A stretch of 64,000 nucleotides of DNA from Acidobacteriota bacterium (GTDB lineage: Bacteria > Acidobacteriota > Thermoanaerobaculia > Gp7-AA8): the NCBI GenBank assembly GCA_019244185.1, contig JAFATB010000020.1, forward strand, positions 1-64,000, given 5' to 3'. The notes below the pieces were generated by a model. That model saw nothing but the letters and a program-made list of their open reading frames with translations, did no database searches and was not told where the DNA came from. The translations under genes were made by a program, and so were the position numbers. This document shows positions 1-64,000 of this stretch, piece by piece. Numbering within the stretch: position 1 is the stretch's first letter; each line of letters starts with the position of its first letter.

Positions 1-2721
1 GATCGCGTTGATCTCGCGCCCGATCTCCGGCCGGACGTCGATCGCCGGTTCCGGTGTCTCCAGAAGGTGCGCCGTGAGGACGCCCGTGAGTGACGACGCA
101 TCGAACGGCCGCTTGCCCGTCAGCATCTCGTACATCATCACGCCCATCGCGTAGATGTCGCTGCGCGCGTCGAGCGGCTTTCCCTGCACCTGCTCGGGGC
201 TCATGTAGTGCGGCGTCCCGACGATGAGTCCCGCCTGGGTCATCCCGTCGCCCGACTCCGCCATGCGCGCGATGCCGAAATCCATCAGCTTCACTTCGCC
301 CTTGTGGTCGATGAGCACGTTCTGCGGCTTGATGTCGCGGTGGATGATCCCCTGCTCGTGCGCGGCCTGCAGTCCGCGGCAGATCTGGCGCGCGATGCCG
401 ATCGCGGGACGCGCGGGCATGCGGCGGTGCTCCGCCTCGTCGAGCAGTTCCGCGAGCGTGTAGCCGCGCACGCATTCCATGCTGATGAAGTACACGCCTT
501 CGGCCTCGCCGTAGTCGTACGTGCGCAGCACGTTGCGGTGCGTGATCTTGCGCGCGAGACGGATCTCGCGTTTGAAGCGCTCGAGGTTTTCGGGCGACTT
601 GGTCATCACGTCGCCGGGCAGCGTCTTGATGGCCACGACTTCATCGAGTCGCGTGTCGACGGCTTTGTAGACGATGCCCATGCCGCCGCGGCCGAGGATC
701 TGCTCGATGCGGTAGCGGTTCGCGAAGAGATGGCCGAGGGAGAGATCGGAGGGAACGCCGATGGGAGCGGAGGCGGCGGCCGCGGTGGCGGCATCCATCT
801 TCATCGTGGCCATCGTCGCGGTATTGCCACTGATGGAGCGCATCATGCCGGTGGTCACGCTGAGCAGCGGGAGCGACGCGACGGGCAGCGCGTTCGGCAG
901 CCACTTGAGACGCACTTCCTCGCGCGACGACGATGAGAGCACTTCATCGCCGGCGCTCTGCGCGGTCTCATAGGAGATGTACGCGTAGCCGTTCGGCGCG
1001 TGCCACGCGAAGAGCAGCGCGAGCAGCGGCGCGTTGCCGACGATCGCGAGACCCGCGGGCGCTTCGGTTCCCGATGACAGTGCGACCGAGCCGGTGACGA
1101 AGTTGCCGGTGGCGATGCCGACACCGATGGAGATCGGCGTGCCGGAGGCACTGTGCGACGCGAGCTCCTCGTTGATCGCGCGCGCGGCGCGGATCGCGTG
1201 GATGATGCCGCGGTCGCCGCGGAAGACGCTGACGAGACGATGGCCGTCGAGCTCGCGCACCTCGCCGTCCTGCCGCGCGACTTCCGCCTGCTGCAGGCGC
1301 ATGGCGCGCTCGACGCCGGCGATGACGCTCGCGGCGTCGCCCTCACCTACCGTGACGGGGAGGCCGCGCAGATCGGTGACGAGCACCGTGCCTTCATCGA
1401 GTTGCGCCGGTTCGCTCGCGCGGATCGCCGGCGGTTCTTCCGTGCGATTGGCCATCTGCGCGTAGAGCTCCTCGAGCTCGGCTTTGTCGCGGAGGGAGTT
1501 CATCATCTTCGCGAATGAGCGGCCGAGGATGCCCACTTCGTCCTGGCGGTCGATGTCGGGATTCACGGCGTAGTCGCCCGCGGTCACGGCCTGCGCGATG
1601 CCGGCGAGCTGTTCGATCGGACGCGTCACGCGTTTCGCGATGAGCCACGACATCAGGAACGCGAGCAGCAGCGCGATGCCGCCGCCGATGAGCATGGCGT
1701 TCTCGATCTCGTGAAACGGCGCGAGCTCGCGGTCGAGGGAGCGGAGGAAGACCGCGGCGCCGACGAGATCGGAGCCGGAGAACAGCGGCTGGCCGGTCAT
1801 CACGTATTTGCTGCGGTCGATGGAAACGTTCGTCGCCGGCACGGCCTTCGACGTGGAGAAGATCTGCTGCGTGCCGTCCATCTGCTGCATGCCGACGCTC
1901 GGCGCGTTCGTCGAGCGCGCGGCGACCTGGTTCATCGCCTTCGACACGAAGACGACGCCGGCGTTCGTCGACTCGGCGATGCGATTCGCGAACGCGTCGT
2001 TGATGGCCACGGCGTTGATGAGATACGCGACACGCACGCGCGGCGTGCCCGCGCCGACCGGCGCGACGGCGGCGTGATAGAGCTTGCCGTCGATCGACAT
2101 GACGCCGGACGTCGCTTCGAGCGACGCGTCGTCGACGAGCTTCTTGACGAGCGACGACTTCGTGTAGAGATCGTCGCGCGTCGGCGTGGCGACCGCCGGC
2201 TGATCGGTGCGCGCGACGACGCGTCCCTGATCGTCGAGCAGCACGATGAGATCGCTGCCGAAGGCCTGCCGGCGCTGTTCGATCTGATCGATGATGCTGA
2301 CGAGATCGAGCTGCGGGGCGGCGGGTGGCGGGGCGGCGTTGGGTGTCGCATTCGGCGACGGCGCTGCGGCGGCGTCGGGAGACTCGCCGGCGAGCGCGCC
2401 TTGCATGTACGCGGCGAAGGCGGGGTCGGAGCCGAGGAGCGCGGTGGGGAGCTCGAGACGCGCGAGGCGCTGCTTCTCGAATTCGCGGAAGAGCTTCGCG
2501 GCGCTCGTGATCGACGCGTTGACCGTTTCGGACGCGACGCGATCGGCGCGCGTGATGGTGATGCCGATGGCGACGCCGACGACGATCACGATGAGCAGCG
2601 CGGTGAGGCCGAAGAGCTTCCACACCAGCGGCACGCGCGGCCGCTCGACGACGTACTCCTTCTTATGCGGCGCGTCGGATTCGCTGAGCGTCACGGCCGG
2701 ATCGAGCGTCTGCGCCGTCAT
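1..2721 (-). CDS. Membrane Ser/Thr kinase: TM, extracytoplasmic domain, TM, HAMP, degenerate class III cyclase-like domain, Hanks kinase (3' end runs off the window)
   Basis: Hand-translated from ATG 2721 (MTAQTLDPAV...KLFGLTALLIVIVVGVAIGIT). HAMP-like TRPIEQLAGIAQAV...DEVGILGRSFAKM; cyclase-like TVLVTDLRG...IGVGIATG; kinase LGRGGMGIVYKA, HRDIKPQN, DFGIAR, GTPHYMSPEQ. Not in the ORF track, apparently because it has no stop inside the window. Confidence 0.88.
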   Translation of the reverse strand, partial: MTAQTLDPAVTLSESDAPHKKEYVVERPRVPLVWKLFGLTALLIVIVVGVAIGITITRADRVASETVNASITSAAKLFREFEKQRLARLELPTALLGSDPAFAAYMQGALAGESPDAAAAPSPNATPNAAPPPAAPQLDLVSIIDQIEQRRQAFGSDLIVLLDDQGRVVARTDQPAVATPTRDDLYTKSSLVKKLVDDASLEATSGVMSIDGKLYHAAVAPVGAGTPRVRVAYLINAVAINDAFANRIAESTNAGVVFVSKAMNQVAARSTNAPSVGMQQMDGTQQIFSTSKAVPATNVSIDRSKYVMTGQPLFSGSDLVGAAVFLRSLDRELAPFHEIENAMLIGGGIALLLAFLMSWLIAKRVTRPIEQLAGIAQAVTAGDYAVNPDIDRQDEVGILGRSFAKMMNSLRDKAELEELYAQMANRTEEPPAIRASEPAQLDEGTVLVTDLRGLPVTVGEGDAASVIAGVERAMRLQQAEVARQDGEVRELDGHRLVSVFRGDRGIIHAIRAARAINEELASHSASGTPISIGVGIATGNFVTGSVALSSGTEAPAGLAIVGNAPLLALLFAWHAPNGYAYISYETAQSAGDEVLSSSSREEVRLKWLPNALPVASLPLLSVTTGMMRSISGNTATMATMKMDAATAAAASAPIGVPSDLSLGHLFANRYRIEQILGRGGMGIVYKAVDTRLDEVVAIKTLPGDVMTKSPENLERFKREIRLARKITHRNVLRTYDYGEAEGVYFISMECVRGYTLAELLDEAEHRRMPARPAIGIARQICRGLQAAHEQGIIHRDIKPQNVLIDHKGEVKLMDFGIARMAESGDGMTQAGLIVGTPHYMSPEQVQGKPLDARSDIYAMGVMMYEMLTGKRPFDASSLTGVLTAHLLETPEPAIDVRPEIGREINAI

Positions 2722-2724
2722 CGA

Positions 2725-3405
2725 TCAGTACTCCCGCGTGGCGCGGTAGGGTTGTCCGTATTTGTTCGTGTGATCGTTGGCGAGACGGAAGTTGCGGCCG
2801 TCGATCGTGAGGAGCGTCGCGCCCTGCACCTTGCCGTCCGCGCCGACGACGAGGTCGGAGGTCGCGGTGCCGCCCTGCTCGTTCCACGCGGTGACGCGGT
2901 AGCGGCCCGCGGGGACGTCGAACGAGTAGTTTCCCTGCGCGTCGGCGAAGCCGTAGTAGGGCGTGCCCATCACGTGCACGACCGCGGACATGTTCGGGTG
3001 GACGTTGCAGTAGACGCTGACGGTGCCGGGCGCATCGAACGTGTGCGGCTTGCCGGGGCCTTTGCGATAGAGGCCGAGGTCGAAGGTGTTGCCGGGCGTG
3101 AGCGAGAAGAGGTTGTGCGCGATCGGATCTTCGTTCGGGAAAGTGACCGTCGAGCCGGCGGGTACGGCCATCACGTGCGGCAGGAAGGTCTTGTTGCGCG
3201 TGGTCATGGTGAACGTCGACGGCGGCCGCTTCCAGGTTTTCGCGCCGACGGGATCGAGCCAGACGAGCGTTTCGTTCGCGACCGGGTTCTGGCCGCGCTT
3301 GGTGAGGAACATGACTTTGCCGGTCACCACGGCAGCGCTGAGACTGGCGGAGAACAGCGCACAGACGGACGCGGACAGTAGCGCGGCGAGCGCGATTCGT
3401 TTCAT
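2725..3405 (-). CDS. Secreted cupredoxin-like + carboxypeptidase-regulatory-like domain protein
   Basis: Signal peptide MKRIALAALLSASVCALFSASLSA; TVTFPNEDPIAHNLFS and VYCNVHPNMSA motifs; C-terminal GNYSFDVPAGRYRVTAW beta-sandwich. Confidence 0.75.
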   Translation of the reverse strand: MKRIALAALLSASVCALFSASLSAAVVTGKVMFLTKRGQNPVANETLVWLDPVGAKTWKRPPSTFTMTTRNKTFLPHVMAVPAGSTVTFPNEDPIAHNLFSLTPGNTFDLGLYRKGPGKPHTFDAPGTVSVYCNVHPNMSAVVHVMGTPYYGFADAQGNYSFDVPAGRYRVTAWNEQGGTATSDLVVGADGKVQGATLLTIDGRNFRLANDHTNKYGQPYRATREY

Positions 3406-3644
3406 CGGGTTGGCTCCGGGGGTCTGGAAGTGTAGCACACGATTTTGTGCGGTCGGCACGCCGATTGAAGTAGGAAAGACGTGAGAATTTTTCATTGCGA
3501 TTTCGAGCGAAAATCGTATTCTATTAACCATGCAGCACACGAACGCGGGCGGGCTCGGGCGCAATAAACGCCAGCCACGCGTGTTTCCATAAGTACTACG
3601 ATTCAGTGCGGCGATCGGCCGCATGATCATTGAACGAGTTCTAC

Positions 3645-3890
3645 AGTTCCCGCTCCTCCCCTCCACCGCGGGGTGTGCGAGCGGTCGATCCGGTCCGCAG
3701 CGCCGGCGAGGTGGGTCATGGCACGTGACGTGACGCCTGCTGCGGGGCCGCCGGAAATTCATGGGGAGGAGGTAACAAATTTCGCATGGATTGTTCTAAT
3801 AAACCTGAGGGGGTTACGTCGTAGCTGACACTACGGTGTAACGTCCCACCCCGGAAGGGCGCCCGTAAGACGGCGCCCTTTTTCTTTTTC
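3645..3890 (+). ncRNA. Candidate structured small RNA (or short leader-peptide transcript)
   Basis: CTCCTCCCC (3653-3661) is complementary to GGGGAGGAG (3763-3771); 12-bp stem 3813-3842 with two G-U pairs valid only on the + strand; ends in a + strand intrinsic terminator although both flanking genes are on the - strand. Confidence 0.4.
3855..3889 (+). terminator. Rho-independent terminator
   Basis: AAGGGCGCC-loop-GGCGCCCTT followed by TTTCTTTTT on the + strand. Confidence 0.75.
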
Positions 3891-3899
3891 CCCAGCTTT

Positions 3900-5078
3900 T
3901 CAGCGCTTCGCGGCGTCGACCGTTTTCGCGACGATCGCGGCGAACGTCGCGCCGCACGTCCGCATCGCCTCCGCCACCCACGCCCGCGCCGCCGCTTCGT
4001 CCTCCGCATGGGGGCCGGGCGCACGCTCGCGCAGCGTCGCCTCCAGCGCATCCGCCCATCCGGCCGGATCGTCCATCCCCGCAAAGCGTGCGGGACGCCC
4101 CGCGAGCTGCTCGCGATGCACCGGGAACTCGCTGGCGATGACGAACTTGCCGAGGGACTTCGCGTCTTCGATGACGGTCGACCATCCCTCGAAGCGAGAC
4201 GGCTGCAGCGCGGCGACCGCGCGCCGCGTCACCGCGAGCTGTTCGTCGCGCGGCAGGAGGCCGAGAAAGCGGATCTGCGCGTCGAGGCCGAGCTCGCGAA
4301 CGCGCTCGCGGACACGGTCGATGTAGCGCGCGCCGCGGAAGTCGTAGTCGCTCCCCGTGCACGCGACGACCGCGCGCACGCCGCGGTCGCGCAGGATGGC
4401 CACGGCCTCGACGACGAGCAGATGGTTCTTGTGCTCGGTGAACTGATTGGAGACGACGAAGAACGGGCCGTCGAGACCGATTGCTTGCGTATAGGTCGCG
4501 GGATCGAGGCGCCACCAGTCGTCGTCCGGCACGCTGCAGAACCGAAGCACGTCGGCGCGCGTTGCGTGCGCCGGATAGAAGCGCGCGAGGTCTTCGAGAC
4601 CGAACTGGCTGCTGACGACGATGCGCGCCGCGCCGTCGAGATACTTCGTGTAGAGCGCGACGATCTTCGCGTAGTGCTCCGGCTGGTAGAGCGCGCGCAG
4701 ATGCTCGTGCTGCAGATCGGGCAACCAGAAGAGCGACGGCACGCCCTGCGCCTCGATGAGCGGCAGCGGAAACGTGACGTCGATGCCGCCGAAGAGATCG
4801 CGCGCGTCGGCGATGCCGCGGATCGAGCGGCGAAGTTTGCGCGCCGCACGCGCGAGGCGGCCGCTCGGAAACTGCAGCACGCGCTGGTGGTCGATGAGCG
4901 GCCGCACGCGAGCGAACGGATCGCGCTCCGCCGCGTGCAGCCAATAGAGATCGGTGAACGCGACGCGCTGGTCGGGCAGCAGCGATGCGTTGCAGCGGAT
5001 GAGGTGCTGCAGGTAGTACTGGCCGCCCGGCCAGTAGCCGCCGCTGGCGTCGAGCGGCACGATTCCGACGTCATGCAT
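3900..5078 (-). CDS. Glycosyltransferase family 4 (GT-B)
   Basis: WPGGQYY, PDLQHEHL, HKNHLLVVEAV and PSRFEGWSTVIEDAKSLGK (EX7E-like) motifs. Confidence 0.88.
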   Translation of the reverse strand: MHDVGIVPLDASGGYWPGGQYYLQHLIRCNASLLPDQRVAFTDLYWLHAAERDPFARVRPLIDHQRVLQFPSGRLARAARKLRRSIRGIADARDLFGGIDVTFPLPLIEAQGVPSLFWLPDLQHEHLRALYQPEHYAKIVALYTKYLDGAARIVVSSQFGLEDLARFYPAHATRADVLRFCSVPDDDWWRLDPATYTQAIGLDGPFFVVSNQFTEHKNHLLVVEAVAILRDRGVRAVVACTGSDYDFRGARYIDRVRERVRELGLDAQIRFLGLLPRDEQLAVTRRAVAALQPSRFEGWSTVIEDAKSLGKFVIASEFPVHREQLAGRPARFAGMDDPAGWADALEATLRERAPGPHAEDEAAARAWVAEAMRTCGATFAAIVAKTVDAAKR

Positions 5079-5985
5079 GGCGCCGGATCCAGTCGACCGT
5101 GCGCTGCAGTCCGTCGTCGAACGACCAGTGCGGCGTCCAGCCGAGCGAGGCGAGTCGCGAGACGTCGGCGATCCAGCGACCGGGCGTTCCCGCCGCGAGT
5201 GCGCCGGTGAAGTGCGGCTCGCCCTCCAAGCCCGCGAGGCGCTGCACGGCGGCGGCGAGCTGCGCGATCGTCGTGCCGGTGCCCGACGCGATGTTGATCG
5301 CCTCGCCGTCGAATGCCGCGCGGTCGACGATCATCTCGAGCGCCGACGCGACGTCGGCCGCGTAGAGATAGTCGCGCATCTCCTCGCCCGTGCCGAGAAC
5401 CGTGCGATCGCCCGCGAACGCGCGCCGCGTGAGATCCCACACCGCCAGGCGGCGAAGACCTTCGCCGAACGTCGAGAAGACGCGCGCTTTCACGACGCGC
5501 GTCGCGTACAGCGCGCGGTATTCGTCGCACAGCAGCTCCTGCTGCAGCTTGTGAAAGCCGTACGGCGAGATCGGCGCCAGCGGCGCGTCCTCCGCGACCG
5601 GCAGCGTGCGCGGATTGCCGTAGACCGCGGCGGACGAGAGCAGCACCAGCGACGTGCCGTTTCCCGCGAGGCGGATGGCCTCGAGGAGACGCGCGGCCGG
5701 CAGCACCTGCGCCTGAAAATCATCGAGCGGCCGGCGCATCGATTCCGGGACGCTCGACGGCGCGGCGAGGTGAATCGCCGCATGTGGCGTATAGCGTTCG
5801 AGCAGCGACAGCGTGCGCGTGACGTCGGAGAGATCGTCGAGCTGAAACGCGTCGTATGCCTCCGCGGCGCGATCGCGGTCGGAGCGTCCCAGTCCGACGA
5901 GACGCCAGCCGCTCGCGCGGAACCGCGCGGCGATGTGGCGCGCGAGGAAGCCGCCCGCGCCGGTGATGAGCAGCGTGCGCGTCAT
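5071..5985 (-). CDS. NAD-dependent epimerase/dehydratase (extended SDR)
   Basis: [15 protein letters not shown] Rossmann motif, [17 protein letters not shown] (YxxxK). ATG at 5985 overlaps the upstream stop. Confidence 0.9.
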
Positions 5986-6614
5986 GGCTCCAGCCGCCGC
6001 ACGACGCGCGCCGGATTGCCGGCGACGAGCGTGAACGGCGCCACGTCCCTCGTGACGACGGAATTCGCGGCGACCACCGCCCCCTTGCCGATCGTCACGC
6101 CCTTGAGGATGGTGCTCTTCGCGCCGATCCAGACGTCGTCCTCGATGACGATCGGCGCGGCCGGAACGTGCTCGAAGTTCAGCGGCAGCTCGCGCTCGAA
6201 GACGTTCCGCGCGTCGGCGCGGCGATGGCGATGATCGAGGGAGTGCGAGTTGTTGTCGAGGATGTCGACGAGGTGCGCGATGAGCACGTAGTTCCCGATC
6301 GTCACTTCGCGGCTCGCCCACACGCGCGACTCTTTCCCGAAGCTGCAGAAGTCGCCCATGCGAAACCGCGCGTCGGGCGCGACCAGGCTGATCTCGCCCA
6401 TCACGTAGCAATGTTCGCCGATGGTCAGCCGCGCGGGATCGGAGGCATTGACGAGGCGCGCGGTCGGAAAGAGCCGCGTCGTGCTGCCGACGTTCGCGAA
6501 CCGGCGCAGTTCCGCGTCGAAGCCGGTCGACGGCGAGGCGCGGTCGAGATGCTCGAGACGCGCGCGCATCTTCAGCAACAGCGGATCGAGCAGACGCCAC
6601 AGCAAGCGCTTCAC
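5982..6614 (-). CDS. Hexapeptide-repeat (LbH) O-acyltransferase, copy 1
   Basis: [37 protein letters not shown]...VAGNPAR; GTG start coupled to the wzt stop. Confidence 0.88.
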
Positions 6615-7858
6615 GGGCGGCCGTCCTGCGTCCACGCGAGCAGCGGAGCGACCACGCCGTCGCGGCCGTCGCGCGCGACGAGACTCCCCTGCTCGCTGAT
6701 GGTGATGCGGATGACGCTCTCGTGCAGGCGGTTGCCGGCGCGCAGCGGCTCGGACAGCGTGAGGTAGTAGCGGCCCGGCGCGAGGAGGTGCGCGGGCACG
6801 ACGCAGCGCAGGCGCTGGCGGCCGAGCGTCCACGGCGCGTTCGACGTCGCGCCGCGATCGGTGTCGGACGTCGTCAGCACGGCGCGGCCGTCTTCGCCGT
6901 CGATGCGGAACGAGAGGCGTCCCGGCGGAATCTGCTCGCGCACCGTGAAGTCGAACACGAGCTCGAAGCCGAGGTCCGCGGGAAAGGCATCGTCGCCATC
7001 GAGACCATCGGCGCGCCGCGCCGAGACGGAGTGGTAGATGAACGCGGGATTCGTGTCGTCGTCCGGAGACCACGTCGTCGCGTTCGCGGTCCCTTCGCTG
7101 AGGTAGCGCCGCACGACGGAGACGGTTGGTCCCTGATCCTTGATCTCGCCGCGCGCGAGCCAGACCGCGGTGTCGCAGAGCCGCGAGATCGTGTCCATGT
7201 TGTGGCTGACGATGACGACCGTGCGGCCGCTGCCGGTCATGCTCGCGACCTTGCCGAGACACTTGTTCTGAAACGCGGCGTCGCCGACAGAGAGCACTTC
7301 GTCGATCAGCAGGATCTCCGGATCGACGTGCGCGGCGATCGCGAAGGCGAGCCGCACGAACATGCCGGAGGAGTAGCGCTTCACCGGCGTGTCGATCAAC
7401 TCGCCGATGTCGGCGAAGTCGACGATCGCGTCGTAGTTGCGGCGGATCTGCTCCCGCGACATGCCGAGGATCGAGCCGTTGAGGAAGACGTTCTCGCGGC
7501 CGGTGAGCTCCATGTGAAAGCCGGTGCCGACTTCCAGCAGGCTGGCCACGCGTCCGTACAGCCGCGCCTCACCTTCGGTCGGCTCGGTGATGCGGCTGAG
7601 GATCTTGAGCAGTGTGCTCTTGCCCGCGCCGTTGCGTCCGATGAGACCGACGACGGAGCCGTGGCGGATGTCCAGCGAGACGTCGCGCAGCGCCCAGATG
7701 GAGCGCGCCGGGGCGCTGCGGCGGAAGAGCTCGCGCGGGTTGGCCAGTTTGTCGCGGACCGCCGAAGGCCGGAACTGCTCGCCGATTCGATACCGTTTAC
7801 CGAGACCTCGGATTGCGATCGCGGCAGACGACGTCGGAGTCGAAACGCTGACCGTCAT
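6611..7858 (-). CDS. wzt: Polysaccharide ABC exporter ATP-binding protein with C-terminal domain (Wzt/RfbB), copy 1
   Basis: GRNGAGKST Walker [12 protein letters not shown] signature, [15 protein letters not shown]; ~170-aa C-terminal Wzt_C-like extension. Confidence 0.9.
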
Positions 7859-7864
7859 GGCTCG

Positions 7865-8728
7865 TCAGAGAAGGTCGGCGAACAGCCGTTCCATCCGGCG
7901 ATAGTAGTAAATGCCGGTGATGAGCACGAGCGGCGACACGATCGCCGCGGAGAGCAGCGCTTCCATCGCCACGGGCGTGCCGAACAGCGTCGCGCGTCCC
8001 GCCTCGATGATCCCGGTCATCGGATTCAGGAGCACGAGAAAGCGGTATTTCGCGGGGATGACGTCGACGGAGTACGCGACCGGCGTGGCGAACATGCCTA
8101 GCTGCAGGACGAACGGAATGAGCACGCGCACGTCGCGATACTCGACGTTCAACGCCGCACACCACAAGCCGACGCCCGTCGCGAGCACCGCGCCCGCGAG
8201 CACGACCACCGGAAAGAGCACGATCTCCGGCCCCGGCAGCACGCGATACCAGATCATCAACGCCGCAAGCAGAACGGCCGAGACGCTGAGGTCGACGAGG
8301 TCGACGATCGTCGCCGCGAGCGGAATGGCGAGGCGCGGGAAATAGACCTTCGAGATGAGGTACGACGCGCCGATGAGGCTGTTCCCCGCGTGCGCAACCG
8401 ACGCGGAGAAGAAGTTCCACAGCAGCAGTCCGGAGAGCACGAAGACGCTGTAGGGCACGTTGCCCGACGCGCGCAAATGCGCGACGCGGTTGAAGATCAA
8501 CGTGAAGATCGCCATCGTGATCAGCGGCTGGCCCATGACCCAGACCGCGCCGAGGAAGGTCTGGCGATAGCGGACCTTGAGATCGCGCCAGGCGAAGATC
8601 CACAGCAGCTCGCGGTAGGCCCAGAGCTCGCGGAGGCCGAGGGCGCGCCAGCCGCGCGACGGCCGGATGACGAGTACCGGCATCGGCTCCGCGGCCACTG
8701 ATCCGTTCGACTCCGTCACGGGCCGCAT
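7865..8728 (-). CDS. wzm: Polysaccharide ABC exporter permease (Wzm/RfbA)
   Basis: RDLKVRYRQTFLGAVW, LISKVYFPR, YRDV and LNPMTGIIE motifs; multiple hydrophobic helices. Start may be 8752. Confidence 0.92.
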   Translation of the reverse strand: MRPVTESNGSVAAEPMPVLVIRPSRGWRALGLRELWAYRELLWIFAWRDLKVRYRQTFLGAVWVMGQPLITMAIFTLIFNRVAHLRASGNVPYSVFVLSGLLLWNFFSASVAHAGNSLIGASYLISKVYFPRLAIPLAATIVDLVDLSVSAVLLAALMIWYRVLPGPEIVLFPVVVLAGAVLATGVGLWCAALNVEYRDVRVLIPFVLQLGMFATPVAYSVDVIPAKYRFLVLLNPMTGIIEAGRATLFGTPVAMEALLSAAIVSPLVLITGIYYYRRMERLFADLL

Positions 8729-8773
8729 CGTACACGAGCGTTTCGCGTTCACGGCGGAGTTATCATCGCAGCG

Positions 8774-8859
8774 GCCCCGGTGGCGGAACCGGTAGACGCT
8801 GCGGACTTAAAATCCGCTGCCGCGTGAGCGGCGTGCCGGTTCGAGTCCGGCCCGGGGCA
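8774..8859 (+). tRNA. tRNA-Leu (anticodon TAA)
   Basis: Acceptor GCCCCGG/CCGGGGC-A, D-arm TGGCGGAACCGGTAGACGC, anticodon arm GCGGA-CTTAAAA-TCCGC, long variable arm, T-arm GCCGG-TTCGAGT-CCGGC. CCA not encoded. Confidence 0.95.
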
Positions 8860-8879
8860 TGGCGCGTCGGGCTGCGCGC

Positions 8880-9515
8880 TCACGGCTCCAGCTGCCGCAC
8901 GACGCGCATCGGATTGCCCGCGACGAGCGTGAAGGCCTCGACGTCTTTCGTGACCATCGTGCCCGCGGAGACGATCGCGCCGCGCCCGATGTGCACGCCT
9001 TTGAGGATCGTCGACTTCGCGCCGATCCAGACGTCGTCTTCGATGACGATGCGCCGCATCGAAACGTGCGTGAAATCGATCTCGACGCGCCGCTCGAAGA
9101 GATCGCGCGCTTCCTCGCGCCGCTGATCCGCGCGCAGCGAGTGCGAGTCGTGATCGAGGATGTCGACGCCATGCGCGATGAGCACGTAATCGCCGATGGT
9201 GATTCCGTCGGCGGCCCAGATGCGCGTCTGCGGCCCGATGTAGCAGTCGCGTCCGATGCGGATCGACGCGTCCGGCGTCAGCACGCGCACTTCACCACGC
9301 ACGTTCGTGTAGTCACCGATCGCGAGCCGGTCGCGCGCGGCGAGGTTCGACAGACTCCCCTCCGGCAGAAGCCGCACCGTCGGCGCGATCGCACCGGCCT
9401 GACGCAGCGCGTCCTCGCGCCGCGTGCTCGGCCGCACGTCGTCGAGATGCTCGAGGCGGCTCCGCAAGCGCAACAGCAGCGGATCCGCGATCTTCCAGAA
9501 CCACTCCCCGATCAC
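8880..9515 (-). CDS. Hexapeptide-repeat (LbH) O-acyltransferase, copy 2
   Basis: [37 protein letters not shown]...VAGNP; clear paralog of 5982-6614 (shared DPLLL..R.RLEHLD N-terminus). Confidence 0.88.
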   Translation of the reverse strand: MIGEWFWKIADPLLLRLRSRLEHLDDVRPSTRREDALRQAGAIAPTVRLLPEGSLSNLAARDRLAIGDYTNVRGEVRVLTPDASIRIGRDCYIGPQTRIWAADGITIGDYVLIAHGVDILDHDSHSLRADQRREEARDLFERRVEIDFTHVSMRRIVIEDDVWIGAKSTILKGVHIGRGAIVSAGTMVTKDVEAFTLVAGNPMRVVRQLEP

Positions 9516-10726
9516 TCCCCCTCCTCGGCCGTCCACGGCAGCACAGGCACCACGCGTGCCGTGCGCCCGTCGCGCGCGGCGATGCTGTTCTGTTCCGTGA
9601 TCGTGAAGTTCAGCACGCCCTCGTGCAGACGTTGCGCGTCCGCGAACGGCTCGGACACCGTCACGAAGTAACGCCCCGGCCGCAATAGCGATCCCGGAAT
9701 CTCGCAGCGCAAGCGCCGCCGTCCGAGCGGCATCGCATGGTTGAGCGTGGGCGTCGCGTCCGTGCTCGCCGATGCGAGCACGACCTCCCCATCCTCGGCG
9801 AGCAACGCGAACGCGAGCCGGTTCGGCGGCATCGCCGCGTGCACCGTGAAGTCGAAGGCGATCTCGAACGCGGCGTCGGCGGGAAACGCGTCGCCTTCCG
9901 CACGCGCACACGTCAGCCGCACCTCGTGATAGCGGAAGGCGGGATTGCGCTCGTCGGGCGGACGCCACACGAGCTCGGACGAGACACCCGACGATAGATA
10001 CGCGGCGACGGTGGACGACGCGGCGCCGTCGCGCACGAGCTTCCCCGCATCGAGCCACAGCGCGCGTTCGCACAGCGCGGTCACGACGCTCATGTTGTGG
10101 CTCACCACGACGACCGTCCTTCCTTCATGCCCGATCGCCTCCATTTTGCCGAGGCATTTCTTCTGGAAGGCGGCATCGCCGACGGCGAGGACTTCGTCGA
10201 CGAGCAGGATTTCCGGATCGACGTGCGCGGCGACGGCGAAGGCGAGCCGCACGAACATGCCGGACGAGTAGCGCTTGACGGGCGTGTCGAGCAGGCGGCC
10301 GATGTCGGCGAACGCGACGATCTCGTCGAACTTGCGGCGGATGTCGGCGCGCGACATGCCGAGGATCGAGCCGTTGAGGAAGACGTTCTCGCGCCCGGTG
10401 AGCTCGGGATGAAAGCCGGTGCCGACTTCGAGAAGGCTGGCGATGCGGCCGTAGACGCGCGCCTCCCCCACGGTCGGCTCGGTGATGCGGCTGAGGATCT
10501 TGAGCAGCGTGCTCTTGCCCGCGCCGTTGCGGCCGACGACGCCGACTACGGCGCCGCGCGGGATGTCGGCGGTGAGGTCGCGCAGCGCCCACAACTCGGA
10601 CGGTGCGGCGCGCCTGCGGAAGAGGCGCCCGGGCTCGGCGAGGATCTCGCGCAACTGGCGCTGCTCCCACGCGGTGCCGATCGCGTAGCGCTTGCCGAGG
10701 TCGTGGATCGTGATCGCAGCGGTCAT
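9512..10726 (-). CDS. wzt: Polysaccharide ABC exporter ATP-binding protein (Wzt), copy 2
   Basis: [35 protein letters not shown]; C-terminal domain paralogous to copy 1. Confidence 0.88.
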   Translation of the reverse strand: MTAAITIHDLGKRYAIGTAWEQRQLREILAEPGRLFRRRAAPSELWALRDLTADIPRGAVVGVVGRNGAGKSTLLKILSRITEPTVGEARVYGRIASLLEVGTGFHPELTGRENVFLNGSILGMSRADIRRKFDEIVAFADIGRLLDTPVKRYSSGMFVRLAFAVAAHVDPEILLVDEVLAVGDAAFQKKCLGKMEAIGHEGRTVVVVSHNMSVVTALCERALWLDAGKLVRDGAASSTVAAYLSSGVSSELVWRPPDERNPAFRYHEVRLTCARAEGDAFPADAAFEIAFDFTVHAAMPPNRLAFALLAEDGEVVLASASTDATPTLNHAMPLGRRRLRCEIPGSLLRPGRYFVTVSEPFADAQRLHEGVLNFTITEQNSIAARDGRTARVVPVLPWTAEEGE

Positions 10727-10816
10727 CGTGCGCGTGAAGCCGGGCGCTTCCGTCGCGGACGCGACATCGTACACGGTCGAGTTATGATTCCGCCGCTACT
10801 TCACTCGGAGGATTCC

Positions 10817-11998
10817 ATGACCACGCAGACCGTTGAACTCACGCCGGGAGCGCCGCTGACGCTGCTCTCCGAAGACGAGCAGATGTTCCAGCAGAGCGTT
10901 CGCGATTTCGCGATCGAGAAGATCCGGCCGCTGGTCCACCAGATGGATCGCGACGCGACGATGTCGAAGGATCTGATCGCGAGTTTCTTCGACCTCGGCA
11001 TCATGGGCATCGAAGTCCCCGACCAGTTCGGCGGCGCCGGCTCGACGTTCTTCACCGCGGTGCTCGTCGTCGAGGAGCTCTCGCACGTCGACGCGTCGTG
11101 CGGCGTGCTCGTCGACGTGCAGAACACGCTCGTCAACAACGCGCTCATCCGCTGGGGCAACGACGATCAGAAGTCGAAGTACCTGCGCATGCTCGCCACC
11201 GATACGGTCGGCGCGTACGCGCTGTCCGAGGCCGGATCGGGATCGGATGCGTTCGCGCTGGCGACACGCGCGCAGGAGAACGGCGATCACTTCGTGCTCA
11301 ACGGCCGCAAGCTGTGGATCACGAACGCGGCGGAAGCGGGCGTGTTCATTGTCTTCGCGAACGCGAACCCCGACGCCGGTTACAAAGGCATCACCGCGTT
11401 TCTCATCGAGCGCGACTTCCCCGGGTTCTCCGTCGGCAAGAAGGAAGACAAGACCGGCATCCGCGCGTCGTCGACGTGCGAGCTGATCCTCGAAGACTGC
11501 CGCGTGCCGCGCGAGAACGTCCTCGGCGAATTAGGCAAGGGCTACAAGATCGCCATCGAGACGCTGAACGAGGGACGCATCGGCATCGGCGCGCAGATGC
11601 TCGGCGTCGCACGCGGCGCGCTCGAACACGCGATCGCGTACACGAAGGAGCGTAAGCAGTTCGGCCAGAAGATCGCCGAGTTCCAGGGCGTGCAGTTCCA
11701 GATCGCGCAGGCCGCGACCGATCTCGAGGCCGCGCGCCTCATGGTCTACAACGCCGCGCGGCTCAAGGACGCCGGCCAGCCGTTCCTCCGCGAGGCGGCG
11801 ATGGCGAAGCTCTTCTCCTCGCAGGTCGCCGAGCGCGTGACGTCGCTGGCCGTGCAGCTCTACGGCGGCAACGGCTACACGAAGGAGTATCCGGTCGAGA
11901 AGTTCTGGCGCGACTCGAAGGTCGGCCAGATCTACGAAGGCACGAGCAACATGCAGTTGCAGACGATCGCGAAAACGATCGTGACCGGCAAGCTGTAG
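10817..11998 (+). CDS. Acyl-CoA dehydrogenase (short/branched-chain type)
   Basis: YALSEAGSGSDA, LNGRKLWITN, GIRASSTCEL, IYEGTSNMQ; SD GGAGG before ATG 10817. Confidence 0.93.
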   Translation: MTTQTVELTPGAPLTLLSEDEQMFQQSVRDFAIEKIRPLVHQMDRDATMSKDLIASFFDLGIMGIEVPDQFGGAGSTFFTAVLVVEELSHVDASCGVLVDVQNTLVNNALIRWGNDDQKSKYLRMLATDTVGAYALSEAGSGSDAFALATRAQENGDHFVLNGRKLWITNAAEAGVFIVFANANPDAGYKGITAFLIERDFPGFSVGKKEDKTGIRASSTCELILEDCRVPRENVLGELGKGYKIAIETLNEGRIGIGAQMLGVARGALEHAIAYTKERKQFGQKIAEFQGVQFQIAQAATDLEAARLMVYNAARLKDAGQPFLREAAMAKLFSSQVAERVTSLAVQLYGGNGYTKEYPVEKFWRDSKVGQIYEGTSNMQLQTIAKTIVTGKL

Positions 11999-12005
11999 GC
12001 GCGCT

Positions 12006-14168
12006 TTAGACGGCGGCCTTCGCGCGCTCTTCCGCGACGACGCCCACGTCCGCGTGAGTCAGATGATCGACGCGCGCGGCGTCGCTGTAGCGCGCGCCGT
12101 GCCGCGCGAGCAGTTCGCGGCTCTCGCTCCGCGCGTCGGCGATCATGCGCAAGTGCCACAGCGGATGGCGCAGCACCGCGCGCCGCGCGTCCGCGCGTCC
12201 CATGGAACTGAGCAGCGAGAAGCGGGCGATCGGCACGAGGTCGCGCAGCCGCAGGCGGAACGGCGGAGCGGCGGCGATGCGCTGGCGGAACATGCACGCG
12301 CGCGCCGACGCGCGGCGAATTTCTTCATAGGGAGCCGTGCGGATCGCGCAGCCGCCGTCGTACGTCGGCGTGTGCTCGATGAAGAGCGACGCATCGGACC
12401 AGATGGTCATTCCGCGCGCGCGCATCCGCGTGGACAGCTCCCAGTCCTCCGCCATGTGCCCGAACGCGAACAGCAGATCGTCGTAGCCGCCCGACTTGCG
12501 GAAGTACTCGCGCTCGAACGCGACGCCGCCGCTTCCCGCGCGATTCACGGGAAAGATCGACGAGCCGGCGATCGCGCGTCCGCGTCGATGAAAGCGCTGC
12601 CACGCGTGCAGCGCGGCCTCGCGCTTGCCGGGGAAATGCACGATCGGCCAGAGGCACCGCACTTGCGGATGGCGGCGGAAGGCGTCGAGCATCTGCGCGA
12701 CGAACTCCGGGCCGATCACTTCGTCGTCGTCGAGGAAGAGCACGTGCGTCGACGTCGCGCGCAGGAATCCGGCGTTGCGCGCCGCCGCGGCGTTCGGTTG
12801 GTCGAGCATGACGCGCGTCAGGCGCACGCGCGTCTCGCGCAGCACGTCGTCGAGAAAGCCCGGCGCGTTCTGATCGACGACGAGCACTTCGGACGGCGTG
12901 ACGGTTTGCGCCTCGATCGACGCGAGCAACCGTCGCAGCGCCTCCGTCCGTCGATAGGTCGGGATGACGACCGCGAGCGAGATGCGCGTCGAGCGCGGCG
13001 GCGCGTGCTCGTGTCCGCGCCCGCCGTACCGCGTCGCGAGACGGATCGGACGCAGCATCCAATGCAGCCACCCGAGCCCGCGCGGCAGCCGGAGCCACGC
13101 GCGATCGCGCGCGTTCGGCGCGAGCTGGCGGTGCAGATACGTCGCGCGCTGGTCGTGCGTCTCGCGCACGGCGAGCTCGCAGCGCAAGCGCGCAATCAAC
13201 CCCGGCGCGTGCTCGCCGCGCGAAGCGGCATCCATCCGCTGCACCGCCAGCGCCGCCGCCCTCGCAAGTCGCCTCGGCGACGACGACAGGCACCGCCGCA
13301 CATCCGCCGGCACCGGCGCGTCGAAGAGCTCCGCCGCGAGATGCAGGCCGAGGGCGACGCGATGGCGCGCGTCGATCGCGGTGGCGCGCTCGACGAGCGC
13401 GTCCCAGTCGAATGCCGGATGCGCGCGCAGCAGCGCCGCGAGATCGATCGTCCAGAGCAGCCGGCTCCACATGTGCCGCGCACCGTGCAAACAGAGATAC
13501 AGCAGCAGATCCTCGGCTGCGATGACCGGCACCGCGCGTCCGAACAGCGGACGCGGCTCGCAGCGCGCGAGCACTGCCTCGAGATCGACCGGCGCGGTGT
13601 AGAAGTTGCCGATCAGCTCCGTATGCAGCTCGACCAGCGTGCCCTGCGCGGCGGTCGCGGGGAGCAGATGCGCCTCGCTCTCCCACCGCTCGTGATCGTG
13701 TTCGTCGATGGCCGGTTCGACGCGCTGATAGCCGGCGTCACCGAGGATGGCGACGGCGCGATCGAGATCGGCGGCGCGGAGGATGAGATCGAGATCGCCG
13801 CTCGCGCCGCGCATGCCCACGTGGCCGTACGCGGTCGCGGCGAGCACGGGACCTTTCACCGGCAGCGCGGTGATGCCGTGGGTCTCGAAGAGATCGAGCA
13901 GCACGCGCAGCTGGCGCGTGAGCACGAGCGTGCGCTCGGTCTGGCTGCGCGCGAGCGTGCGCACGCGCGTCACGACGTCGTCGGGCGCGCCGCTGGAACG
14001 GAGCACGCGGTCGAGCAGCACGATCGCGCCGTGCTGTTCCGCCGCGGCGACGAGCGTGTTCGCATCGAGATCGCGCGGCCATGTCCCGCGGTCGGCGGTG
14101 CCGAGCGCCGCACGGACCGCGGCGGCGAGAAACTGAAGCTCGGGTGCGCGCAGCTCGATCATCGTCAT
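12006..14168 (-). CDS. Fusion of NTP_transf_5-type nucleotidyltransferase (N-term) and GT2 glycosyltransferase (C-term)
   Basis: N-term LPVKGPVLA..AYG..GMRGASGDLDLIL, VELH, HGARHMWSRLLWTIDL; C-term VVIPTYRR, VVDQ, NAAAARNAG, FLDDD. Confidence 0.82.
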   Translation of the reverse strand: MTMIELRAPELQFLAAAVRAALGTADRGTWPRDLDANTLVAAAEQHGAIVLLDRVLRSSGAPDDVVTRVRTLARSQTERTLVLTRQLRVLLDLFETHGITALPVKGPVLAATAYGHVGMRGASGDLDLILRAADLDRAVAILGDAGYQRVEPAIDEHDHERWESEAHLLPATAAQGTLVELHTELIGNFYTAPVDLEAVLARCEPRPLFGRAVPVIAAEDLLLYLCLHGARHMWSRLLWTIDLAALLRAHPAFDWDALVERATAIDARHRVALGLHLAAELFDAPVPADVRRCLSSSPRRLARAAALAVQRMDAASRGEHAPGLIARLRCELAVRETHDQRATYLHRQLAPNARDRAWLRLPRGLGWLHWMLRPIRLATRYGGRGHEHAPPRSTRISLAVVIPTYRRTEALRRLLASIEAQTVTPSEVLVVDQNAPGFLDDVLRETRVRLTRVMLDQPNAAAARNAGFLRATSTHVLFLDDDEVIGPEFVAQMLDAFRRHPQVRCLWPIVHFPGKREAALHAWQRFHRRGRAIAGSSIFPVNRAGSGGVAFEREYFRKSGGYDDLLFAFGHMAEDWELSTRMRARGMTIWSDASLFIEHTPTYDGGCAIRTAPYEEIRRASARACMFRQRIAAAPPFRLRLRDLVPIARFSLLSSMGRADARRAVLRHPLWHLRMIADARSESRELLARHGARYSDAARVDHLTHADVGVVAEERAKAAV

Positions 14169-15121
14169 CAGGCAGCGAGCGCGTCGACGAGCCGCGGCAG
14201 TTGCGCAAGATCGTCGCCCGCTTCGACGGTGTACATGGGAACCGCGTCGGCGACGCGCGCGCAGGCGCGCATGGTCATCGCGCGGCGCGACGCATCGAGA
14301 AAACGGCCGGAGTAGATGTTCTGCAGCAGCAGCGGTAACGCGTTGCGCGGCGGCACGGCGCGGATGCGCGGCTCTCCCCCGCCGGCGCGGCGCGGCTGCA
14401 GCAGGTAGATCGCCCGCAGCGCTCGCGGCTCGGGACAGAACGTGCCGTCGTCCGGCGAGAGCGCGACGAAGCGCTTGTCGCCGAGGATCGCGGCGGCGAA
14501 AACGCGCGGAAGCGTGTCGGCCGCGAAACCGGCGGCGCGCGCGGAGTCGGCGTAGAGACGCAGGCGCGGATATCCGGGCTGCACGCGGATGCCGTCGTCG
14601 TCGATCGCGAGCGCGGCGAGATCGTCGCTGAGGAGCGCGTGACCGCGCGCGACGAAGGCCGCGGCGGTCGTCGACTTGCCGGCGCCGGGCGTGCCCATGA
14701 GCGCGATCGCGCCGCCGTCCGTCGCGAGGACGCTCGCGTGCAGCAGCGGCACGCGGCGCAGATGCAGCGCGGCGGCGAGTCCGGGGCCTTGCAGCACGGA
14801 CGGGATGTCGTCGAGCATCGCGTCGTCGGTCCAGCGCACGGTGAGACGCGTCGCGTCGTTCGCGAAAGCCACGCTCCAGAAGCCGCCGTCGCGCTCGTCG
14901 ACATAGCGCAGCAGCCACGAGCCGTCGTCGCGATGCCAGAGCGTCTCGAAGCCGTTCTGCCAGAACGGCTCGTCGGCGCATTGGAACGCGTCGCTGGTGC
15001 GGCCCGCGAAGTCGATGACGATCTCCGGCGCGTCGCCGCGGCGCGGCGCGAGCCCCGGCAGCGCGCGGTTCGAGCGCAGCGTCAGGCCGTAGAGCCCGTA
15101 CTCGTGGTCAAAGCCGTTCAT
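14168..15121 (-). CDS. HPr kinase-like kinase (lasso-peptide kinase family)
   Basis: YGLYGLTLRSN start, PLLHASV, Walker A GTPGAGKSTT, LLSDDL, PGYPRLRL. Confidence 0.85.
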   Translation of the reverse strand: MNGFDHEYGLYGLTLRSNRALPGLAPRRGDAPEIVIDFAGRTSDAFQCADEPFWQNGFETLWHRDDGSWLLRYVDERDGGFWSVAFANDATRLTVRWTDDAMLDDIPSVLQGPGLAAALHLRRVPLLHASVLATDGGAIALMGTPGAGKSTTAAAFVARGHALLSDDLAALAIDDDGIRVQPGYPRLRLYADSARAAGFAADTLPRVFAAAILGDKRFVALSPDDGTFCPEPRALRAIYLLQPRRAGGGEPRIRAVPPRNALPLLLQNIYSGRFLDASRRAMTMRACARVADAVPMYTVEAGDDLAQLPRLVDALAA

Positions 15122-16692
15122 GTCGGAAGGAATGGGACGAGCGCTGCCGGCCGCCGGTCCCGCGGCACGAGCTCGGGCGAGACGAGGCAGGCGCGCGCGT
15201 AAAGCTCGTCCAGCTCGCTCGAATCCGAATTCGTTTCCTGGAGGACCCGGATGATCGCGGACAGTGCGAAGTAATCGTACGGCTGTTCGCGCAGAACCGC
15301 GCGAAAAAATGCGGATTTGTCGCGCTGCGCCGATGCCGACAAACGGAGGCGGATGAGCGGCGAGGCGACGGCGTCGAGATAGCGCGCGGCGTCGGCGGGA
15401 CGCACGCGCCGCGCGAGCCGCGCCTTCAGCTCCGCCGCGAGCTCGGCGTACAGCGGCGGCCACGCGATGCGTTCCGCGTGCGCGAACGCCTCGTCGTAGC
15501 GCGCGAGCGCTTCGAGCGTCGTCGCGACCGCCCACTGCGCCTGCACGTAGCCGGGATGCGCGTCCGCAATCGCGCGCGCGGTCTCCAGCGCTGCGTCCGG
15601 CTTCTGCATCGAAAACTCGAGGAGCCGCGACGCTTCGGGAGGCGCGGGGTCGATGACGAGCGGCGCATCGGCAACCGGTTGTGAAGGCAGCAGCGCGCGA
15701 TAGGCGTCGATGCGTTGTTGTCGCAGCGTCGCTTCGCCGCGCTCGCGTTGAGCCCACGCGTACGCGCGATCCGCAAACGCGTGGCATTCCGCGCGGTCGG
15801 CGTACAGCGCTTCGAGCGCGGCGCGCAGTTCGTCCGCGTCGCGGAAGAGCCGCGCGCGATCCGCGTGCGGGCGATGCAGCGGTGCGTCTTCGAGAAGCGG
15901 CACAACGGCGGACGCCGCGTATGTCGCGAACTTCGTGTCGGTGCGTCCGGCGTTGAAGCCGGAGTCGTGCAGCGGCGCGAGACCGGCGTGCAGTCCGCGC
16001 ACGAATTCGAGGTACGCGTCGTACGCGCCGAACGGCGCGACGCGCGTCTGTTCCGGCGCGATCGCGGCGAAGTGCCGCGCGAACATCGCCTCATCGCCCA
16101 TGAAGGCGAACGTCGCGTCGCGGTGCGCGGCGCAGAAGGCGACGATCGCCGGCGCGATGCGCGCGAGATCGGTTTCGTGCGACGTCGTGCCTCCCCAGCC
16201 GAAGACGAAGCCGTCCGGCTTGACCGGCCGCGGCGACGCGATGGGCACGTAAGGATCGAAGACGATCACGTTCGGATTCACATGGCGAAAGAGCTCGGCG
16301 AGGCCGGGCGCGTAGACCTGGACGGCGTCGCAGCGCGAGGCGTAGTGCAGCAGGTTCTGGCGCACGAGCGGGCTGCGGAAGAGATGTCGTTTCGGCAGCC
16401 AGTCGCCGAGGTCGAGGAAGTTGTCGCTGAACTCGAAGAGCGTCGGGAGGTTGCGCGCGCGGCGCAGGCGGAGCAGCGCGTCGATCTCGCGGTGCGGCAG
16501 CATGTGCACGACGACGAGATCGCTCGCGAGCACCGCGTCCGCGAACGCGGGATGCAGCGGATCGAGCGCGGCGACGCTCCAGCCTTCGTTTCCGTCGAGC
16601 AGCCAACGCAGCGACGCGACGTGCTGGATGTAGACGCCGTGGTTCTCGCCGCGCAGCTTCGACGGATGAACGATGACCAGCCGCCGCGTCAT
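15118..16692 (-). CDS. Glycosyltransferase-like (GT-B) protein with C-terminal helical/TPR-like region
   Basis: FEFSDNF, FGWGGTTSHETDL, AGLAPLHDSGFNAGRTDTKFATYAA resemble divergent GT4-like proteins; helical C-terminus. Confidence 0.65.
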   Translation of the reverse strand: MTRRLVIVHPSKLRGENHGVYIQHVASLRWLLDGNEGWSVAALDPLHPAFADAVLASDLVVVHMLPHREIDALLRLRRARNLPTLFEFSDNFLDLGDWLPKRHLFRSPLVRQNLLHYASRCDAVQVYAPGLAELFRHVNPNVIVFDPYVPIASPRPVKPDGFVFGWGGTTSHETDLARIAPAIVAFCAAHRDATFAFMGDEAMFARHFAAIAPEQTRVAPFGAYDAYLEFVRGLHAGLAPLHDSGFNAGRTDTKFATYAASAVVPLLEDAPLHRPHADRARLFRDADELRAALEALYADRAECHAFADRAYAWAQRERGEATLRQQRIDAYRALLPSQPVADAPLVIDPAPPEASRLLEFSMQKPDAALETARAIADAHPGYVQAQWAVATTLEALARYDEAFAHAERIAWPPLYAELAAELKARLARRVRPADAARYLDAVASPLIRLRLSASAQRDKSAFFRAVLREQPYDYFALSAIIRVLQETNSDSSELDELYARACLVSPELVPRDRRPAALVPFLPT

Positions 16693-16693
16693 C

Positions 16694-17809
16694 TCACGCC
16701 GTCTTCTGCCAGTACACGGCGGTCCAGTCGACGCGGCGCAGCGGCGCGGTGATGCCGCGCGACGCGCGGAAGTCGTCGACGGCGCGGCGGCAGACGACGA
16801 ACGCGTGGTAGTCGTCGACGACGACGAAACCGCCCGGAACGACTTTGTCGTAGAGCGCGGTCAGCACGTCCATCGTCGACGCGTAGAGATCCGCGTCGAT
16901 GCGCAGCAGCGCGAGGCGTTCGACCGGCGCCGCGGCGAGCGTCTCCGAAAACCAGCCGGGGATGAACTGCACCTCGTCGCTGAGCAGGTCGTACGTGCGG
17001 AAGTTGTCGCGCACGGCGTCGAGACTCGCGGCGAGCCACGGCTGTTTCGACTCGCTGAAGTCGATGCCGGCGTCGGGCTCAGACACCGGCTCGGGCAATC
17101 CCGCGAACGAGTCGGCCACCCACATGCGACGGTGCGGCTCGCCGTACGCGACCTGCAGCGCGCGCATGAAGATCGACGCGCCGCCCTGACACGCGCCCGC
17201 TTCGAGGAAGTCGCCTTCGACGCCGGCGGCGAAGAGCTCCGACGCGCACCATTCGAGGTTCTCGAGGCGGCGCAGGCCGACCATCGTGTGCGAGTAGCGC
17301 GTGACGAGGCGGCGGAAGTTCTGCCCGTCGCGCTTGCAGGCGACGATCTCGTCGAACGTCGGCGCGTCGACGTAGCGGAGATCGCGCAGGCGCCGCTGGT
17401 CGGCGAGGCGGTCGCCGGTCGTGGGAGTGTGCTCGAGGTGATAGAGCCGCAGCTCGTGCTCGGGATAGATGAGATTGACGAGCGCCTTCTTGAGCAGATC
17501 GAGATAGCGACGGCGCATCCCCGCGCTCGCATCATCCGCATCGCGCACGTCGACGAAGCCGAGCTCGCGCATGCGCCGCACGAAGGCCTCCGCCGACTCG
17601 GCACCTTCCTCCGCCTCCGCGGCGAAGCGCGCGCGCAATTCGCCGAGCGTGATCGGCTCGCGCAGCGACTCGAACATCGCCGCGGCGGTGTGATTGAGGC
17701 GGTAGCCGAGCCCCGTGTGCGGATGCGTCAGAACCGCGACGTCACCTTCGCGGACGAGCGACGGCGGACGGACGAAGGAGACGGGCTCGATGAGGAGGGA
17801 TTCGGACAT
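16694..17809 (-). CDS. PqqD/RRE-like domain fused to a TylF/MycF/NovP-family O-methyltransferase
   Basis: N-term ~85 aa YRLNHTAAAMFESL...ITLGEL...AEAFVRRMRELGFV is PqqD-like. C-term HTMVGLRRLENL, GDFLEAGACQGG, VADSFAGLP, GWFSETL, LRIDADLYAST, GGFVVVDDY are TylF motifs. Confidence 0.85.
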   Translation of the reverse strand: MSESLLIEPVSFVRPPSLVREGDVAVLTHPHTGLGYRLNHTAAAMFESLREPITLGELRARFAAEAEEGAESAEAFVRRMRELGFVDVRDADDASAGMRRRYLDLLKKALVNLIYPEHELRLYHLEHTPTTGDRLADQRRLRDLRYVDAPTFDEIVACKRDGQNFRRLVTRYSHTMVGLRRLENLEWCASELFAAGVEGDFLEAGACQGGASIFMRALQVAYGEPHRRMWVADSFAGLPEPVSEPDAGIDFSESKQPWLAASLDAVRDNFRTYDLLSDEVQFIPGWFSETLAAAPVERLALLRIDADLYASTMDVLTALYDKVVPGGFVVVDDYHAFVVCRRAVDDFRASRGITAPLRRVDWTAVYWQKTA

Positions 17810-17840
17810 AAAAAGAAGCGCCGCGGACGAGCCGCGGCGC
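17810..17840 (-). terminator. Intrinsic terminator/attenuator after the precursor gene
   Basis: Minus strand GCGCCGCGG-CTCGT-CCGCGGCGC-TTCTTTTT directly before the methyltransferase ATG. Confidence 0.65.
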
Positions 17841-17865
17841 GCGTACCGGGACGTTGTCAGTACCG

Positions 17866-18012
17866 TTAGACGGTGTAAATCCCGAGGTCCGAGACGCCGC
17901 CGAAGATGTACGCCGCCTCGGTGGCCGCGTAGTCGATTTCCTCGATCGTCGGCGCTTCCCACGGACGCTTCTCCGTCGTCGTTTCAATGGTGTCTGGCTT
18001 CTTCTGGTTCAC
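17866..18012 (-). CDS. Lasso peptide precursor (48 aa): MNQKKPDTIETTTEKRPWEAPTIEEIDYAATEAAYIFGGVSDLGIYTV
   Basis: Hand-translated. SD GGGGAGGA, GTG start 18012, TAA stop 17866-17868; lasso leader motif WxxPxI; Thr near the leader end; lies directly after the cyclase gene. Confidence 0.88.
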   Translation of the reverse strand: MNQKKPDTIETTTEKRPWEAPTIEEIDYAATEAAYIFGGVSDLGIYTV

Positions 18013-18067
18013 CCTGTCCTCCCCGAATCACTACATGCTGCAAGTGAAGCATCTGCACCAGGTTACG

Positions 18068-19948
18068 TCAAGCACAATCTGCGAGAAACAACGCGAACAG
18101 CAGTGTGCGCGCGAACATCGGTGCGACAGCGAGCGCGGCCGCCGGCGCGCCGTCGCGAACGAGCGTCCAGCGGCGCTGCATCCCATCGAGATCGAGATAC
18201 TCGCGAACGGCCGGCGACGACGCGAGCGCGTTCATCGCGGCGTCGATCTCCGGCGCGTCGGCGCGCAACCGCAACGCGAGGTCCGCCCCCTGGCTGCCTC
18301 GCCGCGTGTTCCACTGCACCTCGGGCGGCAGAATGCCTTCCATCGCGCGGCGGATCAGCCAGCGATCGCGGTCGCCGCGCGCGAACTGCTCGTCCGGAAT
18401 GGCGAGACAGAACTCGAGCAGGCGGACGTCCGCGGTCGGATCGACGACCTCGAGTCCGTACCCTGCCCCGCTCTCGTGCCAGATCGCGCCGATCGGATTG
18501 ATGTCGGGCAGCAGCACGCGCAGCCGCTGCGCGCGCACGTCGAGGACGCCGCTCTGCAGCGGATCGTAGCCGGCCGCGCGCATGCGGTCGCCGATGCGCA
18601 TGCGCCGCGCGAACGCGGGATGCATGACGTCGTGGCGCGCGAGGATGCCTTCGGACCAGCCGCGGCGGAACGCGAATGAATATGCGCGCGCCCGCAGCGG
18701 ACGCGCGAGCTGCGCGGAAACCGCGCGCGCGAACGAGGTGCGCCGGTTGCGCTGAAATTCGCGCAACGCACGGTACGTGTCGAGCCAGCGTCCGCGCAGA
18801 AACGACCGCAGCGCGTGCTGCTGATCGCCGCTCCACGAGACGCCGCCGTTGCCGAGCTGTCCGGTCAGCAGCACGCCGGCGTCCGCGCGTTGCGATTCCG
18901 CGAGCAGGTCGATGATCCAGTGCAGGTTGCCCGCGGCGAACTCCGGCTCGTCGTGCAGAAAGAGCGAGCGCCGGAACGCGTCCAGCGTCGTGACGCGCTC
19001 CGCGCGCAGCGGACGGTGATCCTCGATGCCGCAACGCTCCGCGACGACATGCGCGAGCCGCCATTCGTCGACGACGACGCGCGGCAGCAACTGCGCGATC
19101 TCCGCGAAACGCGGCACGGACGTGAACGCCGTCAACCGCAATGGCGCCGCCGCGCGCGCCGCCAGCGCCGTCACCGAGCCGGAGTCGAGTCCAGAGCTGA
19201 GCGTCGTTGCGATGCGCCGGCTCGTGCGGATCCGTGCGCGGACGGCGGCGTCGTAGCGCGCGAGAAAGGCCTCGACGTAAGCGGCATCGTTCGGCAGCCG
19301 CAACTCCGGCAAGTCTTCCGGATGCCAGTAGCGCGTGAGCCGCGTGCCGCTCGCCGTGACGACGAGGTGATGCCCCGGCGGCAGGCGAAAGACGTCTTCG
19401 TGCAGCGTCGCCGCGCCGTCCGTCGGCCAGAACGCGAGATGCTGCGCGAGCCGCAGCTCGTTGAGCCGCCGCGGCACATAGGACAGCGCGAAGAGCGCCT
19501 TGCGACTGGACGCGAATGCGAACGCGTCGCCGCTGCGATGGTGATAGAGCGCGGTGTTGCCGAAGTGATCGCGCGCGACGAACAAACGCCGCGCGCGCGC
19601 GTCCCACGCCGCAAAGGACCAGTCGCCGTACAGCCGCGTGCACGCGTCTTCGCGCCAGCGTTCGTACGCGGCGGCGACGAGCGCGCGGTCGTCGACGTCG
19701 CCGAAGAGCGGCGTCAGTTCGTCGCGATTGTCGAGACGCGCGGTGGCGACGACGATCTCGCCCTTCGCGAGCCGCAGCACCGCGTCGTGCGCGGGCTCGT
19801 CGTGCGAGACGCGGCAGCCGATGGCGGCATGCGCGTCGGAAAATGCTCCGCCGTCGGGGCCCCAGTATGCGATGGCGTCGCGCATCGCCGCCGCTTCGCG
19901 CGCGTCCACCTCGCTATCGAAACGTACGAGCCCGTAGATCGCGCTCAA
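18068..19948 (-). CDS. Lasso peptide cyclase (asparagine synthetase-like, C protein)
   Basis: TTG start overlapping the B2 stop; N-term MSAIYG lacks the catalytic Cys of glutamine-dependent AsnB; ARDHFG, LSSGLDSGS PP-loop, LLTGQLGN, RWLIRRAMEGILP. Confidence 0.9.
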   Translation of the reverse strand: MSAIYGLVRFDSEVDAREAAAMRDAIAYWGPDGGAFSDAHAAIGCRVSHDEPAHDAVLRLAKGEIVVATARLDNRDELTPLFGDVDDRALVAAAYERWREDACTRLYGDWSFAAWDARARRLFVARDHFGNTALYHHRSGDAFAFASSRKALFALSYVPRRLNELRLAQHLAFWPTDGAATLHEDVFRLPPGHHLVVTASGTRLTRYWHPEDLPELRLPNDAAYVEAFLARYDAAVRARIRTSRRIATTLSSGLDSGSVTALAARAAAPLRLTAFTSVPRFAEIAQLLPRVVVDEWRLAHVVAERCGIEDHRPLRAERVTTLDAFRRSLFLHDEPEFAAGNLHWIIDLLAESQRADAGVLLTGQLGNGGVSWSGDQQHALRSFLRGRWLDTYRALREFQRNRRTSFARAVSAQLARPLRARAYSFAFRRGWSEGILARHDVMHPAFARRMRIGDRMRAAGYDPLQSGVLDVRAQRLRVLLPDINPIGAIWHESGAGYGLEVVDPTADVRLLEFCLAIPDEQFARGDRDRWLIRRAMEGILPPEVQWNTRRGSQGADLALRLRADAPEIDAAMNALASSPAVREYLDLDGMQRRWTLVRDGAPAAALAVAPMFARTLLFALFLADCA

Positions 19949-20394
19949 CGCGCGGCCCCGTCGGCGAACGTCGAGACGACGGCGTAACGCGCGCGCTCGG
20001 CGCCGCCGGTGAGGTAGTAGTCGCCGCTGCGTACCCACGCGTGCGCTTCGACCTTCGTCTCGCCGCGCGCGACGCCGAGGTAGAGCGTGTTCGGGATGCG
20101 GCGGAAGCGCAGCATGAGCTTCGCGGCGAACGCCTGCTCGAGACACTTGCAACGCCACGGCGCGCGGCGGCTCACCGCGCCGATCGCCCACGCGATCCGG
20201 CGGATCGCATCGGCATGGCGCGCCTCGCCGCTCTTCGGCGACTCCTGCATGTGCGCGCCGAGGCGGCGCGAGAGAGCGTTGAACGGCACGAGCAGGATCG
20301 TCACGCGGCCGAGCCCCAGCCACACCGTGGCCTCGGCGAGCGCGAGCCAGTCGCGCCACGTGAGGCGGAGGACGACGCTACGGTTCTTCGACAA
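19945..20394 (-). CDS. Lasso peptide leader peptidase (B2, transglutaminase-like)
   Basis: APWRCKCLEQAFAAKLML...LYLGV...EAHAWV Cys/His motifs. Start uncertain (20394 or 20415). Confidence 0.92.
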   Translation of the reverse strand: MSKNRSVVLRLTWRDWLALAEATVWLGLGRVTILLVPFNALSRRLGAHMQESPKSGEARHADAIRRIAWAIGAVSRRAPWRCKCLEQAFAAKLMLRFRRIPNTLYLGVARGETKVEAHAWVRSGDYYLTGGAERARYAVVSTFADGAAR

Positions 20395-20662
20395 GGCGGA
20401 CGAGGCGCTTCGCATGCAGGCTCTGCAGGAACGGCAGCACGTCCGCCTCGCACTGCGACGCGCTGACGTCGTAGCGGTTCTCGAGCGTGGAGCAGAGCGC
20501 GCTGACGCGCGTCGGCTGCTCGAGCTGTTCCCAGATCGCGGCGGCGATCTCGTCGAGCACGAAGTAGGTTCCGGTTTCCATGTCCATCATCGCGAGCTCG
20601 TCGCCCATCGGAGCGCTGACGAGATCGCCGGTGCGGACGACGACGGCGTCGCGGCTGATCAT
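20378..20662 (-). CDS. Lasso peptide RRE (B1, PqqD family)
   Basis: MGDELAMMDMETGTYFVLDEIAAAIWEQLEQP...YDVSASQCEADVLPFLQSL, a typical PqqD pattern. Confidence 0.92.
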   Translation of the reverse strand: MISRDAVVVRTGDLVSAPMGDELAMMDMETGTYFVLDEIAAAIWEQLEQPTRVSALCSTLENRYDVSASQCEADVLPFLQSLHAKRLVRLVEEP

Positions 20663-20805
20663 GCGGGGCGGATTATCGCATGTCGTCGCGGCGCGCCTTT
20701 GCGCGGACCACTTCCCGACCCATCGGCGCAAACATTGAACCCTCATTCAGCCCGTTTCGGCTCAATGCACGACCCTCGGCCGGCGCAACTCGTTGAAAAT
20801 ACGTA

Positions 20806-20821
20806 CGGCATTGCCGTTGAA
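20806..20821 (+). promoter_or_regulatory. Possible sigma54-type -24/-12 promoter
   Basis: CGGCATTGCCGTTGAA (GG-N10-GA, imperfect -12) about 30 nt upstream of the ATG at 20854. Confidence 0.25.
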
Positions 20822-20853
20822 CATAGAGACGCGCTTCAGGAGGCACGGAAATC

Positions 20854-21678
20854 ATGAAGTTGCGCGCTCTGCTCCTGGTCGGCGTCACGCTCCTCTTCGG
20901 CTCGTCTCTCTCCGCAAAAACCGGCGTCGTCTTCATCCACGGCAAAGGAGGCGCGGACCTCGCGCAGGCCGCCGTCGCGCGCGCGTACTGGGGCGACGAC
21001 ATGCTCCGCGCCTCGACGAAAGGCTTCACGATCCCGTACCTCGTCTGCTCGTACGACGGCACGCAGATCATGTGGGTGGCCGCGGGCCAGGTCGCGGGCG
21101 AGATCTACACCTGGATGAACGCGAACGCGATCGACGACATCGTCGTGGAGACGCATTCGTTCGGCGGCGTGGTCATCCGCTGGATCTTGTCGAACCCGAC
21201 GTACGACTCGCGCTACCAGCCGATCATCAACCGCATCCGCTGGGTGAACTCGATCGCGCCGCCGAACAAAGGCTCCGAGGCGGCGAACCTCGCGGGAACG
21301 CTGTCGGGCTCGTGGCTCACCGGCTGGATGATCGATCTCGTCGGCCAGAACAACGATTCGACGCGCAACTGCACGACCTCGTCGATGGCGTACTACAACC
21401 AGTACTACCTCAAGGGAACGGCGGGACGTCCGGCGCTGCCGAAGACGATCTACAACATCGCCGGCACGGGCCTCTGGAACGACTTCGCGCATTCGGAGGA
21501 CTACGGTCTGGCGACGCTCTCCGGCATCGCCGGAATGCCGGGCGAAGACGACGGCATGGTGTCGCAGTACAGCGCGCAGGCGGTGGGCGTGGTGTGGTTC
21601 ACGACGACGGCGAATCACCACCACAACCGCCGCAACGATTACCAGAAGATCGGCAACTCGCTGGCCACCGATTTCTGA
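20854..21678 (+). CDS. Secreted alpha/beta hydrolase (lipase-like)
   Basis: Signal peptide; VVFIHG, nucleophile elbow THSFGG, PNKGSEAA, EDDGMV, NHH. Confidence 0.82.
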   Translation: MKLRALLLVGVTLLFGSSLSAKTGVVFIHGKGGADLAQAAVARAYWGDDMLRASTKGFTIPYLVCSYDGTQIMWVAAGQVAGEIYTWMNANAIDDIVVETHSFGGVVIRWILSNPTYDSRYQPIINRIRWVNSIAPPNKGSEAANLAGTLSGSWLTGWMIDLVGQNNDSTRNCTTSSMAYYNQYYLKGTAGRPALPKTIYNIAGTGLWNDFAHSEDYGLATLSGIAGMPGEDDGMVSQYSAQAVGVVWFTTTANHHHNRRNDYQKIGNSLATDF

Positions 21679-21695
21679 GAAGGAGACGCACGACG

Positions 21696-22778
21696 ATGAA
21701 ACGCATTCTCTTCTGCACGCTCCTTTTCGCACCGTCTCTCTTCGCCGCCGATGTCACCGGTGCGTTCGAAGCGAACACCAAGTACGAGGCGCCGGTCGCG
21801 CACGCGCCGGCGAACGTCTCGCGCATGTTCGCGCGCGAGGTGCACGGCAACTCGATCGCCATTCCCGCGACCGGCGACGGCGGGATGATCGTGCTCGCGA
21901 TGACGCCGTCCGGCGCCGCGCGCACGCGCCTCACGACACCCGACGGCGCGGTGCTCGAGCCGTCGGAGAACGGCTCGCTCGAACGCGGACTGCGCCGCTT
22001 CGCCATCGACGCGAACGAGTCCGCGGAGCTCGGCCTGCCGCGCGGCGCGAATCACGTGCTGCACGTGCTGCACACGACCGCCGCGCGCTATCGCCTCGAT
22101 CTCGACACGCGCGAGCGCGCCGTTGTCGTCGCTGCGGAGCCGGACAGCTCCGTGACGCTCTCGACGTGGGCGGAGCCGCTCTCGCGGCAGCCGGGCGAGC
22201 CGGTGACGCTCGTCGCGGAGCTGCGCGACGGCAACGCGCCGATCACCGGCGCGCACGTCGTGGCGCGGCTCGCGTCGCCGGACGGTCACGCGTTCGATGC
22301 AGTCGCTCTGGTCGAGGAAGGCAACGGCGTCTATCGCGCGACGCTCGCCGACCTCCCGTCGCACGCGCCCGGCGCGTGGCAGGCGCGTTTCGACGCGGAC
22401 GGTCTCACGCCACGCGGCGCGGAGTTCGCGCGCACCGGCTCGGGCGAGCTCGTCGCTGAACGCGGCGCGGCGGACGTGCATCCGCGTTCGATCCACGCGG
22501 ACGTCGTCGGCGACGTGCTGCGCGTCAGCGCGAATGCGAACGTCCACGTCGCCGGCAACTATCGCTTTGATGTGATCGTCGCGCACGACGGAACGTCGCT
22601 GGCGTGGGGCGAGTCGGCGCGCGAGCTCGCGGCCGGCAACGCGCCGCTCGCCGTCGACATCCCGCTCGCGCTCATCGGCAACCGTTCTCCCGACGACTTG
22701 CTCCTCGACGTCCGCCTCCTCGGGCTCGACGCCGTGAACATGGGCGTGGCCGCGTCTTACCGCCGGTCGCCGCGCTGA
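21696..22778 (+). CDS. Secreted beta-rich hypothetical protein (choice-of-anchor X / DUF4785-like), probable hydrolase partner
   Basis: SD AAGGAG; signal peptide MKRILFCTLLFAPSLFA; EGNGVYRA motif; follows the hydrolase closely on the same strand. Confidence 0.6.
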   Translation: MKRILFCTLLFAPSLFAADVTGAFEANTKYEAPVAHAPANVSRMFAREVHGNSIAIPATGDGGMIVLAMTPSGAARTRLTTPDGAVLEPSENGSLERGLRRFAIDANESAELGLPRGANHVLHVLHTTAARYRLDLDTRERAVVVAAEPDSSVTLSTWAEPLSRQPGEPVTLVAELRDGNAPITGAHVVARLASPDGHAFDAVALVEEGNGVYRATLADLPSHAPGAWQARFDADGLTPRGAEFARTGSGELVAERGAADVHPRSIHADVVGDVLRVSANANVHVAGNYRFDVIVAHDGTSLAWGESARELAAGNAPLAVDIPLALIGNRSPDDLLLDVRLLGLDAVNMGVAASYRRSPR

Positions 22779-23245
22779 TGTTTCGCCAGACGCTGCAGGA
22801 AATCAGCGGCGATGCCGCCGCTGGTTTTCCGCAGCGTGAGCAGATAGACCGCGATCGCGACGATGCCGCCGAGGGCGCCGAGCGTGCCGAACTCGCGCTC
22901 GTGCGGGAAGAACGGCCAGAGCGTGAAGAGCACCGCGCCGATGACGCCGGCGAGGAGGAACAGCACGCGCTGCGCTTTCGGCGCGTCGAGATCGCGGTTG
23001 GCGACGAGACGAACCGTGGCCGTCGCGACGTCGGAGACGGCGGCGTCGGGTGCCCACGTCAGTGTGCACTCCACGGCGCCGGCGGACGCGTTGCCGCGCC
23101 GCAGCGGCAGCGCGAAGTCGCGCGCGCGTTCGCGTTCGGCCGTGACTTCGCCGCCGTAGAGCTCGACCAGCTCGCCGATCGCGGTCTCGATTCCGGCGAC
23201 CGGCACGCGGTCCTCGGTGAGCTCCAGCGGAGCGCGTTCGTTCAT
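22757..23245 (-). CDS. Hypothetical membrane protein (2 TM)
   Basis: SD AGGAG; two hydrophobic segments near the C-terminus. Confidence 0.65.
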   Translation of the reverse strand: MNERAPLELTEDRVPVAGIETAIGELVELYGGEVTAERERARDFALPLRRGNASAGAVECTLTWAPDAAVSDVATATVRLVANRDLDAPKAQRVLFLLAGVIGAVLFTLWPFFPHEREFGTLGALGGIVAIAVYLLTLRKTSGGIAADFLQRLAKHQRGDRR

Positions 23246-23385
23246 TCGTTTCTCCTAAGGAACCTCTGCACAAGTCGGGGGCATGCCGCTGATGGCGATT
23301 ACGGGTCGAGATCGAGAAGCGAGGAGGAGGCGATGCGGTGCCATCGTTGACGACGAGCGACGCGGAGCTCGGCCCGTAAGCGCCA

Positions 23386-25095
23386 TCAGCGGCGTGCCTC
23401 CGGCTTGTGCGGAGGTTCCCTGAGCCACTGGCGCCGCAACTCGCTCGGCCCTGCGACAGCGAGTCCGATCTGCGGCCGCGGATCGCGCCGCGCGGTGAAT
23501 GCGAGCCGTCGCACGACGCCCGCGCGCGCGACGAGCAGCTCCGCGCTCTCGCCGATCTGCATCGCACGGAGCGCGCCCGCGAGCAGTTCCGGCGTGGCGA
23601 TGCGCGTCTCGCCGAGCGCGAGCAGCTCGTCGCCCGGCAGCAGGCCCGCGTCCATGCCCGCGCCGCCGCGCAGCACGGCGCTGACCATGAGCGATCCGCC
23701 GCTGCCGTCGAGCCGCGCGCCGAGCGAGGCGCCGTCGCGCGGAGTCGACGAGAACGCGAGTCCTACGCTGCCGAGGCATTCGTCGTATGGGAGCGGCTCG
23801 ACGCCGTCGACGTAGCGCGCGAAGAAGTCGTCGACGTCCGCGATCTTCGCGACGGTGCGTTCGAAGCCGTCTTCCTCGAGGCCGCGCCGCGGCACGCCGT
23901 ACTCGTCCCACAGCAGGCGCATGACGTCGTCGAGCGAGCGCTCGCCGTTCGTCGCGCGGCGGATCGCGAGATCGAGCAGCAACGCGACGAGCTGTCCTTT
24001 GTTGTAGAACGAGTACCACGCGTTGGCGTGATCGTGGTTGTACGCGGGATCGCTCAGCCAGCCGTCGAAGCTGGCCTGCGACAAAGGCACGTGCAGGCGC
24101 GCCGGCATGCCTTCGAGCGTTTCGATCTCGCGCCGCAGTTGTTCGACGTAGCGCGCGACGCTCCACACGCCGCCGCGCACGAGCGTGAGGTCGCCGTAGT
24201 ACGACGTCACGCCTTCCATCACCCACAGCAGGCGCGTCGGCGTCTCGTGCCAGTAGTCGTACGGCGTGAACGCGGCCGGCACGATCCGTTTGACATTCCA
24301 CGCGTGAAAGAGCTCGTGCGAGGTGATCGAGAGGAAGCGGTCGAAGCCCTCGTCGCCGGGTCCTCCGCCGAGGAGCTGCGAGCGGCGCGCGATGATGGAA
24401 CAGGAGTCTTCGTGCTCGACGCCGTGCCACCGTTCGCCGAGGTGATAGAGGAAGCGGTAGGTGTCGAACGGCAAGCCGCCGAAGAGCGCGGCCTGCGTAT
24501 GCGCGATGGCGCGGATCGGCTCGACGTACGACGCGGTGTCGAGACCTTCGGCGCCGCGGAAGACGAGATGAAAGGTGGCGTGCGATTCGTGAAATGTCTC
24601 GCGTGTGATGGTCGCCGCGGCGATGAGCGGCGAGTCGATGAGGTGATCGTAGTCGCGCGCGCGGAAGGTCTGCTCGTTCTCGCGCGGCAGCTGCGTCTCG
24701 ATGAGCCACTCCGCGGGCGCGGCGACGGTGAGGCGATGCTCTTCGTTGCGCAGGCCGTCGACGAGCATGAAGAGATTCGAGCCGTTGACATACGCCTCGT
24801 CGTCGTCGAGGAACGACGAGCCGGCGTCGAGGACGCCCGCGTAGAAGCGGTAGCGGACGGTGACTTCCTCCCCCGCCCGCGCGTCGACGCGCCACGACGA
24901 CTTGCCGTCCTTCGCGATGCCGTGCTCGCCCGCGGACCATTGCCGCACGTTCGCGGCGTAGTTCTGCACGAGGTAGCGGCCGGGACGCCAGACGGGTAAG
25001 AGCAGTCGCGGGGCGTCATGCGGAGCGGTGAACCGGAGCGTGACGTCGAAGAGCCGGTCGGTGGCGCGCTCCCACGAGAGGAGGTAGTGCAGCAT
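23386..25095 (-). CDS. M61 glycyl aminopeptidase with PDZ domain
   Basis: LPVWRPGRY, YDHLIDSP, GVEH, SHELFHAWNVKRI (HExxH), LWVMEGVTSYY, FYNKG, C-terminal AGLLPGDELLAL. Confidence 0.92.
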   Translation of the reverse strand: MLHYLLSWERATDRLFDVTLRFTAPHDAPRLLLPVWRPGRYLVQNYAANVRQWSAGEHGIAKDGKSSWRVDARAGEEVTVRYRFYAGVLDAGSSFLDDDEAYVNGSNLFMLVDGLRNEEHRLTVAAPAEWLIETQLPRENEQTFRARDYDHLIDSPLIAAATITRETFHESHATFHLVFRGAEGLDTASYVEPIRAIAHTQAALFGGLPFDTYRFLYHLGERWHGVEHEDSCSIIARRSQLLGGGPGDEGFDRFLSITSHELFHAWNVKRIVPAAFTPYDYWHETPTRLLWVMEGVTSYYGDLTLVRGGVWSVARYVEQLRREIETLEGMPARLHVPLSQASFDGWLSDPAYNHDHANAWYSFYNKGQLVALLLDLAIRRATNGERSLDDVMRLLWDEYGVPRRGLEEDGFERTVAKIADVDDFFARYVDGVEPLPYDECLGSVGLAFSSTPRDGASLGARLDGSGGSLMVSAVLRGGAGMDAGLLPGDELLALGETRIATPELLAGALRAMQIGESAELLVARAGVVRRLAFTARRDPRPQIGLAVAGPSELRRQWLREPPHKPEARR

Positions 25096-25145
25096 GCGCG
25101 CGCGATCATAGTGGAGCCGTCGTTGCGCGTTGATATACTTCCGGC

Positions 25146-25694
25146 ATGCCTGCCACAAAGATCATGGTCATCCGCCACGCGGAGAAGCCGACCGGCAGCG
25201 ACGACGGCGTGCTCCCGACCGGCAAGCGCAACGCCGACTCGCTGATCGTGCGCGGCTGGCAACGCGCCGGCGGCCTCGCCACGCTCTTCGCGCCGAGTCG
25301 CGGTCCGCTACAGGGCGCCCACCTCGCGACACCCGCGTTTCTCTACGCGTCGAAAACGGACGCGCGCAAGCACAGCCACCGCCCCTACCAGACCCTCGTC
25401 CCGCTCGCCGCGAAGCTCGGCCTCACGATCAACGACGCCTTCAAGAAGGACGAGTACGAGCTGATGCTCCTCGACGCCGGCGCCCGCGAAGGCACGGTCC
25501 TCATCGCCTGGCAGCACGAGTTCATCCCCCAGATCGGCAACACCATCACCGGCAACGACTCCACCGTCCCGCAGAAATGGCCGAGCAGCCGCTTCGACGT
25601 GGTGTGGGTATTCACCAGGCACGCGAAGGACTACGCGTTCGCGCAGGTGCCGCAGTTACTGCTGGCCGGGGATGAGGAAGAAGGGATCGGGTAA
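25146..25694 (+). CDS. Histidine phosphatase superfamily protein
   Basis: IMVIRHAEKP, RPYQT, VLIAWQHEFIP. Confidence 0.82.
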   Translation: MPATKIMVIRHAEKPTGSDDGVLPTGKRNADSLIVRGWQRAGGLATLFAPSRGPLQGAHLATPAFLYASKTDARKHSHRPYQTLVPLAAKLGLTINDAFKKDEYELMLLDAGAREGTVLIAWQHEFIPQIGNTITGNDSTVPQKWPSSRFDVVWVFTRHAKDYAFAQVPQLLLAGDEEEGIG

Positions 25695-25815
25695 GCCCGC
25701 CAAACGGCGCTATCCTTAGCGCATTCACTGAAAGAACTGGTCGTTCCGCCCGCGCTTCAGCACCGCGGGAAATCGAGTTCTACGTCCCTCACTAGCAACG
25801 AACGGAGGAGGCGGG

Positions 25816-28800
25816 TTGCTCCGGAAGACGCGCGCGGTTGCTCTGCTCTCGGTGCTCGCCGTCGCGGCCGCGGCCGCGCTGTGGTGGCGTACGCGTACGA
25901 GCGATCCTCTGTCTCTGCTGGTCGCAAGCATGCCTCGCGACGCGCGCACGCTGGAAGGGCGTATCACCGGTGGTTTCGCATGGGCACCGCTCCGCCACGT
26001 CACGCGCACGGCGAATGCCTCGATGTTGCCGGCGCCGTCCTTCGCCGCCGCGGCGGCCCTCGCGCTTCATCAAGCGACCACGGATCGCTCCATCGAAGCT
26101 CGCCGCGCACGGGCGATCGCATTGTTGTTCGGCGGCAGCACACGTCAGGCCGTGGCCGAATTGCGCGAGCTCACCGACGCCGCACCATCCGACGCGCGCG
26201 TGTTCGCCGATTACGCAGCGGCGGAGTGCGAGCTCGCCGCAAGTACCGACAACCCAAGCCTGCTACCCGACGCGTTGGCAGCAGTCGATACGTCGCTCCG
26301 CCTCGAGACCGCGTTCCCCGAGGCGCTGTTCAACCGTGCGCTGATCCTCGAGCACCTCGGTCTTCGTGATCAGGCGCGCGAAGCATGGGAGCGCTATCTG
26401 GCGATCGATACGTCGAGCGATTGGGCGGCGGAAGCGCGAACGCGGAGCCGAGCACTCGCACCCGTGGTGCCGTTTCGCACGGTTCTCGAGCAGAGCTACG
26501 CGCGCCTCGCCGCCGATCCCGAGGCGGCACATGCGCTCGCGCGCGCCGAGCCGCAGGACGCGCGCCGCTACGGCGAGACGAAGATCCTCGGGAACTGGGC
26601 CGACGCGGAAGCGGCAAACCGGCACGACGAGGCGGAGCGGCATCTTCGCGTCGCGCGCGAGCTCGGTGCGGAGCTGTTTCGCAATCGCGGCGAGGGCATG
26701 TTGCGCGGCGCGGTCGCGGCAATCGATCGCGCGGATGCGGCGCAGCGGCGCCATCTCGTCACTGCACATCAGTTGTTTCGCGATGGGCAGAAGGCTTTCA
26801 TGGCCGACCACGCCGCGGTCGCGCAGACGACCCTGTCGCGCGCACAGACGGAGTTCGAGTCAGGCGGCAGTCCGCTCGCGCTCGCGGCCGCGTATTTCGT
26901 CGCGCACACCTATCACGCGCTTGGCGATCTCTCAGCAGCGCGGCGACGTGAACGCGAGCTTCTCACCACGGCTCCCGCCGAACTTCCTGCGCATCGTGCG
27001 CAGCTGCTCTGGCATCTCGGCCTGGGCCACATGTCGGATGGCAACTGGGGCGACGCGCTTCTCGCGCTGCGTGAGAGCGTCTCGATCTTCGAACGCCTCG
27101 GCGAGACGGAGTTCGCGACGACGGTGCGCGAGCTGATCGCCGAGGTCGACGACCGGACCGGAGATCACGCGAGTGCGTGGGCAGAACGCATCGTCGCGCT
27201 GAAACAGATCGGTCGTACTTCGACGACACGCCTCGAGATGGCGCTGGATTTCGTGGCGCGCGATGGCATCGCGAAGAGGCAGTGGGGCGTCGCGACGTCG
27301 TTTCTCGAACTCGCGGCGGACGTTGCGACGCGCGTGGACGATCCGGCCGTGGAAGTGGAGATGCGCACGCTGCAGGCGCGCGCTTTAGCGCAGGCACACG
27401 CGACCGCGTCCGCCGCAATGGCAATCGAACGCGCGCGTGCAGCCGCCAGCCGGCTCGACGATGCGGCCGCACGTGAATCCGCTGACGCGGACATTCGCGC
27501 CGCCGAGGCGATCGTTGCGGCGTCGCCGCATGAGGCGGTGCGATTGCTCGATGCGGCGATCGAATACCACCGCACGCATGGGCGAAGAATTCGCCTTCCC
27601 GACATGCTCCTGAGCCGCGCGCGCGCATTTGGCGCGCTCGGAGACGACGTGCGTGCTGCCGCCGATCTCGAGGCAGGCGTCGTGCAGTTGGAGACTGCGC
27701 GCGAGTCGCTGCCTCCCGGCGCGCAGCGCTGGGGAGCGTTCGATGCGGCGGAGGAGCTGTTCGAGGATGCGATCGCGCTCGCATTGCGCCGCGCAGACAC
27801 GCGCGCTGCGTTTCTCTACGCGGAACGTGCACGAGCGCGCCAGCTGCTGGATGCGCTCGGCGGTGCCGCCCCGGCAACCGTGCCGATGCCGGTGGATCCG
27901 GACGTAGCCATCGTCGAATACTTCCCGTTGCCCCGAACGCTCATCATCTTCGTGATGACGCGCGATGGACTCACGGCAGTCCAGGAGGCGGTGAGCCGCG
28001 AGACTCTCGAGCGTGACACGGAACGATTTCGCCGCGCGCTGCCGCTGGCAACTAACACCACCGTCGGCGGCCTCAGTCGCTCGCTCCATCGCCGCCTCGT
28101 CGAGCCGATCGAGCGCTTCGTCGCGAACAAAACGGAGTTGGTGCTCGTCGGCGGACCGGCGATCGCGGCCACGCCGTTCGCGGCGCTGACCGATCGCGGC
28201 GGACGCTTTTTGATCGAAGAGCACGCGCTCGTCATCGCACCGAGTGCGTCCGTTTACGCGCGCATGGGTGCACGCAAAATCGAGACGGCGCGCGCGCCAC
28301 GAGTCCTTGTCGTCGCGAATCCATCCGTCGACGGCAGCGACCCGCTCCCCGCTGCGGATCGCGAAGCCTCGGCTGTCGCGTCGCTGTACGCCGACGCGAC
28401 ACGTCTCACAAACAGTTCTGCGACGGCGATGGCGTTCACCGCGGGCGCGTCGGCGGCGAACGTGATTCATCTCGCCACGCATGGCGTTCTTCCCGATGAC
28501 AAACGTGGGAACGCCGGATTGATGTTCACCGGCGGCCGACTGGACGTTCCGGCCATCGCCGCCCTCCGTCTGACTCGGACGACCACGGTCGTCGTCGCCG
28601 CGTGCAGCAGCGCGCGCGGACCGGTCCGACCGGAAGGAACCATCAGCGTCGCGCGCGCGTTCCTCGCCGCCGGCGTCCCAAGCGTCGTCGCTACGCTCTG
28701 GGACATCGACGACGACCAGTCCGCGCGTTTTTTTCCGCTCGTGCACGCGCAACTCGCGCGTGGCGTACGCGCCGCAGACGCGCTGCGCACCGCACAACTC

Positions 28801-28863
28801 GAAGCCATTCACGACGGTGACCCGCCGGCATTGTGGGCGGCCGTCCAACTGATCGGCAGCTAA
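25816..28863 (+). CDS. N-terminally anchored TPR + CHAT (caspase-like) protease
   Basis: SD GGAGGAGG + TTG; hydrophobic N-term; TPR-like helices (EALFNRALILEHLG); AERARARQLLD; CHAT dyad IHLATHG and VVAACSS; VVATLWDIDD; WAA. Confidence 0.88.
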   Translation: MLRKTRAVALLSVLAVAAAAALWWRTRTSDPLSLLVASMPRDARTLEGRITGGFAWAPLRHVTRTANASMLPAPSFAAAAALALHQATTDRSIEARRARAIALLFGGSTRQAVAELRELTDAAPSDARVFADYAAAECELAASTDNPSLLPDALAAVDTSLRLETAFPEALFNRALILEHLGLRDQAREAWERYLAIDTSSDWAAEARTRSRALAPVVPFRTVLEQSYARLAADPEAAHALARAEPQDARRYGETKILGNWADAEAANRHDEAERHLRVARELGAELFRNRGEGMLRGAVAAIDRADAAQRRHLVTAHQLFRDGQKAFMADHAAVAQTTLSRAQTEFESGGSPLALAAAYFVAHTYHALGDLSAARRRERELLTTAPAELPAHRAQLLWHLGLGHMSDGNWGDALLALRESVSIFERLGETEFATTVRELIAEVDDRTGDHASAWAERIVALKQIGRTSTTRLEMALDFVARDGIAKRQWGVATSFLELAADVATRVDDPAVEVEMRTLQARALAQAHATASAAMAIERARAAASRLDDAAARESADADIRAAEAIVAASPHEAVRLLDAAIEYHRTHGRRIRLPDMLLSRARAFGALGDDVRAAADLEAGVVQLETARESLPPGAQRWGAFDAAEELFEDAIALALRRADTRAAFLYAERARARQLLDALGGAAPATVPMPVDPDVAIVEYFPLPRTLIIFVMTRDGLTAVQEAVSRETLERDTERFRRALPLATNTTVGGLSRSLHRRLVEPIERFVANKTELVLVGGPAIAATPFAALTDRGGRFLIEEHALVIAPSASVYARMGARKIETARAPRVLVVANPSVDGSDPLPAADREASAVASLYADATRLTNSSATAMAFTAGASAANVIHLATHGVLPDDKRGNAGLMFTGGRLDVPAIAALRLTRTTTVVVAACSSARGPVRPEGTISVARAFLAAGVPSVVATLWDIDDDQSARFFPLVHAQLARGVRAADALRTAQLEAIHDGDPPALWAAVQLIGS

Positions 28864-28877
28864 AGAAGGAGGCATTC

Positions 28878-29696
28878 ATGTCCGAAGTCGAAAGCGTTTC
28901 CTCGGCCGATGCATCGGTCAACCAGCCAAAGAGCTACGACGTTCTGTTCGTGGGCCTGGTGTGTTTCGTGACGGAGAAAGACGGGGTTCGTCCCGTGCTG
29001 TTGCCCGACGGCACGGCACCGACAAACGAAGACATCGAACCGCATTTTCCGTACGTCATCGTCGATCCGCAGTTCATCCTCGATCGCTCGGGATGGGAGA
29101 CGGACGACCCCGATATCGCGGCTTTCATGGAAGACGGCATTTTTCGCCTGCCGAAAGGTGTGCTTCAGCTCAATGGCATCGATGGCAGCGGGTTGGAGAC
29201 GTCTCAGCACGACCAATTCGTTCCGTCGTTACGCGCCGCGGATGACACGGCACGCCTCGCTCGGCATCCGAATGCGATCGTCGAGTTGACACTTCAGAGC
29301 GGAAAGCTACAGGCGTTTCGACGGCCGGGGCAGTCCGCCGCAGAGCGTGAGAGCCACGACGTCGCCGTCGTCTCCCTGTTGACGGTCGATCACGGCGACG
29401 AGATCACCGTCAGCGTTCGTAGTGAAGAAGGCAACCGGCTGCTACGGCTGAAACCCGGTACGGATGTCGCCATCGCCAATATCGCATTGCCGGTCGATGA
29501 GACGAAGACAGCGAGCCATTTCCCGATCTACGCGCAGTTGGTGGAGTCGCGGCGCCTGCAGGACAACGCTCGCGGGATTGCTCCGGACGCGCCGGAGCTG
29601 CCGGGCACGCGTTACGTGTTCTCGCCGGAACTCGGCCTACCGATCAACGACGGCACGGCAAAGTGCGGAAACCAGGGTTGTTGTCCGAAGCCGTAA
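28878..29696 (+). CDS. Hypothetical protein immediately downstream of the CHAT protease, with Cys-rich C-terminal tail
   Basis: SD AAGGAGG; acidic beta-rich sequence ending AKCGNQGCCPKP; no family recognised. Confidence 0.7.
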   Translation: MSEVESVSSADASVNQPKSYDVLFVGLVCFVTEKDGVRPVLLPDGTAPTNEDIEPHFPYVIVDPQFILDRSGWETDDPDIAAFMEDGIFRLPKGVLQLNGIDGSGLETSQHDQFVPSLRAADDTARLARHPNAIVELTLQSGKLQAFRRPGQSAAERESHDVAVVSLLTVDHGDEITVSVRSEEGNRLLRLKPGTDVAIANIALPVDETKTASHFPIYAQLVESRRLQDNARGIAPDAPELPGTRYVFSPELGLPINDGTAKCGNQGCCPKP

Positions 29697-29719
29697 AGCA
29701 GACGGCGGCGTTCATCCGG

Positions 29720-30718
29720 TCACAGGGGTTCGACGCGCAGGTCCGACAACACCCTCGAGATCGGATTCACGTACGAAAACCCGTGGTTGAACGCGCCACC
29801 CTGCAGGCTGTGGGCAAACAGAAGGCCGACTGCCTGCTGGTTATCGTCATAGACGAGCGAACCGCTGTCGCCGGGTTCCGAGAAACGTTTCGCGGCGACG
29901 GTCGACTCGACTTCGAGCTGATTCTCAAACGGCACCCGATTGAGATGCGGCCCGTAGCTCAGGACTCGGAACGTGTCGAAGTCGAACGACACGACGTGCC
30001 CGTGCGTCTCACCCGTTCCATCAGCGAACTTCGCAACGGCGAGCGGCTGAGGACCGAGCTGCGCGAGCGTAGGTTTCAAGTGTTTGCCGCCGGGCAATGA
30101 AGAAGGGTCGAAATGCTCCGTCGCCAGGGTCGCGAAGGCAGCGTCGACGAACCGTTCCCCGTTCACGCGCAGGTGGACGCAATGATGAAATCTACCGACC
30201 GTCGGATTCGTCTCCGAACCACCGGGATGGACGATCGGATCGTTCGGCGCGGCGTCATCGAGCATGGCGATCACGTGATTTGCGGAGACAAATCCCTTCG
30301 TGTGGTCGTCCACCGAACGCGCAAAGAATCCGAGCGTGCCGGCGCGCGTCTGAAAGTGACTCACCGACGATCCGATGTGCAATGGATTCCCATCGCCCCC
30401 GCCCGCGCTGTCCGCGAGTGCGATTGCGTGCACCGGCCCGGTGTGCTGCGCATCGATGTCAGCCGCGGACAACGGGATTCCGACCGTGTCGGCGGAGCGT
30501 GTCAGCCAATGCAGCACGCGTTCTGCGGACAACGCGTTCCATTCGGGATCGCGGTAGCGCACCGCGAGTTTGAAGTCACCGGGGGCTTGTCCGTATGCGA
30601 TCCCGATCGACACGGACGGGAAAGGGATCGCGCGGAACAGTTCGGATGCGAGATCGACCGTCTGCGGCGCCAGCGTCCGCAGATGCGCTTTGATGGCTCG
30701 AACCGCGGCAAGTTGCAT
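29720..30718 (-). CDS. Trypsin-like serine protease (S1/Nal1-like), no signal peptide
   Basis: AGTLG, SANHV (His), VDAA (Asp), PGDSGSL (Ser); SD GGAGG. Confidence 0.85.
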   Translation of the reverse strand: MQLAAVRAIKAHLRTLAPQTVDLASELFRAIPFPSVSIGIAYGQAPGDFKLAVRYRDPEWNALSAERVLHWLTRSADTVGIPLSAADIDAQHTGPVHAIALADSAGGGDGNPLHIGSSVSHFQTRAGTLGFFARSVDDHTKGFVSANHVIAMLDDAAPNDPIVHPGGSETNPTVGRFHHCVHLRVNGERFVDAAFATLATEHFDPSSLPGGKHLKPTLAQLGPQPLAVAKFADGTGETHGHVVSFDFDTFRVLSYGPHLNRVPFENQLEVESTVAAKRFSEPGDSGSLVYDDNQQAVGLLFAHSLQGGAFNHGFSYVNPISRVLSDLRVEPL

Positions 30719-30771
30719 GGTGACCTCCTCGCTTCGCGTGTCGTAGGAGGGACGTACGCGCCGGTTCTCCC

Positions 30772-33700
30772 CTACTCTCGCACCGCAATGTTGTACTTCT
30801 GAATCTTCGACTTCAACGTATTGCGCGCGAGGCCCAGCCTTCGCGCCGCCTCGCGGATGCGGCCGCCGGAGGTTTCGAGGGCGCGCAGGATGAGTTGTTT
30901 GTCGACGGTGGACATGACCTCGTCGTAGACGTCGCTGGTGATGTCGAGCTTGCCGACCATCGGCGTCAGCAGCGCGCCGGAGGGGGCGCTCGATTCGGTT
31001 TGCACCACGCTGCCGGAGTCGTTGCGCAGGCTGTAGAACTCGGTCTTGGTCATCATGTCGCCGTTGGACATGACGATAGCGCGGTGGAGCGTGGCCTCGA
31101 GCTCGCGCACGTTGCCGGGCCAGTCGTAGCGCATGAAGAGATCGAGCACGCCGGGCTCGAGGCGCTTGTTGTCGATGCCGAGGTCCTTGCAGATCTTGCG
31201 GATGAAATGCTCGGTCAGCAGCGGGATGTCGTCCTTGCGGTCGCGCAGCGGCGGGAGCATCACCGGGATGATGTTGAGTCGATAGAAGAGATCCTCGCGG
31301 AACGTGCCCTCGTCGATCGCTTTCTCCATCTCGAGATTCGTCGCGGCGATGATCTTGACGTCGGTCTTGATCGTCTGCGTGCCGCCGACGCGCTCGAATT
31401 CCTTGTCCTCGACGACGCGCAGCAGCTTCGCCTGCATGGCCAGCGACATCTTCCCGATCTCGTCGAGGAAGATCGTGCCGTTGTTCGCGAGCTCGAAGCG
31501 TCCGAGCTTGCGGCGATCGGCGCCGGTGAAGGCACCCTTCTCGTGGCCGAACAGCTCCGACTCCGCCAGCGTTTCGGGCAGCGCCGCGCAGTTGAACTTG
31601 ATGAACGGTCCGTTCCGGCGCGGCGAGATGTTATGGATGATGCGCGCGATGAGGCCCTTGCCCGTGCCGGACTCGCCGCGCAGCAGCACGGTCGAGTGAC
31701 CCTGCGCGGCCTTCCGGATTGCGAACTGAATCTTCGCAACCTGTTCGGATTGTCCGACTACGGAGTCGAGATGCTTCTCGACCAGCACCTCGCGGCGCAG
31801 CGTTTCGTTTTCGAGTGAGAGGCGCGTGCGCGCTTCCTCGAGCTCCTCGTACAGCCGCGCGTTCTCGATCGCGATCGCGGCCTGATCGGCGAACGCCTCG
31901 AGGAAGCTGAGGTCCTTCTGCGAGAAGAGATGCCGCGCCTGGCGGTGATCGATGTAGATCGCGCCGCCGATGCGGTCCTTGCTGATGAGCGGGACGCAGA
32001 GGATGGAGAGGATGTTGTCCGCGATGACCGATTCCGATTCGACGAAGCGCTGATCCGCGCGCGCGTCGGCGGACATCACGGACTGCCCCGTCTGGATCAC
32101 TTCCTTGACGATCGACTGCGGCGAACGGCGCGCGTCGCCTTCCACCGATTCGCGGATGTTGCGCGCGACCCGCGTGCGTAGCGCGCCGGTCAGCGGATCG
32201 AGCAGGATGAGCATGCCGCGTTCCGCACGCAGGCGGCGGATGCAGACGTCGAGCACGCGATTGAGCACTTCCTCGAGGTCGAGCGTGGAGTTGATGATCT
32301 TTACGATTTCGTACAAACCGACGACGCCCTGATCGGGCGCCTTGCCGGCGGGGCGGATGCGGAACAGTGCGCCGCGCGCGCGTTCGAGATCGAGCGAGGC
32401 GTCGAGGCGTTCGAAGATGCGGATCGCGCTGCGGATGGTCTGCGTGGCCTCATCCGGTTCTTCTTTGAGGATGCCGATGTCGAACAGCAGCCGCGCGAGG
32501 TCGTACGGCGTATCGAGCTCCTCGAACGCGACGCGCGTGGCCTCAAACTTCGCGGCCGCGGCCTCGCGGTCGCCGCTCGAGCCGTGGATCTTCGCCCACA
32601 CCCAGTCGTTCTTGGCGAGCGAGTAGCGGTCGCCGAGCTGGCGGGCGTACGCCTCCGCGGTCTGCGCGTGCAACACGGCGCCGTCGACGTCGCCTTTCTG
32701 CAGCACGAGCACGGCCGCGGCGGTGTGTCCGCGCGTGAGACCGTGCAGCGTGCGATTCGCCTCGAAGATCTGCATCGCGCGCGTGAGCCACTTCTCCGAC
32801 TCGTCCGTGTTTCCGCGCTCGTCTTCGATCGACGCGAGCACATACGCGGCTTCCGCGATCAGATCCTCGTCGCGCGCGCGCTCGCCCGCGGCCATCGCCT
32901 TCTGTCCGTATTCGAGCGCCTTGGCGATGTCGCCTCGCTTCTTCGTGATGCGCGCGAGCGGCACGTAGACCGACAGCCGCGACGCGCGCGTTTCGTCGAA
33001 GCCTTCCAGCGCGACGCAGCGGCGGTACTGCTCGAGCGCCTCGTCCCAGCGGCCGAGCATCTCCAGCGCATCACCGAGGTTCTCGCGCGCCAGCGCCTCG
33101 TGATCGACGGCGCCGATCTTCTCGTCGATGCGCGCGGCGCGCTCGAAGAACTCGGATGCCGCGTGGAAATTGCCGCGTCCGTACTCGACGACGCCCACGT
33201 TGTTGTACGCGATCACCAAATCCCACAGATCGCCTTCAGCCTCGGACATCTCGAGGTTGCGGCGGAAGTACTGCAGCGCCGTGTCGCATTCGCCGAGCTT
33301 CCACAGCGTATTGCCGAGGTTCATCGACGCGACCTTGCAGAGCTGGTCGGAATGCAGGCGCTCGCCGATCGCGATCGCTTCCTCGAGGATCTCGCGCGAG
33401 CGCTGCCAGTTGCCGCGCGCGTACTCGATGAGGCCGAGCATGTTCTTGACGTAGCCGTAGACGACGGTTGGCTGCATCGACGTCTGCGACTCGAGCATCA
33501 AGCGCGCGCGCTCGGCGGTGTCGCGCGCGGCGTCGAGGTCGTCGCGCATGCGATGCAGCCAGGCGATGCGGTTGAGCATCTCCGCGACGTCGACGGTCTG
33601 CTCGAGGCGCTCGTAGATCGTCAGCGCGGACTGGTAGTACGTCATGGCCGCGTCCTGATCGCCGCGGCGCGCGAGCACCTTGCCGATCTTCTTCATGACG

Positions 33701-36081
33701 CGCGCGACGTCGACGTTCGCCTCCGAATCGGGATTGCGGCTCTGGATGCTCTTGAGCAGGAACTGGAACGCGTGGATCGCGCTGCGATAGTCGTCGCGGC
33801 GGTAGTACGCGTCGGCGAGCTTCTCGCGGACTTCCGCTTTTCTCGCTTCTTCGACGCCGCCGAGGTCCATGAGTTCGAGCGCGACGCGATAGAACTCGGT
33901 CGCCTCCTCGTGCGCGAGCGTGCGCGACGCGAGATCGCCCGCGTCGATCGAATAGCGCGTGCCGCGCTCGATGTCGTTCGCGCGCGCGAAATGGTACGCA
34001 ACTTGACCGATGAACTGCGTCGACGCGTCCTGCAGCGCGGGCTCGAGGGTCTCGCCGACGCGCAGATGCAACTCCGTGCGGCGGCGCTCCGACATCGCGT
34101 TGTAGACCGCGTCGCGCAGATGGATCTGCGGGAACGTGATCGTGCGGCCGTCGCTCGACTGGTCGAGCAGATTGAGTCGCGTCAGCGCGCGCACCGACGC
34201 GTACGTCTCTTCCGGCGTCGCGTCGCTGAGCTTCGTCAGCAGCTCGAACTCCATCGTCTCGCCGACGATCGAGGCGATCTCGAGGAGCCCGCGCTGTTCC
34301 GGCGGCAGCGCGTCGACTTTCTCCATCAGCATCGATGCGAGCCCGCCCGGCACGCGCAGCTGGCGGATGCGGTCCATGTCCGCGTTCCAGCCCGCGGGCT
34401 GCCACTGCAGATAGTCGTGCGTGATGAGGTAGTCGACGATGCGGCGGATGACGAGCGGCGAACCCGCCGACTCCCACTGCATCCATCGCACGAGCTCCTC
34501 GGAGACCTGCGTCTCGCCGAGGAGCGACTGCACGTGCTCGCGGACCAGCGCTTCGGTGAGCGCCTCGACGCGGACGAGCGGGAAGTTCCCTTCACGCGCG
34601 CGCTGCTCCCAGAACGAGAGGTTCGGCGACGCCGACTCGATCGCCGCCTCGCCGCCCGCTTCGAGCGTGAGCGTGCCGATGACCAGCAGGCGGTTCTGCT
34701 TCGCCTCGCCGACGAGATACGAGAAGAGCTCGGCCGTCGACGGATCGGCCCACTGCACGTCCTCGATGACGAGGATCAGCGGCGAGCCGCCGGTCTCGCT
34801 GCCGACGGAGAGGAAGCCGTAGATGTCCTGCATCGACTGCACGATGCGGTTGAAGAGACGGAACTTCTGGCCGTGCTGCGGCGAGTTCGTGTCGGGCCCC
34901 GCGCTCGCGGCGGCGACCGGCCGCAGGATGCGTCGCAGCTCTTCCGCGACGTCGACGTCGGGATTCACTGCCATCACCATCTGCTGGAAGATCTCGAAGA
35001 ACGGCGCGTAGATCGTCTTGCGGTTGACGGGGCAGCGTCCGCAGAAGACGCGCGCGCCGTCCATCTGCGCGCGCAGCGTCACGTCGCGCACGATGCGGCT
35101 CTTCCCCATTCCTTCGGCGCCGGCGAGGATGACGCCGTTGCCGCGTCCGTCGCGCGCCTCGGCGATGAGCGCGCTCAGTTGCTGCACTTCGTTCTTGCGG
35201 CCGATGAGCGGCGCCGCGAACAGCTCGCCGCGCCCGACCAGCAGCTCCGCGCGCGGCACGTTCTTCCCCGCGGCGTCGGCGACCGCCTGCAGCAGCGCGG
35301 CGGCGGACGGAAAGCGATGCCGCGGATCCTTCTCGAGCAGCTTCGTGATGATCTGCTCGAGCGCGTCGGGCACGCGCGGGTTGATCGACGACGGACGACG
35401 GATCTCGTCGTCGAGATGCATGCGCATCACTTCGATCGGCGGCTTGCCGTAGCCGGGCAGCGCGCCGGTGACCGTCTCGTAGAGCGTCATGCCGAGCGCG
35501 TAGAGATCGGCGCGCGAGTCGACGCGATCCTGGCGCAGGACTTCGGGCGCCATGTACTGCAGCGTGCCGCGGATCTGACGATCGAAGACCTGGCGGCTTT
35601 CGATGGCCAGGCCGAAGTCCATGATCTTCGCCTTGCCGTCGTCGCTCACGAGGATGTTCGACGGCTTCAGGTCGAGATGGATGATGCCGAGGTGGTGGAT
35701 GTGATGCAGACCGGAGGCGATCTGCAGGATGACGTCGTAGAGCGCGTCCCAGTTCTGGCCGTCGAAGAACTCCGTGATCCGGCGGCCGGGAAAGAACTCC
35801 ATCGTGAAGTAGGGATAGCGATCCTGCAGGATGCCGAAATCGAAGACCTTAATGACGCTTGCGTGCTCGAGCGAGGCGAGCGTCGCGAACTCGGTCTTGA
35901 ACTGCAGGAGCTTTTGCGGGTCGGCGATTTCGTGGCAGAGGATCTTGATCGCTTCGTCGCGGCGGTCGGGGACGTCGAAGACGCGATACACGCTCGTCTC
36001 GGGCGTCCGCTTGAGGACCGCGCGCACTTGATACCGCGGTGGAAGAAGGATTTCCGGAACGACGGATTCGCTCGCGTTCAT
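30772..36081 (-). CDS. Ser/Thr kinase - P-loop NTPase - TPR - GAF - sigma54 activator (AAA+) - Fis HTH
   Basis: HLDLKPSN, DFG, GTLQYMAPE; GAEGMGKS and LVIEDVQWAD; TPR array; GAF (SILCVPL...GAIYID); GESGTGK, ESELFGHEKGAFTGA, FLDEIG, WPGNVREL; C-terminal AARRLGLARNTL. Confidence 0.93.
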   Translation of the reverse strand: MNASESVVPEILLPPRYQVRAVLKRTPETSVYRVFDVPDRRDEAIKILCHEIADPQKLLQFKTEFATLASLEHASVIKVFDFGILQDRYPYFTMEFFPGRRITEFFDGQNWDALYDVILQIASGLHHIHHLGIIHLDLKPSNILVSDDGKAKIMDFGLAIESRQVFDRQIRGTLQYMAPEVLRQDRVDSRADLYALGMTLYETVTGALPGYGKPPIEVMRMHLDDEIRRPSSINPRVPDALEQIITKLLEKDPRHRFPSAAALLQAVADAAGKNVPRAELLVGRGELFAAPLIGRKNEVQQLSALIAEARDGRGNGVILAGAEGMGKSRIVRDVTLRAQMDGARVFCGRCPVNRKTIYAPFFEIFQQMVMAVNPDVDVAEELRRILRPVAAASAGPDTNSPQHGQKFRLFNRIVQSMQDIYGFLSVGSETGGSPLILVIEDVQWADPSTAELFSYLVGEAKQNRLLVIGTLTLEAGGEAAIESASPNLSFWEQRAREGNFPLVRVEALTEALVREHVQSLLGETQVSEELVRWMQWESAGSPLVIRRIVDYLITHDYLQWQPAGWNADMDRIRQLRVPGGLASMLMEKVDALPPEQRGLLEIASIVGETMEFELLTKLSDATPEETYASVRALTRLNLLDQSSDGRTITFPQIHLRDAVYNAMSERRRTELHLRVGETLEPALQDASTQFIGQVAYHFARANDIERGTRYSIDAGDLASRTLAHEEATEFYRVALELMDLGGVEEARKAEVREKLADAYYRRDDYRSAIHAFQFLLKSIQSRNPDSEANVDVARVMKKIGKVLARRGDQDAAMTYYQSALTIYERLEQTVDVAEMLNRIAWLHRMRDDLDAARDTAERARLMLESQTSMQPTVVYGYVKNMLGLIEYARGNWQRSREILEEAIAIGERLHSDQLCKVASMNLGNTLWKLGECDTALQYFRRNLEMSEAEGDLWDLVIAYNNVGVVEYGRGNFHAASEFFERAARIDEKIGAVDHEALARENLGDALEMLGRWDEALEQYRRCVALEGFDETRASRLSVYVPLARITKKRGDIAKALEYGQKAMAAGERARDEDLIAEAAYVLASIEDERGNTDESEKWLTRAMQIFEANRTLHGLTRGHTAAAVLVLQKGDVDGAVLHAQTAEAYARQLGDRYSLAKNDWVWAKIHGSSGDREAAAAKFEATRVAFEELDTPYDLARLLFDIGILKEEPDEATQTIRSAIRIFERLDASLDLERARGALFRIRPAGKAPDQGVVGLYEIVKIINSTLDLEEVLNRVLDVCIRRLRAERGMLILLDPLTGALRTRVARNIRESVEGDARRSPQSIVKEVIQTGQSVMSADARADQRFVESESVIADNILSILCVPLISKDRIGGAIYIDHRQARHLFSQKDLSFLEAFADQAAIAIENARLYEELEEARTRLSLENETLRREVLVEKHLDSVVGQSEQVAKIQFAIRKAAQGHSTVLLRGESGTGKGLIARIIHNISPRRNGPFIKFNCAALPETLAESELFGHEKGAFTGADRRKLGRFELANNGTIFLDEIGKMSLAMQAKLLRVVEDKEFERVGGTQTIKTDVKIIAATNLEMEKAIDEGTFREDLFYRLNIIPVMLPPLRDRKDDIPLLTEHFIRKICKDLGIDNKRLEPGVLDLFMRYDWPGNVRELEATLHRAIVMSNGDMMTKTEFYSLRNDSGSVVQTESSAPSGALLTPMVGKLDITSDVYDEVMSTVDKQLILRALETSGGRIREAARRLGLARNTLKSKIQKYNIAVRE

Positions 36082-36193
36082 TTGTATTGGGCTCAGAATA
36101 TAACCCACGATTGCATCGTGCGGGTCAGAAATGCGGCCACGGGAACAACTCTCGCGCCTCGTGTAGAATGCGCGGCAGTCGGTCCTCTCGCAG

Positions 36194-38647
36194 ATGGTCG
36201 AGACAACACAGGCGTTCGAGGGTTTCGAGATCGTGCGCGTCCTCGGCAAGGGCGGCATGGGAACGGTCTATCTCGCCCGCGACCAGCGCCTCGGCCGCCT
36301 CGTCGCGTTGAAGGTCCTGAACGCGGGTGAGCTCGCCTACCCCGACAAGCGCGCGCGGTTCCTGCGCGAGGCTCGATCGGCGGCCGCGGTGCGGCATCAG
36401 AACGTCGCCACGATCTACGACGTCGACGAGACGCCGGAAGGTCAGCCGTTCATCGTCATGGAGTACTGCGAAGGCGAAACGCTCTCGCAGCGCATCCGCC
36501 GCCGCGCGCTCGACACCGGCGAGTTCCTCTCGATCGCGCGGCAGATCGCGGCGGGACTCGCGGCCGCGCACGAGAAAGGGATCGTCCACCGCGACATCAA
36601 GAGCGCGAACATCATCATCGAGCCGACCGGCCAGGTGAAGATCCTCGACTTCGGTCTCGCGAAGTCGACGCCGCGCGCGCTCAGCGATCCCGGACTCGAA
36701 CGGACGTTCGAGTCGACGACGGGACACTTCTTCGGCACGCTGCACTTCGTCTCGCCCGAGCAGGCGCGCGGGCTCAACGCCGACGCGCGCAGCGATCTCT
36801 TCTCGGTCGGCGTCGTCCTCTATCAGATGGCCGCGGGGCACCTGCCGTTCAATGCCGAGGCGCCGCTGATGGTGCTGGATAAAATTCGGGATGGCGAGCC
36901 GGAACCATTCGTCCCCGTCGATCCGGCCTTCCCGAGTGCCGCCACGAAAGTCATCTCGCGCCTGCTGCAGAAGAATCCGCAGGACCGCTACCAGACCGCG
37001 CACGATCTGCTCTCCGATCTCGAGGAGATCGACACGCCGACGGTGCGCATGACCACGACGACGTCGCGCTCGACGCTGCGGCGCACGAAGCGTCGTCCGC
37101 TGTGGATCCGCGCGGCGCTGACGACGGCGGCGGCGCTCATCGTCGCCATCGCGATCTTCATCGTGCAGCGCAACGGCACGGGCGTGTCCTCGGAGCCGAC
37201 GTCGACCGCGCCGCCGCCGCCGATGCGCTCGATGGCCGTGCTCCCGCTGCGGAACATCGCCAACAGCACACGTGACGAGTTCCTCTCCGTCGGCCTCGCC
37301 GACGCGCTCGTGACGAAGCTCCAGCAGATCCCGTCGCTGCAGGTGCGGCCGACGTCCGCGGTGCTCGAGTATCAGGGCGCGAAGATCGACGCGAAGGAAG
37401 CGAGCGACAAGCTGAAAGTCGACGGCGTGCTCGAAGGCAACTTCCTCGCCGCGGGTGACCTCGTGCGCGTGACGCTGCAACTCACCGACTCGCGCACCGG
37501 CTTCTCGGTCTGGTCGGACTCGATCGACGGCCGCCGCGACAACCTCCTCAAACTGATCGACGAGGTGTCGACGCGCACGGTCACGGGCCTCAATCAGAAG
37601 ATGGGCGTGCAGGAAGCGGAGGATCGCGGCACGGAGGCGCGCTCGGCGAATCCGGCGGCGTACGAGGAGTATCTGCGCGCGCGTGCGCTCAACGGCAGCT
37701 TCGTGCCGCAACACTATCAGCAGCAGATCGCGGCGCTGAAGAAGGCGATCGCGCTCGATCCTTCCTTCGCCGCCGCCTATGCCGATCTTGCCACCACCCT
37801 CTCCCTCGGGCAGGCGCGCAGTCTCGCGTCGGCAGCCGACGTCACGAACGCGGAGTGGTACGCGCGGCAGGCGGTGCGACTCGATCCGAATCTCCCCGCC
37901 GCGCATCTCGCGCTGGGACGCGTGTTCGTGCGCGATCCGCATCGCTTCCGCGAGTCGGTGCGCGAGGCGCTCGCGGGACTGCGGCTGCACGGCGGCGACA
38001 CGCAGGCGCTGCACAGCGTCGTGACGTACTTCATCTCGACCGGAGATCTGCAGAAGGCCGAATGCGTCGGCGCGAAGCTCGTGCAGGCCGATCCGATGTC
38101 GAACGAGGCGCGCACGCGCGGCTACTGGTATGTCAACGCCGTCGATCCCGAGGGCGCGCTGCAGAACGCGCAGTACGCGCTGGCGACGAAAGACACCGCG
38201 CTGGCGGGACATGACATCCGCGGCATGGCGTTCCTCATGCGCGGCGATCTCGTCTCCGCGGACAAGGAAGCGAACGAGGCGTTGCGTCTCGTCCCCTCGC
38301 ACTACCTCGGCAAGAGCCTGAAGGCGATGATCGCGGCGGCGCAGGGCGATCGTCCGCGCGCGGAAACGTACATCAAGAGCTTCGAGGCCGACGCGGAACG
38401 CACGCACTGGGCCGCGCTGCGCATCGCGCTCTGCTACGCGAAGCTCGGCGACAACGCGCAGGCGCTGGTCTGGCTGCAGCGCACCGCCGACGGCGGCAAT
38501 CACAGCTGGTACGCGCTCGTGCGCCATCCGTGGCTGCAGCCGCTGCAAAGCACGCCCGAGTTCCAGAAGATCATCACCGGTATTAAGGCGGATCTCGATG
38601 ACGTGCGCGACGACGTCGTCGGCGTCTATCAGCTGATCTGCAAGTGA
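36194..38647 (+). CDS. Ser/Thr kinase with TM, TolB-like N domain and TPRs
   Basis: LGKGGMGTVY, HRDIKSAN, DFGLAK, SPEQ; TM helix; SMAVLPLRN; AYEEYLRAR; AIALDPSFAAAYA. Confidence 0.92.
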   Translation: MVETTQAFEGFEIVRVLGKGGMGTVYLARDQRLGRLVALKVLNAGELAYPDKRARFLREARSAAAVRHQNVATIYDVDETPEGQPFIVMEYCEGETLSQRIRRRALDTGEFLSIARQIAAGLAAAHEKGIVHRDIKSANIIIEPTGQVKILDFGLAKSTPRALSDPGLERTFESTTGHFFGTLHFVSPEQARGLNADARSDLFSVGVVLYQMAAGHLPFNAEAPLMVLDKIRDGEPEPFVPVDPAFPSAATKVISRLLQKNPQDRYQTAHDLLSDLEEIDTPTVRMTTTTSRSTLRRTKRRPLWIRAALTTAAALIVAIAIFIVQRNGTGVSSEPTSTAPPPPMRSMAVLPLRNIANSTRDEFLSVGLADALVTKLQQIPSLQVRPTSAVLEYQGAKIDAKEASDKLKVDGVLEGNFLAAGDLVRVTLQLTDSRTGFSVWSDSIDGRRDNLLKLIDEVSTRTVTGLNQKMGVQEAEDRGTEARSANPAAYEEYLRARALNGSFVPQHYQQQIAALKKAIALDPSFAAAYADLATTLSLGQARSLASAADVTNAEWYARQAVRLDPNLPAAHLALGRVFVRDPHRFRESVREALAGLRLHGGDTQALHSVVTYFISTGDLQKAECVGAKLVQADPMSNEARTRGYWYVNAVDPEGALQNAQYALATKDTALAGHDIRGMAFLMRGDLVSADKEANEALRLVPSHYLGKSLKAMIAAAQGDRPRAETYIKSFEADAERTHWAALRIALCYAKLGDNAQALVWLQRTADGGNHSWYALVRHPWLQPLQSTPEFQKIITGIKADLDDVRDDVVGVYQLICK

Positions 38648-39123
38648 ACGCGATGCTCGCGCTTCTCTTCACGCTGCTCGCGACCGCCGCGCGCGCCGAC
38701 GAGTTCCGCGCGCATCCAGCCGAGGCGCGGCTCACGCGGCGCGCGGTAGCGCCGGATGTCTCGTCGGGACGCGCGCATCGGTATCGCACGGTGTTGCGCG
38801 AGGAAGCGCGTGAAGGCGCGAACTTCAACGGGCATTACCGCGTCGCGTCGTGGGGCTGCGGCACGAACTGCATCGAGTGGGCGATTCTCGATCTGAAGAC
38901 CGGACGCGTGTGGCTCGCGCCGAAGCCGGCGGAGTCGTGCTGGGCGCCGGACGGCGACGAGGGCGCGGGACGCGACTGGTTCACGTTCCGGCTGTGGAGC
39001 AGCCTGCTCTACCTGCACACGTGCGATCCGTCGACCGACGGCAGGAAGACGTTCACCACGCGCAGCGTGTACGTCTGGACGCGCGGGACGTTGCAGCTGT
39101 TGCGCACGGAAGCGCTGCCGTAG
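38644..39123 (+). CDS. Secreted hypothetical protein
   Basis: Signal peptide; NFNGHY...WGCGTNC motif. Confidence 0.65.
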   Translation: MNAMLALLFTLLATAARADEFRAHPAEARLTRRAVAPDVSSGRAHRYRTVLREEAREGANFNGHYRVASWGCGTNCIEWAILDLKTGRVWLAPKPAESCWAPDGDEGAGRDWFTFRLWSSLLYLHTCDPSTDGRKTFTTRSVYVWTRGTLQLLRTEALP

Positions 39124-39129
39124 CGCGCG

Positions 39130-39606
39130 TCAGAAGTCCGACGGCGAAGCCTGGTTCCACATCTCGCGCGCGATCGTCCAGCGGCCGTCCGACTGGCGAT
39201 GCAGCACGAGGAGCATCTTCCCCCAGCCGTCGAACGTCTTGCCGTCGCCGAGCTTCACGACCTGATGTTCGCTGCACCACTCCGACGCCCACGGTCCGGA
39301 GACTTCGATCGCGTGACAGCGCATGTCGAACGACTCCATGTGCGCTCCGGCGAGCTGCTTCATCACGCCGTCGAGAAACGCGCCGATCGCCTTCTTCCCA
39401 ACGATCGGCGGCGTCGATGGCAGGAGGCTCACGCCGTCATCCGCCCACAACGCGAGCGTAGCCGCGTTGTCCATGTGCCGCGTGGCCGCGGCGAAGGCAT
39501 CGTTGAACTGCTCGATCTCGTGTTGCGGCGTCGCCGCGGAAACGCGCGGCACGACGAGCGCACTGAACGCGACGAAGAATACGAGCGCGAGACGGCGATT
39601 CTGCAT
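39130..39606 (-). CDS. Secreted SnoaL/DUF4440 (NTF2-like) protein
   Basis: Signal peptide; ALWADDG, IVGKKAI, GKMLLVLHRQSDGRWTIAREMWN. Confidence 0.78.
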   Translation of the reverse strand: MQNRRLALVFFVAFSALVVPRVSAATPQHEIEQFNDAFAAATRHMDNAATLALWADDGVSLLPSTPPIVGKKAIGAFLDGVMKQLAGAHMESFDMRCHAIEVSGPWASEWCSEHQVVKLGDGKTFDGWGKMLLVLHRQSDGRWTIAREMWNQASPSDF

Positions 39607-39657
39607 CGCCGCACGATACGACGATCGCCGCGGTGCGGCGCGCGCGCCACGGAATGT

Positions 39658-40644
39658 TTACTCCGTCGCGTCGAACATCCGCTGCAGCGCGCGCTCGGCG
39701 GGGACGCGCACGTCTTCGGGCACATCGATCTCGTAGCGCATGTAGAGCAGCGAGTCGCGCACGTCCTCGAGCGTCGTCACTTTCATGAACGCGCAGAGCT
39801 TGCAGCCTTTGAGGAACGTCTTGTCCGGCACTTCCATGGCCAGGCGGTCGGAGAGGCCGCATTCGGTGACGACGAGGAAGCGCGAGGCGGGGCGTTCCTT
39901 CGCGTAGCGCACCATGCCCGACGTCGACAGCACGGCGTCGGCGAGCTTGGCGACGTCGGGGCGGCATTCGGGATGGACGAGGATCTCCAGCTCCGGATCG
40001 GTGGCGCGGATCTTCGCGATCTCTTCCGGCGTGATCTGCTGGTGCACGTAGCAAAAGCCTTCCCACGGGATGATGTTCTTGTCCGGCACCTGATCGGCGA
40101 CGTGCCGCGCGAGGTTGCGGTCGGGCACGAAGAGGATGTTGCGGCTGTCGAGCGAGCGCACGACTTTCGCCGCGTTGGCGGACGTGACGATGATGTCGGA
40201 GAGCGCCTTCACCGCGGCGGTCGTGTTGACGTAGCTGACGACGGCGAGGTCGTCGTATTGCTTTTTCAGTTCGTCGATCTTCGCCGCGAGATCTTCGGCC
40301 GGCGCGGAGTCGGCGAGCTGGCAGCCGGCCATGAGGTTCGGCAGCAGCACGGTCTTCGACGGATTGACGATCTTCGCCGTCTCGGCCATGAAGTTGACGC
40401 CGCAGAATTCGATGACGTCGGCGTCGCGGACTTTCTGCGCCATGAGCGCGAGCTCGAGCGAGTCGCCGACGAAATCGGCCACCTTCAGAATCTCGGGACG
40501 GTAGTAGTTGTGCGCGACGATGACCGCGTTGCGCTGCTTCTTGAGCGCGCGGATCTCCTCGTGCAGCGCCTCGAACTCCCGCACTTCTTCTTCGCTGTAT
40601 TCGTACGTCGAGACGCGGCTCAATTCTTCGTAAAGCGTGGACAT
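39658..40644 (-). CDS. nadA: Quinolinate synthase
   Basis: IVAHNYYRPEI, FVGDSL, FCGVNFMAETAKI, AGC, YVNT, VHPEC. Confidence 0.95.
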   Translation of the reverse strand: MSTLYEELSRVSTYEYSEEEVREFEALHEEIRALKKQRNAVIVAHNYYRPEILKVADFVGDSLELALMAQKVRDADVIEFCGVNFMAETAKIVNPSKTVLLPNLMAGCQLADSAPAEDLAAKIDELKKQYDDLAVVSYVNTTAAVKALSDIIVTSANAAKVVRSLDSRNILFVPDRNLARHVADQVPDKNIIPWEGFCYVHQQITPEEIAKIRATDPELEILVHPECRPDVAKLADAVLSTSGMVRYAKERPASRFLVVTECGLSDRLAMEVPDKTFLKGCKLCAFMKVTTLEDVRDSLLYMRYEIDVPEDVRVPAERALQRMFDATE

Positions 40645-40645
40645 G

Positions 40646-40948
40646 TCACTCCCCATTTAGCGAATTCGAGGCCATCAACACCACCGTCGAGCCCCACCCG
40701 CCGCCCGACGGATCGGCGTCGTGAAAATCGAGCACGAAGTCGAGCGAGCGAAGCAGCGCGCGGATGTTTTCGCGCTGCACGCCGATCCCTCGGCCGTGGA
40801 TCAGACGCACCTGCGTGAAGCCGCGCGCGTGCGCTTCGCGGAGGTATTCGCGCGTGACGTCGCGCACTTCCGCGGCACGAAACGGGTGGAGATCGAGCGT
40901 GTCGGTGACCGGAATCTCGACCGGCTGCTCCTCATCCACGGCGCTCAT
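40646..40948 (-). CDS. Smr/MutS2 C-terminal domain protein
   Basis: LDLH, VRLIHGRGIG, GGGWGSTVV. Confidence 0.88.
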   Translation of the reverse strand: MSAVDEEQPVEIPVTDTLDLHPFRAAEVRDVTREYLREAHARGFTQVRLIHGRGIGVQRENIRALLRSLDFVLDFHDADPSGGGWGSTVVLMASNSLNGE

Positions 40949-40973
40949 TCTATGTGCGATACTTTCCCGCCTC

Positions 40974-42047
40974 ATGGTCCTCTTCAATCACGCCACCCGC
41001 GAGATGACGGCGAAGATCGTCTACTACGGTCCCGGCCTCTGCGGAAAGACCACGAACCTGATGGTCATCTTCGACAAGCTCGATCCCAAGTCGAAGGGAA
41101 AGATGCTGTCGCTGGCGACGAAGACCGACCGCACGCTGTTCTTCGATCTCCTTCCCGTCGACATCGGCAAAGTCGGCCCGTTCAATCTGAAGATCCAGCT
41201 CTACACGGTGCCCGGCCAGGTCTTCTACAACGAGACGCGCAAGCTCGTGCTCAAAGGCGCCGACTCGGTGGTCTTCGTCGCGGACTCGCAACCGGCGATG
41301 GTCGAGGCGAACCGGGAGAGCTTCGCGAACCTGCTCGAGAATCTCGACGAGAATCAGATCGATCCGAACGACACGCCGATCGTGATCCAGTTCAACAAGC
41401 GCGATCTCCCCGGTGTTCTGCCGGTCGAAAAACTTCAGGAAACGCTCGGCCTCGACGGCTATCCCTACACCGAGGCCGCCGCGATCAAAGGCGACGGCGT
41501 GATGGAGACGTTCAAGCTCGTCTCGAAGATCACCGCGAAGCATCTCTTCACCCGACTCAAGGGCGCCTCCTCGTCAGGCCCTGTCAAGAAAATGACACCG
41601 GCCAAAGTCGCGGTGCGCCCGCAGCCGGAGCCCGAGCCGGAGCCGGAGCCGGAAGCGCAGCAAGTCTCCGAGCCGGCCGCCGAAGCACCGAATCCCTTCG
41701 CCGATGCCGTCCCCTTCCCCGAGGCCGCCGCACCCGTCGAAGCCGATTACGACCGCGCCGAGGAAGTGTCGCTCGATCAATTGCTGGCCGAGGGACGCTC
41801 GCGCCCCGCAACGCTCACGGGTGACGTCGCGACGCCGATCGTGGAGCCGCACGAGGAAGTCGAAGAACTCGGCGCCGAACACCTCGTCGCCACCGACGCC
41901 CCCGCCGTCGCCGTCCTCGACGAGGAGCCCCTCGAAGCAAGAGTCCGCGAGCTCCAACGCAAACTCGACTCCCGCGACGCGACGCTGCGCGCCGTCCTGC
42001 GCGAGCTCGACGATCTGCGCGCGCGTGTGCTCGCCGAACTGGGATGA
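40974..42047 (+). CDS. MglA-like small GTPase with Pro/Glu-rich linker and C-terminal coiled coil
   Basis: KIVYYGPGLCGKTTNL, DRTLFFDLLP, LYTVPGQVFYN, FNKRDLP; ~160-aa C-terminal extension. Confidence 0.9.
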   Translation: MVLFNHATREMTAKIVYYGPGLCGKTTNLMVIFDKLDPKSKGKMLSLATKTDRTLFFDLLPVDIGKVGPFNLKIQLYTVPGQVFYNETRKLVLKGADSVVFVADSQPAMVEANRESFANLLENLDENQIDPNDTPIVIQFNKRDLPGVLPVEKLQETLGLDGYPYTEAAAIKGDGVMETFKLVSKITAKHLFTRLKGASSSGPVKKMTPAKVAVRPQPEPEPEPEPEAQQVSEPAAEAPNPFADAVPFPEAAAPVEADYDRAEEVSLDQLLAEGRSRPATLTGDVATPIVEPHEEVEELGAEHLVATDAPAVAVLDEEPLEARVRELQRKLDSRDATLRAVLRELDDLRARVLAELG

Positions 42048-42208
42048 CCGAGGGGCCTCCGGCGGGCCGGCGCGGCCGGCGGCGCTAAGGGCTTAGCCAG
42101 TACTCACGTGCGGCTGCCATCAACGACGTTAACCGCGACCGCACGTGCGTCTAGGCTAGGCCCTTAGCGCTGCCGGCCGCGCCGGCCCGCCGGAGGCGCT
42201 CCCGGTCA
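42045..42208. repeat. ~160-bp near-perfect inverted repeat (REP/MITE-like element or structured RNA)
   Basis: GCCTCCGGCGGGCCGGCGCGGCCGGCGGCGCTAAGGGCTTAGCC pairs with GGCTAGGCCCTTAGCGCTGCCGGCCGCGCCGGCCCGCCGGAGGC; inner CACGTGCGG/CCGCACGTG; outer TGACCG/CGGTCA. Confidence 0.85.
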
Positions 42209-42301
42209 ACTCCCGTCTCGCGAGCGTGCGCACGATCACATCGCCAGCGCGCGCGTGCCGTACAATCAGGCGTCCAAAAACAACCGGAGGAGACCCAACT
42301 C

Positions 42302-43069
42302 ATGCGTCGCACCATTCCAGTCGTTCTCTGTCTCGGACTCGCGCTCGCCGGCTGCAAGGCGAAAGAGCTCGCCGAGAAAGCCTCGATCTCGAAAGACCTC
42401 GACAAGCGCGGGACCACCGATCTCATGCAGGAGATCTCGAAAGACCAGTACACCCCGCCGGCGGATGGCCGCCTTTCCGACGCGCAGATCCAGATGTATT
42501 TGAAAGTGCGCGAGCAGGAAAAGAAGATCGCCCAGGTGGCGAAGGATGAGATGAAGAAGCACGCCGACGACGCGAAAAAGTCGGGCGAGAAGTCGATTGC
42601 CGGCATGATGGACGGCTTCAAGGCCCTCGGCTCCGCGGCGGACTTCGTGACCGCCGATCTGCGCGCCGCGAAAGACCTGGGCTACAACACGCAGGAATAC
42701 CTCTGGGTCAAGCAGCAGGTGCTCGCCGCGAGCACGGCCGCCATGTCCGAGAAATTCAGCGAAGGCATGGCCGCGAGCTTCGACAAAGCGTACGGCGAAG
42801 CGAAGAAAGCGTACGACGAGGCGAAGGACGAGCAGACCAGGAAGTTGTATGCCGATGTCCTCGCCGGCTACGACAAATCGAAGCAGGAGATGCAGGCGCA
42901 GCACAACGAAGACCCGGCCGTCGCGTACAACCGCCAGCTGCTCTCGAAGTACGAGAATGCGCTGAACGCGTACGCGCAGGAGCTGTCGAAGTACGAAGAC
43001 AAGCCGGGCGAGGCGCAGAAGAGCGTTCAGGACTTCGCGAAGCAGATGGACGCGCAGAAAAAGCAGTAA
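42302..43069 (+). CDS. Helical lipoprotein
   Basis: Lipobox LALAGC; SD GGAGG; Lys/Glu/Ala-rich helical sequence. Confidence 0.8.
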   Translation: MRRTIPVVLCLGLALAGCKAKELAEKASISKDLDKRGTTDLMQEISKDQYTPPADGRLSDAQIQMYLKVREQEKKIAQVAKDEMKKHADDAKKSGEKSIAGMMDGFKALGSAADFVTADLRAAKDLGYNTQEYLWVKQQVLAASTAAMSEKFSEGMAASFDKAYGEAKKAYDEAKDEQTRKLYADVLAGYDKSKQEMQAQHNEDPAVAYNRQLLSKYENALNAYAQELSKYEDKPGEAQKSVQDFAKQMDAQKKQ

Positions 43070-44169
43070 TGCAGCTCGCCTGCTCCGCGTGCGACTTCAC
43101 GTCGCCGATCCGCGAACTCGTTAATCTTTGTCCGTACTGCACGAGCCCGTTGCTCGTGCAGTACGACTTCGCGCCGCGTCCGCGCATCGCGGCGGGCCGC
43201 AACGACATGTGGCGGTACCGCGACGTGCTCCCCGAGGTCGCGGATGAGGAGATCGTGAGTCTTGGTGAGGGAGTGACACCGCTGCTCGCCTCGCGCACGC
43301 GCCCGGGCGTCTACATCAAAGACGAGAGCAAGAACCCGACGCGCTCGTTCAAGTCGCGCGGCATGTCCGCCGCGGTGACGATGGCGAAGAAGCTCGGCGC
43401 GCGGTCGCTGGCGGCGCCGACGGCGGGGAATGCCGGCGCGGCGCTCGCGGCGTACGGCGCGCGAGCGGGGCTGCCGGTCTTCGTGGCCATGCCTCCGGAC
43501 ACGCCGAGCTCCATCGTGGAGGAATGCCGCGGATACGGAGCGACGGTGGAATTGATCCCGGGCGTCATCACCGACGCCGCGAAGCGCGTGCGTGAGTACG
43601 TCGCGGAACACGGCGGCTTCGATCTGGCGACGCTGCGCGAGCCGTATCGCGTCGAGGGGAAGAAGATCATGGGCTACGAGCTGCTCGATGATCTCGGCGC
43701 GCTACCCGATGTGATTCTGTACCCCACCGGCGGCGGCACGGGTCTCATCGGCATGTGGAAAGCGTTCGACGAGATGGAGCGTCTCGGCTGGATCGATGCC
43801 CGGCGGCCGCGGATGTTCAGCGTGCAGTCGAGCGGTTGCGCGCCGGTCGTGCGCGCGTTCGAGCAGGGTCTCGACCGCGCGCCGGAGTGGGAGTCGCCGA
43901 AGACGACCGCGTGGGGCCTGCGCGTGCCGCGCGCCCTCGGCGATCGGCTGATGCTGCACGCGTTGCGCACGTCGAACGGCGGCGCGATCGCGGTGGACGA
44001 GGCGCGGATCGAGGATGCGGCGGCGGCGCTGCGCGTGAGCGAGGGCATCGACGCGGGTCCGGAGAGCGGCGCGGCGTGGCTCGCGTACGAGGAGTTGCGG
44101 GCGCGCGGCGCGATCGGCGCGGACGAGAGCGTGGTCGTCTTCAATACCGGCGCGAACAAGTACCGGTGA
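43069..44169 (+). CDS. thrC: Threonine synthase (PLP fold type II)
   Basis: N-term CxxC...CxxC, MWRY, SLGEGVTPL, KDESKNPTRSFKSRG, PTAGNAG, EGKK, PTGGG. Confidence 0.85.
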   Translation: MQLACSACDFTSPIRELVNLCPYCTSPLLVQYDFAPRPRIAAGRNDMWRYRDVLPEVADEEIVSLGEGVTPLLASRTRPGVYIKDESKNPTRSFKSRGMSAAVTMAKKLGARSLAAPTAGNAGAALAAYGARAGLPVFVAMPPDTPSSIVEECRGYGATVELIPGVITDAAKRVREYVAEHGGFDLATLREPYRVEGKKIMGYELLDDLGALPDVILYPTGGGTGLIGMWKAFDEMERLGWIDARRPRMFSVQSSGCAPVVRAFEQGLDRAPEWESPKTTAWGLRVPRALGDRLMLHALRTSNGGAIAVDEARIEDAAAALRVSEGIDAGPESGAAWLAYEELRARGAIGADESVVVFNTGANKYR

Positions 44170-44259
44170 CGCGCGTCACGACCGTTTGTAAACGCTGGTC
44201 TTACATTGCACGTCAAGTCATCGGGGTGTTCCCTTTCAATCGAGAGTCCGGAGATCGGA

Positions 44260-47200
44260 ATGAGAAAGCTCTTTCTCCTGGTGTTGTGCGTGGCGGTCGT
44301 GTGCGCGTTTGCAGGCGCCGCGGCGGCGCAGTGTCCGAGCATCACGCCCGTCTCGCCCGGCAACATGCAGAGCAACGTGCCGCGCGGAGACAACGGAAGC
44401 GTGACGCTGACCTGGAACGCCGTCGCCGGCGCGAATCACTACGAAGTCCACTTCGGTCCCATGGGCTCCGGCTGCGGCGCGTCGCCGGTGGGCAACGTCA
44501 CGACCACCCACTTCTCGCCGGATGGTCCGCTCGACGACGGTGTCATGTACGAGTGGCGCGTGCAGGCCATCGGCGTTCCGACGTGCGCCACGCCGCCGGA
44601 CTCGGGCTGCTCCACCTTCACCACCACCTCCTGCCCCACCCCGCCCAACCTCACCGCGCCTCCCGACACCACCATTCCGTACGGCTCGGTCACGCTGCAG
44701 TGGGATCCCTCGCCAAACGCCACGAGCTACGAGGTCTTCGTCGGGTTCGACAGCTACTCGCCGACGACGATGGGCTACACGACCGCGACGTCGAAGACGA
44801 TCGTCGTCGGACCGGGCCACTACATCGACTGGTACGTGCGAGCGCGCGCCACCGCGTGCGATGACGCCGAGTCGGTGCACGCGATGTTCAACACCTCGTG
44901 CCCGTCGACGCCGCCGCAGCTGCAGTCGCCCGGCGACGGCGCGACGCTGCCTGCATCCAACGTCGTCAACTTCAGCTGGACCGCCGTCCCCGGCGCATCG
45001 AGCTACGACCTCAAGATGTCGCCCGACGGCGGCACGACGTGGAACGTCGTCCTGTCGAACATCCACACCACGACCATCAGCGAATCGATCCCCGCGGGCG
45101 AATACCTGTGGGAGATCCGCGCGAACTTCGAAGGCGACTGCGACGCGCTCTACGCCGATCCGCGCACGCTGCACGTCGTCGGCGCCAGCTCGTGCGACGA
45201 CAATCATCCGGCGGAGCTGCTCTCGCCCGACAACGGCGCGGAGCACGTGGCGAACCCGGTGATGTTCGAGTGGTCGTCCGTGCCGAACGCGACGAGCTAC
45301 AGCCTCTTCGTACAGCGCGACAACGGCTCGCCGCAGCTCCTCGCCACCACCACCAACACGCACTACGAAGCGACGCTCGCCGCCACGACCGTGCACTGGA
45401 AAGTCGAGGCGTCGTTCGACGGCTGCCCGGGCGAGACGTCCGACATCCAGTCGTTCACGATCGGCACCGATACCTGTCCTGCGAATCCCGGCATCGCGAC
45501 GCTCGTCTCGCCGGCGAACAACGCGGGCGGCCTCAGCTCGCCCGTCACGTTCCGCTGGAACCCGGTCGCGGGCGCGACGCGCTACACCGTCTACGCGCTC
45601 TATCCGAACGCGCAGCCGCGCGAGCTCGGCGACACCGACGACACGCAGCTGAGCGCCGAGCTGACCACCGGCACCGGCCTCTGGTACGTGCAGACGCACT
45701 TCGGCGACGACTGTCCGACCACGCTCAGCGACCGCCGCGTCTTCACCGTCACCACCGGCGCCAATTGCACCAGCGCGCCGCCGCAGCTCACTGCGCCCGC
45801 GAACGGCGCGCATCTGCCGACGCCCGTCACCTTCGCATGGAGCGACGTCCCCGACGCGACCTCGTATCAACTCTTCGTCGCGGTCGGCGACGGCGGCTTC
45901 TCGCTCTACGGCGAAACCTCCGACAACTCGATCGAGCGCACGCTTCCGACCGGCAACATCAAGTGGTTCGTCGTGGCGAAGCTCGCGGCGTGTCCCGAGC
46001 TGCGCAGCGCGATCGGCTTCTTCGCCGTCATCGACGAGGTGAGCTGCCCCGACGGCACGATCGCGCTCACCGCGCCCGCCGCGGATGCGACGACGTCCTC
46101 GCCCGTGCACTTCGCGTGGAGCGCGGTCGCCGGCGCGACGTCGTACCGCGTGTGGGCGTCGTCGCACGACAGCGTCCCCGCGATCGTGGCGCGCACGAGC
46201 GCAACTGAAACCACCGTCGGTCTGCCCGCGGGCAGCTTCACGTTCTACGTCGAAGCGCTGCGCGATGGCTGCACGTCGATCCTCTCCGACGAGCGCGGGT
46301 TCACCGTCGCGCGCGCGCAGGGCTGCGAGAACCGTCCCGCGCCAACGCTCGTGTTTCCCGCCGGCACCGCGCAGCAGCCCACCGCGATCCACACGACGCC
46401 GGTCACGCTGACGTGGAACGCGGTGCCCGACGCGATCGGCTATCGCGTCTGGGTCGCGGGCGACGATCTCGCGTTCGCCGACGTCGCGCTGACGCGCGAT
46501 ACGCACTACGACTTCGAGGCCACGCGCGGCTCGTTCGTCTGGTTCGTGCAGGCGCTCTTCGACGGCTGCGATCCTGTCGCGTCGGCGCGCGCGTTCTTCA
46601 CCGTCGACATCGCCGAAGGGGAATGCCCCACCGGCGTCCCGACGATCACCTCGCCCGCCGAAGGCGCGACCGCGACCTCGCCCGTGACGTTCGCGTGGAC
46701 GGGCGTCGACGGCGCGAAGAAGTACCGTCTCTTGGTCTCCCTCAACGACGGCGAGCCGCAGCTCCTCGGCACCACCACCGACACCGAGCTGACGCGCATC
46801 CTGCCGCCGGGCAGCATCACCGCGAGCGTCGAAGCCGTGTTCGACGAATGCCCGTCGACGTTCGCCGCGCGCGTGCACTTCACGATTCCGCGCTCGCAGA
46901 GCTGCTCCGACACCGGCGCCGTGCTCGTCACGCCGCCCGACGGCGCGATGGGCGTCGCGAACCCGGTCGACTTCAGCTGGCAGCCGGTCAGCGGCGCGCT
47001 GCGCTACGTCGTCGTCGCCTCGCTCGACGGCGGCGCGCCGACCGCGCTCGGGACGACCGAGGACACGCACTTCTCGCGGAAGCTCCCGGTGGGACACATC
47101 GAATGGTTCGTGGTCGCGCTCTTCGCGAGCTGCGAGCCGGTCGAGTCGCAGCACTTCACGTTCGACATCGCGGACGGCGGCGCATGCGCGCACCGCGCGC

Positions 47201-49569
47201 CGATTCTGCTCCGTCCTACATCCGAGAATCAGATCACCGCGGGCGCGGTGTCCTTCCTCTGGACGCCGGTGCCCGATGCGACCGGCTATCGTCTGTGGGC
47301 GTGGAAGGGCGGCTCCGATCCGGCGATCGTCGCCTCGACCACCGAGCCCAAAGCGACCGTCAACCTCGGCACCGGCACGTACGCCACGTACGTCGAGGCG
47401 CTGTTCGACGGCTGCCCGTCGACGGAGTCCGCGATCAGCGAGTTCACCGTGCTGCCGGCGCCGCCGTGCGGCACGCCCGCGCGTCCGACCGCGACGGTGA
47501 TCGGCCAGGCGCTCAGCAACACGACCTACACCGTGAGCTGGGACGCGCTGCCGAACGTCACCACGTACGAGATCCAGGAAGCGACGAAGCCCGACTTCTC
47601 CGACGCCGCCACCTTCACCACGAACGACGTCTCCAGGCGCTTCTCGCATGAGGTCACGACCGGCGTGCGGCAGTACCTCTATCGCGTGCGCGGCGTGAGC
47701 ACGTGCAACGATCAGCGCGGGCGTTACTCGGAGATCGTCGGCGTCTTCATCGTCGCGTCGAAGACGAACAACGGCAGCGCGGAAGTCGGCTCGACCGAGC
47801 ACGTCACGCAGACGGTCTTCCTCCCCGGCAGCGACGCGAATCCGCCGTTGCACTTCAGCGTCACCGCCGACAAGCCGTGGATCACCATCACGCCGTCGTC
47901 GGGCCTGCTGCCGCCTGAAGGCATCACGCTCACGATCAGCGCCGATCCCACCGCCCTCGCCCTCGGCACGAACACGGGCACGATCCACGTGCAATACACC
48001 GGCGCCGCCGCGACGCGCTTCGCGTCGCATGCGTCGACGGTGACGACCGTGCCGATCTCCGTCAGCCTCGTCACGCCGGTCGAGCCGACCGGTCAGGGCA
48101 CACCGCCGCCCGATGCGCTCATCTTTCCCGTCGTGGGACACGCCGCCGGCGTGAATGATTCGCTCTTTGAATCCGACATCCGCGTCACGAACCTCACCGC
48201 GCAGACGATGCGCTACGCGGTGAGCTACACGCCGACCGGCACGAACGGCACGCAGACCGGCAGCTCGACCGAGATCGAGATCCTGCCGAATGCGACCATC
48301 GCGCTCGACGACATCATCTCCAGCGTCTTCGGCACCGGCACAACCTCGAGCACGCTGGGCATGCTCGAGCTGCGTCCGCTCACGACGTCCGCCGACGCGC
48401 CCGCGCCGTTCGGCGCCTTCGCGTCGACGATCCGGCAGCTGACCACCGCCGCGTCGAGCCGCACGTACAACTTCACGCCGAACGGCACGTTCGGACAGTT
48501 CATCCCGGCGACGCTCTTCTCCGACTTCGTCGGCCGCTCGACGACCGGACCGAATCCGATCCTCTCGCTGCAGCAGGTCGCGCAGTCGAGCGCCTACCGC
48601 GCGAACTTCGGCTTCGCGGAAGCGTCCGGCCAGCCCGTCGATCTCAGCGTGCGCGTCTACGACACGGCGAACACGCTGCTGGCCACCATCCCCGTGTCAC
48701 TGCAGGCCGGCGAGCACCGCCAGATCAACGGCATGCTCGCGCAGAACGGCGTCGACAACCTCACCGACGGCCGCGTCGAAGTGGAAGTCGTCGGCGGCGA
48801 AGGCAAGGTCACCGCGTACGTCTCCGAGATCGACAACAAGACCAACGATCCGCTGCTCGTCTCGCCCGTCGTCAAAGGCGCGGTCGCATCGAAGCGCTGG
48901 GTCGTGCCGGGCATGGCCGTCATCAACAACGGCGTCGCGAACTGGGTCAGCGACCTGCGCATCTTCAACGCCGGCGCGGCGACCGACGCGACGGTGACGT
49001 TCTATCCGCAGGGCGACCCCGGCGCCGCGGTGCAGAAGCAGATTCACCTCGAGGCCGGCGAGATCAAGGTGCTCGACAACGTCGTCGGCTCGTTCTTCGC
49101 GCAGCCGAACGGCCTCGGCGGCGCGATCGCCATCGATACGCCGCAGGACAGCCTGCTCACCGCCACCGCGCGCACGTACAACCAGACCGGCAACGGCACC
49201 TACGGCCAGTACATCCCCGGCGTCACGCCCGCGCAGTCGGTCGGCATGAACGACCGCGCGCTGCAGCTGTTGCAGCTCGAGCAGTCGTCGCGCTTCCGCA
49301 CGAACATCGCGGTCGTTGAAACGTCCGGCGCGCCGGCGACGGTCGAGGTCACGGCCATCGTGCCCGACTCGCTCGCCTCGCCGGTGATCACGATCCCGCT
49401 CGCGGCGAACGAGTTCCGCCAGTTCTCCCTCGGCGACTTCGGCTTCACCGACGCCGCCTACAACGCGCGCGTGACGGTGAAGGTCATCGCCGGCGACGGC
49501 CGCGTGACCGCGTACGGTTCCGCGATCGACGCCACGACGCAAGACCCGACGTACGTACCCGCGCAGTAG
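44260..49569 (+). CDS. Large secreted protein with tandem Cys-containing FN3-like domains, a BACON-like domain and C-terminal repeats
   Basis: Signal peptide; repeated L.sPa.ga...pVtF.W..V.gAt.Y...W.V.A.f.gC units; ADKPWITITPSSG; C-terminal SDIRVTN / FGQFIP type repeats. Confidence 0.85.
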   Translation: MRKLFLLVLCVAVVCAFAGAAAAQCPSITPVSPGNMQSNVPRGDNGSVTLTWNAVAGANHYEVHFGPMGSGCGASPVGNVTTTHFSPDGPLDDGVMYEWRVQAIGVPTCATPPDSGCSTFTTTSCPTPPNLTAPPDTTIPYGSVTLQWDPSPNATSYEVFVGFDSYSPTTMGYTTATSKTIVVGPGHYIDWYVRARATACDDAESVHAMFNTSCPSTPPQLQSPGDGATLPASNVVNFSWTAVPGASSYDLKMSPDGGTTWNVVLSNIHTTTISESIPAGEYLWEIRANFEGDCDALYADPRTLHVVGASSCDDNHPAELLSPDNGAEHVANPVMFEWSSVPNATSYSLFVQRDNGSPQLLATTTNTHYEATLAATTVHWKVEASFDGCPGETSDIQSFTIGTDTCPANPGIATLVSPANNAGGLSSPVTFRWNPVAGATRYTVYALYPNAQPRELGDTDDTQLSAELTTGTGLWYVQTHFGDDCPTTLSDRRVFTVTTGANCTSAPPQLTAPANGAHLPTPVTFAWSDVPDATSYQLFVAVGDGGFSLYGETSDNSIERTLPTGNIKWFVVAKLAACPELRSAIGFFAVIDEVSCPDGTIALTAPAADATTSSPVHFAWSAVAGATSYRVWASSHDSVPAIVARTSATETTVGLPAGSFTFYVEALRDGCTSILSDERGFTVARAQGCENRPAPTLVFPAGTAQQPTAIHTTPVTLTWNAVPDAIGYRVWVAGDDLAFADVALTRDTHYDFEATRGSFVWFVQALFDGCDPVASARAFFTVDIAEGECPTGVPTITSPAEGATATSPVTFAWTGVDGAKKYRLLVSLNDGEPQLLGTTTDTELTRILPPGSITASVEAVFDECPSTFAARVHFTIPRSQSCSDTGAVLVTPPDGAMGVANPVDFSWQPVSGALRYVVVASLDGGAPTALGTTEDTHFSRKLPVGHIEWFVVALFASCEPVESQHFTFDIADGGACAHRAPILLRPTSENQITAGAVSFLWTPVPDATGYRLWAWKGGSDPAIVASTTEPKATVNLGTGTYATYVEALFDGCPSTESAISEFTVLPAPPCGTPARPTATVIGQALSNTTYTVSWDALPNVTTYEIQEATKPDFSDAATFTTNDVSRRFSHEVTTGVRQYLYRVRGVSTCNDQRGRYSEIVGVFIVASKTNNGSAEVGSTEHVTQTVFLPGSDANPPLHFSVTADKPWITITPSSGLLPPEGITLTISADPTALALGTNTGTIHVQYTGAAATRFASHASTVTTVPISVSLVTPVEPTGQGTPPPDALIFPVVGHAAGVNDSLFESDIRVTNLTAQTMRYAVSYTPTGTNGTQTGSSTEIEILPNATIALDDIISSVFGTGTTSSTLGMLELRPLTTSADAPAPFGAFASTIRQLTTAASSRTYNFTPNGTFGQFIPATLFSDFVGRSTTGPNPILSLQQVAQSSAYRANFGFAEASGQPVDLSVRVYDTANTLLATIPVSLQAGEHRQINGMLAQNGVDNLTDGRVEVEVVGGEGKVTAYVSEIDNKTNDPLLVSPVVKGAVASKRWVVPGMAVINNGVANWVSDLRIFNAGAATDATVTFYPQGDPGAAVQKQIHLEAGEIKVLDNVVGSFFAQPNGLGGAIAIDTPQDSLLTATARTYNQTGNGTYGQYIPGVTPAQSVGMNDRALQLLQLEQSSRFRTNIAVVETSGAPATVEVTAIVPDSLASPVITIPLAANEFRQFSLGDFGFTDAAYNARVTVKVIAGDGRVTAYGSAIDATTQDPTYVPAQ

Positions 49570-49599
49570 AGAGCGTGATCAGCGAAGGTGCCGCGGAAC

Positions 49600-50643
49600 T
49601 TACCGCGGCACCTTCGAGAGGAACGTCTCTTCGCTGATGTAGAGCGCGCACGCATCCACTTCAAAGAGATCCGAGCCGATGCTCGACGTGCGGATCAGCT
49701 GCGGCGTTCCGCCCGCGAGCGGCACGCGCATGATCGACGCGTCTTCCGAATCCACGCCGGAGCGGATGAAGTAGACCGTGCCGTCTTCGACGCGCGGCCC
49801 GCCTTCGATCGCGTCGTCGAGCACGAGCGGCGTGATCGCGCCGTCCGCCTTCGCGATGCGGAAGAGACCCGCGCCGCTATCGGTCGCACCCAGCGTGACG
49901 ATCGAGTCGCCCGCGTCGTCGATGGGACCGGCCGAGATCGCGTCCGTCACGTGCACCACCGGCCCTCCCGCTTTCGCCACGCGCCGCAGTCCCTGCGCCG
50001 GATTGCCGGTCGCATCGCCGGACTCGCTGAACCAGATGTCGTCTCCGTCGAGCAGCAGCTCGATCGGCGCGGAGAGATTCGACGCGAGCGTGACGCGTCC
50101 GACCCCGTCGTTGCGCACGCCTTCGATCTTGCCGTCCGGCTCAATGGTCTGGTTGTCGATCGAGATCGTTCCCACCGACACCCAGTACACGTACGTACCA
50201 TCGGTGGCGATGGAGAAGGGAGCGATGACATCCGACGCGATGACCTCGACGTCGGACTTCGGCCGAGGCAGCGCACCGATGATGACGTCCGGCTTCTGGA
50301 TCTTCAGGATCGCGCCGGCCGGCAGCGGATCGTCGAAGGTCGGCGGAATCGCGCCGATGTAGATGTGCGTGCCGTCGACCGTCATCGAGAGCACGAGCCA
50401 GTCGGAGAGATCGGCGATCTCCTCCACCTCCCCGCCGTTCTTCGGCACGCGATACAGCGACCCGAAGTCTTCGGCGAAGTACACGTAGCGATCGTCCGTC
50501 GTGAAGACGCTGGTCACCGTCTCCGCGAGCGGCGCGTTGAGGAACACGCAGCGCGAGCCGTCGCCCGGCGTGACGGCGCGATGTTTCGCGAAGGCGGGCA
50601 ACGCGAGAGCGAATGCGAGCACGAGCAGCGCTTGTTTCTTCAT
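49600..50643 (-). CDS. Secreted beta-propeller repeat protein
   Basis: Signal MKKQALLVLAFALALPAFA-KHRAV; repeats DDRYVYF, DGTHIY, DGTYVYW, RVPKNGG. Confidence 0.75.
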   Translation of the reverse strand: MKKQALLVLAFALALPAFAKHRAVTPGDGSRCVFLNAPLAETVTSVFTTDDRYVYFAEDFGSLYRVPKNGGEVEEIADLSDWLVLSMTVDGTHIYIGAIPPTFDDPLPAGAILKIQKPDVIIGALPRPKSDVEVIASDVIAPFSIATDGTYVYWVSVGTISIDNQTIEPDGKIEGVRNDGVGRVTLASNLSAPIELLLDGDDIWFSESGDATGNPAQGLRRVAKAGGPVVHVTDAISAGPIDDAGDSIVTLGATDSGAGLFRIAKADGAITPLVLDDAIEGGPRVEDGTVYFIRSGVDSEDASIMRVPLAGGTPQLIRTSSIGSDLFEVDACALYISEETFLSKVPR

Positions 50644-50781
50644 CGGTGCGCGGAGTCTACGCCGCACGATTCACGGAACCTGGAAAACATCCGTGAACGC
50701 CGTGGCGGCTTCATCCGCCGCACGCGCTCATGACAAGATGCGGGCGCGCCCTATAATGCGCGCCGCACACGGAGGTACCCC

Positions 50782-52173
50782 TTGGCAGAACAGCAATACG
50801 ACGTACTCATCATCGGCAGCGGACCGGGCGGCTACGTCGCCGGAATCCGCGCCGGGCAGCTCGGTCTCAAAGTCGGCGTCATCGAGAAGGATCCCTTCCT
50901 CGGCGGCACCTGTCTGCACCGCGGCTGCATCCCCACGAAATCGCTCCTCGAGAACGCCGACATCTGGCAGAAGATCCAGAAGGCGAAGGACTTCGGCATC
51001 ACCGTCGGCGACGTGACGATCGACTTCTCGCAGGTTCAGAAGCGCAAGCAGAGCGTCGTCGACAACAACGCCAAAGGCATCGAGTTCCTCTTCAAGAAGA
51101 ACAAGGTCGAGCGCATCACCGGCTTCGGCAAAGTCATCGACCGCAACACCGTCGAGGTCGACGGCAAGAAGCTCAAGACGAAGAACATCCTGCTCGCGAT
51201 GGGCTCCGTGCCGAAAGACCTGCCGCACATCAAGGCCGACGGCAAGCGCATCATCAACTCCGATCACATCCTGAACCTCGACCACATCCCCGCGTCGATG
51301 CTCGTCATCGGCGCCGGCGCCGTCGGCTCCGAATTCGCGTCGATCTTCTCGCGCTTCGGCACGAAGACCACCATCGTCGAAGTGATGCCGCAGCTCCTGC
51401 CGATCGAAGACGAGGAGATCGCGAAGGAGTTCACGCGCATCTTCAAGAAGAAAGGCGTCGACGTCCTCACCGATGCGAAAGTGCTGTCGTGCGAGGTCAC
51501 TGACAGCGGCGTGAAGTCCGTCGTCGAGACCAAAGGCAAGCAGCAGACGATCGAGACGGAGCTCGTGCTCTCCGCGACCGGCCGCGGCCCCGTGACGTCG
51601 AACTGCGGACTCGAGAACCTCAAAGGCGTGCAGCTCGACAAGCGCGGCTACATCAGCGTCGATCCGCTCATGCGCACCGGCGAGCCGAACGTCTACGCGA
51701 TCGGCGACATCGTCCCCACGCCCGCGCTCGCGCACTGCGCGTCCGCCGAAGGCATCCTCGCCGTCGAGCACATCGCTGGCAAGGAAGTGCGTCCGATCAA
51801 CTACGACCACGTGCCGAATGCGACGTACACCGACCCCGAGGTTGCGTCGGTGGGCCTCACGGAAAAGAAGGCGAAGGAACGCGGGTACGACGTGAAGATC
51901 GGCAAGTTCCCGTTCACCGCGAACTCGAAGGCGAAGATCGTCGGCGAGGCGAGCGGCCTCGTGAAGTACGTCGTCGACGCGAAGTACGACGAGATCCTCG
52001 GCGTGCACATCGTCGGACCGAAAGCGACGGAGCTGATCGTCGAGGCGTGCGCCGCGCTGGAGCTCGAGGCGACCAGCGAGTCGATCGCGAAAACCATTCA
52101 CGCGCATCCGACGCTCTCCGAGGCGCTCATGGAAGCGGCGGAGGACGTCGCGGGACACGCGATTCACTACTGA
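50782..52173 (+). CDS. lpdA: Dihydrolipoyl dehydrogenase (E3)
   Basis: GSGPGGY, GGTCLHRGCIPTK, GAGAVG, HAHPTLSE. Confidence 0.96.
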   Translation: MAEQQYDVLIIGSGPGGYVAGIRAGQLGLKVGVIEKDPFLGGTCLHRGCIPTKSLLENADIWQKIQKAKDFGITVGDVTIDFSQVQKRKQSVVDNNAKGIEFLFKKNKVERITGFGKVIDRNTVEVDGKKLKTKNILLAMGSVPKDLPHIKADGKRIINSDHILNLDHIPASMLVIGAGAVGSEFASIFSRFGTKTTIVEVMPQLLPIEDEEIAKEFTRIFKKKGVDVLTDAKVLSCEVTDSGVKSVVETKGKQQTIETELVLSATGRGPVTSNCGLENLKGVQLDKRGYISVDPLMRTGEPNVYAIGDIVPTPALAHCASAEGILAVEHIAGKEVRPINYDHVPNATYTDPEVASVGLTEKKAKERGYDVKIGKFPFTANSKAKIVGEASGLVKYVVDAKYDEILGVHIVGPKATELIVEACAALELEATSESIAKTIHAHPTLSEALMEAAEDVAGHAIHY

Positions 52174-53192
52174 TGACTGAAGTTCTCACCAGCACCAACA
52201 CCCACGGTCTCGAGCGCGATCAGCTGCTCTCGATCGACTACTACCTGCGCCTCACGCGCACGCTCGAAGAGCGGCTCGTGGCGCTCTTCCGCCAGGCTAA
52301 AGTCATCGGCGGCCTGTATCGCTCGCTCGGCCAGGAAGGCGAATCGGTGGCCGCGGCGTTCGCGCTCGACTACAAGCAGGGCGACGTCGTGCAGCCGCTC
52401 ATCCGCAACATGGGCGCGATCCTCGTCGCCGGCGCCAAGCCGGCCGACATCATCAAGCAGTACATGGCCAAGGGCGACAGCCCGACGCGCGGCCGCGAGC
52501 TGAACATCCACTTCGGACATCCGGCGCGCGACGGCTTCATCGGCCAGATCTCGCAGCTCGGCGACATGATTCCGGTGATGGCCGGCATCACGCTCGCGGG
52601 CCGCATGCAGAAGAAGAACCTCGTCGGCCTTGCCTTCATCGGCGACGGCGGCTCGTCGACGGGCGCGTTCTACGAAGGGATGAACTTCGCGAGCGTGCAG
52701 CAGTTGCCACTCGTCGTCGTCATCGAGGACAACGGCTTCGCGTACTCGACGCCGACCAGCAAACAGACCGCGGCGAAGACGCTCGCCGACAAGGCGTACG
52801 CGTTCGGCTGCGCGGGCGAGACCGTCGACGGCAACGACGTGCTGGCGGTGTACGGCGCCGCGAAACGCGCCGTCGATCGCGCGCGCGCGGGCGGCGGCGT
52901 CACGCTCCTCGAGGTGAAGACCTTCCGCATGAAGGGTCACGCGGAGCACGACAACCAGGCGTACGTCGAGCCGGAGCTGATCGAGCAGTGGAAGGCGAAG
53001 GATCCGGTGGCGCGCTACGAGCGCGTGCTCCTCGAGCTCGGCGCCGCGACGCAGGACGACTTCACGCGCATCCAGGAGCGCGTGCGTCACGAAGTCGACG
53101 TCGCCACGGACGAAGCCGAACGCTCGCCGATGCCGAAGCCGGAAGAAGCAACGCGAGGACTCTTCGCGGGAGACGGATACTGGGATGCCTGA
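52173..53192 (+). CDS. 2-oxoacid dehydrogenase E1 alpha subunit (PDH/BCKDH type)
   Basis: GQEG, TPP motif GDGGSS...EDNGFAYST, VDGNDV, RMKGHAEHD, KDPV. Confidence 0.93.
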   Translation: MTEVLTSTNTHGLERDQLLSIDYYLRLTRTLEERLVALFRQAKVIGGLYRSLGQEGESVAAAFALDYKQGDVVQPLIRNMGAILVAGAKPADIIKQYMAKGDSPTRGRELNIHFGHPARDGFIGQISQLGDMIPVMAGITLAGRMQKKNLVGLAFIGDGGSSTGAFYEGMNFASVQQLPLVVVIEDNGFAYSTPTSKQTAAKTLADKAYAFGCAGETVDGNDVLAVYGAAKRAVDRARAGGGVTLLEVKTFRMKGHAEHDNQAYVEPELIEQWKAKDPVARYERVLLELGAATQDDFTRIQERVRHEVDVATDEAERSPMPKPEEATRGLFAGDGYWDA

Positions 53193-54159
53193 GACGACTT
53201 ACCTCGACGCCATTCGCACCGCGATGATCGAGGAGATGGCGCGCGACGAGCGCGTGTTCCTCATCGGCGAAGACGTCGGCGCCTACGGCGGCGCGTTCAA
53301 GACCAGCGCCGGGATCCTCGACCAGTTCGGACCGGGACGCGTGATCGACACGCCGATCTCCGAGGTGGCCATCGTCGGCGCGGCGTCGGGCGCGGCGCTG
53401 ATGGGCATGCGCCCGATCGCGGAGATGCAGTTCATCGACTTCATCACCGTCGCGTACGACATGCTCGTCAACTTCACGGCGACGTCGCGTTACCGCGTCG
53501 GCAGCGCGTGCCCGCTCGTCGTGCGCGGACCCGCGGGCGGCGGCGTGCACGGCGGCCCGTTCCACTCGCTGAATCCCGAGGCGATGTTCATGAACCGGCC
53601 CGGCCTCAAGATCGTCGCGCCGGGCACGGCGTACGACGCGAAGGGGCTCATGAAGGCCGCGATCCGCGACGACGATCCAGTCATCTACATCGAGCACAAG
53701 TACCTCTACCGCCGCATCAAGGAAACGCTGCCGGAAGACGACTACATCGTGCCGATCGGCAAGGCCAACCGGCGTCGCGCGGGCAAAGACCTCACGATCG
53801 TGACGTGGGGCGCGATGATCTATCTCGCCGATGAAGTGGCAGACGAGCTGGCGAAGGATTTCATCTCGACGGAGATCCTCGACCTGCGCTCGATCCTGCC
53901 GTTCGACGAGGAGGCGATCCTCGAGTCGGTGGCGAAGACGAACCGCGTACTGATCCTGCACGAGGCGCCGCTCACCGGCGGCGCGGGCGCGGAGTTCGCC
54001 GCCCGCATCGCGGAGAAGGCGTTCGACTATCTCGACGCGCCGATCAAGCGCGTGGGCGCGCTTGACGTCCCGACGCCGTACTCGCCCCCGCTCGAAGCCG
54101 CCGCACTGCCGGACAAGACGCGCGTGCTCGCCGCGGCGCGCGAGCTGCTCGCGTACTGA
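53185..54159 (+). CDS. 2-oxoacid dehydrogenase E1 beta subunit
   Basis: GEDVG, DTPISE, EMQFIDF, GPFHS, AKGLMKAAIRDDDPVIYIEHK, LDAPIKR. Confidence 0.94.
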   Translation: MPETTYLDAIRTAMIEEMARDERVFLIGEDVGAYGGAFKTSAGILDQFGPGRVIDTPISEVAIVGAASGAALMGMRPIAEMQFIDFITVAYDMLVNFTATSRYRVGSACPLVVRGPAGGGVHGGPFHSLNPEAMFMNRPGLKIVAPGTAYDAKGLMKAAIRDDDPVIYIEHKYLYRRIKETLPEDDYIVPIGKANRRRAGKDLTIVTWGAMIYLADEVADELAKDFISTEILDLRSILPFDEEAILESVAKTNRVLILHEAPLTGGAGAEFAARIAEKAFDYLDAPIKRVGALDVPTPYSPPLEAAALPDKTRVLAAARELLAY

Positions 54160-54200
54160 GGGGGGGTCTAGGTCTGCCTGGATCGCGCGAGCCACGGCGG

Positions 54201-54770
54201 CTACGCAGCGTGCTTCGCACATCCGCTGAAGCGCGTCGGCGGCGAAAGCGCCCGCCGATCGCGTTCGCCAACGTCTGCGCGTTGATCGCGAAAGCAGAGG
54301 ATGTCGAGCCTTCCGTCGCGCGCGGTCACCGACGCGACGTGACGCAACCAGATGATTCGATTGGAATTCGCGTTGCGATGCAGGCGTGGCACGCGAATAC
54401 AAATGCCGAAGACCGATCCAATCGTCACCGTCCGAGCGCCGTCGCCCACGCGTACCGCAGTCACATTCGCTGACAGAGGAAGCCTGAAAGCGAAGCTGCC
54501 GGAATAACCGCCCGGCTTGTCCTTGGGTTGTATTGCGGATCCATATACGCGCACCAAAACTTCGTCGCCATCTTGAATATGGGTAATGCGCGTAATCTTT
54601 CCTCCACCATTTCTTAGCGTGCCAGACACTAGTAGGCTCCGACCATTTTGCGGGACGGCGTGAAGGTCCACCAAACTGCTGGCTGGGTACACGTAAGTAC
54701 GCCGAAAACCGACGAGTATGATTATCAACCCCGCGCCTAACACCGGCACAATGTATTTCATGGTCTTCAA
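54201..54770 (-). CDS. Putative Rhs immunity protein (membrane-anchored)
   Basis: Start overlaps the Rhs stop (TTG 54770, or ATG 54761); N-term hydrophobic MKYIVPVLGAGLIIILVGF; noticeably AT-richer sequence. Confidence 0.55.
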   Translation of the reverse strand: MKTMKYIVPVLGAGLIIILVGFRRTYVYPASSLVDLHAVPQNGRSLLVSGTLRNGGGKITRITHIQDGDEVLVRVYGSAIQPKDKPGGYSGSFAFRLPLSANVTAVRVGDGARTVTIGSVFGICIRVPRLHRNANSNRIIWLRHVASVTARDGRLDILCFRDQRADVGERDRRALSPPTRFSGCAKHAA

Positions 54771-57700
54771 TTGCGGCTCCTCCAGCGTACAACGCGTGCG
54801 CCTAATCCGCGATTCGCAGCTCGGAGATGTCTCGCCAGTGTCGCCGGATTATGATAAACATCGCCGGGGTCGAAATCCGTATATCGTTCGCCGGTGGCCG
54901 CAGCCCACGCATCAGCAGCGAAGCCGCTACACGGATGGGTCGCCTGCCAAGCACCCGTACCGAGTGCCCGGTATCGTTCGACTGTCTTGCGGAGGGCGGC
55001 CTCCTGTTGGTCGTCGATCCACATGGTTCGACTGACCACATCGTACTCGCCTGTTCGCTCAAAATAGTCGCTCCGATGATCCAGTTCCCAATTTTCGTTC
55101 AGTCCCCGCGACGCCTTTACTCCGAAGCCAAACGTCCCCCACGATGTGGCCTCACCGTCGTCCGACTGATAGACGATGAACGCGTGGCCATCCCACACAG
55201 GAGCAGAATTGCCGGCGTTTGCTTCGCTGTAAATCGTGACATAACCCGACAAGCCATCCGGATCCGACGCATTGACGGCGTTCGCGTGGCTGTACCGGTA
55301 AAGATTCCTATCGCCACCGCCGAAGCCGGTCGGATCCGCCTGCGTATACCGCCCCCACCCCGCCCTGTACCACCGGAAGATGTTGTAGTTCGTGTCGCTA
55401 CGCGAGGCTGTTTGTTCCTGACCGGGGAACCGCAGGATCTGATCCGAGGTAGTGCCGGTGCGTTGTTTGTAGACGGCGCCGAACGGCTCGTACTCCGCGC
55501 GCCAGACGACGCTGGCGTCGGCGTCGGTCTGGAGAATGGGAGTACCGAGGTGGTCGGTGAAGGTGTAGAGGACGTCGCCGGCGGGTGAGACCTGGGCGAC
55601 CGGCTGGTCGTCGAACCAGACGTAGTCGGCGCTCAGGTCGGTGCAGCCGTGCAGGCCGCAGTTCTGGTCGGGTGCGTTGCGCGCCAGAAGGTGCAGTTCG
55701 GGTGAGTACACGAAGGTGCTCGTCGACGACGATTGGCTGGCGTGGAATGTCTCCGTGATACGCACGCCGCGGCCGTCATATTGGTATGTGGTGCCGCTGC
55801 TCAGCGAACCGACGGATTGCAGGAGGTTTCGCGCGCTGTAGCTGCCGGACGAGGTCTCGTTGCCGGCGCTGTCGTACGTCACGGTCGCAGGCGCGGTTCC
55901 GCTGACGGACTGCAGCTTCGGCGTCGTTCCAGAGTAACTGAACGTCAGCGAGCGGGTGCCGAGGGTGAGCGTCTGCATGTTGCCCATCGCATCGTACGTG
56001 TAGCTGCCGGTGCCCCAGAGCGACGCGCCGCCCGTCGCGGTGACGAGGCGGTGGAGATCGTCGTAGGCGAAGTCCCGATTGTACGCCGCGCTGGTGGCGT
56101 CGTGGATCTGCGTGATGTCGCCGGCATCGCTGGTCGCATACGTATAGTGCGCGATCGTGCCGTTCGGTCCGACGAGTTGGTTGTCGGACGGCAGGTAGCG
56201 GCTGGTGTAGGTCGTCGTCTTCGTGGCACCGTTGCCGAAAGCGAGTTGCGTCGCCGGGCCGAACGGCAGATATGACGCCGCCGTGACGACCGGCGTTCCG
56301 GACGCCGTGACACTCGAAGGGCGGCCGGCGAAGTCGTAGGTATAGGTCACATCGAGCGTGGACGGATAATAGATGTGATTGCGGTTGCCATCGAGGTCAT
56401 AGCGGTAGCCCACGGACGATCCGTTTCCGTCGATGGTCGTCAGGAGAAGGCCGCGGCGGTCGTAACAATACGCCGACTCGCCGACGGGATCGTTCATCGT
56501 GGTGAGCCGGCCGACGCCGTAGCCTCCCCCGCACGCATCGCCATCGTATTCGTAGGTCACGGTCTCCGTATCAGCGCCGGAGCGCGCCGACTCTGCTTCG
56601 GTGAGGCGCCCAACGGCATCGTACGTGCGCGTGGTCGTAGCACCGTTGGCGTCCGTCATGGACGTCAGATCACCGCCAGCGTCATAGACGTAGGTCGTGG
56701 TGCCGGTGACGGGGCTGACCTGCCGCAGAAGCTGACCGAAATCGTCGAACGTGTACGTGGTGATGTTGCCGTTCGGATCCGTGACCTGCGAGACATTGCC
56801 GGCAACGTCAGATGCGTATTGCGTGACGACGGAGCCCGAGGTCGAAGACGAGAGCGTCTGCGTCACCGACCGCACGCGACCGGCCGGATCGTACGCATAT
56901 TGCGTGTTCGGTGTGCTGTGGTTCTCGTCCTGAATCGTGGCGATGCGGTCGGACGGATCGTACGTGTACGAGACGAAGGTGTTATCGGCGTTCACCGCGT
57001 GTGCGATGCGGGACAAAGTATCGTACGTCCACGATGTGCGGTGCTTCTCTGCCCACGCATTATTTTCACGCGCGAGCGCACGCTGCTGGCTCGGTTTGCC
57101 GGTGGCCGCGTCGTAGTCGTACTCGAGACGCTCGCGCAGGTCATTGAGCGCCGGCCCACGCGAGATCGCGCTGATTCGGCCGCGGTCGTCGTACTCGTAC
57201 GCCGTCGCCGCGCCCGTCGGTTTCGTGACGCTCGCGAGCGCGGCAGCGCCGTTGTACGTCCACGTCGTGGTGAGATTGGTCGCGCACAGCGGATCGTACA
57301 CGGTGTCGCAGCCGTGGCCGCCCTGGATCGTTTGCGTCAGCACGCGGCCCAGATCATCCGTCGCCGTTACGGTGACGACCTCGTTCGGATCGACGATGCG
57401 TGTCGCGTTGCCAAACGCGTCGTAGGTCTCGAACCGGGTCACGTGACCGGCGGCATCGCGCGTGGCGGCGAGGCGTCCGCGCGCAAAGGCAGGGACCGTG
57501 CTCTCGTTCGGGTAATAGACGTACTCCGTTACGTCCGCGACATCCGTTCTCGGGCCGTCGACGGACCTCGGCAGATGCGGCTGCGGCGACGCCGTCCACG
57601 TGAAGGCCCCACCCGGCTCGAACGCCGCGCCCTCGGTGCCGTCGTACATCGCGGTCGTGGTCGTACGCGTCGTCTGCTGCTGCGTCACTGAACCCGTCCA

Positions 57701-60700
57701 GCCGGTCACCGTGCTGACCAGCAACTCGCCCGATACAAGGTCATACGTCCGCTGTTCGGTCGTCGTTCCACCCGAATGGAGCGCGCTCGTCGTCGTGATC
57801 GTCGTCGGCTTGTCCGGCCAATGCGAATCGGCGTACGCAAACGTGGTGGTCACAGCGGCGCTGGTGCTGGTCAGTGTGACTGTCGCCAGTGAGGCGGACG
57901 TCTGGCGGCAATGATCGCTCACCGTCGACGGATCGCAGGCCGCCGGCCGCAGATACGTCTCTGTTGCCGTCAGTTGCGTCGGCGAATAGCTGTAGAGCGA
58001 GATGTAGCCGTCGGAGTTCTGCCGCCGCAGGACGCGGCCTCCGCCGTCATAGGCAACGACTTCGTCCTTCCCACAACTGCTGCAGCCGCCGTCATGACTC
58101 GTCGGCCGGTATGCGCCGCCGATCGGTTCCAGCTTCGCGTCCATGACCGCGCCGGCGCTGGTCGTAACTCTCGTCATGGTCGTGCCATCCGGTGCACTGA
58201 GGTCGTACTGGACGTTCGCGATCTCGTCCGAGGGACCGGACGAGCTCGTGGCGCGGCCGGTCGCGTCGTATTGATGCGATTCGATCAGTTTCCCCGCACC
58301 GTCGCGGATCTCCGTGATGCCGCTGCTGCCGTACACGTACGTCCGCCAGGTTCCTTCGGGACTGGTGACCTGCGTCAGTGCGCCGTTGGTGTACGCGTAT
58401 GTCCAGGTGAATCCCGCTGTCGCAATGGACGTGACGCTGCCGCTGGTGAGCGTCATGTCCCATACGACGCCGCTCCACGAGTCCGTGGCGGTGAGGCGCG
58501 TCAGTACGCCGTTCGTATAGAAGCGCTGCACGCTCGTACGGCGACCGGTGCCGACGTCGCGCAATCCACCGAAGAGACCATCAGTATTGAAGATCGTCTC
58601 GATTGTACCGCCGGGCGGGCGGTAGACGTATCCGCCAGCAGTCGCGTCGAACCGAAGCGTCCCCTTCGCGCCGGACGAGGTGGGCCACACTTGGACGCCG
58701 TCCGGGCCGAAGGCGATCTGCTGGTTATTAGCCGTCGTGAACTGCACGATCTCCGGCGCTTCCTCGGTGCTCCCCTCGACGTTCAGCTTCTGATCGAACA
58801 TCGTCATCCAGCCGGGACCGAAGATGCCGCCCTGTCCTTCGCCGCTGTCGAACGTGCGCTCGAGCGCGCCGCCCATCAGCGGCGGCAGCGGATCGACTTC
58901 GGCATAGCGCATGTTGCCGTCCGCCACGAATACCGGATCGCCGACTGTCCCATTGCAGACATTGCATTCCGTCGCCGCGTAGCCGCGCTGGAAACTCTCG
59001 CAGCCATGCGTCGGGTCGCTGTAGCGGGCCTCCGCGATCAGCGGGATCTGACGTGCGCTCGACGGCACCGTGAAGTCGCTCACCACGAAGGGACCGCTCG
59101 TGATCAGCGCCGGGTCATCGCCCGCCCACTCGTGAACGACCGTGCTCGGGAACGACCGCCCCATCGCGTCCGTCCACGCGGCGGTCCTCAAGACGAGCCG
59201 CCGCCCGGTCGCCTGCTCGGGAAAGTTGTAGCTCACGACCACGCTGATGAGATTTCGGCGGACCTTCTTGCTCGTAATGACAGGGTCGCTGTGGGGCAGC
59301 GGCGTGCACGCAGAGCAGCTTCCCACCGACTCGTCGTTGCTGTTGCAATAGTCTTTGAGGCTGAGCGTCATGCACGCTTCGGTGAGCGTCACGTTTTCGA
59401 ATGCCACGGCGTGCGCCGGAGCCGTGATCGTAACGATCAAAGGATCACCCTCGTTCTCGACGGGCAACGACGAGACAGGCTCGGCGTCAGAAGGAGTAGT
59501 ACACGAGGGCGCTGTCCAGTCGAATCGCATCAGGCCGGCCGCGGAGAAGTCTCCGTTATCGGGCGTAGTTAGCGCATAAAGCCCTGTAGAAAAATCTCCG
59601 ACCGCGTTGACGTAGGGTAAGAGCCCGGCAAATGCTATGGATCCGACTGCGCCGTCCGGGGCGACGACTCGCAAATGATCTTCCACTTGCCCCGGATCGG
59701 CATACATGCTTCCGTCATCGCTGAACGCCGTAACGTCAGAAGAATCTGGAAGGACAATACTCCACAGGCTTTGCCCGGAGGCGTCGAGCCGTGTCGCAGG
59801 CGGCCACAGTGATGTCGTGCCGTCGTCGTTGAAATGCATGCGTGTGGCGGTGTTCGTGGTGGATGGTTCCAACGCCCATTGCACCGAGCCAGCGTTGACC
59901 CGGGCCACGAACGCATGGCTCGCATACTCATTATTGATGATGTGTTGTGCGAACGTGCCGGACATCAAGTACCCACCCGGTGCGGGTGCCACCGCGTGAA
60001 GGTAGGAAACGGGCGACGGCTCGTCACCGCCGGAAACCATCGCGGCGAAGGAAGTGGTGGACACAATTTGGCCGGCGTCGCTGATTTCGGCGAGTACCGC
60101 GCCCGTGAGCCGGTCGGCATCAACCACCGAGCCGACGATCACCAGCCACCGGTCCGGCGTGACGCGTGCCAGATACTGAGCGGTCGTACGGTTGTCCTCC
60201 GCGCCTGCGTCAACCGTTTTCGCCCACAGGACATCGCCATCGGGCGCTACACGGAACAGAACGGATTGAATTCGCGCGTCCGGCTCATTGGCGGACGTAT
60301 GCGCAAGCACGATCGCACCGCCGTCGTCCGTCGGAGACAACGCGTCGCCCCGCAGGCAGGGAGCCAGCGAATACCGGTGCCGCGCAACTGCGCCGCCGGT
60401 GCCATCGACTGTCCACAATTCGACAGCCTCGCCGTTCGCCCAGTAACACTCGAGTCTATTGGAGTCGGACTGCGGCGCATGCCGCGCAAGCGCGCCACGC
60501 CGGCTGGTCAGGCGATTGCCTGCACCCTGCTGCGAACTACCCGCCGCAACGTCGAAGAGAAAGAGCGCACCACCGTTTGCAGAATCGACGGCCGCCACGG
60601 GATCAAGGTCGCCGCCGTCCGCAGGCGGGTCGAAGGTTTGGACCCAGGTATTCGTTCCTGCGCTTTGGACATGGTATGGCATCCTGAATGCCATACGCGA

Positions 60701-60799
60701 AAGCGCCGCGCTGTCGTTTACGGTGCCAGCACGCACAGTGCTTCCCGCGCCTGCAGCGAGGATAAAAATCGCAGCGACCTTCAGCGTTCGCATTCGCAT
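54767..60799 (-). CDS. Rhs/YD-repeat protein with signal peptide, DUF6531-like region and C-terminal toxin domain
   Basis: Signal MRMRTLKVAAIFILAAGAGSTVRA; VGDPVFVADGN...FGPGW; many YD repeats; core DHLGTP, YEPFG, RFPGQ, GRYTQADP, NLYRY...DPDGL, then a ~160-aa tip. Confidence 0.93.
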   Translation of the reverse strand: MRMRTLKVAAIFILAAGAGSTVRAGTVNDSAALSRMAFRMPYHVQSAGTNTWVQTFDPPADGGDLDPVAAVDSANGGALFLFDVAAGSSQQGAGNRLTSRRGALARHAPQSDSNRLECYWANGEAVELWTVDGTGGAVARHRYSLAPCLRGDALSPTDDGGAIVLAHTSANEPDARIQSVLFRVAPDGDVLWAKTVDAGAEDNRTTAQYLARVTPDRWLVIVGSVVDADRLTGAVLAEISDAGQIVSTTSFAAMVSGGDEPSPVSYLHAVAPAPGGYLMSGTFAQHIINNEYASHAFVARVNAGSVQWALEPSTTNTATRMHFNDDGTTSLWPPATRLDASGQSLWSIVLPDSSDVTAFSDDGSMYADPGQVEDHLRVVAPDGAVGSIAFAGLLPYVNAVGDFSTGLYALTTPDNGDFSAAGLMRFDWTAPSCTTPSDAEPVSSLPVENEGDPLIVTITAPAHAVAFENVTLTEACMTLSLKDYCNSNDESVGSCSACTPLPHSDPVITSKKVRRNLISVVVSYNFPEQATGRRLVLRTAAWTDAMGRSFPSTVVHEWAGDDPALITSGPFVVSDFTVPSSARQIPLIAEARYSDPTHGCESFQRGYAATECNVCNGTVGDPVFVADGNMRYAEVDPLPPLMGGALERTFDSGEGQGGIFGPGWMTMFDQKLNVEGSTEEAPEIVQFTTANNQQIAFGPDGVQVWPTSSGAKGTLRFDATAGGYVYRPPGGTIETIFNTDGLFGGLRDVGTGRRTSVQRFYTNGVLTRLTATDSWSGVVWDMTLTSGSVTSIATAGFTWTYAYTNGALTQVTSPEGTWRTYVYGSSGITEIRDGAGKLIESHQYDATGRATSSSGPSDEIANVQYDLSAPDGTTMTRVTTSAGAVMDAKLEPIGGAYRPTSHDGGCSSCGKDEVVAYDGGGRVLRRQNSDGYISLYSYSPTQLTATETYLRPAACDPSTVSDHCRQTSASLATVTLTSTSAAVTTTFAYADSHWPDKPTTITTTSALHSGGTTTEQRTYDLVSGELLVSTVTGWTGSVTQQQTTRTTTTAMYDGTEGAAFEPGGAFTWTASPQPHLPRSVDGPRTDVADVTEYVYYPNESTVPAFARGRLAATRDAAGHVTRFETYDAFGNATRIVDPNEVVTVTATDDLGRVLTQTIQGGHGCDTVYDPLCATNLTTTWTYNGAAALASVTKPTGAATAYEYDDRGRISAISRGPALNDLRERLEYDYDAATGKPSQQRALARENNAWAEKHRTSWTYDTLSRIAHAVNADNTFVSYTYDPSDRIATIQDENHSTPNTQYAYDPAGRVRSVTQTLSSSTSGSVVTQYASDVAGNVSQVTDPNGNITTYTFDDFGQLLRQVSPVTGTTTYVYDAGGDLTSMTDANGATTTRTYDAVGRLTEAESARSGADTETVTYEYDGDACGGGYGVGRLTTMNDPVGESAYCYDRRGLLLTTIDGNGSSVGYRYDLDGNRNHIYYPSTLDVTYTYDFAGRPSSVTASGTPVVTAASYLPFGPATQLAFGNGATKTTTYTSRYLPSDNQLVGPNGTIAHYTYATSDAGDITQIHDATSAAYNRDFAYDDLHRLVTATGGASLWGTGSYTYDAMGNMQTLTLGTRSLTFSYSGTTPKLQSVSGTAPATVTYDSAGNETSSGSYSARNLLQSVGSLSSGTTYQYDGRGVRITETFHASQSSSTSTFVYSPELHLLARNAPDQNCGLHGCTDLSADYVWFDDQPVAQVSPAGDVLYTFTDHLGTPILQTDADASVVWRAEYEPFGAVYKQRTGTTSDQILRFPGQEQTASRSDTNYNIFRWYRAGWGRYTQADPTGFGGGDRNLYRYSHANAVNASDPDGLSGYVTIYSEANAGNSAPVWDGHAFIVYQSDDGEATSWGTFGFGVKASRGLNENWELDHRSDYFERTGEYDVVSRTMWIDDQQEAALRKTVERYRALGTGAWQATHPCSGFAADAWAAATGERYTDFDPGDVYHNPATLARHLRAANRGLGARVVRWRSRN

Positions 60800-60938
60800 G
60801 GTGAGTTTCCTTTTCATCGAACAAAATCGACGGCACGAATCTGTTACTCCCGATACGCTTCGCGTCGTCGTGATGCGGCGTGCTCTCGCTCTTTTGGCTG
60901 TAGGCGGTCGCATCGACCGACAGCGTACGCGAACCGCG

Positions 60939-60954
60939 CGAACATAAATGTTCG
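60939..60954. promoter_or_regulatory. Palindromic operator candidate between the divergent rhs and sigma genes
   Basis: CGAACAT-AA-ATGTTCG; a second palindrome CGGTCG-CAT-CGACCG at 60905-60919. Confidence 0.4.
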
Positions 60955-60980
60955 TTCGATGTGGATGACAATAGGTAGGG

Positions 60981-61907
60981 ATGGACCGCTTTCGCGACAC
61001 TCCTCCGGTGGTGAAGCGGGACGAGCAGACATGGTCGCGCCTGGGCGCGTTCTTCCGTGATCTACACCTGAGCCCTGCGGACGTTGCGCGGCGCACGCGG
61101 CGAATCGCGAGTCTGCTGCGCGTCGAACCGCTGAGCGCCGGGCATGTCCGGCGGCTCTTCCGCAGCACGGAGGGCGCACGTACGCAGACGATCCGGCTCC
61201 TGGTGGCCGTCGCCCGCAGCCTCAGCGGCATCCTGGTGGAAGCGCACGACTTGTTCGACCTGGAACCGCGACTGGCCGCCGTCGCGCGAGCGGCCATCGC
61301 CGGCGATGGCCATCTGCCTGATAGCTGGAGGCCGCGCCTTTCGGTATTCTCGCCACCGTCGGCGGTTCGTCTTGGGAGAATGCCTTTGACATCGGACGGC
61401 GAGCATCGCTCCGCTGCGGAAACCCTCGAGGTGATGTATCGCGAACACGCGGGACTTCTGCGCGCGACGGCACGCGTTCGCTACCGTATCCCAGCCGAGG
61501 ACATCGATGCGCTGGTGAACGACGTCTTCGCCTCGCTGTTGGAACGCCGCCCACGTATCCACGACGCACGCGCGTTTCTCCTCGGCGCGATTGGCAATAG
61601 CTGCCGCCACTACTGGCGTAAGCGACGGCACGAGTCGCCGCTACTCCCAGAACATGAAGAGGCGAGCGACCCAGCGGCGGCGGATCGCATCGAACAATGG
61701 ACCAGACATTCGGAAGTAGGAGCGATCCTCGCGCGAGTCGGACCGAAGTGCCGCGACATCATGCGGCGGCACTACCTCGAGGGGGAGCTGGGACCCATCC
61801 TCGCTAAACGGCTCGGCACGACCCCCGGTTACGTCAAACAGCTGCTCCACGGCTGCCTGAAACGTGCGCGCGAGGTCTACAGCAGGCTAAAGGAACCACG
61901 TGTATGA
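60981..61907 (+). CDS. ECF sigma factor with N-terminal XRE/HTH-like extension
   Basis: Region 2 EDIDALVNDVF...RAFLLGAIGNSCRHYWR; region 4 KCRDIMRRHYLEG...LAKRLGTTPGYVKQLLHGCLKRAR; N-term LGAFFRDLHLSPADVAR...LSAGHVRRL...HDLFDL is HTH-like. Confidence 0.82.
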   Translation: MDRFRDTPPVVKRDEQTWSRLGAFFRDLHLSPADVARRTRRIASLLRVEPLSAGHVRRLFRSTEGARTQTIRLLVAVARSLSGILVEAHDLFDLEPRLAAVARAAIAGDGHLPDSWRPRLSVFSPPSAVRLGRMPLTSDGEHRSAAETLEVMYREHAGLLRATARVRYRIPAEDIDALVNDVFASLLERRPRIHDARAFLLGAIGNSCRHYWRKRRHESPLLPEHEEASDPAAADRIEQWTRHSEVGAILARVGPKCRDIMRRHYLEGELGPILAKRLGTTPGYVKQLLHGCLKRAREVYSRLKEPRV

Positions 61908-63265
61908 CGCATTACACCGACGACCAGTGGCTGGATTTCGCCGACGAATTCGTCGCCGCAGCGGACAGACCGCACATGGAACAGCATCTCGCGACGTGCG
62001 GCCAGTGCCGTTCCACGTATGCCCAAGTCGAGGAGTTTCGGTCCTCGCTCCAGCATCCGGACACGTGGCTGGTGTGCGACGCTCTGGTCAACACGGAATC
62101 GGCCCCTCCCGCATGGCTTCAGGAACAAGCCCGCCGCATCGACCGCGACAGGATCGATGCTCAAAAACGACTTGACAGTGCGCTCATCTCTCCGGCAGCG
62201 TTCGCCGTAGCCGCGATCGAGCAGCACGACGAGTACTACACGTCTGGAACAGTGGAACTGCTGACTGCGACTGCGCGAGCCGTGCGGTACCGGCAGCCGC
62301 CTTTCGCAGCGACGCTCTCTGCGGCAGCAACGACGATCGGCACCCGCCTCGCGCGCGATGGCGCGCTACGATCGCACGTCCTCCTGACATACGCGTGGGT
62401 CGAGAGAGCCGCAGCGTTGTTTTTCTGCGGCCGCTATCGCGACGCCGAACACGCTCTCGATTCCGCGCAGGCAACGCTCGACGAACGAAATGATGGCGTC
62501 GCCGTGGACGCAGCAATCATAGGCCTCCTGCGTGCAACCATCTGCTCTGAAACGGAACGACCGCGGGAGGCCGCTGCCTTGGCTGCGGCCGCCGAAAAAC
62601 AATTCGTGGAGTTCGGCGACGAGCGTAATGCCGCGGGTGCCCGCTTGATCCAAGGCACAGTGGCATTCTTCGAGCGCGATTTCGTGACCGCCGCGGCGAT
62701 CTACGAAGAGTTGGTGAGTCGCGCGCGCGCCGGTTCCGACGCCGTCGCGCTCGCGAATGCACTGGGCAGTGCTGCAGGCGCCTACGTGAAGATGTCGCAA
62801 TATGCGAAAGCTGAGGCCTATCTGTTGAAAGTTCTGCCTCTGTGGGACGAACTCGGGTCGATGGTGAATCGGATTCGGGCGGAATGGGTTCTCGGCGTCT
62901 CCTATGCCCATCAGCGCCGGTTCGATGAAGCGATGCCTGTTCTCCGGCGCGCCATTCAGGAACTGGAAGCGATGGGCAGCGCGAACGACGGCGCTGTCGT
63001 GAGGCTGTACCTGGCCGAAGCGCTCTGGTTCGCAGGGCGCAACGATGAGATTCCGCCGGTCGTGGAGGGCGTCGTGGTCAAGCTCGCAGCCGAGGGAATG
63101 AGCCAGCGAGCAAACTACGCGATCGCCTTCCTCCGCGACGCGTTGTCCGTAGGCCGCGCCGACGGCGCATTGATCCAGCACGTACGGGACTACCTGGACG
63201 ATCTGTTATCGCACCGGAACGCCGAATTTCGGCCGCCACAGCCGGCCGGAGAAAAAAACGTCTAA
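61904..63265 (+). CDS. zf-HC2 (ZAS) anti-sigma domain + TPR protein, apparently soluble
   Basis: HYTDDQW...HLATCGQC (HxxxCxxC); start overlaps the sigma stop; TPR-like helices; no evident TM segment. Confidence 0.8.
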   Translation: MTHYTDDQWLDFADEFVAAADRPHMEQHLATCGQCRSTYAQVEEFRSSLQHPDTWLVCDALVNTESAPPAWLQEQARRIDRDRIDAQKRLDSALISPAAFAVAAIEQHDEYYTSGTVELLTATARAVRYRQPPFAATLSAAATTIGTRLARDGALRSHVLLTYAWVERAAALFFCGRYRDAEHALDSAQATLDERNDGVAVDAAIIGLLRATICSETERPREAAALAAAAEKQFVEFGDERNAAGARLIQGTVAFFERDFVTAAAIYEELVSRARAGSDAVALANALGSAAGAYVKMSQYAKAEAYLLKVLPLWDELGSMVNRIRAEWVLGVSYAHQRRFDEAMPVLRRAIQELEAMGSANDGAVVRLYLAEALWFAGRNDEIPPVVEGVVVKLAAEGMSQRANYAIAFLRDALSVGRADGALIQHVRDYLDDLLSHRNAEFRPPQPAGEKNV

Positions 63266-63336
63266 CCCTTCTCTCACCGTCGTCACCTTGTCATCAGGAT
63301 CGCGCGCCAACTCCGGCCGTTCCGAAAGAAGGTGCC

Positions 63337-63603
63337 ATGCGGAAACTTTCTCTTCCCCTCGTTCTCGTACTCACACTCGCGTCCGCCCTTCCCGTGCACG
63401 CCGCCTCGGCGTCTGCGCCGGCTGGGACACGCCTCGGCATCCGGTCAGCGCTGCAAGTCACTGCTCGGCTCCTCGCGAGCGATCCCTTCCTCGCGGCAAT
63501 CACGCCGGTTCTCCACATTTTTTCCGACATGCCCGTGCCGCCCATCCCCGCGCCGCCCAAGCAGACGGCGCCAACGATTTTCCCGGCGGCGAGAGGCCAA
63601 TAA
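63337..63603 (+). CDS. Small secreted peptide with Pro-rich motif
   Basis: SD GAAGGT; Sec signal MRKLSLPLVLVLTLASALPVHA; IFSDMPVPPIP near the C-terminus. Confidence 0.65.
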   Translation: MRKLSLPLVLVLTLASALPVHAASASAPAGTRLGIRSALQVTARLLASDPFLAAITPVLHIFSDMPVPPIPAPPKQTAPTIFPAARGQ

Positions 63604-63719
63604 ACCGATAGGTAGCGCGCGGCGACATCGACGTGGCGCCGGCGGTCGGAACCCTTCATCGGCGGCTCGCGATTCGATCGCGTGCGCTCGCATCGACGGG
63701 CCACGTGCATGCAATCTTG

Positions 63720-64000
63720 CGTCCGATTACCGGATTCACGTGTCCAGTTGCCGGACTCGCTCGTCCATTTCCCGGATTCAATCCAGAAATCTTGGCTTTC
63801 ACGCGTCCAGTTCCCGGATGCATCCCAGAATTTTCGGCTTTCATGCGACTGATTCTGGTTTTCATCCCAGAATTTCTGGCTTTCATGCGACCGATTCTGG
63901 CTTTCAATCCAGAATTTCTGGCTTTCATGCGAGCGATTCTGGCTTTCAATCCAGAATTTCTGGCTTTCATGCGACTGATTCTGGCTTTCAATCCAGAATT
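63720..64000. repeat. 21-bp tandem repeat (alternating 42-bp dimer), runs off the window
   Basis: Alternating TTTCAATCCAGAATTTCTGGC and TTTCATGCGACTGATTCTGGC, degenerating leftwards; - strand reads 7-aa units such as MKARNSG/LKARISR. Confidence 0.9.

Follow-up and report, generated by a model that had tools for sequence, protein, structure and literature searches.

Paeninodin-type lasso peptide clusters of Bacillota (pade; PadeK, ThcoK, and SyanK) combine split B1 and B2 proteins with an HPrK-like kinase and a precursor whose leader carries a WxxP motif, with the Trp 13 residues ahead of a conserved Thr. The available text of review PMC9266682 reports a His-Lys-Asp-Asp set as essential in lasso kinases and terms the C-terminal Ser of kinase-linked lasso precursors extremely conserved. 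The pseudomycoidin cluster of Bacillus pseudomycoides (psmCAKB1B2ND) also contains an NTP_transf_5 gene: its product bears a phospho-Ser with one or two hexoses in a PsmN-dependent manner, this bulky C-terminal phospho-sugar has been proposed to lock the thread, and, in the available text of its paper, the cluster is said to encode no clear glycosyltransferase (PMC6993621). The davasins of Streptomyces davaonensis (igt) are polyglycosylated on a Ser of the mature lasso by IgtG, a polysaccharide deacetylase/GT2 protein. The linear polyphosphorylated peptide (LPP) clusters of Bacillota (lppA-K-B-S-D-N) share with the locus analyzed here a tailoring module of an RRE, an HPrK-like kinase, and an NTP_transf_5 protein but, according to the available text of PMC13381572, lack the cyclase and B2 and rely on a signal-peptidase-like leader peptidase, a YxxP leader, and an MsbA-like exporter.

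The locus occupies positions 12006 to 20662, on the minus strand, of a 64,000-nucleotide stretch of Acidobacteriota DNA (the window) and comprises nine features, eight genes and one terminator-like hairpin, from the ATG of B1 at 20662 to the stop codon of the last gene at 12006. The eight same-strand, mostly overlapping or abutting genes listed in an earlier note on this DNA are all present within these limits. B1 and B2 overlap by 38 nt, B2 and C by 4 nt, and the kinase gene K and the last gene, N-GT2, by 1 nt; the spacing is 1 nt between the methyltransferase gene MT and the glycosyltransferase-like gene (GT-B/TPR) and 0 nt between the latter and K, whereas the precursor gene A is flanked by gaps of 55 and 56 nt. 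The third-codon-position GC signal tracks the called frames across the whole operon. Domain searches in Pfam and NCBIfam with curated cut-offs and, for the gene without a Pfam match (called "GT-like/TPR" in the note), an AF2 model with a GT-B fold and helical repeats bore out every domain identity that had been assigned.

The first three genes encode the predicted lasso maturation enzymes. B1 (20378..20662, 94 aa), a lasso RRE or PqqD-family leader-binding chaperone, matches PF05402 PqqD (2.6e-21). Its best model, a trait shared with the paeninodin type, is the Bacillus-type lasso PqqD (NF033536 lasso_PqqD_Bac, 3.9e-20, under the model cut-off), and its orthologues hold the same position in related loci. 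The transglutaminase-like leader peptidase B2 (19945..20415, 156 aa) matches PF13471 Transglut_core3 (3e-28) and, over the NCBIfam cut-off, NF033537 lasso_biosyn_B2 (4.7e-30); it is the sole B2 match in the genome. The Asn-synthetase-like macrolactam cyclase C (18068..19948, 626 aa) starts with a TTG codon that overlaps the B2 stop and matches Asn_synthase (3.8e-25), GATase_7 (Pfam, 2.3e-16), and NF033535 lass_lactam_cya (1.6e-92, under the 525-bit cut-off). The matches of the kinase, the cyclase, and B1 all fall under the curated NCBIfam cut-offs; an RRE (B1), a transglutaminase-like peptidase (B2), and an Asn-synthetase-like cyclase (C) nevertheless occur here together, and the locus is a genuine lasso peptide gene cluster. 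As had been claimed, no lasso isopeptidase or lasso-type exporter adjoins it, and it has no linked exporter or immunity gene; paeninodin-type clusters differ in having a linked ABC exporter.

The earlier note had suggested looking for synteny in related genomes, and the order B1-B2-C-A-MT-GT/TPR-K proved to be conserved across genome and metagenome collections, MAGs included, in a set of 45 loci. Among those that could be evaluated for the gene in question, 34 of 37 have MT, 36 of 40 have K, and 23 of 28 have C; the nucleotidyltransferase N is optional (present in 16 of the 31 evaluable loci, absent from 15). Such an arrangement, found again in dozens of unrelated contigs, lies far beyond chance. 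The hosts belong to multiple phyla of uncultured soil bacteria, among them Acidobacteriota, Actinomycetota, and Gemmatimonadota, in contrast to the Bacillota of the paeninodin type; the related loci are titled Thermoanaerobaculia, Thermoleophilaceae, Solirubrobacteraceae, Gemmatimonadota, Alphaproteobacteria, and Deinococcales. Sequence and comparison thus show MT, GT-B/TPR, and K accompanying the lasso genes in several phyla. In three genomes of the same genus, the cluster lies at the same chromosomal site, between the genes for an M61 peptidase and an acyl-CoA dehydrogenase, with cluster genes that are 45 to 59% identical and flanking genes that are 63 to 87% identical. In two Thermoleophilaceae loci, a gene for an NAD-dependent sugar epimerase/dehydratase adjoins B1. 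In the window, the region 1 to 8 kb downstream of the cluster (3900-10774) encodes a hexapeptide transferase, a GT1, and an ABC-2 exporter set of the polysaccharide type.

The precursor gene A (17866..18012, 48 aa) has a GTG start behind GGGGAGGA. Its product displays a paeninodin-type WxxP leader (K15, W18, P21, I23, and T31), followed by the predicted ring residue Asp42, Tyr46, and a Thr47-Val48 C terminus; W18, P21, D42, and Y46 are invariant in an alignment of this precursor with 22 from other loci. With E32 taken as the last leader residue, the motif is numbered K-18, W-15, P-12, and T-2. With WxxPxI and the Thr at -2, Asp42, the only acidic residue, falls at core position 10; cleavage one residue later would put it at position 9, and the range given for the ring Asp/Glu in the available text of PMC9266682 is positions 7 to 9. 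The C-terminal acceptor Ser of the precedents named in the earlier note is absent: the peptide ends in Tyr-Thr-Val, the only hydroxyl residues in its Ser-free tail are Tyr46 and Thr47, and a C-terminal Ser is found in only 6 of the 23 family precursors. What is conserved instead, and distinguishes this family from the paeninodin type, is the tail Tyr, followed by Ser or Thr at Tyr+1 in 19 of the 23 precursors and by a C-terminal Ser at Tyr+2 in the other 4. The kinases of the characterized relatives act on Ser, and for LppK, the S-to-T and S-to-Y variants were not phosphorylated, according to the available text of PMC13381572, which speaks against a phosphorylated tail in the window peptide. 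The terminator-like hairpin (17818..17840, minus strand; 9 G-C pairs, a loop of 5, and a T-rich tail), recognized in a hairpin scan and by direct inspection, separates the precursor gene from the tailoring genes. The scan found 6 terminator-like sites in the region versus 4.6 expected, so that the location of the hairpin, rather than the site count, is the suggestive point.

The predicted HPrK-like peptide kinase K (14168..15121, 317 aa) matches TIGR04352 HprK_rel_A (2.8e-14) and Pfam Hpr_kinase_C (6.9e-6), each under the cut-off. In an alignment of 32 family members, H128, the P-loop G143-S150 with K149, and D166/D167 are conserved in at least 95% of the rows, so this family retains the His-Lys-Asp-Asp set of the paeninodin-like kinases but not the conserved C-terminal Ser of their precursors. 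The last gene (N-GT2; 12006..14168, 720 aa) is one continuous coding frame for a PsmN-type nucleotidyltransferase domain (PF14907 NTP_transf_5, 2e-50, residues 34 to 283, 13320-14069) and a glycosyltransferase domain (PF00535 Glycos_transf_2, 2.1e-18, about 12366-12977). This fusion, which physically joins the two predicted activities, was found in only 2 protein clusters of a 5.8-billion-cluster collection; in the sister genome, NTP_transf_5 and GT2 are separate open reading frames. The family matches and the conserved kinase residues uphold the proposed tie to the kinase and NTP_transf_5 systems of paeninodin and pseudomycoidin. The difference from pseudomycoidin is that N is optional and is fused here to a recognizable GT2, and that the cluster has a dedicated GT-B/TPR protein and a sugar-type O-methyltransferase. 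Per the available text of PMC13381572, the LPP N protein had no detectable activity without its presumed partner, which would fit the need for an accompanying transferase. The davasin cluster likewise encodes a GT2-family domain, but the cluster has no match to a deacetylase domain in Pfam, and deacetylase-GT2 proteins align solely with the GT2 part of N-GT2, at about 28 to 30% identity.

The 524-aa protein encoded upstream of K (15118..16692) has no match in Pfam or NCBIfam, although some of its homologues bear PF13524 or PF14559. Its AF2 model (pLDDT 94.6) consists of a GT-B-like part with two Rossmann-like domains (about residues 1 to 335) and a helical TPR-like part (about residues 350 to 524). 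The best Foldseek matches were PimA, methylmannose-polysaccharide mannosyltransferase, GlgM, SenB, BshA, MshA, and WaaG (E values of 2.6e-9 to 1e-7), with a probability of 1.00 and target-normalized TM-scores of 0.6 to 0.76 for PimA, MshA, BshA, WaaG, and SenB; sequence identity to the solved enzymes is just 11 to 17%. The modeled GT-B fold is thus closest to GT4-type enzymes. Residues G15, E16, R77, E87, D90, N91, G165, W166, G168, R250, and D252 are invariant in the family alignment. Both glycosyltransferase domains claimed for the cluster are therefore present, but only GT-B/TPR belongs to the core of the family, GT2 being confined to this lineage.

MT (16694..17809, 371 aa) combines an N-terminal PqqD domain, or RRE (about 17552-17734; 1.3e-5, 25.8 bits versus a Pfam cut-off of 23.4), with a TylF domain (about 16703-17512; 5.4e-83). 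B1 queries cross-match its N terminus in many loci; among its best 150 representatives at 50% identity, about 17 cover the PqqD domain, and the others match the TylF part alone. Residues 172 to 369 match the solved deoxysugar O-methyltransferases of aminocoumarin and macrolide biosynthesis, NovP (4.9e-54) and MycF (1.1e-52), and the best structure-chain match is 4cdz (1.8e-60). In the alignment with 4cdz, the acidic D-x-D and DD motifs, which we take to be metal sites, are identical, and the E-x-G-x-x-x-G-G stretch, presumably the SAM site, is conserved. To our knowledge, all characterized TylF-family enzymes methylate sugars, and family membership makes a sugar hydroxyl the predicted substrate of MT; the suggestion of a sugar O-methyltransferase with its own RRE thus agrees with both of its domains. 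TylF and Methyltransf_24 were the only methyltransferase families matched in the cluster (Pfam), which sets MT apart from the StspM/LasF (lassomycin-type carboxyl) and PIMT types described in the available text of PMC9266682. The PqqD/RRE domain, which distinguishes MT from TylF, MycF, and NovP, points to a peptide-borne substrate and argues for tailoring of a leader-bearing linear peptide, not of the mature lasso as in the davasins.

We put at roughly 0.5 the probability that these genes, as one operon, direct the synthesis of a class II-type lasso peptide and its tailoring near the C terminus in the following way. B1 and the RRE of MT would both bind the WxxP leader, so that tailoring takes place on the linear, leader-bearing precursor. 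K would phosphorylate the hydroxyl beside Tyr46, here that of Thr47 and elsewhere that of the Ser/Thr at Tyr+1 or the Ser at Tyr+2. N-GT2 and GT-B/TPR would attach one or more sugars, the acceptor being either a neighboring hydroxyl or, as in pseudomycoidin, the phosphate, and MT would O-methylate a sugar hydroxyl. B2 would then cut off the leader, and C would close the ring between the new N terminus and Asp42. In the six-residue tail, the bulky modified Tyr-Thr region would plug the thread in place. The expected product carries a phosphate and an O-methylated sugar near the Tyr-Thr motif, every chemical step being predicted from the family membership of the respective enzyme. The phospho-linked, extended, O-methylated glycan proposed in the earlier note is a prediction of the same kind.

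The same genes could serve two separate decorations, GT-B/TPR O-glycosylating Tyr46 or Thr47 from an NDP-sugar, with MT methylating that sugar, and K, with or without N-GT2, independently modifying a different hydroxyl. The precursors offer two adjacent conserved hydroxyls (Tyr is invariant, and Ser/Thr occupies +1 or +2 in all 23), GT-B/TPR is kept in the 15 evaluable loci without N, its modeled structural neighbors are ordinary NDP-sugar-using GT4-type enzymes, and Tyr O-glycosylation is known in the RiPP cacaoidin (PMC11912497). However, K directly adjoins GT/TPR in 36 of the 40 evaluable loci, which suggests that both act on one site, and separate decorations appear possible but doubtful. 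Alternatively, the methyl acceptor of MT might not be a sugar at all but, for example, the Tyr hydroxyl, a carboxylate, or the phosphate ester that K produces, with the glycosyltransferase as an independent add-on. The RRE marks MT as probably peptide-directed; the 711-aa database protein P0159 is a PqqD-TylF-HPrK fusion with no glycosyltransferase between the MT and kinase parts, its C-terminal 316 residues aligning end to end with the window kinase (4e-28); and MT is missing from locus L049, which retains GT/TPR and K. MT and the glycosyltransferase are therefore separable, and the methyl acceptor need not be a sugar from GT-B/TPR. Yet a glycosyltransferase may be encoded elsewhere alongside P0159, or P0159 may be an artificial joining of two neighboring genes, and the similarity of the MT catalytic domain to NovP and MycF (E values of about 1e-53) makes methylation of a non-sugar group quite unlikely. 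That the glycosyltransferases and MT make a cell-envelope glycan and are only by coincidence neighbors of a lasso cluster of the phosphorylated, paeninodin-like kind is very improbable: the downstream ABC-2 exporter set, hexapeptide transferase, and GT1 and the mention of lasso clusters inside glycan loci in the available text of PMC13381572 would fit it, but in at least six lineages with unrelated flanks MT and GT/TPR are placed after the precursor gene and ahead of K, an RRE is fused to MT, and the ABC-2 genes do not adjoin the cluster in the sister genome (L021).

Combined phosphorylation, glycosylation, and methylation near the C terminus remains the preferred reading. Full-text literature searches found no publication describing a lasso cluster with a kinase, a glycosyltransferase, and a methyltransferase, in line with the earlier impression that this combination had not been characterized, and we regard the set as a new variation on known lasso systems. 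A bolder, rather unlikely proposition is that of an undescribed, phylum-spanning lasso family in which a phosphate-linked O-methylated sugar on Tyr-Ser/Thr replaces bulky side chains as the thread plug, the NTP_transf_5-GT2 protein carries out a two-step phospho-glycosylation, and the window subgroup has a 10-residue macrolactam ring. If this proved true, that ring would exceed any reported, and the question left by pseudomycoidin would be settled, with the PsmN-type nucleotidyltransferase preparing the substrate and the glycosyltransferase completing the reaction.

The minus strand at 12006-20662 encodes what its sequence clearly identifies as a lasso peptide biosynthetic core with a paeninodin-type leader. 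The probability that this is a genuine lasso cluster whose kinase, glycosyltransferase, and methyltransferase genes act on the peptide is estimated at roughly 0.9. Because the G+C content of the window is ∼67%, genes were placed using third-codon-position GC in addition to open frames, and the coding signal in this region proved to be exclusively on the minus strand. The B1 gene (20378-20662) encodes a 94-aa PqqD/RRE protein (Pfam PqqD, 2.6e-21) and overlaps the B2 leader peptidase gene (19945-20415), whose 156-aa product matches the NCBIfam model NF033537 (lasso_biosyn_B2) at 4.7e-30, above the cut-off; this match is unique in the 5.3-Mb, 98.9%-complete genome. B2 in turn overlaps the gene for the macrolactam cyclase C (18068-19948, 626 aa), which matches Asn_synthase (3.8e-25) and, below the model cut-off, NF033535 (1.6e-92). 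The gene for the 48-aa precursor A (17866-18012) has a GTG start preceded by GGGGAGGA and is separated from its neighbors by 55 and 56 nt; between it and the tailoring genes lies a hairpin (17840-17818, minus strand) with nine G-C pairs and a T-rich tail. The tailoring genes, all on the same strand, code for a methyltransferase, MT (16694-17809, 371 aa; TylF, 5.4e-83; PqqD, 1.3e-5, residues 26 to 86), the GT/TPR protein (15118-16692, 524 aa), which has no family match in Pfam or NCBIfam, the HPrK-like kinase K (14168-15121, 317 aa; HprK_rel_A, 2.8e-14, below the cut-off), and the 720-aa fusion protein N-GT2 (12006-14168), with NTP_transf_5 at residues 34 to 283 (2e-50) and Glycos_transf_2 from residue 398 (2.1e-18). 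The spacing is 1 nt between MT and GT/TPR and 0 nt between GT/TPR and K, and K overlaps N. Given this gene model and these domain matches, the coordinates and gene list of the earlier note were exact. The whole cluster is present in six DNA sequencing runs, from rhizosphere, rock, root, and soil metagenomes; the matches listed in the same search included no RNA run with the whole cluster. A scan of 11900-21000 returned no sigma-70-like promoter, a result that is uninformative for this phylum.

The tailoring genes accompany the lasso core well beyond this genome. Among 61 genomes searched, full-length GT/TPR orthologues (52 to 58% identity) were found in 3 of the 34 other same-genus genomes, along with four further matches that were partial or weak. 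One of these three genomes carries the whole cluster at the same chromosomal site, between the genes for an M61 peptidase and an acyl-CoA dehydrogenase; there, the flanking genes are 63 to 87% identical, whereas the cluster genes are only 45 to 59% identical. Scans with the GT/TPR alignment yielded 24 loci from the genome collection and 21 from the metagenome collection, with titles that include Thermoanaerobaculia, Thermoleophilaceae, Solirubrobacteraceae, Longimicrobium/Gemmatimonadota, Allosphingosinicella, Bradyrhizobium, Bryobacterales, and Deinococcales. All 45 loci, which are not independent (they include several near-duplicates and, once more, the three same-genus genomes), were scored by tblastn with the proteins from the window and, for N, by an HMM; a gene was treated as evaluable only where the contig extended far enough. 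By this measure, MT is present in 34 of 37 evaluable loci, K in 36 of 40, the cyclase in 23 of 28, and N in 16 of 31; N is optional in this cluster family. Wherever visible, the gene order is B1-B2-C-A-MT-GT/TPR-K. Most absences come from three distant GT/TPR-like matches with 25 to 37% identity (L027, L035, and L053); in addition, locus L049 has the order C-A-GT/TPR-K with no MT. The window's cyclase, used as the query, detected no counterpart within the available sequence of L020 (Allosphingosinicella), L029, or L052, all of which carry genes for an RRE protein, precursor or MT, GT/TPR, and K; these loci may be cyclase-less (linear) variants or may have their cyclase elsewhere in the genome. 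The conserved synteny in related genomes that the earlier note wanted checked is borne out: the kinase, GT-B/TPR, and RRE-methyltransferase genes travel with the lasso core across phyla.

An alignment of 23 rows combines the window precursor, MNQKKPDTIETTTEKRPWEAPTIEEIDYAATEAAYIFGGVSDLGIYTV, with 22 others, which come from other loci and contain 18 distinct cores. It shows no variation at W18, P21, D42, and Y46, and T31 is found in 22 of the 23 rows. The spacing of K15, W18, P21, and I23 is that of the K-18/W-15 WxxPxL motif bound to B1 of a paeninodin-like cluster, and PMC13381572 describes the Trp at that leader position as nearly invariant in paeninodin-like precursors. According to PMC9266682, the C-terminal Ser is extremely conserved in kinase-linked lasso precursors. 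This acceptor, to which the precedents had pointed, does not carry over to the present family: the window precursor ends in Val, and a C-terminal Ser is found in only 6 of the 23 rows. In contrast to the known kinase-linked families, the conserved residue is Tyr46, located three or four residues past the ring Asp: the next residue is Ser or Thr in 19 of the 23 rows, and the remaining four have a C-terminal Ser two positions after the Tyr. In the metagenome contig L036 (747-1000), the precursor frame continues beyond the conserved leader into unrelated sequence, probably owing to a frameshift or an assembly error.

In 15 rows, the conserved Thr and the ring Asp are 10 residues apart; with the Thr at position -2, this spacing gives Asp core position 9. 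On the same assumption, the 11-residue distance seen in 7 of the 23 rows (the window, its sister genome locus L021, and L043, L044, L050, L023, and L034) puts Asp at position 10; the rings reported in PMC9266682 close on positions 7 to 9. In this subgroup, either the leader would be cut one residue later or the macrolactam ring would have ten residues: the L023 sequence favors the later cut, and L034 favors the larger ring.

At least 130 GT/TPR relatives of similar length were found in a metagenomic protein collection at E values of 1e-3 or better; identity among the 120 relatives listed is 43 to 85%, and Pfam assigns the labels Glyco_trans_1_2 or TPR_19 to a few relatives. A confident AlphaFold2 model built from an alignment of 32 relatives (pLDDT, 94.6; pTM, 0.92) shows a GT-B fold in residues 1 to ∼335 and an all-helical repeat domain in residues ∼350 to 524. 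The best Foldseek matches of the GT-B part are PimA, GlgM, SenB, BshA, MshA, WaaG, and a methylmannose-polysaccharide mannosyltransferase (E values from 2.6e-9 to 1e-7, probability of 1.00, sequence identity of 11 to 17%). Owing to the fold, these matches, and the helical repeat, the initial description of this protein as "GT-like/TPR" can be considered correct. A predicted complex of GT/TPR with the precursor, both supplied as alignments, scored 0.01 against a mark of 0.32 in a prediction made without controls, an outcome that speaks neither for nor against such a complex.

The C-terminal part of MT (residues 172 to 369) matches the deoxysugar O-methyltransferases NovP (4.9e-54) and MycF (1.1e-52), as well as the unnamed O-methyltransferase 4cdz (1.8e-60), among PDB sequences. 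Both acidic motifs, D-x-D and DD, are preserved in the printed alignment with 4cdz; from work on MycF and NovP, we take these motifs to be metal-binding. In the K family, H128, the P-loop G143-S150 with K149, D166, D167, R188, and K216 are each found in at least 95% of the rows of a 32-kinase alignment. The K family thus shares the His-Lys-Asp-Asp set that is essential in lasso kinases, according to the review in PMC9266682. Comparison of K with PDB sequences gave just weak HPrK P-loop matches (E value of ∼5e-3); its matches to armadillo-repeat structures were rejected as spurious. The same comparison for N-GT2 gave only generic GT2 matches, with no PDB match for its NTP_transf_5 part. That domain belongs to the same family as PsmN of the pseudomycoidin cluster, which is required for the addition of one or two hexoses to the pseudomycoidin phospho-Ser; whether PsmN is itself the glycosyltransferase or a supplier to one was left undecided by its authors (PMC6993621). 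A second NTP_transf_5 gene of the window's genome (G000:C24:14185-14925; 6081-7232 in the locus L057) has a gene for a class I SAM methyltransferase nearby, and no RRE, kinase, or lasso genes were detected around it in L057.

Gene fusions were sought in a 5.8-billion-cluster collection among proteins of 396 to 1260 aa, with scoring of the 8000 candidates that shared the most words. NTP_transf_5 and GT2 occurred together in only two clusters of these candidates, the window's own protein and one 84% identical to it; in one further protein, P0126 (625 aa), NTP_transf_5 is joined to a class I SAM methyltransferase. Since the NTP_transf_5 and GT2 parts are separate ORFs (346 and 319 aa) in the sister genome and N is solitary in other lineages, at times on the opposite strand, GT2 is a lineage-specific addition. 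The fusion itself argues for N and a glycosyltransferase working in one pathway. Protein P0159 (711 aa) combines PqqD, TylF, and an HPrK-like kinase, and its C-terminal part aligns end to end with K (4e-28); P0160 (584 aa) resembles a cut-off copy of such a fusion.

These domains can be arranged into a specific phospho-sugar-methyl scheme, whose chances we consider to be about even. Tailoring would take place on the linear precursor, since paeninodin's kinase acts on its precursor (PMC9266682) and MT has its own leader-binding domain. K would phosphorylate a hydroxyl residue beside Tyr46, N-GT2 and the GT-B/TPR enzyme would add the sugar, and the TylF enzyme would methylate a sugar hydroxyl; B2 and C would then complete the lasso. 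As the six-residue tail is short, the modified Tyr-Thr region might serve as the plug of the thread, the role proposed for the pseudomycoidin phospho-sugar by its authors (PMC6993621). Against this scheme, the window tail has Thr and Tyr and no Ser, and, as described in PMC13381572, LppK, the kinase of the LPP clusters (lppA-K-B-S-D-N), did not act when Ser was replaced by Thr or Tyr. Further, MT and GT are separable, judging from the MT-less locus L049 and the existence of the P0159 fusion, and N is missing from almost half of the evaluable loci.

Flanking genes vary between lineages, and no exporter or isopeptidase is recurrent in the flanks across lineages. A polysaccharide-type export set (3900-10774, minus strand), consisting of two ABC ATPases, an ABC-2 permease, a hexapeptide acyltransferase, and a GT1 glycosyltransferase, is separated from the cluster by a convergent acyl-CoA dehydrogenase gene (10802-11998, plus strand); the set was not found beside the cluster in L021, and its ABC-2 transporters (6611-10774) were rejected as the missing exporter for this reason. 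In two Thermoleophilaceae loci, an NAD-dependent sugar epimerase/dehydratase gene adjoins B1. Next to the cluster (22757-25158 in the window, 3832-5984 in L021, and 6700-8472 in L013) is a gene for an M61 glycyl-aminopeptidase that contains a PDZ domain; M61 peptidase genes border the cluster in a Longimicrobium locus as well, and the enzyme may have a role in processing the leader or the peptide. In the sister genome, the M61 peptidase region is contiguous with B1 and on the same strand. In Thermoanaerobaculia, the cluster is also adjoined by the gene for a 162-aa protein that belongs to no known family. In the window, two plus-strand genes (20854-22778), coding for a 274-aa protein with no family match and a YtkA/FixH-like protein, lie between the 162-aa gene and B1; L021 has no room for them, as its 162-aa gene stops ∼40 nt before B1. 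Farther away are the genes for a 1043-aa TPR-CHAT protein (25732-28863, plus strand) and an 1831-aa protein (30772-36267, minus strand) with Ser/Thr kinase, AAA_16, TPR, GAF, and sigma-54 activator domains.

Among known systems, those of paeninodin and pseudomycoidin come closest; davasins, whose IgtG is a deacetylase/GT2 enzyme, and the LPP clusters are more distant. According to PMC11912497, pseudomycoidins and davasins were the only glycosylated lasso peptides described as of 2025. The initial impression that this combination of genes was not a characterized one holds for the openly accessible full-text literature (main texts), in which no description of it was found; clusters of this type might already be included in the Supplementary Data of PMC13381572 or in the Kretsch et al. 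dataset. What sets the cluster apart from known ones is a dedicated glycosyltransferase together with a sugar-type methyltransferase that has its own leader-binding domain. The route of the sugar onto phospho-Ser by PsmN-type enzymes is an unsettled question (PMC6993621; PMC13381572), which the natural nucleotidyltransferase-GT2 fusion makes directly testable. Unlike the known C-terminal Ser, the candidate acceptor motif is a conserved Tyr-Ser/Thr. The clusters come from uncultured lineages of soil bacteria (Thermoanaerobaculia and others), and we know of no lasso peptide characterized from these lineages. A 10-membered ring, if that is what the 11-residue Thr-to-Asp spacing reflects, would lie beyond the known limits of the cyclase.

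Follow-up and report, generated by a model that had tools for sequence, protein, structure and literature searches.

The DNA analysed here (the window, 64,000 nucleotides, G+C ~67%) holds, at 16694-17809 on the minus strand, a gene in which a PqqD-like RRE is joined to a TylF-type O-methyltransferase, and this raises the question of what such an enzyme methylates and at which stage of peptide maturation. The first-pass annotation had proposed that a leader peptide guides the methylation of a sugar before leader removal. The lasso-B1 type of the RRE, the kinship with sugar methyltransferases, a glycosyltransferase neighbour in 14 of 14 informative loci and the precedent of lasso kinases all speak for this proposal, and we infer leader-guided O-methylation of a sugar on the uncleaved precursor as the best-supported and a reasonably probable reading of the mechanism.

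Domain architecture of the fused enzyme

The gene is where it had been annotated, with an ATG at 17809, a stop codon at 16694 and an open frame of 371 codons for a 371-aa protein beginning MSESLLIEP; homologues with the same start position in the alignment back this start codon. An open reading frame on the opposite strand (16673-17869) was rejected as an Arg-rich shadow frame. The protein consists of an RRE (residues ~17-90) followed by a SAM- and metal-dependent O-methyltransferase (residues ~96-371).

The PqqD pattern claimed for the first ~85 residues was borne out by Pfam, the PqqD model (PF05402) matching residues 26-86 of the whole protein with 25.8 bits (E 1.3e-5) and the excised N-terminal domain with 29.1 bits, both above the cut-off of 23.4; two matching NCBIfam PqqD-type models scored below theirs (17.3 vs 35 bits and 12.8 vs 70 bits). 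The suggested likeness to the stand-alone B1 protein encoded at 20378-20662 is likewise detectable, with 16 of 56 residues identical by BLASTP (E 1e-4), and becomes much clearer at the level of profiles: comparison of 15 fused N-termini with ten B1 proteins from the same loci gave a probability of 99.4% and E 2.2e-21 over 87 columns. Among solved structures, the fused-RRE profile matched the lasso RREs TbiB1 (E 6.6e-12) and TfuB1 (1.1e-9) and entry 9x90, named "lasso peptide biosynthesis PqqD family chaperone" (4e-10), with PqqD itself ranking behind these at E 8.8e-4. An AlphaFold2 model of the whole enzyme from a 30-sequence alignment (mean pLDDT 91.8, pTM 0.91) places strands at residues 17-21, 24-28 and 35-38, then helices at 40-48, 55-62 and 69-82, with pLDDT 89-93 in residue blocks 1-60 and 71-90. 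Such a succession, three strands and then three helices, is what an RRE must show according to the available text of PMC12710340. The RRE part is far less conserved than the catalytic part, with no invariant column among 15 sequences; the profile comparison shows that it keeps the hydrophobic pattern common to B1. A fold search with the whole model returned a list filled by methyltransferases, aligned mainly over residues 31-371, so that the RRE part was barely covered. From the profiles and the model we assign the N-terminal domain to the lasso-B1-type RREs and predict that it binds a leader. The lasso B1 proteins TbiB1 and TfuB1 are free proteins of ~90 aa that serve the peptidase, whereas in the window a second RRE copy is fused to the methyltransferase and a separate B1 is kept.

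TylF motifs had been noted in the remainder of the protein, and in fact the entire profile is matched (PF05711, residues 100-369, positions 2-264 of 264, 278.7 bits, cut-off 23, E 5.4e-83). The best sequence matches among solved structures were SpnH (4cdz, 1.8e-60), NovP (4.9e-54) and MycF (~1e-52). In structure comparison SpnH again came first (Z 28.3, rmsd 1.2, 193 residues aligned, 53% identity), followed by CalS11 (Z 21.3) and MeT1 of Mycobacterium hassiacum (Z 17.8), with generic catechol-type methyltransferases next at Z <=16; Foldseek matched NovP with 2.5e-23. The entry titles describe SpnH, MycF and CalS11 as sugar O-methyltransferases, SpnH acting on rhamnose; they also place SpnH, NovP and MycF, whose sequences resemble the window enzyme more than that of CalS11 does, on attached sugars. 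CalS11 is titled a TDP-rhamnose 3'-O-methyltransferase, so members of the family can work before glycosyl transfer. Among 30 fused homologues D305, D307 and D332 never vary and D333 is kept in at least 90%; all four line up with the DGD...DDY motif found in SpnH and NovP. We take these DxD...DD acidic residues to be metal ligands and the general base, as in NovP and MycF. The C-terminal domain is thus a class I SAM fold and near kin of enzymes that methylate sugar hydroxyls; its relatives and the adjacent glycosyltransferase gene make a sugar the probable acceptor. It has fold and motifs in common with TylF, NovP, MycF and, closest of all, SpnH, but those are single-domain enzymes of about 250-280 aa acting on sugars of polyketide or aminocoumarin scaffolds, whereas the window enzyme adds an RRE and belongs to a ribosomal-peptide cluster. 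As the 16694-17809 gene is the only member of the TylF family in the 5.3-Mb genome, it is no general polysaccharide enzyme.

A lasso operon with glycan and kinase genes

The gene forms part of a minus-strand operon in the order B1, B2, cyclase, precursor, RRE-methyltransferase, GT-B+TPR glycosyltransferase, kinase and NTP_transf_5-GT2 fusion, with overlaps of 1-4 bases between starts and stops among the last four genes. All parts of a lasso biosynthetic gene cluster are present: a B1 RRE, B2, an Asn-synthase-like cyclase and a precursor with the leader motif and an acidic ring acceptor. B1, a stand-alone PqqD-type RRE and leader-binding chaperone (20378-20662), scores 75.2 bits for Pfam PqqD on a longer ORF (20378-20746) and 71.8 bits for NCBIfam lasso_PqqD_Bac, below the cut-off of 80. 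The transglutaminase-like leader peptidase B2 is a 156-aa ORF (19945-20415) lying in another frame beneath an over-extended cyclase ORF, with PF13471 (Transglut_core3) matched at 98.9 bits over 19969-20298 on the minus strand without a stop. The lasso macrolactam cyclase C (18068 to ~19951, its start being approximate) carries the Pfam domains Asn_synthase and GATase_7, and NCBIfam NF033535 matches with 307 bits (cut-off 525) from residue 138 of the 763-aa ORF. An operon without B2 and with a 991-aa kinase-less protein was rejected, since B2 and the kinase were found in other frames. That first gene map was misleading because long shadow ORFs conceal the two genes; the N-terminal 305 aa of the long downstream ORF are an Arg-rich wrong frame.

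The 48-aa lasso precursor A (17866-18012) begins with GTG after GGGAGGA. Its leader bears W18-E-A-P21-T-I and T31-E, and its core ends in D42-L-G-I-Y46-T-V. When 12 precursors of 11 related loci are aligned with it, P21 is invariant and W18, T31, D42 and Y46 are at least 90% conserved. With the precursors of four further loci read in addition, the family pattern is a leader with K-x-x-W-x-x-P-x-[ILVM] and then T-[ES], and a core end D-x3-Y with Ser/Thr close behind. The leader of the window precursor thereby carries a motif of the W/YxxPxL type, which lasso RREs recognise (available text of PMC12710340). The border between leader and core is ambiguous, since a Thr at -2 would mean a ring of 10 residues and one at -3 a ring of 9. 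A C-terminal Ser is found in 8 of 17 precursors, the window included in the count, the window precursor itself ending G-I-Y-T-V; one locus (L003) has two tandem precursor copies. Between the precursor gene and the start of the fused gene lies a terminator-like hairpin (17818-17840, minus strand) of nine G-C pairs and a 5-nt loop, then TTCTTTTTAT; its RNA fold (-26.1 kcal/mol, z -1.7) is unexceptional against shuffles.

The next gene (15118-16692), whose start overlaps the stop of the methyltransferase gene, encodes a 524-aa GT-B (GT4-like) glycosyltransferase with C-terminal TPR repeats. Pfam gave no match on the protein itself; in its aligned homologues Glyco_trans_1_2 was found in 14 of 31 and TPR_19 in 16 of 31. 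The AF2 model (pLDDT 94.8) matched the GT-B enzymes 7qsg, PimA, GlgM, SenB and MshA by Foldseek at E ~1e-8, and the C-terminal third consists of helical repeats, with a sequence match to the TPR region of O-GlcNAc transferase (E 1.7e-4); the picture from the protein atlas agrees with a GT-B+TPR enzyme. It is followed by an HPr-kinase-like peptide kinase (14168-15121) with the P-loop GTPGAGKST; its frame is not that of the long ORF 12006-14981. By tblastn this kinase shares 39-50% identity (E 7e-35 to 8e-84) with the kinases of loci L015, L007, L017, L008 and L004; Pfam Hpr_kinase_C is weak and below cut-off in kinase homologues of the related loci. The last gene (12006-14168) encodes a fusion of NTP_transf_5, a PsmN-type nucleotidyltransferase (170.6 bits), and a GT2 domain (Glycos_transf_2, 66.6 bits).

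The link between glycan enzymes and the peptide stands for these three genes directly downstream (15118-16692, 14168-15121 and 12006-14168) but not for the ABC-2 exporter genes and GT1 genes of the region at 3.9-10.8 kb. The latter were rejected as members of the system: in 17 related loci their sole counterpart was a weak ABC match of 26% in L010. It speaks against a sugar as the methyl acceptor that the conserved cluster contains no gene for sugar-nucleotide biosynthesis; the RmlC homologue of this genome is encoded on a different contig.

The cluster is predicted to be a variant of the phosphorylated and glycosylated lasso type of paeninodin and pseudomycoidin, and to represent a sugar-decorated, methylated lasso family that is so far undescribed. 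An HPr-kinase-like kinase and NTP_transf_5 are common to the window and to the paeninodin and pseudomycoidin clusters (PadeK/PsmK, PsmN). The window, however, also has a methyltransferase and a GT-B+TPR enzyme, neither of which is reported for that type in the available text of the literature searched, and its precursor ends in Y-T-V, whereas the phosphorylation site of that type is the C-terminal Ser.

Recurrence and origin of the fusion

A scan with one genome per species returned 17 loci, 15 of which, from at least seven phyla, carry the RRE-TylF fusion. The locus labels include Thermoanaerobaculia, Acidobacteriota, Deinococcales, Longimicrobium, Solirubrobacteraceae, Elusimicrobia, Geobacter, "delta proteobacterium", Allosphingosinicella, Bradyrhizobium and Pigmentiphaga. 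Soil and rhizosphere bacteria are among the bearers. The two remaining loci (L013, L014) have an unfused TylF gene in unrelated surroundings, outside lasso contexts. In two low-GC loci (L002, L003) GC3 was no guide to gene choice. PqqD was detected in the N-terminal segment of all 15 fused loci, and precomputed annotations give PqqD plus TylF in 116 of the best 120 database homologues, with lengths of about 290-405 aa.

In every one of the 15 fused loci a precursor belonging to this family stands beside the fused gene, and the next enzyme gene encodes a glycosyltransferase in all 14 with downstream sequence, L001 being left out of this count as it ends inside the fused gene. The neighbour is of the GT-B+TPR type in 11 loci (L002-L009, L015-L017) and a GT2 enzyme in three (L010-L012); in L009 the precursor gene lies between the fused gene and the glycosyltransferase gene. 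As an indirect sign of the same partnership, at least 30 listed methyltransferase homologues are apparently co-located with a listed GT-B+TPR homologue, judged by identical lengths of the longest contig. Of the 11 GT-B+TPR loci, 10 have a kinase gene after that of the glycosyltransferase, the exception being L006, whose sequence stops too soon; L010 has one as well, and no kinase was seen in the available sequence of L011 and L012. NTP_transf_5 was recognised by Pfam in the window, L005, L007 and L008, and weakly by tblastn in L016 and L017. No cyclase adjoins the module in L009 and L004, both genomes having cyclase-like and B2 genes elsewhere, and L015 has no separate B1 or B2 beside its cyclase, so that its fused RRE is the only RRE nearby. 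Thus the module need not serve a lasso peptide in every genome.

A library of 1.84 billion proteins was clustered at 50% identity, and of its 150 best-matching representatives 18 carry an RRE according to the fused-RRE profile. In a quick maximum-likelihood tree of the TylF domains, which kept 118 of 151 rows and left out 33 covering fewer than 220 profile positions (four of them RRE-bearing), all 15 RRE rows fell into one group of 18 (SH-aLRT 98), together with a 236-aa fragment, a 278-aa protein and a CHASE3-PAS-TylF protein. This unrooted tree fits a single origin of the fusion. The fusion is further extended in two proteins, one combining PqqD, TylF and Hpr_kinase_C (P0249) and the other with a P-loop after TylF (P0250).

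A leader-guided reaction and its alternatives

The N-terminal RRE would dock on the leader, most likely at the W-x-x-P-x-I motif recognised by lasso B1, and docking would keep the TylF-type domain close to the short core tail. With SAM and a divalent metal this domain would O-methylate a hydroxyl of a hexose or 6-deoxyhexose, a sugar that the co-translated glycosyltransferase may set on the tail near the conserved D-x3-Y-[S/T], either directly or via the phosphate added by the HPr-kinase-like enzyme. Candidates for the attachment are the conserved Tyr, the Ser/Thr after it, or a phosphate on that Ser/Thr. The presence of the RRE suggests that the substrate is the precursor with its leader still on, and because the RRE would dock on the leader, tailoring would come ahead of B2 cleavage and C cyclisation. 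A sugar is favoured as the methyl acceptor since the nearest relatives methylate sugar hydroxyls, the genome has a sole TylF gene and the glycosyltransferase neighbour is constant.

Several known lasso systems bear on this order of steps. In the available text of PMC6993621, pseudomycoidin is phosphorylated at its C-terminal Ser with full-length PsmA as the substrate, precursors of this type being phosphorylated ahead of cyclisation, and PsmN adds one or two hexoses to the phosphate. BsfK of Bradymonas sediminis phosphorylates the precursor only, the core alone being no substrate, and is strongly accelerated by BsfB1; earlier known lasso phosphorylations also precede leader excision (PMC10368454, available text). 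There a free B1 acts on the kinase in trans, whereas in the window the RRE stands in cis on the methyltransferase. SAM-dependent lasso tailoring is also known from LasF and StspM, which act on the C-terminal carboxyl, and from the PIMT homologues LihM and TceM, which form aspartimide; StspM works on the precursor before maturation (PMC9266682, available text). These enzymes belong to other methyltransferase families acting on peptide carboxylates, however, and the same part of that source describes no RRE fusion or sugar substrate for them. Against the precursor-stage order, IgtG glycosylates the mature lasso peptide (PMC11912497, available text).

In a different, and in our judgement unlikely, version of the chemistry the RRE still guides the enzyme, but the TylF domain methylates either a phosphate that the kinase has placed on a Ser/Thr of the tail, with a methyl phosphodiester as the product, or a hydroxyl of the peptide such as that of the conserved Tyr. 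The recurring kinase gene and the succession of conserved Tyr and Ser/Thr in the precursor would suit it. So would the extended fusions, in particular P0249 with RRE, TylF and kinase in one protein, which ties the methyltransferase to phosphate chemistry as much as to sugar, and also the P-loop of P0250. WbdD combines a kinase and a methyltransferase to cap chains with methyl phosphate in O-antigen chain termination. Yet the catalytic core shares 53% of its residues with a rhamnose O-methyltransferase, all close solved relatives are described as acting on sugars, and the partner found beside every informative copy of the gene is a glycosyltransferase, while L011 and L012 show no kinase in their available sequence.

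The title of CalS11, the second-best structural match, would also allow the methyl group to be added to a nucleotide sugar before transfer. The RRE would then be a scaffold that gathers tailoring enzymes on the leader, or a substitute for B1 that serves the kinase, the peptidase or the cyclase, as the absence of a separate B1 and B2 near the cyclase of L015 might suggest; one stand-alone RRE, BsfB1, is known to serve two enzymes (PMC10368454, available text). We hold this to be quite improbable, as a soluble nucleotide-sugar enzyme has no need of a peptide-binding domain, yet the fusion is kept in the 18 representatives and the 15 loci across phyla described above, and SpnH, NovP and MycF, the nearer relatives in sequence, act on attached sugars according to their entry titles. 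Most improbable of all is that the N-terminal domain is a relic without peptide binding on an ordinary sugar methyltransferase merely sited in the cluster, for although the RRE part lacks invariant columns and falls below the NCBIfam cut-offs, PqqD is detectable in every fused locus and in nearly all of the best homologues, the domain is modelled with confidence and the B1-like hydrophobic pattern is kept.

With leader-guided methylation of a sugar on the precursor as the preferred reading, the enzyme has a parallel in the RRE-glycosyltransferase (PF00535) fusions of the RRE-Finder studies, where a leader-binding domain is likewise placed on a glycan-related enzyme; the main texts searched do not mention a TylF fusion. 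Our literature search found no paper describing an RRE-TylF fusion, though the RRE-Finder supplementary tables (PMC12710340) may list PF05711, and none combining TylF with PqqD or a lasso peptide with macrocin O-methyltransferase. Some homologues are named "PqqD family peptide modification chaperone" at NCBI, and one at JGI is named [quoted passage not shown]; the architecture has thus already been annotated, yet it is undiscussed in the literature searched. According to its available text, the RRE-Finder preprint discounted 1,050 methyltransferases that its search had retrieved, on the assumption that they were false positives, and the fusion indicates that methyltransferase matches once dropped in this way can be genuine. 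In the available text of two lasso reviews (PMC9266682, PMC13352647) the tailoring steps named are methylation of carboxyls, formation of aspartimide, phosphorylation, hexosylation by PsmN and glycosylation of Ser; sugar methylation is not among them. Methylated sugars are common on polyketide antibiotics, and none has been reported on a lasso peptide in the literature searched.

It is conceivable, if rather doubtful, that the module marks a widespread family of lasso or lasso-like peptides with very short tails, spread over at least seven phyla. While the precursor still bears its leader, a kinase, a glycosyltransferase and a methyltransferase docked on that leader would cap the tail with an O-methylated sugar, linked through a phosphate or to Tyr/Thr. 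Such a cap may lock the lasso sterically, and L009 and L004, with no adjacent cyclase, may make linear capped peptides. The fusion offers a simple genome-mining marker for this multi-phylum family of unexplored products. If the proposed reaction is true, an RRE joined to its enzyme would be a compact and portable handle for engineering methylated glycopeptides, and a leader peptide would be able to guide a glycan-tailoring step.

Leader/core border of the precursor and the intergenic hairpin

The leader/core border is unusual both in the window precursor, a lasso-type peptide gene (17866-18012, minus strand), and in the precursors read among the related genome loci (L001-L017). With Thr at the usual -2 position (T-E|A...), most precursors have their ring acceptor, Asp or Glu, as core residue 9 or 10; in the window precursor it is residue 10. 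Lasso peptides have ring sizes of 7-9, with which a Thr at -3 in these precursors fits better than a Thr at -2. The tail beyond the ring is short, comprising only 5-9 residues. In one related locus, L003, two precursor genes of one family with differing cores are found in tandem (2285-2674).

Between the precursor stop and the start of the gene for the RRE-methyltransferase (a PqqD/RRE domain fused to a TylF-family O-methyltransferase), a hairpin whose 9-bp stem consists of G-C pairs only lies at 17818-17840 on the minus strand, with TTCTTTTTAT directly after it. Its fold energy is not exceptional compared with shuffles (z -1.7), and the element may be an attenuator providing more precursor transcript than enzyme transcript.

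Genes at the cluster edges and elsewhere in the window

In the window, the cluster ends with an acyl-CoA-dehydrogenase-family gene (~10860-11998, plus strand; the start of the 633-aa ORF is probably over-extended), as it does in three related loci, L002 (13504-14622), L003 (6328-7446) and L005 (15710-17056); in the Deinococcales loci it lies on the same strand, with 40% identity. Just upstream of B1, the stand-alone RRE, the minus strand encodes a PDZ-containing M61 glycyl aminopeptidase (23386-25158) and a 162-aa protein (22757-23245) for which Pfam and NCBIfam gave no match. Both are kept in L005 (63% and 71%, respectively) and the peptidase is also conserved in L017 (35%); it could trim the leader or the peptide N-terminus.

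Two ABC ATPases (~420 aa), an ABC-2 permease and a GT1 glycosyltransferase (3900-10774, minus strand) resemble a polysaccharide exporter locus; in the related loci compared, the lasso module occurs without conserved counterparts of these genes. A 1015-aa TPR and CHAT-domain protein (25816-28863, plus strand) and a CHASE4-HAMP Ser/Thr kinase extending past the window edge (1-2724, minus strand) appear unrelated to the RRE-methyltransferase finding.

Variant loci and triple fusions

L009 (Pigmentiphaga humi) and L004 (an Allosphingosinicella MAG) carry B1, the RRE-methyltransferase, the precursor, the GT-B glycosyltransferase with TPR repeats and the HPr-kinase-like peptide kinase. The cyclase was not found in the flanking sequence examined of either locus, and cyclase-like genes and genes for the leader peptidase B2 were found at other places in both genomes; the cluster could be split, or its product could be linear. 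Among the protein library representatives, two are natural triple fusions: P0249 (711 aa) joins PqqD, TylF and HPr-kinase-like domains, and P0250 (584 aa) has a P-loop C-terminal of TylF. Beyond the RRE-methyltransferase and GT2 genes, L011 (5806-7307) and L012 (12095-14218) encode another B1 together with another cyclase, so each of these loci may hold two adjoining lasso systems.

Follow-up and report, generated by a model that had tools for sequence, protein, structure and literature searches.

A recurrent cassette of ECF sigma factor, zinc-finger/TPR anti-sigma factor and small secretion-type ORF in Acidobacteriota, possibly a peptide-responsive switch

The RRNPP peptide quorum-sensing systems, a general account of which is given in PMC9765709, take in Rap-Phr, NprR-NprX, PlcR-PapR, AimR-AimP, Rgg-SHP and ComR-ComS of Firmicutes and phages. 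Peptide signalling through cytoplasmic tetratricopeptide-repeat (TPR) proteins is described, in those parts of the literature at hand, as a trait of Gram-positive Firmicutes and phages. Precursors of the Phr, SHP and PapR types are either Sec-type proteins with an active C-terminus or very short hydrophobic peptides, and multi-copy cores occur among them; we know of no cationic amphipathic helix in Phr-type pro-regions.

The other close relatives are ECF sigma factors whose anti-sigma partner is a soluble protein of the HxxxCxxC (ZAS) type. Going by the accessible parts of the sources, this ECF/soluble ZAS core is already a known kind (ECF270 and ECF271), and the known cases sense redox state or singlet oxygen, or are uncharacterised; in ECF270, conservation of gene context stops at the anti-sigma gene (PMC7826278 supplement), and the available part of that supplement does not contain the term "TPR". 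The cassette described here lies in a stretch of 64,000 nucleotides of Acidobacteriota DNA, referred to throughout as the window. Like sigmaR-RsrA, RpoE-ChrR and ECF270/ECF271, it has a sigma gene with a soluble HxxxCxxC protein encoded at +1 and a translational overlap between the two; unlike the soluble-ZAS cases covered by the accessible sources, it has an array of TPRs about 350 aa long and a conserved small ORF at +2.

Sigma factor, anti-sigma factor and Rhs neighbour

Three plus-strand ORFs make up the cassette, at 60981-61907 (308 aa), 61904-63265 (453 aa) and 63337-63603 (88 aa), with the start of the second sharing bases with the stop of the first in an ATGA overlap. A first-pass annotation of the same DNA had read these as an HTH-ECF sigma factor, a soluble HxxxCxxC anti-sigma factor fused to TPRs, and a small protein with a Sec signal and a DMPVPPIP motif, the whole divergent from an Rhs gene; all of these features were found again in the same places, on the grounds given below. 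A TAGGTAGGG motif lies directly 5' of the sigma start (60972-60980, +) and a second TAGGTAG copy immediately 3' of the small ORF stop (63609-63615, +); 21 copies of TAGGTAG are present in the whole genome, two of them being those that flank this 2.6-kb cassette. The sequence TAGGTAGG occurs five times in the 5.3-Mb genome, and GTAGGTAGGG, GTAGGTGG and GGAGGTAGGG are found 5' of the sigma gene in loci L009, L010 and L012.

The product of the first ORF (60981-61907, +) is an ECF (group IV) member of the sigma-70 family, scoring 45.9 bits with TIGR02937 (cut-off 42.9) and 25.9 with Pfam Sigma70_r2 (cut-off 24); the Pfam matches to sigma4 fall below cut-off, at 13.9 and 13.3 bits, and its AF2 model aligns with ECF structures at Z 10-11, among them SigW, SigL, SigK and RpoE at Z 10-10.4. 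The sigma2-sigma4 core occupies residues ~139-308 and is preceded by a low-confidence linker (aa 83-137) and by an N-terminal extension. The N-terminal 140-145 aa, whether taken from the window protein or from two orthologues, matched no Pfam or HTH family at E <= 10. Residues 18-98 of the model (pLDDT ~70-85) do fit HTH domains of the lambda-repressor/XRE type, with Z 7.2-8.5 and rmsd 1.8-3.4; the highest Z, 8.5, is that with a lambda-repressor-like protein (rmsd 2.3, 66/66), followed by TP901-1 CI (8.0), DdrO (7.5), C.BclI (7.3) and C.AhdI (7.2), values of Z below 8 being such as can reflect a common arrangement. Structure-atlas matches of the same region are to XRE/HTH_3 clusters (TM 0.43-0.64). 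By model, and not by family HMM, the N-terminus is thus predicted to be an XRE-like four/five-helix HTH fold. The extension is common to the G003 and G017 orthologues and to P0155 (71% identity); a protein homologue search with the sigma N-terminus returned one relative.

The second ORF (61904-63265, +) encodes a protein with an N-terminal H28-x3-C32-x2-C35 motif, in which C32 and C35 do not vary across 112 aligned sequences, then an all-helical TPR superhelix, and at the C-terminus a conserved Pro-rich tail, EFRPPQP, modelled at pLDDT ~88. Pfam TPR_12 and TPR_1 score above their cut-offs, and no TM-like segment was found, the top 19-aa Kyte-Doolittle mean being 1.34. The zinc-finger models stay below their cut-offs for the window protein: zf-HC2 gives 14.1 bits against a cut-off of 22.2 (the C2 paralogue reaches 30.8), and the RsrA model TIGR03988 gives 17.2 bits against 62.5. 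Here the best PDB sequence match is the partner chain in the SigL-RslA entry 3hug, at E 0.14. The protein has the ZAS motif and the +1 gene position; inhibition of sigma and binding of zinc are putative functions, read from these features. Three relatives were returned by a protein homologue search, the closest two at 63% and 56% identity, and the HxxxCxxC N-terminus is absent in half of clade A.

Its AF2 model (mean pLDDT 94.5) contains 22 helices. Foldseek returns peptide-binding TPRs, with LGN/Pins first for the TPR region (E 8e-7 to 3e-5, TM by target up to 0.73), and next RapJ-PhrC (3.5e-5), RapI, phi3T Rap with its pheromone, RapF, and NprR-NprX (3.6e-4), so that Rap and NprR are the nearest bacterial structures by this comparison. 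Profile matches to RapJ, RapF and NprR lie between 8e-10 and 6e-7 and are outscored by consensus TPR (8e-27) and LGN (6e-17); the likeness to Rap and NprR appears to be of the kind that TPR arrays share in general.

Divergent from the sigma gene, and 163 bp from its start, lies a gene at 54767-60817 (-) whose product, of 2016 aa from MKRKLTMRMRTLKV (a start of our choosing, giving a signal-like N-terminus), is by its domains an Rhs/YD-repeat toxin: RHS_repeat is matched at 2.1e-37 in eight stretches, the RHS core at 2e-9 and DUF6531 at 6.7e-9. Each genome holds ~6-9 Rhs loci. All three of the loci whose sigma has the HTH extension, both orthologous loci included, have an Rhs/YD gene divergent from it, as against none of the eight without the extension, and the link drawn from the window by the first-pass annotation is to that extent not a one-off. 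Within the intergenic region an inverted repeat, GAACAT-AA-ATGTTC (GAAC-N6-GTTC), is located at 60940-60953; it occurs once in the 64-kb window, where 1.26 occurrences are expected. The G003 orthologous locus has GGAAC-N6-GTTCC at the equivalent relative position, and no repeat of this type was seen in the G017 locus. It may serve the HTH domain as an operator. The three Rhs/sigma intergenic regions have no k-mer of 8 or more in common, and no motif was found linking the Rhs promoter region with the promoter-like motif of the small ORF.

The small ORF and its association with ZAS-TPR genes

The 88-aa ORF (63337-63603, +) is preceded by an AAGGTG Shine-Dalgarno sequence at 63329-63334 and has the build of a secretion-type precursor, with an MRK n-region, a 15-residue hydrophobic core and a VHA/A cleavage-type site. 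By rule of thumb, which was used here for all signal peptides in place of a predictor, residues 1-22 (63337-63402) form the predicted signal peptide. A helical middle part follows, and then the Pro-rich core SDMPVPPIPAPP (S63-P74, 63523-63558), with DMPVPPIP at residues 64-71, and a 14-aa tail. A PEP-CTERM-like sorting signal was ruled out, the motif not being followed by a TM helix, as were a lipoprotein (the cleavage site is without Cys) and a RiPP precursor (maturation genes are not conserved nearby).

Between the anti-sigma stop and this ORF lies a bipartite promoter-like motif, GTCTAAC-N15-GTCACCT (63260-63290, +), which includes CGTCACCTTG at 63281-63290. The form CT(C/A)A(A/T)N-N13-15-GTCAC(C/T)T is found 5' of the small ORF at 12 of 12 clade A loci, and may be an ECF-type promoter. 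Genome-wide, GTCACCTTG occurs 39 times, mostly within genes, and a degenerate regular expression for the bipartite motif is non-specific, its 36 matches being mostly in coding sequence and missing the window's own variant.

No Pfam or NCBIfam family was found for the small ORFs (only a chance-level match to TrbC, E 0.015), and a six-frame search with the 88-aa protein gave nothing below E 1e-3 in its own genome or in 40 relatives, for which reason the family was traced by position. In all 12 clade A loci the positional counterpart contains an S-R-[LI]-x-P-P core. The Sec-type precursors have the core at the C-terminus or close to it, many of them stopping exactly at ...PTVPIP, ...MTVPKP or ...ISLPPG, and of nine small ORFs at eight G081 loci six end in ...[LF]PPG; in the window's own genome the PVPPIPA of the window is close to the PIPPIPA of C13. 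The core is repeated within one precursor in L010 and L072 (three times each) and in L021 and L027 (twice each), and tandem small ORFs are present in L065, L075 and L083. In clade B the place is taken, at seven of eight loci, by mini-ORFs of 22-24 aa with the form M..VVLILATMVVVYHRLSIPG[ST], which gene callers are likely to miss. Most of the mature regions also contain a conserved cationic amphipathic helix (for example VVVKRLIKRFFG, IVRVIKLIKRVF and VRFVKFVKKVFG), which points to a role for the secreted product in its longer form.

The association itself was scored by a fixed rule: same strand, a distance of <= 350 nt, a hydrophobic N-terminus, a Shine-Dalgarno sequence and a Pro motif. Such an ORF follows 55 of 72 distinct ZAS-TPR genes as against 8 of 1795 control genes, two of those 8 being ZAS-TPR genes themselves. 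Five further paired loci (L013, L023, L042, L046 and L085) were recognised by eye, and in 12 of the 72 no small ORF was seen beside the ZAS-TPR gene even in this way. The small ORF is kept beside TPR homologues across deep paralogue clades and several genera. Sets of sigma, ZAS-TPR and small ORF, for paralogues of which the first-pass annotation had proposed a search, recur, and the lack of a conserved small ORF, which it had named as one finding that would count against it, was not what was found. A sigma gene is present upstream in 37 of the 69 ZAS-TPR genes for which this could be assessed, and 30 of the 32 without a detected one belong to clade C; there the small ORF is retained at 31 of 32 assessable loci by eye and at 26 of 30 by the fixed rule, so the TPR/small ORF pair persists where the adjacent sigma gene is missing. 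An HMM built from 32 clade C small ORFs, with which 60,913 ORFs from the window's genome were searched, ranked first an ORF beside the C13 ZAS-TPR gene (1e-12), second one beside the C17 homologue (1.5e-5), and fifth one beside the other C13 ZAS-TPR copy. The family numbers 1283 clusters at 50% identity (E <= 1e-30), and some genomes have 11 copies or more. A profile search of genome contigs with the clade C alignment gave 33 loci; the genome-contig search with the single protein and two scans of metagenome contigs gave none. For positions 60700-63900 the sequencing runs listed comprised no RNA run and four DNA metagenome runs, three of which are possible sources.

A possible peptide switch and its rivals

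Our tentative reading, which we hold to be plausible though short of probable, is that the cassette works as a peptide/TPR switch resembling the RRNPP systems, its output being an anti-sigma factor. The ECF sigma, here with its added XRE-type HTH, would be held by the soluble zinc-finger anti-sigma, the C-terminal TPR superhelix of the latter would act as a cytoplasmic peptide receptor, and the next gene downstream would encode the cognate pro-peptide. Judging from its sequence, the small protein would be exported by Sec and then cut down to a fragment that includes the Pro-rich core, as is suggested by cores that are conserved, repeated, or at the extreme C-terminus; this fragment could re-enter the cell, for instance through one of five Opp/Dpp-type binding-protein systems (the genome has five SBP_bac_5 genes), to which we would assign that role. 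Once inside, it would occupy the TPR groove, perhaps, to speculate, displacing the receptor's own similar Pro-rich tail, and the grip of the anti-sigma on sigma would be altered. The small ORF's own promoter-like motif, being conserved, might allow feedback, and in the HTH-sigma subclade the divergent Rhs gene is probably part of the output, given their conserved adjacency.

The receptor/pro-peptide layout put forward in the first-pass annotation has gained from the conserved pairing, the precursor types and the TPR fold; the receptor did not prove to be an RRNPP family member, and the cassette is not filed in that family because the receptor N-terminus is an HxxxCxxC anti-sigma region. Prediction of a complex between ZAS-TPR (alignment of 20) and the small protein's residues 23-88 (alignment of 10), run without controls, gave ipSAE values of 0.01 and 0.01, which weigh neither for nor against binding. 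Near-identical cores among paralogues would lead to cross-talk, unless specificity sits upstream of the core; alternatively, the paralogues may have a protease or a sorting step in common. In an organism that is probably diderm, the signal would have to pass the outer membrane twice. In the window's small protein 14 residues follow the core, a point against a switch of this kind. The amphipathic helix of most mature regions, the generic character of the likeness to Rap and NprR, the ZAS-TPR genes that have no small ORF, the clade A members that lack HxxxCxxC and the absence of a motif common to the Rhs and small-ORF promoter regions also count against it.

The small protein may instead be what the system regulates, namely a secreted cationic amphipathic peptide, bacteriocin-like or membrane- or surface-active, whose gene the sigma factor of the cassette would turn on, with the TPR sensing some other cytoplasmic partner; we regard this as unlikely, if far from negligible. 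The amphipathic helices of the mature regions fit it well, as do the conserved bipartite motif that the small ORF has to itself, a clade C ribosome-binding site able to base-pair with codons 3-5 (suggestive of tight control), the near-identical C-terminal cores of paralogues, if these are a common export or processing signal, and an Rhs neighbour in keeping with a theme of antagonism. It fits less well with the survival of the clade C pair without an adjacent sigma gene, or with the clade B mini-ORFs, which at 22-24 aa are too short for a signal peptide plus an amphipathic helix; the window peptide, moreover, is not notably cationic, and no immunity or export genes were seen to be conserved near the cassettes.

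Two further explanations keep less of our confidence. Type III secretion has TPR chaperones that bind its substrates, and the chaperone/co-activator pairs IpgC-MxiE and SicA-InvF, and likewise FlgM export, offer precedents for a secretion-coupled feedback in which the TPR would bind the unexported precursor by its Pro-rich core and export status would set anti-sigma activity, all without re-import. Here too there is a cytoplasmic receptor with an exported partner, both by prediction; adjacency of the genes may permit their co-expression, and similar cores in paralogues would be tolerated because the coupling would act in cis, inside a single cell. Sec export, however, runs constitutively and fast, which makes the sensed cue hard to name, and repeated or extreme C-terminal cores are more easily accounted for by processing to a short ligand; on balance we think this explanation quite improbable. 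Scarcely credible is the view that the 88-aa ORF is a chance frame in GC-rich DNA, or that the antisense 138-aa ORF (63294-63710, -) is the real gene, leaving a plain ECF/ZAS pair. The empty six-frame search, the lack of any Pfam or NCBIfam family, and a GC3 of 0.72 versus 0.71 that does not separate the strands are what this view would predict; it is countered by the 12 clade A counterparts of the same build with their common core, by the family-wide association, by the Shine-Dalgarno sequence and conserved upstream motif, and by the antisense ORF being itself without a family match.

Taken to its furthest extent, the peptide-switch reading would make these cassettes the first family of cytoplasmic-TPR pheromone receptors outside the Firmicutes, with up to a dozen peptide/anti-sigma/ECF channels per genome in soil Thermoanaerobaculia, in which a processed and re-imported Pro-rich peptide displaces the receptor tail, frees sigma and, in the HTH-sigma subclade, gates Rhs antagonism by density or kin; in this full form we consider it doubtful, and the density or kin dependence, which the first-pass annotation had also suggested, is pure conjecture. 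If the switch is real, TPR peptide signalling reaches into a major and poorly cultured soil phylum, ECF control acquires a new mode in the form of a peptide-gated soluble anti-sigma, and a testable handle is gained on the regulation of Rhs toxins. Even if the peptide is the regulated product, a regulatory module has come to light that is large, lacks annotation and includes a small gene so far overlooked.

Relation to described systems

The first-pass annotation did not recognise the arrangement as a described system, and literature searches agree with it, having found nothing that joins RRNPP-type peptides with ECF/anti-sigma pairs, although subscription journals may hold a description; they also found no anti-sigma factor combining zf-HC2 with tetratricopeptide repeats, and no such system in Thermoanaerobaculia. 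The best structural and the best non-synthetic profile matches of the cassette TPR are to LGN/Pins/GPSM2, the LGN entries matched being complexes with partners such as NuMA, Inscuteable and Frmpd4; unlike the cassette proteins, these are eukaryotic polarity proteins, and the likeness is in the TPR_12-type repeat array only. ECF42, as far as the accessible descriptions go, resembles the cassette in using a TPR domain as a regulatory module of an ECF system; there, however, the TPR is fused to the sigma factor as a C-terminal extension and no anti-sigma is involved, whereas here it belongs to the anti-sigma, whose gene has a small ORF as its partner.

It is with the RRNPP systems that the closest parallels to the proposed switch lie. 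In both, the gene for a cytoplasmic TPR receptor adjoins that for a small pro-peptide (these roles being predicted ones in the cassette), the precursors are Sec-type or short and hydrophobic, and many paralogous cassettes are present per genome; also, the modelled TPR fold of the cassette matches that of Rap and NprR. The two differ in that the cassette is hosted by Acidobacteriota, probably diderm, rather than by Firmicutes, that its sequence similarity to the RRNPP receptors is no greater than to generic TPRs, and that an amphipathic helix is conserved in the mature part of its small protein. Most distinctive is the output, which in RRNPP receptors is an HTH domain or the phosphatase/anti-activator domain of Rap, and in the cassette would be a zinc-finger anti-sigma domain.

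Gene content of the locus

The window covers the opening 64 kb of contig C11; the assembly totals 5.3 Mb at 67% GC. Its Rhs gene (54767-60817, reverse strand), with DUF6531, RHS repeats and an RHS core identified by Pfam, is divergent from the sigma gene (60981-61907, forward strand) and 163 bp from it. The ECF core of the sigma factor spans residues ~139-308. Residues 18-98 match no Pfam HTH model, but the structure model of this region aligns with eight lambda-repressor/XRE-type HTH entries (Z 7.2-8.5); the extension is also found in two same-genus orthologues and one metagenomic protein (71% identity). ECF N-terminal extensions are uncommon according to Casas-Pastor et al. (2021), where, in the sections dealing with them, those of the BldN type are the only ones named as well described. 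The sigma stop overlaps, as ATGA, the start of the anti-sigma gene (61904-63265, forward strand), whose product carries the HxxxCxxC motif, has no TM segment and is confidently modelled as an all-helical TPR superhelix (pLDDT 94.5); it is called ZAS-TPR here. An 88-aa small ORF follows (63337-63603, forward strand), with an AAGGTG Shine-Dalgarno, a Sec-type signal recognized by manual reading of the sequence, and the core SDMPVPPIPAPP. The overlapping sigma and anti-sigma genes, the soluble HxxxCxxC/TPR protein, the 88-aa ORF with its signal and the divergent Rhs gene are all as the first-pass annotation had described them.

GC3 is 0.70-0.77 in these four genes (54767-63603), as against ~0.83-0.92 in same-genome neighbors and paralogues, which may mark an atypical island, perhaps acquired or fast-evolving. 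The rare word TAGGTAG(GG) lies on both sides of the three-gene cassette, at 60972-60980 and 63609-63615 (TAGGTAG occurs 21 times and TAGGTAGG 5 times in 5.3 Mb). Related words precede the sigma gene at three orthologous loci, and the word may be either a site of regulation or the edge of the cassette. Just downstream, from 63719 to 64000 (and on to ~64130 of the contig), is a tandem array of at least four 42-bp units with a 21-bp sub-period and 93% matches, whose 16-mer core is absent elsewhere in the genome.

Small ORFs beside ZAS-TPR genes

Five ZAS-TPR paralogues are encoded in the window's genome. The family is present in 22 of 24 other genomes of the genus, where genomes carry 1 to 11 copies (E<=1e-20), in all 35 sampled genomes of the taxonomic family and in 80 of 151 of the class (E<=1e-10); among 1.84 billion cluster representatives, 1283 match the profile at E<=1e-30. 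The related loci come from Thermoanaerobaculia/Acidobacteriota soil MAGs. One 901-aa representative, P0009, has two stretches matching the profile, the better at residues 493-899, and possibly represents a fusion or a tandem arrangement.

A six-frame search of the window's genome and 40 relatives with the 88-aa protein gave no match below E 1e-3; its counterparts were found by reading the DNA 3' of homologous ZAS-TPR genes. The rule applied called for an ORF of 18-130 aa on the same strand, starting no more than 350 nt after the upstream stop and having, near its N-terminus, an 11-aa window with mean hydropathy >=2.0, as well as a Shine-Dalgarno and, in the tail, P.P, PPG or IPG. Of 72 distinct ZAS-TPR genes, counted after merging duplicate loci, 55 are followed by such an ORF (53 of 70 when L015 and L021, from genomes flagged unpublished, are left out); of 1795 control genes in the window's genome, 8 are, two of the eight being themselves ZAS-TPR genes. 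Five more loci fit by eye, each failing one criterion, and 12 of the 72 have no downstream small ORF by rule or by eye. The window's genome contributed none of the 32 clade C small ORFs used to build an HMM; when all its 60,913 frames of at least 40 aa were searched with that HMM, frames adjoining ZAS-TPR genes ranked 1, 2 and 5. The window's own 88-aa ORF is missed, being too diverged. The expectation that the small ORF is kept beside homologous TPR genes is thereby borne out. Of the 69 ZAS-TPR genes that could be assessed, 37 have a sigma gene immediately 5'; 30 of the 32 without a detected one belong to clade C, where the small ORF is kept, and TPR plus small ORF is therefore a more constant unit than the sigma linkage.

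The small ORFs take several forms. All 12 clade A loci (the window's clade) have a signal peptide, a helix and an S-R-[LI]-x-P-P core (SDMPVPPIPAP in the window, SRLSPPLPAP in genome G003), often with a Thr/Pro/Asp tail. In clade C (31 of 32 assessable loci) an MRSSSIKSL-type signal and a cationic amphipathic helix precede [TS][VI]PxP, often at the C-terminal end, and in clade B (7 of 8) a mini-ORF of 22-24 aa after a strong Shine-Dalgarno has a hydrophobic stretch and then HRLSIPG[ST]. Genome G081, from another genus, has small ORFs at 8 of 11 loci, six ending in [LF]PPG and two with other Pro motifs. The core is repeated two or three times in four precursors, and three loci have two tandem small ORFs.

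A mini-ORF of the clade B type, easily missed by gene callers and kept at seven of the eight clade B loci, lies 3' of the window genome's paralogue on contig C2 (~261778-261852; ~2925-2999 of locus L003): 24 aa (M..VDVVLILATMVVVYHRLSIPGS), with the Shine-Dalgarno GAAGGAGG. On contig C17 (82398-82643, reverse strand; 2610-2810 of L006) a family-type small ORF (…PIVKVIKKLVVRIFGDGLVDPWPHH) is tail-to-tail, not co-directional, with a weak homologue. In clade A, roughly one anti-sigma orthologue in two does not have HxxxCxxC, with the sigma gene still 5' and the small ORF still 3'; this subclade can apparently do without the zinc finger. In L012, L013 and L091-L094 the protein starts at about residue 41-44 of the window protein, without the motif.

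Regulatory DNA and the Rhs neighbors

Directly 3' of the anti-sigma stop, all 12 clade A loci have the bipartite motif CT(C/A)A(A/T)N, 13-15 nt, GTCAC(C/T)T, a putative promoter, possibly of ECF type, which lies only ~22 nt before the ATG in three loci. Clade C loci (e.g. L038, 3845-3955) have instead another conserved box and, upstream, a conserved CAGCGG..CCGCTG hairpin showing a single compensatory change, G-C to A-U. The first five codons of the clade C small ORF, ATGCGCTCTTCGTCC, are invariant in DNA across 17 aligned loci, third positions included, which would be explained by the predicted pairing of the AAGGAG Shine-Dalgarno with codons 3-5; this small ORF may be under translational control.

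Among the loci read, only those of the window, G003 and G017 carry a sigma gene with the HTH extension, and each of these three, which are kin and not independent events, has a divergent Rhs/YD gene. In G003 this gene comes third in a divergent operon encoding secreted FlgD_ig-domain proteins; in G017, at a distance of 1.3 kb, it encodes a teneurin-like NHL/YD-shell protein. None of the three Rhs/YD proteins has a tblastn match at the eight extension-less clade A loci (at least 5 kb of upstream sequence in six, at most 1 kb in two). There are about 6-9 Rhs loci per genome. The Rhs/YD proteins at the three kindred loci differ in architecture, which argues for a functional tie between the HTH-sigma cassette and these genes. 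The palindrome GAAC-N6-GTTC occurs once in the 64-kb window, in the Rhs/sigma intergenic region, and G003 has GGAAC-N6-GTTCC at the same place.

Extension-less clade A loci adjoin other genes, such as one for a 254-aa protein starting MADLFLSYAREDRQ (L097, 6546-7310, genome G177), which looked TIR-like by eye; a secreted protein of ~690-730 aa is common to L097, L099 and L100.

Possible roles and relation to known systems

The proposal that the cassette senses a peptide is supported in part. The constant pairing, the soluble receptor, the three precursor styles, and cores that are repeated or C-terminal point tentatively to a peptide ligand of the ZAS-TPR receptor, a reading we hold as quite possible though short of probable. 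The receptor itself ends in a tail that is conserved (90% or more of 112 sequences have F442), Pro-rich (EFRPPQP in the window, LFAPPP in clade C), and non-helical yet modelled at pLDDT about 88; since it resembles the small-ORF cores, tail and peptide could conceivably compete for the TPR groove. Against a ligand are the near-identical cores among one genome's paralogues, the amphipathic helix and the probable diderm envelope. The small protein might instead be a secreted peptide that is regulated and is not a signal, which we consider rather unlikely, or its precursor might be sensed in a manner coupled to secretion, which appears improbable; with the counts beside ZAS-TPR genes and in controls as they are, a spurious ORF is hardly credible. 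The cassette is worth experimental follow-up.

After consensus TPR, LGN and kinesin light chain, the ZAS-TPR profile matches RapJ, RapF, AfsR and NprR, and Foldseek places the model nearest LGN/Pins, then RapJ-PhrC, RapI, the phage phi3T Rap with pheromone, RapF and NprR-NprX. A literature search turned up no account of a ZAS that is fused to a TPR and paired with a cognate small ORF. Soluble ZAS proteins encoded at +1 of an ECF sigma gene are already known, those of ECF270/271 and ECF11-14 being examples, and the cassette is a new combination of known parts, in a large undescribed family.
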